32,000 nt of DNA from Candidatus Nitrospira inopinata (GCF_001458695.1 NZ_LN885086.1:960001-992000); one strand, 5' to 3'. Shown: positions 1-32,000, counted from the stretch's first letter. Notes: generated from the sequence alone by a model not told the origin. Numbers and translations: made by a program.

Positions 1-311
1 TGGGCACTCGAATCTCACGGAAGCCGTAGAGATCGGCCCAACGCCTCGCAGTCTCCTCGATCAACCTCCATCGGGGCGTCTCTTCCGGCAGGACGTCTTT
101 GACTCCTTTGATCCCCTTGATCGTATTCATGAAGTCCTTTGAAGTCCTTCTTCCATGGGTGACCCGTCGACGTACGCGGCGGACTATAACGACGCCCTCC
201 GAAACAAGTCAACGGAGAGAGGCGTTATCCCCGACGAAACCATTCTTGCGCCGAGTGTTCAGGGGGGGTATAGTGCGCCCCTGCACTAAACCCAGGGAGT
301 CTCGACGTTTC

Positions 312-1802
312 ATGATGGAACACGAACGGTCGACCGGCCGGGTGATCGCGATCGGGCCGATGCCCCCCGAAAAATGCGCGTACGCGTTGGCGCGCTACAG
401 CCGTTCACCGGACTCCATTGAAAACAGCATCCGGTGGGTTCACGGCCACTCGTCGGAGAAGTTTTGGGAGCAGTTCTACTTCGACTACGGCCATGCTTCC
501 ATCGCCGACCTCGGCCACGTCGTCATCTGCTTCGAAGACATCTCGGAACTGGCGGCGATTCGATTGGAGGACGAGCCGCTCTGGGACGGCCAGGCCAAAT
601 CCAGTCGGTACCAAAATTTCGCCGTCGGCCGGTGGTTCGTGCCCCATCACATCCGAGGCCGTGAAACCGAGGCCGTCTACGAAGGAATCCTCCGGAGCCT
701 CTCCGAGGCGTATCGACTGTTGCACGACCCGTTGATCGCCTCTCTCTCCGAGCGGGAACCTCGGCCGCAGACGATGAGTCAGGCCGATTACCAGCGCAGG
801 ATCGCGGCACGCGCCTTCGATGTGACGCGATATCTCCTTCCGCTTGCGGCCACGACCAACGTGGGACAGGTCGTGAGCATTCGAACGTTGGAGAAGCAAA
901 TGACGCGCTTGCTGTCGTCCCCATTGACGGAATTGCGAGCGATCGGCGAAAAATTGCAGGAGGCCTGCCGGCGCCCGCCGGTCACGCTCTGGAACGAGCT
1001 CTGCGGCGAGAACGCCCTCTGTGCCGACCCGCTGGCTCCGACGTTGGCGAGGCACGCCAAGGCCAACCCCTATCTGGCGTCGGTGTATTCGGACCTGGCC
1101 CGCCACGCGAAAGAAGTCCTGCGCGGCGGGGGACTCGACCGGCCGGATCAGTGGAGCGCCGTCGAGCCGGTCGACCTGATCGAGCCCCATCATCCGTTGG
1201 ACGAAATCGTCGCGACGCTCTTGTACCGTGTCGCGCACGCTCCGTATCGGCACGTTCTGGCCGTCGTGCGGGATTGGTCCGAAAAACAAAAGCGCGAGAC
1301 GATCGAAGTCGCCATCAAGCGGCGGGGGCCCCATGACGAGCTGATCAAAGAGTTTCGGAGCGGCTACGCCATTCTGTTCGACGTGCTCATGGACATCGGC
1401 GCCTGGCGCGACCTTCATCGCCACAGACGTTGCCAGCAGGTACAGCAGAATTTTACGACCCTGCACGGGTATGACGTCCCTCCGCCGTTGATCGCGGCGG
1501 GTTTGGATCGGGACTATCGGCAAGCCATGGACGCCGTGCGCGGGGACATCGAGCTTCTCAAGAAGGAAGACCAAGAGGCGGCGCTCTATGCCATCCCGTT
1601 CGGTTTCAAGGTGCGGTGCCTGTTTAAGATGGACTATGCGGAGGCGGAGTACATCGCCAAGCTCCGATCCGGCGTCAAAGGCCATTGGTCTTATCGCACG
1701 GTTGCCTGGCAGATGAAGCAAAGGCTGGCCGCACGATATCCCGCGTTGGGTGAACTGATCCAGGCGACGCCCCCCGACGTCGAAGACGCCTTGAATCGAT
1801 GA
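312..1802 (+). CDS. ThyX-like (FAD-dependent thymidylate synthase family) protein, long 496-aa form
   Basis: Long ORF 99-1802. I place the start at ATG 312 (MMEHERSTG...) because the 71 upstream codons are Arg/Thr/Pro-rich and look non-coding. 'WRDLHRHRRCQQ' resembles the ThyX RHR signature, and 'CAYALARYSRS' resembles the conserved N-terminal ThyX segment. The Ser of the RHRxxS motif is not present. Confidence 0.55.
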   Translation: MMEHERSTGRVIAIGPMPPEKCAYALARYSRSPDSIENSIRWVHGHSSEKFWEQFYFDYGHASIADLGHVVICFEDISELAAIRLEDEPLWDGQAKSSRYQNFAVGRWFVPHHIRGRETEAVYEGILRSLSEAYRLLHDPLIASLSEREPRPQTMSQADYQRRIAARAFDVTRYLLPLAATTNVGQVVSIRTLEKQMTRLLSSPLTELRAIGEKLQEACRRPPVTLWNELCGENALCADPLAPTLARHAKANPYLASVYSDLARHAKEVLRGGGLDRPDQWSAVEPVDLIEPHHPLDEIVATLLYRVAHAPYRHVLAVVRDWSEKQKRETIEVAIKRRGPHDELIKEFRSGYAILFDVLMDIGAWRDLHRHRRCQQVQQNFTTLHGYDVPPPLIAAGLDRDYRQAMDAVRGDIELLKKEDQEAALYAIPFGFKVRCLFKMDYAEAEYIAKLRSGVKGHWSYRTVAWQMKQRLAARYPALGELIQATPPDVEDALNR

Positions 1803-1815
1803 CGGCCCGCTCCGT

Positions 1816-2853
1816 ATGAGCCTCCATCAACTGGAATGCGAAGCCGCCATCCTGGCCGGATCGTGGGAAACGCTCCTGGCCCGGGCTCAGGCCTGGAGCA
1901 GGGAGTTGGAGGCCGCCGGAACGGCGGACCCATGTCCCCACTTCGCGATGAACGTCGTCTACCTCTTGCAGGGGCGGTTCGCCGAAGCCTGGAAAGTCCA
2001 TGCGCGTTGTCTTGAGGCCGCGGACGATATCGCCAGAGTCCGGTTCTGGGTCGATTCTCTCCTCGAACGACAATCGGACAACGGCCATGTCCATCTCGTC
2101 CGGGGCCTCTTCCTGTCCCAGTCGGGTTTTTCAGAACAGTCGATGTCCTGCTACAAGGAGGCGGCGAGACTGAACCCGCAATCCGCCCATCCCCATTATT
2201 TTCTTGCCCAGATTCACCAGCGGGCGAACCGACTCGAAATGGCGATCAAGGAATATAAGGAGGCCGTGCGGTTGGAACCCTCTTTCGCCTCGGCGCGGAC
2301 CAATCTGGGTGTGGCGTATCAAGAACAGGGCCGGCTCGAAATGGCGATCAAGGAATACCGGGAAGTCATCAAGTTGCAGCCGAACGATCCGGTGGCTCAC
2401 GCGAATTTGGGGTGCGCCTTGGCCGAGCAGGGCAAGATGGAGCCGGCGCTTCAGTCCTACAAAGAAGCCCTGCGGTTGAACCCGAACGACGCGGAGGTGC
2501 ACTTTGCCATGGGGGGACTGTATGAGACGCGGGGTCGGCTCGACTTGGCGCAGAAGAGTTACCGTGACGCCCTCCAAGCCGACCCACACTTCGGTCAGGC
2601 CCATTCCGCCTTGGGGTGGTTGGCGCTTCGGAAGGACCGGCTGCAGGAAGCGCAGGAGGCGTTCAATCGGGCCCTTGCGTGCAACGCCGAGGACGCCGCC
2701 GCCTATCACGGCCTGGCGGAGATCTACGCCCTGCGCGGCAAGCGACAAAGCGCCATGGAGAACTACAGTAAGGCGCTCAGGTATTATCGCGATCCGGAAA
2801 AGAAAAATCAGATTATGAACCAGCTCTTTCAGGAAGGTCAGGTGGGGGACTAG
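1816..2853 (+). CDS. TPR-repeat protein (345 aa)
   Basis: Complete ORF starting 14 nt after the upstream stop. It has consecutive 34-aa TPR units, e.g. 'RLEMAIKEYKEAVRLEPSFASARTNLGVAY', 'RLEMAIKEYREVIKLQPNDPVAHANLGCAL' and 'PALQSYKEALRLNPNDAEVHFAMGGLY'. Confidence 0.85.
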   Translation: MSLHQLECEAAILAGSWETLLARAQAWSRELEAAGTADPCPHFAMNVVYLLQGRFAEAWKVHARCLEAADDIARVRFWVDSLLERQSDNGHVHLVRGLFLSQSGFSEQSMSCYKEAARLNPQSAHPHYFLAQIHQRANRLEMAIKEYKEAVRLEPSFASARTNLGVAYQEQGRLEMAIKEYREVIKLQPNDPVAHANLGCALAEQGKMEPALQSYKEALRLNPNDAEVHFAMGGLYETRGRLDLAQKSYRDALQADPHFGQAHSALGWLALRKDRLQEAQEAFNRALACNAEDAAAYHGLAEIYALRGKRQSAMENYSKALRYYRDPEKKNQIMNQLFQEGQVGD

Positions 2854-2878
2854 AGAAGAGACGAGGAAACGACGGACG

Positions 2879-3184
2879 CTAGAGGTCGCGAATCGCTCCT
2901 TGGAGCACGGTGATCTGCGTTACGGGATCGCCCGCATTTTTCAGCTCAGTTCTGATCTGGTCCTTCAAATAGGATGAGTAGCCGACGCGATCGACCAGGA
3001 GATCGAGGAACCGCTCCGCCGGCAACAGGCTCTGTTGTTTGAGTTCTTCGACCGTTTCGTCGCTGACGGGGACGTAAGTGCTGCCGATGTGGAAGACCAC
3101 GTTGTAGTGCCGCCCGTTCCCGATGCGCTCGAACCGTAGACCTTTCACCGCTCCCTCCTCTGAACGCTCAGCGAACCGGCCCAT
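2879..3184 (-). CDS. hypothetical small protein (101 aa)
   Basis: ORF 2879-3271. The internal ATG at 3184 (MGRFAERSEEG...) gives a product with normal composition, whereas the 29 codons upstream are Arg/Cys/His-rich. No recognisable domain and no clear SD. Confidence 0.4.
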   Translation of the reverse strand: MGRFAERSEEGAVKGLRFERIGNGRHYNVVFHIGSTYVPVSDETVEELKQQSLLPAERFLDLLVDRVGYSSYLKDQIRTELKNAGDPVTQITVLQGAIRDL

Positions 3185-3334
3185 TCTAGACAGGTTTCTG
3201 CATCGAAGACAAGGGTGCCCCCGTCCATACCAGTGAACGAGACGGGGTCCTTTGCTCCGGTGGACAGCCACGCCGAGACGCCATTAAGATGCAGCCGTAT
3301 CGGCGACGGCACGGGAACAAGATCTGATTCGGCG

Positions 3335-4810
3335 ATGACGGTCCACGACCTGATTGAATCCTGCCTCTCCCGCCTTCACGCGGAACAAAAACGGATCGTC
3401 GAAGGAGGGCAAGAGACGTGTGTCGCGGTACCTCCGGGTCGATTGGTGCGGACGATCGGAGGCCTTCACCTGTATGAATTCATCGTGCCCGCCGGAGTTT
3501 CGCTTCCGATCGACGTCGCCGTTGCCGTCGTCCCGAGCAACGACACGGAACCCACCGAGGGGATCACCCTGAGCCAAACCGATCGGGCGGCTCTTGTGCA
3601 GACGGCGGAGGTGCTCGGAGACCCCGTGCCATCCGCAACCTTGATTCCGGATCTCGCCGGGCATCTCAACATCACTGCCGACCGATTGGAGGACATGATC
3701 AAGAAAGGCGAGGCCTACACTCTCGGGCCGGCCGAACGGTTGGTTCCCCTGTTCCAGGAGGGAGAACGGCGCAGACGGATTCCTCCCGAATCGTCGGCCC
3801 TGACCATGGTTTGGCTGGAGGACCGATTACTGCGGCGACAGCGGTTGGCTGACTTGACGGTGGACCTCGTCCGCGCCAACAAGCGAGTCCTGTTGCTCAG
3901 TCCGGACCACCACGAATCGGACCGGGCGACGGGCGCCGTCGCGCGCGCCATGAAGGCCGCGGGGCTGAGCTATCGGACGTTGATCAGCCGGTACGAAGTG
4001 CCGCTCCTTGGCGAAAGCGGCGGTATCGCCCTGCAGGAGCTGGGATTCGAAGCGCAAGTCCATCGATTTTACGCCCAGTCGCAATCCGAAAAGGCTTCGC
4101 TCCGACGGAAGTACGAGCGGTTCCGAGAGCTTGCCCCGCTGATGACCTCCAAAGCGCAGAAACAGAAAGACCTGGACGAGGTTCGGTTGCTCGAATGGCG
4201 ACTCGTCTCTCGACTGAGGGATCTTCAAGCCCAATCGGCCGATGTCGAGACCACGCTCACCCACTACGAGAACCTGCCGTTGTTCCAGCGGTTGACGATG
4301 CAGGCGGTCGGAAAGAACAGGGAGTCCCTTGACCAATACCGCCGGCTGTATCAACGGCAGATGGAGACGTTGCACAAAGAGATCGACCTGGCCCAGGCGC
4401 GGATTCGGGAATTGGCGCCAGAAGCCGCCGTCTCGCGCGATCTGAAACAGGAGTATGATGAGCTGAAGGAAGCCATGGCGAAGCTGGGGGGGACGAAAAA
4501 AATTCGGGAACTGTTGGCCGCCGAGGCGGACCCGAACCGGCAGGCGTTCCTTCAACATCGCCGGCTGGTGGCCGCCACGCCGGGGCGGGTGGCCGGCGAT
4601 CCGTTGTTTGGCCGTGTTCGGTTCGACGTGCTGATCGTCGATGAAGCGCCGCGCATCGCGGTGGTTCACCTGTTGGCTGCGGCCGGTCTGGCGCGTGAAC
4701 GGCTGGTGCTGAGCGGCGATCCGAACGAGATCGACTCGACCGGGCAATGGGCGGTTTCCGACCCCGGCGTCTCCGCGATGCGTCCGTCTCCGTCACGGAC
4801 GCTTGCTTGA
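3335..4810 (+). CDS. SF1 (Upf1/DNA2-like, AAA_11-type) helicase-related protein, degenerate and lacking the C-terminal RecA2 half (491 aa)
   Basis: 'RFDVLIVDEAPRIAVVHLLAAAGLARERLVLSGDPNEI' matches helicase motif II/III context (FDvvIiDEAsQ ... vLvGDhkQL). The expected Walker A position reads 'LLLSPDHHESDRATG', with no GxxGxGKT. A long coiled-coil-like insert lies between them (KASLRRKYERFRELAP...LKEAMAKLGG). The ORF stops about 25 aa after motif III, 80 nt before the tRNA. Start chosen at ATG 3335. Confidence 0.5.
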   Translation: MTVHDLIESCLSRLHAEQKRIVEGGQETCVAVPPGRLVRTIGGLHLYEFIVPAGVSLPIDVAVAVVPSNDTEPTEGITLSQTDRAALVQTAEVLGDPVPSATLIPDLAGHLNITADRLEDMIKKGEAYTLGPAERLVPLFQEGERRRRIPPESSALTMVWLEDRLLRRQRLADLTVDLVRANKRVLLLSPDHHESDRATGAVARAMKAAGLSYRTLISRYEVPLLGESGGIALQELGFEAQVHRFYAQSQSEKASLRRKYERFRELAPLMTSKAQKQKDLDEVRLLEWRLVSRLRDLQAQSADVETTLTHYENLPLFQRLTMQAVGKNRESLDQYRRLYQRQMETLHKEIDLAQARIRELAPEAAVSRDLKQEYDELKEAMAKLGGTKKIRELLAAEADPNRQAFLQHRRLVAATPGRVAGDPLFGRVRFDVLIVDEAPRIAVVHLLAAAGLARERLVLSGDPNEIDSTGQWAVSDPGVSAMRPSPSRTLA

Positions 4811-4889
4811 CGCGGGAACGGAGAATTCAGGATAATCCTTCCCCCCGGCTCATCACGGTCCGGTATCGGTTTCAGAGCCGCGTTTGAAT

Positions 4890-4976
4890 GCCGAAGTGGC
4901 GGAACTGGCAGACGCACTAGATTCAGGGTCTAGCGCCCTCACGGGTGTCCGGGTTCAAATCCCGGCTTCGGCACCA
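4890..4976 (+). tRNA. tRNA-Leu (anticodon CAG), class II with long variable arm, CCA encoded
   Basis: Cloverleaf folded by hand. Acceptor is GCCGAAG/CTTCGGC. Anticodon stem is CTAGA/TCTAG with loop TTCAGGG (anticodon CAG). Long variable arm CGCCCTCACGGGTGT. T-arm is CCGGG-TTCAAAT-CCCGG, followed by ACCA. Confidence 0.93.
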
Positions 4977-5303
4977 ACCCAGCTCCTATGCAGGGCCGGA
5001 GAAGCATCTCCGCAAGTTTTGATTCCCGTGCGATGTGATCCCCTTCGGAGCCGTCCCTGTAGGTACCTTCCTCGTCTCCAGCAGGGAGATCTTGTGAGCG
5101 AAAGCGCGTAGAATCCCGCCCGAATCGAACGCCACCGCCCCGAGATCATCCATCTGCGGAGGGACGTATGCAAAAGAAGTTGACGGACCAGGATCGGCTG
5201 GGGGCCGAGATCGATCGACTCGTCGAGGCGTCGGTTGATACTCCCTCTTGCCTCTTTGACGACCAGTGCTTCACAATGACAGAGGCAGCAACGATGGTGC
5301 CTC

Positions 5304-7556
5304 ATGGGAGTCCGATCGGCCGGGTGGAGAGGGCGGGCCACGGCGGAGAGAACCGTGCTCGCCTTGTCGGCGGGCTTGCTCCTCTCTCTCGGCGCTCAGG
5401 CGGACGATCGGGCCATGGAGCGTCCGGGCTTTGCGCTCATTGCGCGAGACGGCTCCGGCTCCGTCGGCCGGTACAGTTCCGTCGCGATCGGCGCCGACGG
5501 GCTCGGCCTCATCAGCTATTACGACGAAACCAACGGGGACCTCAAGGTCGCCCACTGTTCCAATCCCGCCTGTACGTCCGCCACGATCAGCACCCTGGAT
5601 GACAAGGGAAACGTGGGGCTCTACACCTCCCTTGCGATCGGCGCCGATGATCTGGGGCTCATCACGTACTATGACCAAACGAACGGGGACCTCAAGGTGG
5701 CCCACTGCGCCGACGTCGCCTGCACCTCGGCGACTCTGACGGCACTGGATCGTCACGGGGACATCGGGCAGTACACCTCCGTCACGATCGGAACGGACGG
5801 GCTTCCCCTCATCACCTACTACGACGTCACCAAGGGAGATCTGAAGGCCGCGCACTGTAGCGACGTCGCGTGCCGCACGGCGACGATCACGACCTTGACC
5901 TTTCTCCAGGCCGAAGAGGACGTCGGGCGCTTTACGTCGGTGACCATCGCCGGGGGCCAGCCCCTCATCAGCTATTACGATGTCACCGACCAGTATCTGA
6001 AGTCGGCGCTGTGCCCGGACATCGCGTGCACGGAGCCGACCTTGACGACGACGCCGGACAAGACCGGCAACGTGGGGCAATACAGTTCAATTGTGATGGG
6101 GATGGATGCCCGGCCCCTCATCACCTATTACGACGAAACCAACGGGGACCTCAAGGTCATCCACTGCACGGAAGTCCTCTGTGTCGCCGGCACCCGCACC
6201 GTTCTGGACGGCGACGGCGATGTGGGTCAGTCCACGTCGATCACGATCGGCGCCGACGGTCTGGGGTTCATCAGTTATTACGATAAAACGAACGGCGACC
6301 TCAAAGTCGCCCACTGCGCCGATACGACCTGCACGACGGCCACGATCAAGACCGTCGACGGGGCTGGCGACGTCGGACAAGACACCTCCGTCACGATCGG
6401 GACGGACGGGCTCCCCCTCATCACCTATTACGACGTCACCAACGGCGACCTCAAGGTGGCGCACTGCGAAGACCCGGACTGTGCCACGGCGACGGTGACG
6501 CCGCTGGACGGCGCGGCGATCAATGTCGGGACCTCGACCTCGATCGTCATCGGCGCCGACGGTCTGGGGTTCATCGGTTATTACGATAAAACGAACGGCG
6601 ACCTCAAAGTCGCCCACTGCGCGGACCGAACCTGCGCCTCCGCCACTATCACGACCGTGCAGAGTGACAACGACGTGGGACAATACGTGTCCGTGGCCAT
6701 CGGGGCGGACGGCCTGCCGTTGATCAGTTATTACGACGCGACCCACGGCGATCTGCGCGTCGCCCACTGCGCCGACACGCTCTGCACCCAGTCTAGGCAC
6801 CGGGCCATCGACGAAACCGGTCACGTCGGTCAATACACCTCGATTGCGATTGGAACCGACGGCCTGGGACTGATCGGCTACTATGACGTCACGAACGGGG
6901 ACCTCAAAGTGGCCCACTGTGTCGATCGTGAATGTACGACGGCCGATGTCAGGACCCTGGCCAGCAGGGGCGACGTCGGCCGATACACCTCGATCACGAT
7001 CGGCTCTGACGGCTTGCCGGTGATCAGTTACTACGACGCAACCCGCGGAGACTTGCGGGTCACCCACTGCGCCGATGTCGCTTGCCAGGCGGCGCGCGAC
7101 CATCCCGTCGATCGAGCGGGCGACGTGGGGCGGTACAATTCCCTCGCCGTTGGAACGGACGGCCTGCCGTTGATCAGTTACTACGACGCGACGAAAGGTC
7201 TTCTCAAAGTCGCCCATTGCGCCGACGTGGAATGTCGTCGGGCGAGGACGACCGTGCTTCACAGTCGAGGCCACGTCGGACAGTTCACGTCCGTGACGAT
7301 CGGCGTGGACGGTCTGGGCTTGGTCGGTTATTACGACGTGACGAAGGGGGATCTGCGCGTCGCCCACTGCGCCGATGTGGAATGTCGCAAGGCCACCCAC
7401 GTCGTCGTGCAGGAAGAGGGGAACGTCGGACAGTTCACGTCCATCGCGATCGGAGTCGACGGCCGGCCGTTGATCAGTTACTACGACGTCACCAACGGCG
7501 ACCTCAAGGTGGCCCACTGTTCCAACAGCCTCTGCGTGCCGTATCACCGCCGGTGA
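5304..7556 (+). CDS. secreted tandem-repeat protein: 14 x ~50-aa repeats (beta-propeller-blade-like), each with a C-x4-C pair (750 aa)
   Basis: N-terminal signal peptide (RATAERTVLALSAGLLLSLGAQA/DD). This is followed by 14 copies of the consensus 'GDVGQYTSIAIGxDGLPLISYYDVTNGDLKVAHCADxxCxxAT'. All 28 Cys of the protein lie in these C-x4-C motifs, and 13 of 14 are preceded by His. Confidence 0.85.
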   Translation: MGVRSAGWRGRATAERTVLALSAGLLLSLGAQADDRAMERPGFALIARDGSGSVGRYSSVAIGADGLGLISYYDETNGDLKVAHCSNPACTSATISTLDDKGNVGLYTSLAIGADDLGLITYYDQTNGDLKVAHCADVACTSATLTALDRHGDIGQYTSVTIGTDGLPLITYYDVTKGDLKAAHCSDVACRTATITTLTFLQAEEDVGRFTSVTIAGGQPLISYYDVTDQYLKSALCPDIACTEPTLTTTPDKTGNVGQYSSIVMGMDARPLITYYDETNGDLKVIHCTEVLCVAGTRTVLDGDGDVGQSTSITIGADGLGFISYYDKTNGDLKVAHCADTTCTTATIKTVDGAGDVGQDTSVTIGTDGLPLITYYDVTNGDLKVAHCEDPDCATATVTPLDGAAINVGTSTSIVIGADGLGFIGYYDKTNGDLKVAHCADRTCASATITTVQSDNDVGQYVSVAIGADGLPLISYYDATHGDLRVAHCADTLCTQSRHRAIDETGHVGQYTSIAIGTDGLGLIGYYDVTNGDLKVAHCVDRECTTADVRTLASRGDVGRYTSITIGSDGLPVISYYDATRGDLRVTHCADVACQAARDHPVDRAGDVGRYNSLAVGTDGLPLISYYDATKGLLKVAHCADVECRRARTTVLHSRGHVGQFTSVTIGVDGLGLVGYYDVTKGDLRVAHCADVECRKATHVVVQEEGNVGQFTSIAIGVDGRPLISYYDVTNGDLKVAHCSNSLCVPYHRR
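6247..6319 (+). repeat. intragenic 73-nt near-identical DNA repeat, copy 1 (repeat unit 6 of the 14-repeat gene)
   Basis: tcggcgccgacggtctggggttcatcAgttattacgataaaacgaacggcgacctcaaagtcgcccactgcgc differs at one position from the copy at 6550-6622, which is 303 nt downstream. Confidence 0.9.
6550..6622 (+). repeat. intragenic 73-nt near-identical DNA repeat, copy 2 (repeat unit 8)
   Basis: 72/73 identity to 6247-6319. Other repeat units are much more diverged at the DNA level. Confidence 0.9.
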
Positions 7557-7609
7557 CGGCGAAGAAGACCGCATCGGCCACGGCCGATCATTCCCTCGGA
7601 GTCTCCGGC

Positions 7610-10495
7610 TTACAGTTGATAACTCTCCATCGGCGGGCAGGTGCAGACGAGGTGGCGGTCGCCGTAGGCTTCGTCGATCCGGCTCACACTCGGCCAAAAT
7701 TTGGCCTGGACGACCCAGGGGGCGGGAAACGCCGCCTGCTCGCGACTGTAAGGACGATTCCACTCCGTGGCCGCGACGGCGGTCGCCGTGTGGGGCGCGT
7801 TTTTCAACAGATTGTTCATGCGCGGCTGGCGGCCCTCGGCGATCTCTTGGATTTCGGAGCGGATGCGAATCAGCGCGTCGCAAAATCGATCGAGCTCGGC
7901 CTTCGACTCGCTTTCCGTCGGCTCGATCATGAGGGTGCCGGGCACGGGAAAAGACACCGTGGGGGCGTGAAATCCATAGTCCATGAGCCGTTTGGCTACA
8001 TCCATCGCCTCGATACCGGCGCTTTCTTTGAACTCGCGCAGGTCCAGAATGAACTCATGCGCGACCAACCCGGCGTCTCCGGCGTACAGGACCGAAAAGT
8101 GTTTCTCCAGCCGCTTCGCCATGTAGTTGGCGTTCAGGATGGCCACCTTGGTGGCGTTGGTCAGCCCTTCTCGTCCCATTAAGGCGATGTACGTCCAGGA
8201 GATCGGAAGGATGCCGGCGCTCCCGTAGGGCGCGGCGGCAATCGGACCGATGGCGTCGGCCCCCCCCACCTTGACGAGCGGATGACCGGGCAGGAAAGGG
8301 ACCAGGTGCGCCGCCGCGCCGATGGGTCCCACGCCGGGGCCGCCGCCGCCGTGCGGAATGCAAAACGTCTTGTGAAGGTTCAGATGGCAGATGTCCGCGC
8401 CGATGTCGCCGGGCCGACACAGACCCACCATGGCGTTCATGTTGGCGCCGTCCATATAGACCTGACCGCCGTGCGTGTGAATGATCTGGCAGATACGGCG
8501 CACGCCGGCCTCGAAGACCCCGTGGGTCGAGGGATAGGTGAGCATCACCGCCGCCAACCGGTCCCGGTGTTGGGCGGCTTTGGCTTCCAGGTCGTCGATG
8601 TTGATATTGCCTTGGCGATCGCAGGCGACCGGCACGACCGTCATACCGGCCATTGCGGCGCTGGCGGGGTTGGTGCCGTGGGCCGAGACCGGAATCAGGC
8701 AGATGTTCCGGTGCCCTTCACCCCTGGACCGGTGGTAGGCGCGAATCACCATCAAGCCCGCGTATTCTCCCTGAGAGCCCGCGTTCGGCTGAACGGAAAA
8801 GGCCGCGAAACCGGAGATCTCCGCAAGCCAACCGGTGAGCTGGTGAATGAGTTCCTGATAACCCCGCGTCTGTTCTTCCGGCGCAAACGGATGAAGTCCG
8901 GCGAACTCCGGCCAGGTGATGGGCAGCATCTCGGTAGTGGCATTCAGCTTCATCGTGCAGGAACCCAACGGGATCATGGAATGCACGAGCGACAGGTCCT
9001 TGGCCTGCAGGCGATGGAGATACCGGAGCATCTCATGTTCGGAGTGGTAACGGTGGAAGACCTCGTGGGAGAGATAGGTGCTGGTCCTGGCGAGGGACGG
9101 CGGATAGGCCGGCTCGACGGCGGGAATCAGATCCGCCGGCGCGAAGGGCAGCCGCTCGCTCACGGAGAAAATTTCCCAGAGGCGGACGACTTCCTCTGTT
9201 GAACTGACTTCATCGAGCGACAGGCCGAGGGAATCGTCGTCGTACCGACGCAGATTGATCCCGCGTCCGCAGGCCCGATTGACGATCTGGTCGGCCTGCG
9301 CGCCCGTAAGGGGAACGCGGATCGTATCGAAAAACAGATCGGGCCGCACGTCGAACCCGAGCCGCCGCAGCCCCTCCGCCAGCAGCAGCGTGAGCCCGTG
9401 CACGCGCTCGGCGATGCGCCGCAGGCCGTCGGGCCCGTGGTACACCGCGTACATGGCCGCCATGATGGCCAGCAGGACTTGCGCCGTGCAGATGTTGCTG
9501 GTGGCCCTCTCTCGTCGAATGTGTTGCTCTCTCGTTTGGAGAGCGAGCCGGAAGGCCGGTTTCCCCGTCGCGTCCTTGGAGACGCCGACGAGGCGGCCGG
9601 GAATCTGCCGCTTGTGCTCTTCCTTCGTCGATAAAAACGCGGCGTGCGGTCCTCCGAATCCCATGGGCACGCCGAATCGTTGCGTCGAACCCACGGCGAT
9701 GTCGGCGCCGAATTCTCCGGGGGGCTTGAGCAGCGTCAAGGCCAGCAGATCCGTGGCGACCACGACGAGAGCTCCGGCCTCATGGGCTTTGGCGACGATG
9801 TCGCTGAAATCTCCCACATACCCGTCCGTCGCGGGGTATTGCAACAAGAGACCGCACAATCGACCGCCGTGCTCGATCGCCGTCGTGACGCCGGTTCGGA
9901 TGGTGATCCCGAGCGGCTCGGCTCTGGTTTGCAAGACCGCGATCGTTTGGGGATGGCAATCGCGTGACACGAAGAACTCCGATCGTTCTTCGCCTTTGGC
10001 TCGGGCGATCGCCAAACACATCGCCATCGCTTCCGCCGCCGCCGTGGCTTCGTCCAAGAGCGACGCATTCGCAACCGGCAAGCCGGTCAAGTCCGCGACC
10101 ATGGTTTGAAAAATCACCAGGGCCTCCAGGCGCCCCTGCGAAATCTCGGCTTGATAGGGGGTGTACTGGGTGTACCAGGCGGGATTTTCCAAAATGTTCC
10201 GTTGGATCACTCCGGGAGTCACACAGTCGTAGTAGCCCATGCCGATCAAGGAACGGGCCACGACGTTCTTGGACGCGACCTCTCTCAACCGAGCCAGTAT
10301 CGCCCGTTCGCCCCGATGAAGGGGAAGAGAAAGGGGTCGGCGAATCCGAATGTCTTCGGGAACCGTCGCGTCGGCGAGCGCGTCGAGCGAGTGGAAGCCC
10401 AGCGTCGCCAGCATTTCTTGGATATCCGCGTCCGTGAGCCCAAGGTGACGATGAACAAAAGAATCGGTCGGCTCAAGAAGGTTCGGCTCGGCCAT
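7610..10495 (-). CDS. gcvP: glycine dehydrogenase (decarboxylating), glycine cleavage system P protein, single-chain form (961 aa)
   Basis: Full-length ~960-aa ORF with the hallmark PLP-lysine region '[24 protein letters not shown]' and a typical N-terminus ('[28 protein letters not shown]'). Confidence 0.95.
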
Positions 10496-10749
10496 GAGAA
10501 GAGTTACCTTTTGTGTTCGGACGATTGGTCAGGCGGAAAGGACGATCGAATCATACGAAACGAAAGGGTATCACGGCATCCGCCCGTTTCCAAGACACAA
10601 AAAAACGAGCGGAGGAGGCGACGGGCGGACGTGGTCGGTCTCTTGACTTTGAGGGCGATCCCGCCAATGATGCGACGGGCTCTCGCTCGGAGAGCGGGGA
10701 AACGCGGAGTATTGAGCGGACGGGCGCCGACCCACCCGTCTTTTGTCGT

Positions 10750-11418
10750 ATGGCCGAACCGCATACAAATCCGATGGCATCGCGAAAAGACGGGACGCCG
10801 ACGACCGAACAACGGGGCTCCGCCGGCGGAGCCAAAACGGGCGTGATCGCGATCGGCCTCGGCGTGCTCGTGGCCGTCGCGGTCGGCGTCGGCGTGGCTC
10901 CGCGACTCCTGGACTTTGTGAGGGGGCCGTCTTCCTCGTCTAAAACTGTTTCTTCTTCGTTCTCCTTGTCCCAACCGGCGCCGCCTCCGCCCGTCAAGCC
11001 GGAGACTCCGTTGACCACGGAGTCCATCGAGGCCCTGCTTGCGGACCTTGATCAAGCCGTCAAGCGAAAAGACGTCGAGGGAATCCTGCGGCGCATCGCG
11101 CCCGACGCGGTCATCTTGATTCGCATGAAGCAAGGGGCTCATCACCAGACCGCGCTGCTCTCGCGCGAGGATTATCGTAAAACGCTGGCCGCGGAGTTCG
11201 CCTTTCTCAGCGCGGACGACTTCGTTCGCGCGAACACGAAGGTGTCGTTGGCGCCGGACGAGCGGAGCGCGAAGATCTCCTTCAAGACCACGGAAACGCT
11301 CCGACAAGCCGAGCGGGAATTCACGGTCGAGGGCGAGCACACTCTCCTGGTCACCATGCGCGGCGACAAGCCGACGATCGTCTCGCTTGAACGGGACGTT
11401 CCCGGCGACTCAACCTGA
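10750..11418 (+). CDS. membrane-anchored hypothetical protein with NTF2/SnoaL-like (DUF4440-like) C-terminal domain (222 aa)
   Basis: ATG 10750 (MAEPHTNP...) inside ORF 10513-11418. It has one TM helix (GVIAIGLGVLVAVAVGVGVA), a Ser/Pro linker, then about 120 aa with the NTF2-like pattern (IEALLADLDQAVKRKDVEGILRRIAPDAVI...). The domain call is by eye only. Confidence 0.55.
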   Translation: MAEPHTNPMASRKDGTPTTEQRGSAGGAKTGVIAIGLGVLVAVAVGVGVAPRLLDFVRGPSSSSKTVSSSFSLSQPAPPPPVKPETPLTTESIEALLADLDQAVKRKDVEGILRRIAPDAVILIRMKQGAHHQTALLSREDYRKTLAAEFAFLSADDFVRANTKVSLAPDERSAKISFKTTETLRQAEREFTVEGEHTLLVTMRGDKPTIVSLERDVPGDST

Positions 11419-11537
11419 CGCGTCTTTTCCCGCGCGCGACGGCGCCCGATCCGGAAACGCGCTGAAGCGCGGGCGGCCCGTCCGTCGCGAACAAGATTCG
11501 CGCACGGCGGTTTGGTATAATCACGCCTTGTCCCGGG

Positions 11538-12215
11538 ATGTCCATGCGAGTCCTCGTCATCGAAGATGAAACCAAGGTCGGGTGTTTTATCAAGCGGGCG
11601 CTCGAAGAAGAAAGTTATGCCGTCGATCTGTGCGAAGACGGAGCCAAGGGACTCGAGATGGCGCTGGCGACGGACTACGACCTGTTGGTCGTGGACTTGA
11701 TGCTGCCGTCGGTGTCCGGCATGGACATTCTCAAGACCATTCGACGCCAACGCATCCACACGCCGGTCTTGATTCTCTCGGCCCAATCCCAAGTCGATCA
11801 GCGGGTCAAGGGACTCGACGCCGGCGCGGACGACTATCTCACCAAGCCCTTCGCCATCGATGAACTGCTGGCGCGCGTTCGCGCGTTGCTCCGCCGCGGG
11901 GCGACGGAAAGCCAGGGCATCCTCCAGGTCGATGACTTGGTCTTGAATCCGGCCACCCGCGAGGTCACCCGCGGAGGACAGCGAATCGAGCTGACATTGA
12001 AGGAATACGCGCTGCTCGAATACCTCATGCGGCATACCGGGCGGGTGTTGACCAGACCCATGATCTCCGAACACGTCTGGAATCAGGACTTCGATACGTT
12101 CACCAACGTCATCGACGTCTACGTGAACTATCTGCGCAACAAGATCGATCGGGGCCGCGCCAAGAAATTGATCCACACCGTCCGGGGCAGCGGCTACATG
12201 CTGAAGGCCGACTGA
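11538..12215 (+). CDS. OmpR-family response regulator, heavy-metal (CusR/CopR)-like (225 aa)
   Basis: Receiver domain 'RVLVIEDE', 'DLLVVDLMLP', 'GADDYLTKPF' plus a winged-helix output 'LTLKEYALLEYLM...TNVIDVYVNYLRNKID...IHTVRGSGYML'. The overall pattern matches the CusR/CopR subfamily. Confidence 0.88.
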   Translation: MSMRVLVIEDETKVGCFIKRALEEESYAVDLCEDGAKGLEMALATDYDLLVVDLMLPSVSGMDILKTIRRQRIHTPVLILSAQSQVDQRVKGLDAGADDYLTKPFAIDELLARVRALLRRGATESQGILQVDDLVLNPATREVTRGGQRIELTLKEYALLEYLMRHTGRVLTRPMISEHVWNQDFDTFTNVIDVYVNYLRNKIDRGRAKKLIHTVRGSGYMLKAD

Positions 12216-12290
12216 CGAACATCTCATCGCGGGAACGATGATGGCGGCCCCTGGAACGATTGCCAAACGCCTCCGCTCGGGAGCGACCTG

Positions 12291-13694
12291 ATGCCGCTGC
12301 GGCTGCGCCTCACCCTGTGGTACGGCAGCGCCCTTGCCTTGGTCCTGCTCATCTTCTCCGTCGTGCTGTACGCCGTCATGGCCCGCAATCTCCGCGACGC
12401 CGTCGATCAATCGCTGGAGGAGACGGCAATGACGGCCGTGCGTTCGCTGGAAGAACGCGGATTTCTTCCGTTGCTCGACGAGGAAGAGCTGCTGTCCCAG
12501 TTTCCCGAGTTGGCCCGGATCGACAAGTTCTTTCAAATCTTCAGCCCCTCCGGCACGATCACGATTCGCTCGCCCAACATCAAGCAGCATGACCTGCCGT
12601 TGAGCCGGATCGCCCTCGAAACCACCTTCAACGGACGGAAGATCTTCGAGACGGCCAAGTACCCCAATGAACCGCAATTGCGCTTGATCTCGGTACCGAT
12701 CAACTACCGGGGCCGGTTGCTGTACATCGTGCAGGTCGGCACGTCGATGGAATCGATCGAGAACACGCTGGAGCATTTTCTCATCGTGCTGATCGTGGCC
12801 GTGCCGGTCGCCTTGGCCGTGTCGTTGGGAGCCGGATGGTTCCTGGCCGGGCGGGCCCTGCTCCCGGTCGACGACATCACGCTGGCCGCGCAGCGGATTG
12901 CGGAGGGCGATCTGAGCCAACGCCTGACGATGCCGCCCGCCAAGGACGAAATCGGACGCCTCGCCGAGATCTTCAACGACATGATCGGACGACTGGACGC
13001 CTCGTTCCGGCAGATCCGTCAGTTCACCAGCGACGCGTCGCACGAGTTGCGCACCCCGCTCACGGTGATGAAGGGCGAAACGGAACTGGTGCTGCGGAAG
13101 CCCCGTTCCGTTGAGGACTATCGGTCGGTGCTCGAGAGCAACCTCGAAGAGATCGACCGCATGACCGACATCGTGGATGAATTGCTGTTTCTCTCACGGG
13201 CGGACATGGGCGAGGTCAAAATGGAATGCAAGCCGGTCGCCCTCGAATCCCTGGTCGAAGACATCCACCGCCAGGCCACGCTGCTCGGGCAGGACCGGCA
13301 GATCGAAGTCGTGTTGGGAACGGTCATGCCGGCCGTCGTGCAGGGCGATGAATTGCGGCTGCGCGAGCTATTGCTCAATTTGGTCGAAAACGCCGTGAAG
13401 TACTCGCATCCGAACGGGAAGGTCGAGATCAGTGTGGTGACGGACGGCCGACACGCGATTTTGTCGGTGTCCGATCAGGGCATCGGGATTCCAACGGAGG
13501 ACCTCCCGAAAATCTTCAATCGCTTCTATCGGACCGACAATGCCAGGACCCACACCAAGAAAGGGACTGGTTTGGGACTGGCCATCTGCGCCTGGATCGC
13601 CGAGTCGCACAAGGGGCGGATCGACGTGCAGAGCCATGTGGGGCGAGGCTCCACCTTCACGGTCACGCTTCCGCTGGCCAGGGCCTCGGCTTAG
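12291..13694 (+). CDS. sensor histidine kinase, heavy-metal sensor (CusS/CopS)-like (467 aa)
   Basis: N-terminus 'LRLRLTLWYGSALALVLLIF', then a periplasmic loop, a second TM and a HAMP domain. H-box is 'SDASHELRTPLT', N-box 'LLLNLVENAVKYS', G-boxes 'DQGIGI' and 'GTGLGLAI'. It lies 75 nt downstream of the response regulator. Confidence 0.88.
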   Translation: MPLRLRLTLWYGSALALVLLIFSVVLYAVMARNLRDAVDQSLEETAMTAVRSLEERGFLPLLDEEELLSQFPELARIDKFFQIFSPSGTITIRSPNIKQHDLPLSRIALETTFNGRKIFETAKYPNEPQLRLISVPINYRGRLLYIVQVGTSMESIENTLEHFLIVLIVAVPVALAVSLGAGWFLAGRALLPVDDITLAAQRIAEGDLSQRLTMPPAKDEIGRLAEIFNDMIGRLDASFRQIRQFTSDASHELRTPLTVMKGETELVLRKPRSVEDYRSVLESNLEEIDRMTDIVDELLFLSRADMGEVKMECKPVALESLVEDIHRQATLLGQDRQIEVVLGTVMPAVVQGDELRLRELLLNLVENAVKYSHPNGKVEISVVTDGRHAILSVSDQGIGIPTEDLPKIFNRFYRTDNARTHTKKGTGLGLAICAWIAESHKGRIDVQSHVGRGSTFTVTLPLARASA

Positions 13695-13833
13695 CCGCTT
13701 CTAATATCAACTTAATCGCCTTCTCATAGCCGGTTGTTACGCTCTCTCGCAAGTGGAAAGAGAGGCTGCGCGGCTCCCTGTCGAGTGCAAGCTCGCAACG
13801 CCGGCAGGCAACCAGTGATGGAAAGGAGGACCT

Positions 13834-15354
13834 ATGTCAACGCAGAGATATCGCATGGTGGGGTTCGTGCTCGGTCTCGGACTGCTGAGCACGCTCCTCT
13901 TTTTAGCGGGCAACCATTCCCTCCCGCTCTCGCACGCGTCAAATCCCGGTTCGGCCGGCTCGGTTGGGGGAGCGACGACCGTGCCGGCGGCCGTCCAAGC
14001 TCCGGCTGCCGGCTTTACCGACGTGGCCCAGCGGGTGACTCCGGCGGTCGTCAACATCGTCACCGTCATGACGGAGAAGATTGCGGACGGCGCAGCCTCG
14101 CCGGACGGGCTGCGCGATCGTATGGATGAATTTTTCGGCCAACCCTTCGGTCCGCGCCGCGGGCCGCAGGGGCCCGGCTTCCCGAATCCGTGGGAGCCTC
14201 CCGGCCCGCGAGGCGGTCAAGGGTCCGGGGTCATCATTTCGTCGGACGGCTACATCCTGACCAACCATCACGTGATCGACCGCGCACGCGAAGTGACCGT
14301 CACGCTGCCCGATAAGCGCGAGTTCAAGGGCCGGATCGTCGGCACCGACCCCAAAACCGATCTCGCGGTGGTCAAGATCGACGCGCAGAACCTGCCCACG
14401 ATTCCCTGGGGCGACGCCGCCAAACTGCAGGTCGGCGAATACGTTTTGGCGGTCGGCAACCCCTTCGGCTTGAACTCGACCGTGACGCTCGGCATCGTGA
14501 GCGCCGTCGGGCGCGGACACATGGGCATCACGCAGTATGAGGACTTTATCCAGACGGACGCCGCGATCAATCCGGGCAATTCCGGCGGCGCCCTGGTGAA
14601 CACTCGCGGCGAACTCGTCGGCATCAACACCGCGATCTTCTCGCAGAGCGGCGGGTACCAAGGCGTGGGCTTCGCCGTCTCGACGACGATGGCCAAACCG
14701 GTTTATGAAAGTCTGGTCAAAACCGGCACGGTCGTCCGCGGGTATCTTGGAGTCGGCATCCAGGACCTGAATCAAGACCTGGCCAAGTCGTTCCGCCTCA
14801 CAGACTCCAGGGGCGCGCTGGTGAACGAGGTGAAAGAGGGGAGCCCGGCGGACCAAGCCGGTCTCAAACAGGGCGACGTCATCCTTGAATATCAAGGGAT
14901 GCCGGTGGAGGACGCGGTCGTGTTGCAGCGTCTGGTCACTCGCACGCCGGTGGGGGCCAAGGCGCCGGTGAAGATCTTCCGGGACGGCCGTGAGCGGGAA
15001 CTGACCATCACGATCGGAGAACAACCGGACCACACGAAGGTCGCCCGAGTGGAAACCGCGGAACGAGACGTCGCCTTTGCGGGCGCGGCCGTGCAGGACC
15101 TCGATCGGGAGACGGCCAGGGAACTGGGGCTCACCGGAAAGACGCAGGGCGTCGTGGTGACCGACGTCGAGCCGGACAGCGGCGCCCAAAAGGCGGGGCT
15201 TCTGCCGGGCGACGTCATCAAGGAGATCAACCGGCGGCCGGTCCGGTCGGTCAAGGATTTCGAAAAGCTCTCCTCGGAAGTGAAAAAGGGGGAGAACGTG
15301 CTCATCCTGATCACCAGGCGCGGCGCGTCCCTCTTTCTCTCGGCCAAAGTCTGA
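13834..15354 (+). CDS. periplasmic serine endoprotease DegP/DegQ/HtrA family with two PDZ domains (506 aa)
   Basis: SD AGGAGG lies 5-6 nt upstream of the ATG, and a signal peptide is present. The catalytic triad context is 'ILTNHHVI', 'DLAVVKI', 'GNSGGALVN'. Two PDZ-like segments are present (SPADQAGLKQGDVILEY; SGAQKAGLLPGDVIKEIN). Confidence 0.92.
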   Translation: MSTQRYRMVGFVLGLGLLSTLLFLAGNHSLPLSHASNPGSAGSVGGATTVPAAVQAPAAGFTDVAQRVTPAVVNIVTVMTEKIADGAASPDGLRDRMDEFFGQPFGPRRGPQGPGFPNPWEPPGPRGGQGSGVIISSDGYILTNHHVIDRAREVTVTLPDKREFKGRIVGTDPKTDLAVVKIDAQNLPTIPWGDAAKLQVGEYVLAVGNPFGLNSTVTLGIVSAVGRGHMGITQYEDFIQTDAAINPGNSGGALVNTRGELVGINTAIFSQSGGYQGVGFAVSTTMAKPVYESLVKTGTVVRGYLGVGIQDLNQDLAKSFRLTDSRGALVNEVKEGSPADQAGLKQGDVILEYQGMPVEDAVVLQRLVTRTPVGAKAPVKIFRDGRERELTITIGEQPDHTKVARVETAERDVAFAGAAVQDLDRETARELGLTGKTQGVVVTDVEPDSGAQKAGLLPGDVIKEINRRPVRSVKDFEKLSSEVKKGENVLILITRRGASLFLSAKV

Positions 15355-15369
15355 GCGCCGACGACATCA

Positions 15370-15395
15370 GGGCGCGGGCCGTTCGGCCCGCGCCC
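15370..15395. terminator. GC-rich hairpin between convergent genes (putative bidirectional terminator)
   Basis: Perfect 11-bp inverted repeat GGGCGCGGGCC-GTTC-GGCCCGCGCCC in the 73-nt gap between the DegP-like gene (+) and cas6 (-). Only a weak T tract follows. Confidence 0.55.
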
Positions 15396-15427
15396 TCGTT
15401 CCCGCCTCCCAAGAACCGCAACCGACA

Positions 15428-16438
15428 CTAAGATGACCAGCCCACGTCGTGGAGCCGATACCGGCCGAGGCCGAAACTCGTGCCTTTGCCGGCGTGGGCG
15501 ACCTCGCCCAGACGAAGCAGCGGCAGAAACGGAGCCAGCGGTCCCTCGAAAACGACGGTGCCGGTCACGCCTCCCAATTCCATTTCCGTCCGTTGACGGG
15601 AAGAATACCGGGTCCAATCCGACCAGGTCAGCGACGAAGACACGGTCCGCACCTCCTGGGCCAGCGCAATCCAGTCACGGAAGGCGACGATCGAGGGATC
15701 GCCGCCGCAGTGGAAATACGAGAGATGCGCGAGGCGTCGTAGGAGCGATCGGATGAGCACGTGAAAATCCAGCCTGGCGGCGAGGTGCTCCCGGTACCGA
15801 ATGCGCAGAGGAGAGAGAATTTCGATTGCGACCCGTTGCGAGAGAGCCGGCTCACCGGCCTCCGGAGGAACGCGCGGCAGGATTCTTCGTTCGGTGAAGG
15901 CCTCGACGCCCCGCAACGTTCGCTCGTCGGCGCCATACACAGGGTGCCGATGACCGTCCAGCCGGCCATCCACCGTGACGAGCGACGCCGTCGTCCGCCG
16001 ACCTCCCAGACCGGCGCGTCCCATCCGTTCCAACGCAAAAATGAAGTGGGGAAGCCACGCTACCGTTCTCCCGAACAGGGTCAGCCCGAGTTCAACGGTC
16101 TGCCCGGCCCCGATGGTTCGCCCGCCCTCCGGCGGGATCAACACGAAGGGGTGAGGCGCCGCCGGATATTTGCGCATGATCTTCGCGTCCGCGGGAGGCG
16201 GCGTCTCAAACACCCACGGATACACGCACCGGTCGCGCAAGGCACAGGGGGGACAGTCGTGAGCGCGCGTGACACAGACCGCCTGCATCAACGCCCAGCC
16301 GAAGGAGCCGCGGAACAGGGACCCGGCATAGACAGGGAGCGCAAGCGGGCCGTCGAGTCGAAAGGTCGCGGTGAAACGGCCGAATGAAAGGGGCAAGCCC
16401 GTCGCATGACCGTGGTCACGGGGACAGGAATCGATCAC
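15428..16438 (-). CDS. cas6: CRISPR-associated endoribonuclease Cas6 (RAMP) with Cys-rich N-terminal segment (336 aa)
   Basis: The C-terminal glycine-rich loop 'GEVAHAGKGTSFGLGRYRL' is typical of Cas6. The N-terminal 'CVTRAHDCPPCALRDRCVYPWVFE' is a pattern I associate with the PF10040/DUF2276-type Cas6. Start set at GTG 16438, which overlaps the cas2 stop (GTGA). The annotated ORF start at 16597 would overlap cas2 by 160 nt with Arg-rich sequence. Confidence 0.72.
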   Translation of the reverse strand: MIDSCPRDHGHATGLPLSFGRFTATFRLDGPLALPVYAGSLFRGSFGWALMQAVCVTRAHDCPPCALRDRCVYPWVFETPPPADAKIMRKYPAAPHPFVLIPPEGGRTIGAGQTVELGLTLFGRTVAWLPHFIFALERMGRAGLGGRRTTASLVTVDGRLDGHRHPVYGADERTLRGVEAFTERRILPRVPPEAGEPALSQRVAIEILSPLRIRYREHLAARLDFHVLIRSLLRRLAHLSYFHCGGDPSIVAFRDWIALAQEVRTVSSSLTWSDWTRYSSRQRTEMELGGVTGTVVFEGPLAPFLPLLRLGEVAHAGKGTSFGLGRYRLHDVGWSS

Positions 16439-16713
16439 GGCAGCATCACCATGGCGCCGTCCGGCGTCCGGTCTCCTGATCCGAGCGAGGCGATGGGTTG
16501 ATCGGACGGCAGCGGGTAAATTCTGACGTCGTCGGCCTTGGCGTCGATCAGCTCCGCCAAGCGTTCGATCGCGTCCGCTCGTTCGGGCCAGGTCCATGAA
16601 CAGAGAAAGACGGAATACTGCATCGGCACGCCCACCCCCTTGAGGTAGCGATGCACGCGGGCCAAGCGACCCTCGTCGGCAATGTCATAGCAAACCAGGT
16701 AGCGCGTTTGCAT
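16435..16713 (-). CDS. cas2: CRISPR-associated endonuclease Cas2 (92 aa)
   Basis: ATG 16713 gives 'MQTRYLVCYDIADEGRLARVHRYLKGVGVPMQYSVFLC...DDVRIYPL', the classic Cas2 ferredoxin-fold pattern (YDI.D..RL.kv...L......Q.SVF.c). It starts 10 nt after the upstream stop. Confidence 0.87.
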   Translation of the reverse strand: MQTRYLVCYDIADEGRLARVHRYLKGVGVPMQYSVFLCSWTWPERADAIERLAELIDAKADDVRIYPLPSDQPIASLGSGDRTPDGAMVMLP

Positions 16714-16723
16714 CAGAGAATCC

Positions 16724-17500
16724 TTATGGCTCCCGCAAGAGCTCCCCGTACTGATCAAGCAGCCGGCCGAGCAGGCGCACAAGACGGGATCGGTGCCGCT
16801 CGAAACTCTCGGCCACGTCGAGAGACAAGGCGGCGCCGGTTTGATCGGCAAGACGTCCCTGCTCCAGCCAAAGCCGGTCGGCATCCGCGCGGATCGCCAT
16901 CGCGCAATCCTTGACGAACCCCAACGACTCCCCGCGATGGATGACGCCGACGTGCGGGTCCCAGCCCGTTTCGGCGATCCGGTCCAGGATCAAGGTATCG
17001 ACGGCCGCGTGAAAGAGGCGACGTTGACGAAGAGCGGCGCCGCGTAGACGGCCGAGACGCTGGACCCATTGTTCATAATCCATGGTCCGCACGCCGTGTC
17101 GTCTCCAGCGAGCGGCAATCACGGCATCCAGGCCGGTCGCCAAGGCCAGCCGTCGCCCCCGTTCCCAGGCCCGTAACCAGCTTGAAACCCGTTCTTGCAC
17201 GGAGGGGTTCTCGATCATCCCGACCTGAAGCCCTCGGCGGGCAAAGAGGCCGGAAGCGCAACTCACGACCATCGCCATTGGTTGCCCGTTTCGACCGACC
17301 AGCGTGACCGGCACTCCCCGCTCGGCGAAGGCCGTCAGGCTCTCGGTGTCGAGCGCGACGTTCCCCGCAATGAGCACGCGCCGAATCAATCGCACCGGCA
17401 CTCGGCGACCGGCCGAGCCAGGCTGTTCGATCCAGAGTGACGGTCCGTCACGGCGGACGGACAGCCCGGGCCGTTCATTGAGAAAGAGAGTCCGATCCAT
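16724..17500 (-). CDS. Cas1-like paralogue, shortened and with eroded active site (258 aa)
   Basis: The N-terminus is collinear with the Cas1 beta-domain (MDRTLFLNERPGLSVRRDGPSLWIEQ...RVLIAGNVALDTESLTAFAERGVPVTLVGRNG). The C-half retains 'GWDPHVGVIHRGESLGFVKDCAMAIR', compared with canonical '[28 protein letters not shown]'. It lacks the '[14 protein letters not shown]' segment. It overlaps the cas1 stop by 26 nt. Confidence 0.65.
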   Translation of the reverse strand: MDRTLFLNERPGLSVRRDGPSLWIEQPGSAGRRVPVRLIRRVLIAGNVALDTESLTAFAERGVPVTLVGRNGQPMAMVVSCASGLFARRGLQVGMIENPSVQERVSSWLRAWERGRRLALATGLDAVIAARWRRHGVRTMDYEQWVQRLGRLRGAALRQRRLFHAAVDTLILDRIAETGWDPHVGVIHRGESLGFVKDCAMAIRADADRLWLEQGRLADQTGAALSLDVAESFERHRSRLVRLLGRLLDQYGELLREP

Positions 17501-18437
17501 CGTTCACCAACCGCCTGGCCAAGGCCTCGACCGTCTCCCGCAGGCGAGGTCGATGTTGCGCCATCCACTGGTCATAGGCCTGGTAGTAATGGCCGCGCGC
17601 CGCTTTCTTGAGCGAACAGCCGGGCCGGTCCTGATCCGAGGCGAAGTTTCGCGCTTCGAACTGTCGCTCGCGGAACAGCATCCAGACCCAGTGATCGATC
17701 ACCGGCCGAAAGGGCTCCAACAAGTCGCACGCGAGCGACTCGCGGCCATAGTCGATCTCGTGATAGAAGCCGATCAAGGGATCCAACCCGATCAGCTCGC
17801 ACTCGCGAACCCATTCCCAGTGGGCGAGGGTGTAGGTCAACGACAAGAGCGCATTGACCGGATCGCGAGGCGGCCGCCGTTCCCGCCCTCCGAACGCCAG
17901 GCTTGCGGGAAACAGGGACGGCAACGCGGCGAAGTATGCCGCCGCCGCACCCCCTTCCAATCCACGGAGCCGTTCCAGCGTCTCAGCGCCGGTGACTTTC
18001 GCCATGGTCTCCTTGATGACGGTGGCGGCGTGGAGCAACCCGGCCCGCCGGTCTGGTCGGACATCCGCCGTCTCCATGAGGAACGATGCCTGGCCGTCGA
18101 GCTTGGCTGTGATCCATTCCCTCGCCAGAGCCAGGGCCATCGGACTCCGATAGGCATCGTATTGAGCGACACGCAGCCGGGCATGATTATGCAGGCGACC
18201 GATCACGCGGCCGCGGAACGAGAGGCTGCGCCCTGACAAAAACAGCACGGAGATCCCTTGCTCCGCCAGACGGTGCAGCAGGGCCGTCTCGACCGTCTGC
18301 CGGCCGATCACCACGAGCCGGTCCACCGGCGCGAGCGGCACCATGCCGTCCCGTTCGCCGTTCACATAGACCGCCAAGGCTCCGCCGTCCAGCCGAAGTT
18401 CCGCGTCTGTTCTGTCCAGATAGACGGTGCCGCCCAT
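17475..18437 (-). CDS. cas1: CRISPR-associated integrase Cas1 (320 aa)
   Basis: All Cas1 hallmarks are present: '[13 protein letters not shown]' (Glu), '[22 protein letters not shown]', and '[32 protein letters not shown]' (His, Asp/Glu). Confidence 0.92.
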   Translation of the reverse strand: [320 protein letters not shown]

Positions 18438-18515
18438 TGATCTGCCGCCTCAGTGTGTCTTTTGGAGATTGGCCCCGAGTCCCACAGGCTCCTGAATACG
18501 CCGGCTTCGCGACTC

Positions 18516-18602
18516 TCGCAAGCGCGGAAACGTTGCGGCAGGTGCCCGGCAAGATACAGTTGTATCCTTTTGAATGCCCAAACGATTCGCAAGGGCGGAA
18601 AC
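18516..18602 (+). repeat. two 16-nt direct repeats TCGCAAG(C/G)GCGGAAAC, 71 nt apart
   Basis: 18516-18531 and 18587-18602 are identical at 15/16 positions. Copy 1 is preceded by, and partly forms, a hairpin (GCTTCGCGA-CTC-TCGCAAGC, one bulge) followed by the 8 nt GCGGAAAC. Confidence 0.6.
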
Positions 18603-18664
18603 AAAGTGATAAGCGGTCGGCTTTCTTCCCGCCCATCGACCTCCATGCCGTCATAGGCCAAAAC

Positions 18665-18679
18665 TGGCACTTATATTGC
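18665..18679 (+). promoter_or_regulatory. candidate sigma54 (-24/-12) promoter
   Basis: In CTGGCACTTATATTGCC, TGGCAC (18665-18670) and TTGC (18676-18679) have the canonical spacing of the TGGCAC-N5-TTGC consensus. The site is about 158 nt upstream of the oxidase start codon. Confidence 0.45.
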
Positions 18680-18717
18680 CCCCAATCCTGCTCATTCTTG
18701 CTGCTTGTTGCCCATTG

Positions 18718-18746
18718 TTGACACAGGGGAAGCCTTTGCGTATAAG
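18718..18746 (+). promoter_or_regulatory. candidate sigma70 promoter
   Basis: TTGACA (18718-18723), a 17-nt spacer, then TATAAG (18741-18746). This is a perfect -35 and a 5/6 -10, about 90 nt upstream of ATG 18837. Confidence 0.5.
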
Positions 18747-18836
18747 CGCCAAGGATCTCAAAAGGAGCTCAAGAAAACTTCGTAGACGATGGCGGTCCGG
18801 GAACATTCGCAGACGAAAGTGAGAAAAGGAGAACAG

Positions 18837-21800
18837 ATGACGAGCAAGAGAGTGGGCGAGCAGTGTGGAGCACGATGGTGTTCAACCGTGCTCTCGATCA
18901 TGATGGTGAGTGCGGTGATCGTGGGTAGTAATATGGTCTGGGCGCAAACCGGGGCGGTCGGCGAGCAACGTGCCGTAACCGCGAAACCGGTCCAAACGCG
19001 GCAGCTTCCGGTGAAACCGCTCCCGCCCGGTCTTCCCGCTCAATCCTGTCCCGCCTCAGCGCTCAAGGCCGACGTGGTCGCCATCGACCATCCGATCGTG
19101 TTCAACCGGTTCGGCGCCCAAAACATCAATTGGATGATGTACGCCCTGCGTCACGACGTGATCGATCTCAAATCAGGCCGGCCGTTGGATGCGTCGTTGC
19201 TCAAGGAAGTGAGGAGCCGCTCGAAGAGCCGCCACATCGCCTTGCGGCCGGATTTGAGGCCCAGGCCGCTCGTGTTGCGCGTAGCGGCGGGAAACTATTT
19301 GGCCGTCACGGTTACCAACCTACTGGAGGTGGAATCAGGTTCACCGCCGGATTCTTCCATCGGAAACCCGTTTCATTCCGACGAGACCGACCTCCTTCCC
19401 GGGGTCGATCACCCGATGGAACAGGGCCGCCGCGATCCTCCCGGCACACCGGGTGAGCAACGGATCTTCCACATCGACGAACAGGTCGAAAGCCGCACGA
19501 TCGGTTTCCACGTGCAGGGATTAGAGCTGGTCAACTCTATCTCGGACGACAGTTCGTTCGTGGGGACCAATCCCAACAGCCTCCTCAAACCCGGTCAAAC
19601 CAGAACCTATTGTCTCTTTGCCGCTCGCGAGGGGACCTACGGGATCAGTAGTGACGGGGCCGTATTCGGAGGCGACGGCACGGCGGGCAACTCGGCGGTG
19701 GGGCTCTTCGGCGTCGTGGCGGTAGAACCGAAGAACGCGCGATTCTATCGATCGCAGGTCACCGAGGAAGAGCTTCGCTTGGCGACCAAGGGGACCACGG
19801 CTTTCGGCCAACCGATCATCAACTACGAGGCCCTCTATCCCAACGACTGTCCCGGCGGCATCTGGTGCCGCGAGGGCAAGGCGGGACTCCCGATCCTGAA
19901 CATGGTTCATCGTAGCCGTCTCGTCCACAGCGACATCAATGCGATCATCATGGGCCCCAAGCCGGATGGGAGCTTCCCTCCCTCCACCTATCCGCTTGAA
20001 GCGACCGGCAAACGCAACCCGACGTTGCCCAATCGGTTGGAGCCGTTCCGTGAATTTGTCTCGGTCTATCATGACGAGGCGGCGGCGACGCAAGCGTTCC
20101 CCTATTTCTTTGAACATCCGGAGTTGCACCACACCCTGCACGGGGTTCGTGACGCCTTCATGATCAACTATGGCTCCGGAGGGATCGGCGCGGAGATCAT
20201 CGCGAACCGACTCAAGGCCGGTCCTTCTCACGACTGTGTCGATTGCGCCTACGAAGAGTTTTTCTTATCGGCCTTCACGGTGGGCGATCCCGCCATGATC
20301 GTCGATAGGCCGGCCAACCTCTCGACCGGCCTCTGCCAGCCGGAATACCTCCAGCCTGAATTTGCGGCGGAGTATCAGAAGTTTTGCGTCCAGCACCCCC
20401 AAGATCGGGCGACCAAGGTGTACTACCCGCACGATCCCTCCAACGTGCATCACAGTTACATCGGCGACTTTCTCAAGTTCCGGAACGCCCACGTGGGTAA
20501 GGAGCAGCACATCTTCCATCTCCATAATCATCAATGGCTGTTCAATCCCAATGACGACAATTCCAACTATATCGACGCGCAGGCCATCGGACCGGGGTCT
20601 GGCTATACCTATGAAATCGCCTTCGGCGGGTCGGGCAATCGCAATCGGACGGTCGGCGACGCGATCTTCCACTGTCATTTCTATCCGCACTTCGCCCAGG
20701 GCATGTGGGCGATGTGGCGCGTTCATGACGTCTTCGAAGCCGGCACCAAGCTCAAAGTCAGTGAGACGAGGACGGGTTTCCATGATCAGCCGTTCGGCCT
20801 GATGGATGGCACGCCGGGCAGGGGCGCTCGAGCTCTGCCCGATGGGGAAATCGTGGCCGGTGCGCCGATTCCCGCCGTCGTGCCGCTCCCTGGTAAAGCG
20901 CTTGCGCCCATGCCGGGAAAGGTGATCGTCCAGCCTCGCATCGGGCTTGACAGCCAAGTGCATGGCTCGGTGGCGAAGGTGATCGATCGCGAGCGCAACC
21001 CCGGCTTTCCCTTCTGGGTGGCGGGAATCGAAACGACCGTGGGCTCCCGTCCCACGACCCCACCTTTGGATATGTCGGAAATTCCCGGTGTGGTGAAGGG
21101 CCATGACGGAGGACTCCCGCGCCATGCCTTGCACGGCTATTCGGCCGATGCCCATTCGGAAGACTTCCTCTCCCGGCACACCGCCAAAAAAGAAATCAAG
21201 AGGGCCAAGCCGGAGTTTTTCCCGGAACAGGGCACGGATCTCGAACAACTCGCCATGAAGTATCACGCCACGCACCACCCGACGGTGAGGCTCACGGCCG
21301 CCGGCACGGTGGCAGGTCCGGCCCTGTTTCGGACGAACGGGGCTCCGCCGGTCCCCGGCGCGCCGTTTAACGAGCCCTGCATCGATGATCGAGGCAAGGT
21401 ATTAGCGACCGGTCAGGACGCCCGCTTCTTCGGCGGCGCTCCAGGCACCTGGCTCAAGGTGAGTGAGGTGCTGCCGGGCGGGATCGAATTCGGCGCCGAC
21501 AAGCCGCGCGTCTATAAGGGTGCCAATATCCAGCTCGACGTCGTGTTCAACAAACTGGGGTACCACTATCCTCAGCAGCGGATCTTGGCCCTATGGGAGG
21601 ACGTCCCGCCGCTTCTGCGCAAGGCTCTGGCGCCGGAGCCGCTCGTGATCCGCATGAACACGTTCGACTGCGCCATGTACGCGCACACGAACCTGGTGCC
21701 GCTCAAATTCTACGAGGACGACTATCAAATCGAGACGCCGACGGATGTCATCGGCCAACATATCCATCTCCCCAAGTGGGATTTGACCTCGGCGGACGGA

Positions 21801-24800
21801 GGCGCCAACGGCTGGAACTACGAGGACGGCACCTTCTCGCCCGGTACCGTGCGAGAGCGCATTCACGCGATCAACGAGTGGAATGCCAACCACCCCGCTC
21901 AGGCCGTGCCCCATCCGGTGACCGGGGTCACGACCTTGGTGCCGGCGGTCCATCCCTTCTTCAACGGAGACAATCCGCTCATCGCGGGCCCGATCCCGTT
22001 GCAAAAGCCTGGTGAAGCCTGTCTGAAAGCCTGGGAAGAAGTCGGAGGCAACGTCCACAAGTTTGAATTGACCTTCGGTATGCCGGGCGTCTGCGATTGG
22101 CTGGGAGCCAGGACCACGTTGCAACGGTGGTTCTCCGATCCGGTTGTGAACACCGGCCATGTCCATCGGGGGCTCGGCACGACCTTCACCCATGACCATC
22201 TTGGGCCCTCCACCCATCAGCAGGTGGGCCTCTACGCCACCATGTTGAGCGAGCCGCCCGGTTCGGAATGGCGACACAACGAGACAGGGCAGAAACTCTA
22301 CGATCCGGCCATCCGTCAGGACGGAGGTCCCACCTCGTGGCAGGCGGTGATTGCCGGGAAAAAGGGGACCGGTCTGGACATTGATAAGGACAAGCAGGAC
22401 GACGCCCACCGGGAGTTCTTCATCCAGTTCGGCGACTTTCAACATGCCTATGAGAAGGGCGTGTACGTCGGCGTCAACGAGAAGGGCTGGTCCTACGAGG
22501 TCGATACGAACGTCAAACCGACGCCTGACACCTATCGGTTTGCCATCCATCCGTCACATCGGAAGCCGACGAATCCGGTCTTTCCAGACATCGTGGCCTA
22601 TGAGCCGACTTGCCCTGGCGGAAAAGATGAACACCGGCTCCCGGGTGCCGTGTATCACGCCGTGACGCCGCCGCTCAGGCCCTGTCCTGAGGCGATCTCA
22701 GCCGATGATATCGGCATGATGGTCGTGAACTATCGCAACGAACCGGTTGCCGCCCGCGTGTACGATCCCAAGAAGGTCGGGCCTGATGGAAAACTGGGGG
22801 CGCAAACCAATGGCCCGGCGGGCGATCTCGCCTTGGCCCTTCAGACCAGGACGGATCGCGCAATTTCCGAACTCAACACCCAGCTTGGCGCGACACCCTA
22901 TCCGGCCTTGACCAACGGGGTGTTGGCCGGTGATCCCTTCACGCCGATCCTGCGAGCCCATGCGGGGGACCTGATCCGTGTCAAGGTCCAGGCCGGCTCG
23001 CACGAACACGAACACAACGGCGCGATCAACGGGCTTCTGTGGCTCCAAGGGGGCTCCGGCTATGGGCAGGCTCCCCATTCTGGCTGGCGCAATTCACAGA
23101 ATACGGGGCTGTCGGAACAGTTCGCGTTCACCGCGAGACTCAAGGACCATCGGTTCGCGATCAATGATCGGCTTTACGTGATCGATGCAAGCCAAGATGG
23201 GATTTGGAATGGCGCCTGGGGAGTGGTGCGGAGCTACGACCAGAAACAGGCCGATCTCGTGCCACTGCCGAACCATCCTCAGCCGTCTCATTTACCGGCC
23301 GGTTCCGCCTGTCCCGCCTCCGCGCCGGTGCGGTCGTACCATGTCGCGGCGGTGTTGGCGAACCAGGTGCTCGATCCGGTGCCGGGCATCTCGATTCCTC
23401 CGGCGGCCCCTGGCAGCACCCTTGATCCGAAGGGTGGCACGCTCGTCTATAATCCCCGGCAGACGCAGTTGACGCTGCTCATCGATGGGAAGCCCACCTC
23501 CTTTGGCGCCGGGCCCTTGCACGATCCGACGGCGATCCTGTTCGTGCGGCTTTCCGATCTCGACCCGGCCACCGGCAAGCTTAAACCCGGCGCACCGTTG
23601 GAGCCGGTCGTCATCCGAGCCGCGGCGGGCGACTGTGTGCAGGTCGCCTTGTACAACAGGCTGCCGGTCAAGCAGAGCCAAATGCCGGACCTGGATGGCT
23701 ACACGGCCCTCTCCGGAACCGTCATCCGCGACCATGGGACCGGGGCATCGAGTATGACCACGTTCAATAACAATCTCATCAGGCCGTCGAACGTGATCGG
23801 TCTCCATCCCCAGATGGTGCACTATGACATCCAGGCATCGGACGGTGACACAGTCGGCGTCAACCTGGTTGGCGGAGTGGCGCCTGGCGGTGTCAAACTC
23901 TACCAATGGTACGCGGGCGTGCTGGATACGGAAACAGCAGGACCGCTGTGTCCTGATTATGCCGGGAACGACCTCGCGCGACAGTTCGACCGGCTGAGTC
24001 TCTTCACCCGTGAGCCCCGCTTGCGGCCGTTGAACGAGTTCATGACGCAGGAACTCTTTGCCAACGTTGCCACGGCCATCTTGGAACGGGCGCTGCGGCA
24101 AGATCTGAGGATCACCCAGCATCACCTGACAACAGGCGGTGTGCAAATCCACCGGACGAGCGAGCCAACCGGCGGTCCTGCAAAGGTATCACCTTCCATT
24201 GAGAGCATGCCGGCCTCACCGCCGGTGGTCGCGCAAACCCAGGAGCCTCAGCAAATCATCCCCTCGCTGGTGAGACAGTTGACGGCTGCCGTTCAGAACG
24301 CCCAATGTTTCGAAGAACCGCCGACAGGTGGGATTCAGGGACTCGCTCAAGGGCTCACGGTCGTGAGGCCCGGGAACGACGGAACGTTCCTGGCGGACGA
24401 CGGAAAGCAACCGCGCGTCCAACATGACGGCGCTCCCCTGCTCTCGCCCAAGAGCCAGTTCGATCCGCTGGCGCTCATGCCGCAGCGGCAACGGTGCCGA
24501 GAGCAGTTGCACGGTGAGTTCGTCCGGACTCTCAGCCGGGTGCTCACAGGCAATACTCTTGAAGTGGTGGCCCTCCGGTTGGCGGAGAGTTTTAAGTACG
24601 AAGTGGTGGGTGTGGCACCCGGTTCCGACGGCCGAGCCGAGTACGGTTGGCGGCTCGATCGGTATCCCGATTACACGCCGAACACGACCCGCCTTGTCAT
24701 GCCCGGGACGAAACAATGTCGCTTCGTCCCGGTCGAGTTCGGCGCGAGCAACCTCACGCCGCCGGACCGGATCAAACAAGGACAAAAGGCCGCCGTGGGG

Positions 24801-25703
24801 GCCATGGTGATCGAACCGGAAAAGTCGATCTGGCTTGAAACGTTCGACGATTGGGCCATGGATCGGCAAGATCCCACTCAGAAGCGCCGAAGCCGGGCCA
24901 CGGCGACGGTCACCTATCCGACAATCGAAGGAGAGGCGCCAAAACATCGAGCCTTCCGCGAGATCGCGCTGGTCCATCAAAAGGGATTGAACCTACGAAA
25001 TGCGAAGGGCGATGCCCTGGCCAATTTGGCGGCGGAGAAGGCGGAGGCCGAAGAGCCGAGCGACCGGACCGTGCCGGAAGACGCGCATGACGCGGGGCAC
25101 ATGGCGATCAACTACGGCACGGAGCCGATGTGGTTCCGGTTCGGCCTGCCGCCCGATGCCCCCTTTGGGCGCGAGGGTTTTGCCGGCGCCGTCCATGCTT
25201 GGCAGGCCTTCTCCAACTCCTGTTGCTCGACCGGCGGCAGTGTCACGACCACGTCGCAACCGGTGGGTGATCCGGCCGTGCCGATCCTGCGAGTCAGGCC
25301 CGGCGGTGAATTGCGACTCCGTACCGTCATGCCGACCGGCGTGGGGCGAGGAACGGTCATGGACCTACATGGCCACCACTGGGCGAGGGATCCCTACTTG
25401 GCCGAACGGCTGGGACCGGGTGGCCTCCCCAACGGCTCTCGTCCCGCCGACTGGGGGGTGGGATCTCAATGTCTCGGGCGCAACCCGCTCAATTTTGCCC
25501 GTGGTGGGCAAGAGAGCATGACGCCGATGGCGCACTTTGACCTCGTCATGCCAAGGGCCGGCGGCAGACATCTGGTCAAAGGCGACTATCTGTACCGCGA
25601 CCATGCCGGCTTCGGCATCACGAACGGCCTCTGGGCTCTCGTGCGTGTCGAGGGGCTCCCTCTGTTCTCCTCCGGCTTGCGATCGTCCTGTCGAGTGCCA
25701 TGA
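18837..25703 (+). CDS. giant secreted multicopper-oxidase-like protein, MnxG-like (2288 aa)
   Basis: ORF 18789-25703. I prefer ATG 18837 because SD AAGGAG (18826-18831) sits 5 nt upstream and a signal peptide follows (MTSKRVGEQCGARWCSTVLSIMMVSAVIVGSNMVWA/QT). Cu-ligand signatures: HIFHLHNH (20508-20531), HCHFYPHFAQGM (20670-20705), HIH (21759-21767), THDH (22191-22199), HEHEHNG (23001-23015), LHGHHW (25365-25382). Confidence 0.78.
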   Translation: MTSKRVGEQCGARWCSTVLSIMMVSAVIVGSNMVWAQTGAVGEQRAVTAKPVQTRQLPVKPLPPGLPAQSCPASALKADVVAIDHPIVFNRFGAQNINWMMYALRHDVIDLKSGRPLDASLLKEVRSRSKSRHIALRPDLRPRPLVLRVAAGNYLAVTVTNLLEVESGSPPDSSIGNPFHSDETDLLPGVDHPMEQGRRDPPGTPGEQRIFHIDEQVESRTIGFHVQGLELVNSISDDSSFVGTNPNSLLKPGQTRTYCLFAAREGTYGISSDGAVFGGDGTAGNSAVGLFGVVAVEPKNARFYRSQVTEEELRLATKGTTAFGQPIINYEALYPNDCPGGIWCREGKAGLPILNMVHRSRLVHSDINAIIMGPKPDGSFPPSTYPLEATGKRNPTLPNRLEPFREFVSVYHDEAAATQAFPYFFEHPELHHTLHGVRDAFMINYGSGGIGAEIIANRLKAGPSHDCVDCAYEEFFLSAFTVGDPAMIVDRPANLSTGLCQPEYLQPEFAAEYQKFCVQHPQDRATKVYYPHDPSNVHHSYIGDFLKFRNAHVGKEQHIFHLHNHQWLFNPNDDNSNYIDAQAIGPGSGYTYEIAFGGSGNRNRTVGDAIFHCHFYPHFAQGMWAMWRVHDVFEAGTKLKVSETRTGFHDQPFGLMDGTPGRGARALPDGEIVAGAPIPAVVPLPGKALAPMPGKVIVQPRIGLDSQVHGSVAKVIDRERNPGFPFWVAGIETTVGSRPTTPPLDMSEIPGVVKGHDGGLPRHALHGYSADAHSEDFLSRHTAKKEIKRAKPEFFPEQGTDLEQLAMKYHATHHPTVRLTAAGTVAGPALFRTNGAPPVPGAPFNEPCIDDRGKVLATGQDARFFGGAPGTWLKVSEVLPGGIEFGADKPRVYKGANIQLDVVFNKLGYHYPQQRILALWEDVPPLLRKALAPEPLVIRMNTFDCAMYAHTNLVPLKFYEDDYQIETPTDVIGQHIHLPKWDLTSADGGANGWNYEDGTFSPGTVRERIHAINEWNANHPAQAVPHPVTGVTTLVPAVHPFFNGDNPLIAGPIPLQKPGEACLKAWEEVGGNVHKFELTFGMPGVCDWLGARTTLQRWFSDPVVNTGHVHRGLGTTFTHDHLGPSTHQQVGLYATMLSEPPGSEWRHNETGQKLYDPAIRQDGGPTSWQAVIAGKKGTGLDIDKDKQDDAHREFFIQFGDFQHAYEKGVYVGVNEKGWSYEVDTNVKPTPDTYRFAIHPSHRKPTNPVFPDIVAYEPTCPGGKDEHRLPGAVYHAVTPPLRPCPEAISADDIGMMVVNYRNEPVAARVYDPKKVGPDGKLGAQTNGPAGDLALALQTRTDRAISELNTQLGATPYPALTNGVLAGDPFTPILRAHAGDLIRVKVQAGSHEHEHNGAINGLLWLQGGSGYGQAPHSGWRNSQNTGLSEQFAFTARLKDHRFAINDRLYVIDASQDGIWNGAWGVVRSYDQKQADLVPLPNHPQPSHLPAGSACPASAPVRSYHVAAVLANQVLDPVPGISIPPAAPGSTLDPKGGTLVYNPRQTQLTLLIDGKPTSFGAGPLHDPTAILFVRLSDLDPATGKLKPGAPLEPVVIRAAAGDCVQVALYNRLPVKQSQMPDLDGYTALSGTVIRDHGTGASSMTTFNNNLIRPSNVIGLHPQMVHYDIQASDGDTVGVNLVGGVAPGGVKLYQWYAGVLDTETAGPLCPDYAGNDLARQFDRLSLFTREPRLRPLNEFMTQELFANVATAILERALRQDLRITQHHLTTGGVQIHRTSEPTGGPAKVSPSIESMPASPPVVAQTQEPQQIIPSLVRQLTAAVQNAQCFEEPPTGGIQGLAQGLTVVRPGNDGTFLADDGKQPRVQHDGAPLLSPKSQFDPLALMPQRQRCREQLHGEFVRTLSRVLTGNTLEVVALRLAESFKYEVVGVAPGSDGRAEYGWRLDRYPDYTPNTTRLVMPGTKQCRFVPVEFGASNLTPPDRIKQGQKAAVGAMVIEPEKSIWLETFDDWAMDRQDPTQKRRSRATATVTYPTIEGEAPKHRAFREIALVHQKGLNLRNAKGDALANLAAEKAEAEEPSDRTVPEDAHDAGHMAINYGTEPMWFRFGLPPDAPFGREGFAGAVHAWQAFSNSCCSTGGSVTTTSQPVGDPAVPILRVRPGGELRLRTVMPTGVGRGTVMDLHGHHWARDPYLAERLGPGGLPNGSRPADWGVGSQCLGRNPLNFARGGQESMTPMAHFDLVMPRAGGRHLVKGDYLYRDHAGFGITNGLWALVRVEGLPLFSSGLRSSCRVP

Positions 25704-27676
25704 GGGAGCGCGTCGCTCGGTGGGTGGTCGGCGTGATGATGTTGGGCTGGCTCGGCGCGCCGGCGCCGAGCGTCCGGGATACAGCCTTCGCCTTGGTCCT
25801 CATGGACCAGACGATCGAGACAGAAGGTGTCACGCTGCGCGTCCAACTGGAGCGGGATGACGATCGGGATGGCAATGGATCAGCCCCCGTTTCCCGAGCG
25901 GATCGTCCTGTCCGACTGACCATCGAAGCGAAGCGAGCGCCGGACGGGACGCCGCTCACCCAATGGTGGCCCGGCGCCTGGATCGATTGGCAGATCGATC
26001 CCCTCTCCGGTTCCGTGCCCACCTGCTCGCAGCGGATCGGCCGGTACCTTGGTGGCTCACTCCTGGCTCGTCCCCTTGTTGATCTGACTGGCTCCTACGT
26101 CGTGACCATGGACCAGGAGCCAAGTCTCTCGGTCCTCGACCCTTCCGTCAATTTCGCTGGCCGCAGCAGCCTCTATCGATCCGTTTCTCTACCCGCTCCC
26201 GCCGCAGACTGGGCCTCGACCCCGGATGATCGATGGCTGGCGGCGGCGGTGCCGGACGCGAAGGCGGTGGTTGTGGTCGGGACCGGCGACTTTACAATCG
26301 CCCATCGGATCGACCGGCCTCGCCGCCCCCGTCAGGTCTTGATGCAACCACAGAGCCGGCTCGTATGGATCAGCGAGCTTGAAGATCAAGCAGGTGGAAA
26401 GGGCCAAGGGTGGCTCACTGCCATCGATACGGCCGCCTGGTCGATCGTGGAGTCGTTTCCTGTAGGGGAGGGGCTCCCCCTCGTGACGTTCGCAGTCGAT
26501 GGCCCGTGGGTCTACGCCGCAAGCCGTTCGGCTCGCCAACTGACCATCATCGACTCGCAGCGCATGGTGGTCCAGCGGGCGGTGCCGTTGGACTTTGCTC
26601 CAACCGGCCTGGCCGCTACTCTCTCTCAGCCCGCTCAGCCCGCCCCGTCTGCTCAACCAACTCAGCCTGCCCAGCCAGCCGAGCCCATGCTCTGGGTGGT
26701 GGATGGCAAAAGGGGCCGATTCGTTCGGTTCGATGTCGAAGGGCGTGAGAGGGATCGCATCGCTGTGGCCCAGACCTTGGAGTGGGCCTCGCTGAGCCCT
26801 GATGGCCGCTGGGTCGTGGTGGCCACCCCGCCGACCGGCCTGACGGCGATTGCCACGACCTCTCCCCATCGAATGGTTTCGATTCCGTTATCAGGCAAAC
26901 CGAGCCATCTTCTCTGGTCGGACCAATTCGCCTATGTGCTCGTGCCGGAACAGGGGACGCTTAGCCTCTTCACTTGGCCGTCGCTCGGCGAGGGAGCACT
27001 GCCGATCAAATCGATCGCGATTGGAGCCAGTGCCTTGTCAGTCAAAGCGGGAGGGCCTGTGGCCTCCGCCATGGCACTGATGGCGGACGGCAAAGGCACG
27101 TTCATCGCCCACCCGACGGAGCGGATGATTTATACCTACATGGAAGGCATGAACGCCCCGAGCCAGGGAGTGCGAGCCTATGGCCACACCCCATTGGCCG
27201 TGAAGACGGTTCGCCGCACGTTTCACGAAATCGAACCGGGCATCTATCGCCAATGGGCCAGGCTCCCTGCATCCAGCGGACGGCTCATGCTGGCGATTGC
27301 GGGAGAGTCGCCATCGGTGCGAACTTGTCTCGGCTTGCCTCCGCTCGGTCAGGAGGCGCCTCGGCAGACTAAAGGGGGCTGGCAGTGGGCGGCGCTAAAC
27401 AAACTTACGGCTCGTGTCGCCGAACACGTTACAATCCGCCTGACCAGGGAGTCGGTTGGCGAGGAGCGAGAGGACGGATCGCCGGCACATGTGACGCTCC
27501 GCCTCATGCGGGCGCGAGGCGGGCTCTACGACGAATGGCCGCTCCGTCGGCTTCCGGACAGTCCAAACGCCTACGAGGCCACGGGGACGGTGCGAGAAGC
27601 CGGTACCTATTTTCTCTATCCTACCGTCAACGGCCGACCCTCGTCTGTCCCAGGCACGTTGATCGTCGAGGAATGA
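25700..27676 (+). CDS. periplasmic beta-propeller-like (YVTN/NHL-type repeats) protein with C-terminal Ig-like domain (658 aa)
   Basis: The start ATG overlaps the oxidase stop (ATGA at 25700-25703), and the N-terminus is hydrophobic. Propeller-like strands include 'LTIIDSQRMVVQRAVPLDFAPTGLAA' and 'LSPDGRWVVVATPPTG'. There is an internal QPAQPAPSAQPTQPAQPAEP linker. The domain call is by eye. Confidence 0.55.
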   Translation: MRERVARWVVGVMMLGWLGAPAPSVRDTAFALVLMDQTIETEGVTLRVQLERDDDRDGNGSAPVSRADRPVRLTIEAKRAPDGTPLTQWWPGAWIDWQIDPLSGSVPTCSQRIGRYLGGSLLARPLVDLTGSYVVTMDQEPSLSVLDPSVNFAGRSSLYRSVSLPAPAADWASTPDDRWLAAAVPDAKAVVVVGTGDFTIAHRIDRPRRPRQVLMQPQSRLVWISELEDQAGGKGQGWLTAIDTAAWSIVESFPVGEGLPLVTFAVDGPWVYAASRSARQLTIIDSQRMVVQRAVPLDFAPTGLAATLSQPAQPAPSAQPTQPAQPAEPMLWVVDGKRGRFVRFDVEGRERDRIAVAQTLEWASLSPDGRWVVVATPPTGLTAIATTSPHRMVSIPLSGKPSHLLWSDQFAYVLVPEQGTLSLFTWPSLGEGALPIKSIAIGASALSVKAGGPVASAMALMADGKGTFIAHPTERMIYTYMEGMNAPSQGVRAYGHTPLAVKTVRRTFHEIEPGIYRQWARLPASSGRLMLAIAGESPSVRTCLGLPPLGQEAPRQTKGGWQWAALNKLTARVAEHVTIRLTRESVGEEREDGSPAHVTLRLMRARGGLYDEWPLRRLPDSPNAYEATGTVREAGTYFLYPTVNGRPSSVPGTLIVEE

Positions 27677-27683
27677 TCGAGGA

Positions 27684-28292
27684 ATGATGAGGCCCGGAAC
27701 AGACAACCTACCGGTCAGGACGTTGCCGCTCTTCGTTCTTCTGGGGTGGCTCGTCGGAGGCCTGATGGTGGAGCCGGTCATGGCTGAGGAGGTCCCGAAC
27801 ACCATGGTGGCGATCGACTGCCCGGATGTCCCGGTGCAGGATCAGCAAGGCCATGCCGGTTCATTTCACGAGGTGACGGGCGACCGTTTGGTGATCCTGA
27901 CCTTCACCTATGGCACCTGTCGGACCGCCTGTCCGATCGTCAACGGGCTCCTGGCTTCGGTCTATCATCACCTGGGCCCGCGAGTCGGTCGAGACGTGGT
28001 GGTGGTCTCGGTCTCGGTTGACCCCGAACATGACCGGCCCGAGCAGTTGGCGGAGCACCATCGGACATTCGGAGATCTGCCGCACTGGTATCGTCTGACA
28101 GGAGATCGAACGGACCTGGCAAGACTCTGGCGGGCGTTCGGCATCCGAGTGAGCCAAGACCCAGGCACCCATGCGAGCGACATCTTCATCGGCAGTCCGG
28201 TACGAGGAACCTGGCGACGGGTCTCAGGTCTCCTCTCGCCTCAATCCATCGTTCAGGCACTCGATGATACTCACCAGATCATGGTTCAGTGA
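27684..28292 (+). CDS. SCO1/SenC-family thioredoxin-fold copper chaperone (202 aa)
   Basis: Signal peptide present. 'VILTFTYGTCRTACPIV' supplies the CxxxC(P) motif. Also 'VVVSVSVDPEHDRPEQLAEH', 'YRLTGD', and the downstream conserved His 'GTHASDIFI'. Confidence 0.8.
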   Translation: MMRPGTDNLPVRTLPLFVLLGWLVGGLMVEPVMAEEVPNTMVAIDCPDVPVQDQQGHAGSFHEVTGDRLVILTFTYGTCRTACPIVNGLLASVYHHLGPRVGRDVVVVSVSVDPEHDRPEQLAEHHRTFGDLPHWYRLTGDRTDLARLWRAFGIRVSQDPGTHASDIFIGSPVRGTWRRVSGLLSPQSIVQALDDTHQIMVQ

Positions 28293-28884
28293 CCATCGTT
28301 CGCAACTCCGCCACGGTCTCATCATGGCGGCAGTGGCCGGATGGTTGATCGGGCCGGCCGTTGATGCCCCTCAGGCTGCCGAGCCGATCCCATCGGATGA
28401 ACGGGCGCGACAGTATTTTACCGATGAACCAGTGGTCGATCAGGATGGGCGCTCCCACCGGTTCTATAGTGACCTGCTCGCGGGCCACACGGTGTTGATC
28501 CATGCCTTTTACGCCCAGTGCCGCGAAGCCTGTCCGCTCCAAGTGGATCGGTTGCGCCTGGTGCGGACACGACTGGGCTCGGTCTTCGGATCGACGGTGC
28601 GGTTTCTCTCCTTGAGCGTCGATGTGGCGCACGATCAACCGGAACAGCTTAAGACCTTCGCGCATCGCCACGGGGCAGACGAACCGGGCTGGTACTTTCT
28701 CTCCGGCCATCCCGTGCGATTCTCGCTTGTCCTCAAGCGGCTTGGGCTCTGGACCGACGACCCGTCGGATCATCAGACCCTGTTCATCGTCGGCAGGCCC
28801 GCCACCAAACATTGGAAAAAACTCCGTCCCGATGCCTCGCCCGAGGAGGTGGCACGGGCGCTTATCCAATTGGCCGATGAATGA
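28264..28884 (+). CDS. second SCO1/SenC-family copper chaperone paralogue (206 aa)
   Basis: 'VLIHAFYAQCREACPLQ' supplies the CxxxCP motif. Also 'RFLSLSVDVAHDQPEQLKTFAH', 'YFLSGH', 'PSDHQTLFIV'. Start set at ATG 28264, which gives a signal-peptide-like N-terminus and overlaps the upstream gene by 29 nt. ATG 28324 is the alternative. Confidence 0.75.
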   Translation: MILTRSWFSDHRSQLRHGLIMAAVAGWLIGPAVDAPQAAEPIPSDERARQYFTDEPVVDQDGRSHRFYSDLLAGHTVLIHAFYAQCREACPLQVDRLRLVRTRLGSVFGSTVRFLSLSVDVAHDQPEQLKTFAHRHGADEPGWYFLSGHPVRFSLVLKRLGLWTDDPSDHQTLFIVGRPATKHWKKLRPDASPEEVARALIQLADE

Positions 28885-30295
28885 GAGGACGGGCAGTTCG
28901 CGGCCAGGCCTGCTTTGCATTCTGAGTCTGGTGTTGGGGCTCGCGAGTTCGTTCGTCGCCGGAGGTCTGGCTTCGCCGAGGGCTGGCGAGACGGCTCTCA
29001 TCCTAGGCCGAGCCCTGTATGAGCAGGGACGGGGCGTCGGCGATCGTGAGATCCAGGGGAAACTGGGCAATGGAGTCGAACTCACCGGCTCGGCGGCTGC
29101 GTGCGCCAACTGCCATGGTCGCGATGGGCGTGGATTGAACGAAGGGGGACTCCGCGCGCCGGATATCCGCTGGAGCACCTTGACCGATCGATTTGCTCCA
29201 GTTCGGCAAGGTCCTGCTGCTGTGTCCTATGATCAATCCAGCCTGGCGCAAACCCTGACGACTGGCCAAAGACCCGACGGATCGATGCTCGGTCCCGCCA
29301 TGCCGCGATTCGATCTGAGAGAAGCGGAAGTCTCCGCCCTGGTCGAGCAGTTGATCGCCCTGTCGGCCACGGCCTCCTTCACGACTCTTCCACGACCGAT
29401 CATTCTAGGCCTGGTTCCCCAGGCTGGACGGGATCGCATGGCCGATCAGTTGGTTCGACGTATCGACCAGTGTCCGGAAACGATGCAGCCCCAACCGACC
29501 TCGTCGATCCGTTGGGTTCGCTATCAAGACCCAGACGACGCCCTTCGGCAACTGGAGGAGATCCGGTCCCGAGAGGCTGATCTGATCCTCGTTACGCCTT
29601 ACCTGGTCGGCTGGGAAGACCGTTTTGCCGAATGGACCGCGTCACGGCCCGTCACGGTTGTGCTACCCGTTGCCTTCAGGAGTCCGGAAGAATCAGAACC
29701 GTGGCTCTATCGCTTGCCTGGCCTCGAACGGCAAGTGGAACGGCTGATTGAGGAGGCAGCCGAGCACAGCCCCGGCGGTGTCACGGTCGCGATCGATCCC
29801 CGTGATCCTCTGAGCCAGCACCTGGGCGCCGTGGCAGGGCGGATGGCCAAGACGTTGGACCTTCCTCTCGAACGGTGGCTGGCTCACGAGCGGACGCAGC
29901 GGCTTCGTCCTGGACGGCCACTCCTGTGGCTCCGTCCGATGAAGGAGATGGAACGGTTCGTGGGGTCTTCAATCCCCCGCACGATCTTGATCCCCAGCCT
30001 GTTCTATCAGCAATCGAGAGTGCCGAAAACCGGCCGGTGGGTAAAGACCGACTGGGTCGTGGCCTATCCGTACTCACCACGGGACTCTTCAACCGGTCGC
30101 TGGCTTGCGCCGGCGATGGTCTGGGGCCGAGCCGCCTGCAGGATTCTGGCTTCGCTGGCCGGCGACCCAAGCGGCGAGTTCGCCCGCCCGCTGAATCTCG
30201 CTCCGCTGCCGCTCGTCATCCTTCCTCGTCCGACGGATGTCGAGGCTCGCGCGATGGTGGGGATGCTCAGGAATCCTTCGACGGATTCCCAGTGA
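28877..30295 (+). CDS. periplasmic mono-haem cytochrome c fused to a ~330-aa C-terminal domain (possibly periplasmic-binding-protein-like) (472 aa)
   Basis: ATG 28877 overlaps the upstream stop by 8 nt, and a signal peptide is present (LLCILSLVLGLASSFVAGGLA). The haem c site is CANCH (29102-29116) with a plausible distal Met in 'GPAMPRFDL'. The C-terminal domain is not recognisable by eye. Confidence 0.68.
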   Translation: MNERTGSSRPGLLCILSLVLGLASSFVAGGLASPRAGETALILGRALYEQGRGVGDREIQGKLGNGVELTGSAAACANCHGRDGRGLNEGGLRAPDIRWSTLTDRFAPVRQGPAAVSYDQSSLAQTLTTGQRPDGSMLGPAMPRFDLREAEVSALVEQLIALSATASFTTLPRPIILGLVPQAGRDRMADQLVRRIDQCPETMQPQPTSSIRWVRYQDPDDALRQLEEIRSREADLILVTPYLVGWEDRFAEWTASRPVTVVLPVAFRSPEESEPWLYRLPGLERQVERLIEEAAEHSPGGVTVAIDPRDPLSQHLGAVAGRMAKTLDLPLERWLAHERTQRLRPGRPLLWLRPMKEMERFVGSSIPRTILIPSLFYQQSRVPKTGRWVKTDWVVAYPYSPRDSSTGRWLAPAMVWGRAACRILASLAGDPSGEFARPLNLAPLPLVILPRPTDVEARAMVGMLRNPSTDSQ

Positions 30296-30323
30296 ACGAC
30301 CTGCCGCCTCCTTGCGAACACCG

Positions 30324-30602
30324 TCAGCCGAAATAGAAAAACGCCGGATCCGACGGCGGGACGGCGATGCCCAGCGTCGCGGGTTTGCTGCGGCCGTCGA
30401 GCGTGATGATGTGCACGCGGTCTTCCGTTGCCTCGATCAAACCCTGCAACGTCTCCGTCACGTCGGTCAGCTCAGCGGGCGTGAGCCAACATTCATAGAC
30501 CGACTTCTGCCCGCCGGTGCTGTAGGCCTTGAGCACATCCCGCACCTTATGGAGGCGCCGTTGATCGCACACGTCATAGGCGATGAGATAGAGTCGCCGC
30601 AT
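30324..30602 (-). CDS. cas2: second Cas2 paralogue (92 aa)
   Basis: ATG 30602 gives 'MRRLYLIAYDVCDQRRLHKVRDVLKAYSTGGQKSVYECWL...EDRVHIITL', a Cas2 pattern. It starts 11 nt after the upstream CARF gene stop. Confidence 0.82.
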   Translation of the reverse strand: MRRLYLIAYDVCDQRRLHKVRDVLKAYSTGGQKSVYECWLTPAELTDVTETLQGLIEATEDRVHIITLDGRSKPATLGIAVPPSDPAFFYFG

Positions 30603-30613
30603 AGCCAAGCCCG

Positions 30614-31882
30614 TTATGTCTCGTCCAACGTTGCGAAGGCGATGGCCGGCTGCTCTCCGAGGATCGCGAGCACGACCTCGCGCAAATCCTGATAGCCGGC
30701 TTCGGTGCCCGAGGTCGTTCCATGCGCCAGCCACGACATGTTCCGAGCGGACTGGACTTGCTTAAACCGGTTCTGCTGTTGCTCGAACTGTTGGCCTTCC
30801 GGTTCGCCGAGGGCGGCCAAGAGGCGGTAACTGGCTTCGAGTGGCAGTTTGAGCGTGCCCCCGTCCTCCGGGCGATAGCGGGCCAGGAACTCGGCTCGCA
30901 CCGTTTCCGGAATCGCCTCCACCGGCACTCGATCGGTTCCGCAGCCGAGCCGTCGCTCGATCGCAATCTGGGCTCCCAGCTCAAGTGCGCGATAAAGCCG
31001 GACGATCGCATCGTCGTAGCTGCCTTCCGTGGCCCGACGATCGGCATTGGCCAGCAGGTCGGCGATGAACAGCCGGTGGTAGCGGCGGAACCCACCGGTG
31101 TGTTTGGCGAGTTGTTCCAGCCAGGCGACATTGGCTTCCAGCATGGGAAGCACGGCGGCGTACCGAATGGCGGGATTGGCCTGTACCGCGATCGTCCAGC
31201 GGCTGCGGCAGCGCCCCAACACTTCCAAGGCACGTTGATATTCAAACCGCTCCCAGAGCAGATACCCTTTCGCCACTTCTCCGATCAGCTCGAAGGCCAA
31301 ACGATCCGGCTCCGTGAGGGGTCTTGAAAGGACCGACCGAATGAGCGCCTGGGCTGCCGTGAACTGAAACGTGCGGAAGAAGAGCGCCAACCGTCTCCGC
31401 TCTTCGACAGCGAAGACTGCAAAGGGATCATCTCGCCTGATGATCGCCTCGCTGCCGGTGATGACCACCCCTCGCCCTTCCTTGGATCGTTCGCGCCCAC
31501 CCACATAGACGAACGAAAACCCCTTGCCCACCGTGGCCAGGGCCAGCGCCGCGCTCATCACCTTGGTGCCGCCCGTGAAATCCACGGCCACGCGCTCGGG
31601 TGGAATGTGCAGGTCGGCGAGATGCTCGGCGCATCGAATCGCCTCGGCGTAACAGGTCACGAGATCCTGCGGGTCGCGCGTGATGACCTTGCGATCCCTC
31701 GTGGGAATACCCAGGTCTCGCACCTGATCCTTGATCGCGCCGATCTGTTCGACCGTCTGTTCCGATGCGAAGAAGATGACAACCGTCGGGCTATGTGCCC
31801 GAAGCGTCGTCACAATCGGCTCGATGGAGCCGCCTACCGAGACAATCATGGCGTGAACAGACGAGGTCCTCGTATCGGACAT
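30614..31882 (-). CDS. CRISPR-associated CARF-HEPN protein (Csx1/Csm6-like, Cas02710/TIGR02710-like) (422 aa)
   Basis: SD AAGGAG lies 7 nt upstream of ATG 31882. The Rossmann-like CARF N-domain has 'AMIVSVGGSIEPIV' and 'VAVDFTGGTKVMSAALA'. The C-terminal HEPN R-x6-H motif is 'ARNMSWLAHG' (30722-30745). Confidence 0.75.
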   Translation of the reverse strand: MSDTRTSSVHAMIVSVGGSIEPIVTTLRAHSPTVVIFFASEQTVEQIGAIKDQVRDLGIPTRDRKVITRDPQDLVTCYAEAIRCAEHLADLHIPPERVAVDFTGGTKVMSAALALATVGKGFSFVYVGGRERSKEGRGVVITGSEAIIRRDDPFAVFAVEERRRLALFFRTFQFTAAQALIRSVLSRPLTEPDRLAFELIGEVAKGYLLWERFEYQRALEVLGRCRSRWTIAVQANPAIRYAAVLPMLEANVAWLEQLAKHTGGFRRYHRLFIADLLANADRRATEGSYDDAIVRLYRALELGAQIAIERRLGCGTDRVPVEAIPETVRAEFLARYRPEDGGTLKLPLEASYRLLAALGEPEGQQFEQQQNRFKQVQSARNMSWLAHGTTSGTEAGYQDLREVVLAILGEQPAIAFATLDET

Positions 31883-32000
31883 GCCGAACTCCTTCTTTGC
31901 ACCTCTCTTACTCTCTTGGAGAGCCAGGGGCAAGCACGGAAACGTTGCCCTCGGGCTGGAGGACCACGGTGATTTGGTCCATCTGTCCGTCAACCATAAG

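Follow-up and report, generated by a model that had tools for sequence, protein, structure and literature searches.

A long-form, Pseudomonas-type mnxG operon in Candidatus Nitrospira inopinata encodes a candidate manganese-oxidising multicopper oxidase

INTRODUCTION

In a 32,000-nucleotide stretch of the Candidatus Nitrospira inopinata genome (NZ_LN885086.1:960001-992000, hereafter the window), a 6.9-kb ORF stands at the head of five genes on one strand. A first-pass annotation had described it as an MnxG-like multicopper oxidase (MCO) with a copper-loading machinery of its own, and as a candidate system for oxidising Mn(II), Fe(II) or Cu(I). Does this locus belong to a known family, are its copper sites intact, and is manganese the metal that it oxidises? 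Here we address these questions by comparison with homologues, solved structures and related loci. Coordinates of all features are collected in Table 1.

RESULTS

Identity of the mnxG product

The mnxG reading frame is open over positions 18789–25703. The ATG at 18837, giving 2288 residues, is preceded by an AAGGAG ribosome-binding site and is kept in four related Nitrospira contigs. With this conserved start and its homologues, the giant secreted ORF of the first-pass annotation stands, and so does its size of about twice Bacillus MnxG (1.86 times the 1227-residue chain). The closest database protein, from a Nitrospira MAG, shares 94% identity and is not identical, and the reading frames of the operon are intact at 87–97% identity among several Nitrospira MAGs. 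Given its length of 6.9 kb and more than 1300 database homologues, the ORF is therefore no chance feature. The N-terminus resembles a Sec-type signal peptide. No RR occurs within residues 1–75, and an S/T-RR-x-F motif was found in 0 of 24 family N-termini; the absence of a twin-arginine motif, remarked on earlier, is thus the norm for the whole family. A Tat-exported CueO-like MCO was ruled out by the missing twin-arginine signal.

The NCBIfam model NF041487 ('manganese-oxidizing multicopper oxidase MnxG', Pseudomonas-type) matched the product colinearly in three stretches with 2133.4 bits, the best stretch pairing residues 75–1043 with profile positions 4–972. This score lies below the equivalog cutoff of 3100 bits, and the product is therefore a family homologue and no certified equivalog. 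A tblastn comparison with P. putida PSE7 (L064) gave two colinear blocks, 50% identical over residues 76–1699 and 40% identical over residues 1966–2271, separated by a clade-specific insert. The best PDB sequence match was Bacillus MnxG (9bxa_A, E=8e-67), and the same chain was the top Foldseek hit for both halves of the product (E=6e-15 and 3.5e-25), followed by ceruloplasmin and factors V/VIII. Judged by these matches, the locus is a genuine, well-conserved member of a known family.

Pfam searches with the full-length product returned no cupredoxin or Cu-oxidase domain at E<=0.01, and no match to its fragments was significant (best PF07732, 12.3 bits, E=0.18). The scan with PF00394, PF07731 and PF07732 proposed in the first-pass annotation for counting domains thus gave nothing significant, but the MCO identity held through the other matches, and the Pfam null is a failure of sensitivity rather than a refutation. 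All six Bacillus MnxG domains were matched in order by alignment. Internal profile matches paired D1 with D5 (E=4e-8/6e-10), D3 with D5 (3e-4) and, more weakly, D6 with D2 and with D4 (~4e-3), consistent with alternating odd and even cupredoxin domains.

Copper ligands and motif order

Every motif named in the first-pass annotation was found in its place: HIFHLHNH at residue 558, HCHFYPHFAQGM at 612, HIH at 975 and T-HDH at 1118–1121, followed by HEHEHNG at 1389, LHGHHW at 2177 and YRDHAGFG at 2253. Domain 2 is predicted to provide the type-1 (T1) site and one half of the trinuclear centre. Residue by residue, its motifs can be aligned with HTFHMHGH...HCHVQSHSDMGM of solved two-domain laccases and with Bacillus MnxG, H618 falling on H340 of the 9bxa 'H340A' entry. 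The T1 set (H558, C613, H618 and M623) is the single such site, lies in domain 2, is invariant and aligns with the T1 ligands of laccase and Bacillus MnxG. At the sequence level, the trinuclear set comprises eight histidines, H561, H563, H612 and H614 from domain 2 and H975, H977, H1119 and H1121 from domain 3. All 12 canonical Cu ligands (T1 and trinuclear) are invariant among 44 homologues. In the AF2 models, pLDDT falls below 50 in the segments that carry the copper ligands.

The motifs run in the order HxxHxH, HCH, HxH, HxH. In enzymes of the laccase/CueO type, the order is HxH, HxH, HxxHxH, HCH. A three-domain MCO of that type was ruled out by the different ligand-motif order and by the lack of significant PF07732, PF00394 and PF07731 matches. 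The first-pass annotation had given the 'permuted' order as a feature of MnxG; this proved right and extends further, since every bacterial six-domain MCO analysed has its T1 site in domain 2 and its trinuclear centre between domains 2 and 3, making the order a published hallmark of these enzymes (PMC3600357).

Residual or vestigial copper sites in other domains have also been described for six-domain MCOs (PMC3600357). In the domain 4 cluster HEHEHNG, E1390 is invariant, and conservation reaches at least 90% at both E1392 and H1393. The Cys-less pair of domain 6, whose Cys-less counterpart in Bacillus MnxG reads HTFHLHGHYW...GDYLYRSGN, includes four invariant residues (H2180, W2182, H2233 and D2255), with conservation of at least 90% at H2178.

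Table 1 Features of the mnxG locus, in positions of the window.
Feature	Position	Strand	Remarks
Sigma-54-type -24/-12 element TGGCAC-N5-TTGC	18665..18679	+	Consensus match only; 158 nt upstream of mnxG ATG
Sigma-70-like promoter TTGACA-17 nt-TATAAG	18718..18746	+	Read from sequence
mnxG	18837..25703	+	2288-aa predicted six-domain multicopper oxidase, Pseudomonas MnxG type, long form
Sec-type signal peptide, aa 1-36	18837..18944	+	Hydrophobic core aa 15-29; likely cleavage VWA|Q, placed by eye
Domain 2 Cu motifs	20508..20705	+	HxxHxH: H558, H561, H563; HCHx3Hx4M: H612, C613, H614, H618, M623
Domain 3 HIH, trinuclear-centre ligands H975, H977	21759..21767	+	Invariant; aligned to Bacillus MnxG HIH
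Domain 3 HDH, trinuclear-centre ligands H1119, H1121	22191..22199	+	Invariant; aligned to Bacillus MnxG FHDH
Domain 4 HEHEHNG cluster	23001..23021	+	No canonical Cu motif; aligned to HEESHSF of Bacillus MnxG domain 4
Insert between domains 5/6, aa 1698-1945	23928..24671	+	Relative to Pseudomonas MnxG
Domain 6 vestigial Cys-less pair LHGHHW ... YRDHAGFG	25365..25616	+	Bacillus MnxG domain 6 likeness
YVTN-type beta-propeller protein, 658 aa, exported	25700..27676	+	ATGA overlap with mnxG stop
SCO1/SenC 1, 202 aa	27684..28292	+	PF02630 60.1 bits; C79xxxC83, H163; synteny
SCO1/SenC 2, 206 aa from ATG 28264	about 28264..28884	+	PF02630 39.5 bits; C86xxxC90, H170; synteny
Exported cytochrome c fusion, 472 aa	about 28877..30295	+	Mono-haem C76ANCH; diverged type-I periplasmic binding-protein domain

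A clade-specific insert

The large non-cupredoxin-looking insert that had been placed at about 23,900–24,800 was recovered close to that range. Forms from Pseudomonas and Archangium lack it, while those of Nitrosomonas, Lysobacter and a betaproteobacterial MAG have it with gaps; it holds no invariant column and has no Pfam match. AF2 predicts five helices for it, at pLDDT values of up to 97, together with two loops whose pLDDT stays below 50. As modelled, this stretch of ~250 residues is a poorly conserved, helical and disordered mark of a 'long-form' clade, in which the mnxG product groups and which is sister to the Pseudomonas enzymes.

Downstream genes and operon structure

The order mnxG–propeller–SCO1–SCO1–cytochrome c/binding protein was found in 12 loci from 7 lineages, P. 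putida included; it occurs in Nitrospira, Nitrosomonas, Lysobacter, Burkholderiales, Myxococcota and Pseudomonas. The propeller protein, counterpart of gene 2 of the P. putida operon (PMC11409713, Table 4), is encoded syntenically in every locus examined, and its best matches were to 1l0q, a YVTN surface-layer protein (E=3e-7), and, weakly, to YNCE/PQQ-propeller models. Both SCO1/SenC proteins score above the PF02630 gathering threshold of 22.8 bits and have an N-terminal hydrophobic segment; the second probably starts at 28264, as suggested by a positive n-region followed by a hydrophobic stretch. The cytochrome c fusion, counterpart of gene 5 (PMC11409713), gave weak Pfam cytochrome c matches and a BLASTP match to its Pseudomonas homologue (E=3e-23, residues 16–307) that extends into the latter's Peripla_BP_6 domain.

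The propeller matches, PF02630, the CxxxC motifs and CANCH thus bear out the downstream genes that had been named from the sequence, a propeller, two SCO1/SenC proteins and a cytochrome c fusion. The overlapping stops and starts claimed for the operon hold at three junctions, namely the ATGA between mnxG and the propeller gene, ~29 nt between the two SCO1/SenC genes (subject to the start chosen for the second) and ATGAATGA between the second SCO1/SenC gene and the cytochrome c fusion, but not between the propeller gene and the first SCO1/SenC gene, which are separated by 7 nt. A SurA-like sixth gene was not found here or in the other long-form loci examined; the next gene on the 3' side is csm6, on the opposite strand. 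Collectively, homology, invariant ligands and synteny support an MnxG-like MCO operon with its own copper-loading machinery.

Promoter elements and genomic neighbourhood

The sigma-54-type element is the sole exact match in the 32-kb window (0.08 expected). Almost every Pseudomonas locus has this element directly upstream of mnxG, as do Nitrospira L002 and L006; L003 carries a degenerate copy, and L001 and the proteobacterial long-form loci have none. Across the five Nitrospira upstream regions aligned, the sigma-70-like block does not vary; the automated promoter scan demands T at position 6 of the -10 box, so TATAAG was not called. Transcription probably starts from the conserved sigma-70-like promoter, and perhaps also from the sigma-54 element, which resembles that of Pseudomonas mnxG.

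On its two sides the operon has cas6/cas1 and csm6, cas1 being the upstream neighbour. An IS200-like transposase lies nearby in a relative, and a CopR/CusR-type regulator and sensor kinase are encoded 5 kb upstream. The GC content of the operon equals that of its flanks.

The cas genes on both sides, the transposase in a relative and the Cu-oxidase domains undetected by Pfam would suit a degenerate or non-catalytic relic, such as a structural surface protein, horizontally acquired as cargo and devoid of oxidase function. However, all Cu ligands are intact and invariant, the frames are open at high identity over several Nitrospira MAGs, GC content matches the flanks and both Sco proteins retain CxxxC and His; we give this reading hardly any credence.

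DISCUSSION

Proposed function

From the homology, ligand conservation, domain folds and synteny observed here, we infer that the locus is the Nitrospira counterpart of the mnxG operon of Pseudomonas type and that its function is most likely Mn(II) oxidation, with a probability of roughly 60%. In the mechanism we propose, Sec would export MnxG, a six-cupredoxin-domain MCO with a single type-1 Cu (H558, C613, H618, M623) that the H612-C613-H614 triad would connect to a trinuclear cluster where domains 2 and 3 meet. The metal substrate would give single electrons at T1, and O2 would be reduced to water at the trinuclear centre. Mn(II) would be turned step by step into Mn(III/IV) oxide, the course that it takes in P. 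putida GB-1 and Bacillus. The two SCO1/SenC proteins, membrane-anchored or periplasmic, would probably hand Cu(I) to the apo-enzyme, and the propeller and the cytochrome c-binding-protein fusion, as conserved partners, may serve in assembly, localisation, or electron or ligand relay.

The same architecture would also suit a true PpMnxG-family MCO whose physiological substrate is not Mn(II) but Fe(II), Cu(I), or an organic or nitrogen-cycle intermediate; an Fe(II) enzyme would be a ferroxidase like ceruloplasmin or Fox1, and a Cu(I) enzyme a cuprous oxidase in copper tolerance. The long-form clade stands apart from the genetically tested Pseudomonas clade, the score falls below the equivalog cutoff and the long form is enriched in nitrifiers (Nitrospira, Nitrosomonas). 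The CopR/CusR-type regulator and kinase and the ferroxidases among the structural relatives point the same way, and one preprint states explicitly that MCO homology predicts function, and hence substrate, poorly (10.1101/2024.12.25.630300). On the other hand, the sole functional data in the family, P. putida genetics (PMC11409713) and biochemistry on the distant Bacillus enzyme (10.1101/2022.11.10.515945), favour Mn; the whole accessory gene set is common to Mn-oxidising pseudomonads; and mnxG-bearing Nitrospira are reported from Mn-removing sand filters (PMC12070406). We consider another substrate less likely than not.

Returning to Mn(II) oxidation, we tentatively extend it to canonical and comammox Nitrospira and to Nitrosomonas: the long-form operon might be a working Mn(II) oxidase throughout, with the insert and the cytochrome c as adaptations to lifestyle, although we consider this extension somewhat doubtful. 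If it is true, nitrifiers in groundwater filters and sediments would directly drive Mn removal and the formation of Mn oxide and, in the boldest form, the insert and the cytochrome c would pass some electrons into the respiratory chain. Full energy conservation, in which hypothetical electron flow from MnxG through the operon's cytochrome c to the respiratory chain allows lithotrophic growth of Nitrospira on Mn, appears highly unlikely. It would draw on the conserved c-type cytochrome, on the requirement of Pseudomonas Mn oxidation for cytochrome c maturation genes (PMC11409713) and on the over-representation of Nitrospira relative to ammonia oxidisers in Mn-removing filters (PMC12070406; 10.1101/2024.12.25.630300). 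Yet the complete, invariant O2-reducing trinuclear centre would let electrons reach O2 directly with nothing conserved, and heterotrophs that do not grow on Mn (Pseudomonas, Lysobacter) have the same operon.

Comparison with known systems

With ceruloplasmin, hephaestin, algal Fox1 and factors V/VIII, the mnxG product shares cupredoxin repeats in which odd and even domains alternate, and the trinuclear centre of algal Fox1 also lies between domains 2 and 3 (PMC3600357). Ceruloplasmin differs in having three T1 sites and a trinuclear centre between domains 1 and 6, and the eukaryotic six-domain proteins have ~10% sequence identity to the mnxG product and no operon context.

MnxG, a subunit of the Mnx complex of Bacillus sp. 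PL-12 (9bxa), has the six-domain layout, T1 in domain 2 and trinuclear centre in domains 2/3 that are predicted here, as well as the Cys-less vestigial pair in domain 6 and a His/Glu cluster in domain 4. The similarity is local, however, and the Nitrospira protein is longer through insertions both inside domains and between them; Bacillus and P. putida MnxG are themselves 25% identical (10.1101/2022.11.10.515945). Whereas Bacillus Mnx has mnxE/mnxF, the present operon has a propeller, Sco proteins and a cytochrome c fusion instead: gene content revealed no MnxE/MnxF-like small genes, and from the promoter region to mnxG the plus strand has no small ORF.

The proper comparator is the 1.9-kaa P. 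putida MnxG with its published operon (PMC11409713), not Bacillus MnxG, and therefore neither size nor accessory genes are unusual. In P. putida GB-1, six genes (PputGB1_2447 and the five after it) form the mnxG operon; genetics showed that mnxG and mcoA encode Mn oxidases and that rpoN and cytochrome c maturation genes are required (PMC11409713). Shared with that operon are ~50% identity, colinear over ~1,950 residues, the same Cu-ligand set and order, Sec-type export, genes 1–5 in identical order (PMC11409713, Table 4) and an upstream sigma-54 -24/-12 element. The present protein differs by the ~250-residue insert and smaller indels (2288 versus ~1950 aa), its score below the equivalog cutoff and its place in a sister clade; the operon lacks the SurA-like sixth gene, its cytochrome fusion has a binding-protein domain too diverged for Pfam to recognise, and the host belongs to a nitrite-oxidising or comammox genus, P. 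putida being a heterotroph.

Finally, Nitrospira MAGs of rapid sand filters were already known to carry mnxG, and the authors of those reports raise a possible role of Nitrospira in Mn oxidation (10.1101/2024.12.25.630300; PMC12070406). The locus is thus a further member of the mnxG set known from Nitrospira and not a first report; to the gene presence described in the accessible text of those papers, our analysis adds operon structure, ligand conservation, the long-form insert and candidate promoter elements.

Organization and conservation of the mnxG operon

The first-pass annotation had described a five-gene, translationally coupled operon built around an MnxG-like multicopper oxidase (MCO). 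Indeed, mnxG is followed by four genes on the same strand, and the overlapping stops and starts that had been proposed were found at every junction but one, where a short gap separates the propeller gene from the first SCO1/SenC gene. The order mnxG, propeller, two SCO1/SenC genes and cytochrome c fusion was identical in the 12 loci examined, which came from Nitrospira, Nitrosomonas, Lysobacter, a betaproteobacterium, Archangium, Zoogloeaceae and Pseudomonas. The nearest relatives are proteins of Nitrospira MAGs (87-97% identity over matched segments), and the best full-length MnxG match, on contig JANDJI010000003, is 94% identical. The GC content of the operon (~0.60-0.67) matches that of its flanks.

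The plus-strand ORF containing mnxG extends over 18789..25703 (6.9 kb). Since an AAGGAG sequence lies ahead of the ATG at 18837, a start shared with related Nitrospira contigs, the protein comprises 2288 aa. We did not accept the in-frame ATG at 18789 as the start codon, since it has no ribosome-binding site and is not conserved in two of these contigs (L001 and L003). All five operon products bear a hydrophobic export or anchor segment at the N-terminus. No Tat motif was detected in any MnxG family member (24 N-termini examined), indicating that the family ordinarily uses Sec export.

Features of the window and motifs of MnxG (nucleotide positions in the window; aa, residues of MnxG)
Feature	Position	Strand	Remark
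ORF with ThyX-like C-terminal domain	99-1802	+	567 aa
tRNA gene	4890-4973	+	Rfam, 52 bits
Repeat ORF	5304-7556	+	750 aa
GcvP, glycine dehydrogenase	7610-10495	-	961 aa
Two-component system and protease genes	11538-15354	+	5 kb 5' of mnxG
CRISPR-associated genes, upstream group	15428-18437	-	
cas6	15428-16597	-	
Short cas1-like ORF	16724-17500	-	
Full cas1	17475-18437	-	
TGGCAC-N5-TTGC	18665-18679	+	intergenic
Direct repeats CATTCTTGCTG and CATTGTTGACA	18690-18723	+	~21 nt apart
TTGACA-17-TATAAG	18718-18746		
mnxG	18837-25703	+	2288 aa
HIFHLHNH	aa 558		domain 2
HCHFYPHFAQGM	aa 612		domain 2
Beta-rich module	aa ~640-895 (20760-21500)		between domains 2 and 3
HIH	aa 975		domain 3
Helical insertion	aa ~1000-1090 (21800-22100)		within domain 3, between HIH and HDH
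HDH	aa 1119		domain 3
HEHEHNG	aa 1389		domain 4
Large insert	aa 1698-1945 (23928-24671)		
LHGHHW	aa 2177		domain 6
YRDHAGFG	aa 2253		domain 6
Beta-propeller protein gene	25700-27676	+	658 aa; ATGA overlap with mnxG
SCO1/SenC gene 1	27684-28292	+	7-nt gap after propeller gene
SCO1/SenC gene 2	from about 28264	+	~29-nt overlap with SCO1/SenC gene 1
Mono-haem cytochrome c fusion gene	from about 28877 to 30295	+	ATGAATGA overlap
CARF/HEPN Csm6-family gene	30614-31993	-	TIGR02710, 239 bits; downstream of operon

MnxG is a multicopper oxidase

A Pfam scan for cupredoxin domains returned nothing significant for the full protein or, at E<=5, for eight pieces of it, among which the top match was Cu-oxidase_3 at 12 bits; this is literally the outcome that the first-pass annotation had set against its own reading. 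Three independent lines of evidence nevertheless identify the protein as an MCO. First, the 1894-position NCBIfam model of the Pseudomonas-type enzyme (NF041487, 'manganese-oxidizing multicopper oxidase MnxG') aligned colinearly at 2133 bits, below its equivalog cutoff of 3100 bits. Second, a PDB sequence search matched MnxG of Bacillus sp. PL-12 (9bxa) at E=8e-67 with the domains in order. The domain 2 segment also matched two-domain laccases at ~1e-6, and HxxHxH and HCHx3Hx4M align with them residue for residue. Third, with AlphaFold2 models of aa 61-1250 (pTM 0.82) and aa 1160-2288 (pTM 0.83), the top Foldseek match of both halves was 9bxa_A (E=6e-15 and 3.5e-25), followed by copper nitrite reductases and two-domain MCOs, ceruloplasmin and factors V/VIII. 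Since all three agree, we attribute the Pfam silence to a problem of sensitivity and rejected it as evidence against an MCO.

Copper sites

Every motif quoted in the first-pass annotation lies at its stated place in MnxG. Alignment to solved laccases gives one putative type-1 copper (T1) site, formed by H558, C613, H618 and M623, and a predicted eight-His trinuclear centre split between domains 2 and 3. Across 44 aligned homologues, H558, H561, H563, H612, C613, H614, H618, M623, H975, H977, H1119 and H1121 are invariant; we consider it highly improbable that the operon is a dead relic. H618 is the counterpart of H340 in the deposited 'Mnx H340A' structure. The 'permuted' order, with C-terminal-type motifs first, agrees with what has been described for all bacterial six-domain MCOs, including P. 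putida GB-1 MnxG (PputGB1_2447), in which T1 occurs in domain 2 only, the trinuclear centre lies between domains 2 and 3, and residual motifs occupy the other interfaces (PMC3600357).

The Cys-less LHGHHW...YRDHAGFG pair of domain 6 is such a residual motif; H2180, H2233 and D2255 are invariant, and domain 6 of Bacillus MnxG has the same pair. In domain 4, HEHEHNG, with an invariant E1390 and an almost invariant H1393, aligns with HEESHSF of Bacillus MnxG. Internal profile searches linked D5 with both D1 and D3, and more weakly D6 with D2 and D4, as expected of alternating cupredoxin classes.

In the model of the N-terminal half (m57a629679b16), pLDDT was lowest (<50) at residues 495-564, 907-937 and 1059-1072, corresponding to aa 555-624, 967-997 and 1119-1132. 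These are exactly the invariant copper-ligand segments, and the cupredoxin cores around them exceed 85. The low values probably arise because the alignment is shallow and near-invariant there and the metals are absent.

Size, insertions and clades

For size, the window protein should be compared with the ~1950-aa Pseudomonas MnxG instead of the 1227-aa Bacillus protein; a 2013 study had already listed proteobacterial relatives of 1.5-2.7 kaa (PMC3600357). Relative to Pseudomonas and Archangium, there is one large extra segment, located between domains 5 and 6, besides several small indels. The same position is filled in the Nitrosomonas, Lysobacter and betaproteobacterial homologues, with many gaps and zero invariant columns. 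The insert had no Pfam match, and AlphaFold2 models it as five helices (pLDDT up to 97) with two disordered loops. Two further segments, the beta-rich module and the helical insertion in domain 3, are both insertions relative to Bacillus MnxG, confidently folded and common to the Pseudomonas form; the HIH-HDH spacing is 144 aa compared with ~46 aa in Bacillus MnxG.

A neighbour-joining tree resolved a 'long-form' clade of 2180-2480 aa (two Nitrospira lineages, Nitrosomonas, Lysobacter, Caldimonas and Pseudorhodoferax) and a 'short-form' clade of 1880-2020 aa (Pseudomonas, Myxococcota, Geobacteraceae and Zoogloeaceae). Several long-form homologues are annotated as 'manganese oxidase' by JGI. 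A Peripla_BP_6 domain is clear to Pfam in the Pseudomonas and Zoogloeaceae cytochrome fusions and is no longer recognised by it in those of the long-form clade; the window fusion aligns into that domain over aa 16-307 (BLASTP, E=3e-23).

Upstream region and genomic neighbourhood

The sigma-54-type TGGCAC-N5-TTGC element upstream of mnxG is the sole exact match in the window (0.08 expected), and nearly every Pseudomonas locus has the same element immediately 5' of mnxG. This fits published findings that Mn oxidation there depends on rpoN and the sigma-54 activator MnxR (PMC11409713). Of the Nitrospira relatives, two carry an exact copy of the element, one has a degenerate version and one lacks it. 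The sigma-70-like TTGACA-17-TATAAG block is invariant in 5/5 Nitrospira sequences. As consensus matches, both elements are putative promoters. By eye, the direct repeats overlap the -35 of the sigma-70-like promoter, and they are kept among Nitrospira upstream regions; they could form a candidate binding site for an OmpR-family (CopR-like) regulator. Farther upstream are genes for a CopR/CusR/CzcR-type response regulator (TIGR01387, 257 bits), a HAMP-HisKA sensor kinase, conserved beside cas6 in L001 and L003, and an HtrA/DegP protease. This system could be a candidate metal-responsive regulator of the operon.

CRISPR-associated genes flank the operon on both sides, an arrangement shared by three related Nitrospira contigs (L001, L003 and L008), and L003 carries an IS200-like transposase beyond csm6. 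No CRISPR array was found beside these genes in the window. The operon may have split a cas locus; alternatively, the cas genes represent dispersed remnants. The 750-aa ORF contains a tandem array of ~14 repeats, each 150 nt (50 aa) long, in which the peptide ...GLPLISYYD.TNGDLKVAHC... recurs; it gave only weak Pfam matches (DUF1936/DUF7947) and no NCBIfam match, and probably encodes a repeat or beta-propeller-like protein. The tRNA, for which the Rfam search of the window gave the only hit, GcvP and the ThyX-like ORF form a housekeeping context.

Function and comparison with known systems

Nitrospira are among the most abundant organisms of drinking-water sand filters, in which biological activity drives manganese removal, although the organisms responsible are uncertain. 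Earlier reports already describe mnxG in Nitrospira and Nitrosomonas MAGs of sand filters and suggest possible Mn oxidation by Nitrospira (10.1101/2024.12.25.630300; PMC12070406). Our additions are modest: the full accessory operon, ligand invariance, a long-form clade with a helical insert, loss of the SurA gene, and promoter elements. The long-form clade, defined here for Nitrospira, Nitrosomonas, Lysobacter and Burkholderiales, is not certified as MnxG by current curated models.

Our analysis establishes homology, intact ligands, six-domain fold relationships and operon conservation; the basis for Mn(II) as substrate is P. putida genetics and Bacillus biochemistry (PMC11409713; 10.1101/2022.11.10.515945). 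By analogy, the window MnxG would oxidize Mn(II), to which we assign a probability of roughly 0.6. As in its family, T1 would oxidize the metal one electron at a time, the trinuclear centre would reduce O2, and the Sco proteins would load copper. The enzyme belongs to a sister clade of the Pseudomonas enzymes and falls below the equivalog cutoff; another physiological substrate, whether Fe(II), Cu(I) or other, is a less likely alternative. Energy-conserving Mn oxidation through the operon cytochrome seems very improbable.

The Nitrospira gene is more than a stray MCO match: it belongs to a complete copy, with intact ligands, of the set of accessory genes found in Mn-oxidizing pseudomonads. The proposal in the literature that nitrifiers oxidize Mn thereby becomes concrete and testable with five defined genes. 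The P. putida GB-1 mnxG operon encodes MnxG, a YVTN propeller, two SCO1/SenC proteins, an 'ABC substrate-binding protein with cytochrome c domain' and SurA (PMC11409713, Table 4). Pseudomonas loci have a SurA-like sixth gene, which the window and the other long-form loci lack; in these, the operon is followed by a gene on the opposite strand. Save for this sixth gene, the operon in the window has the gene order published for P. putida GB-1.
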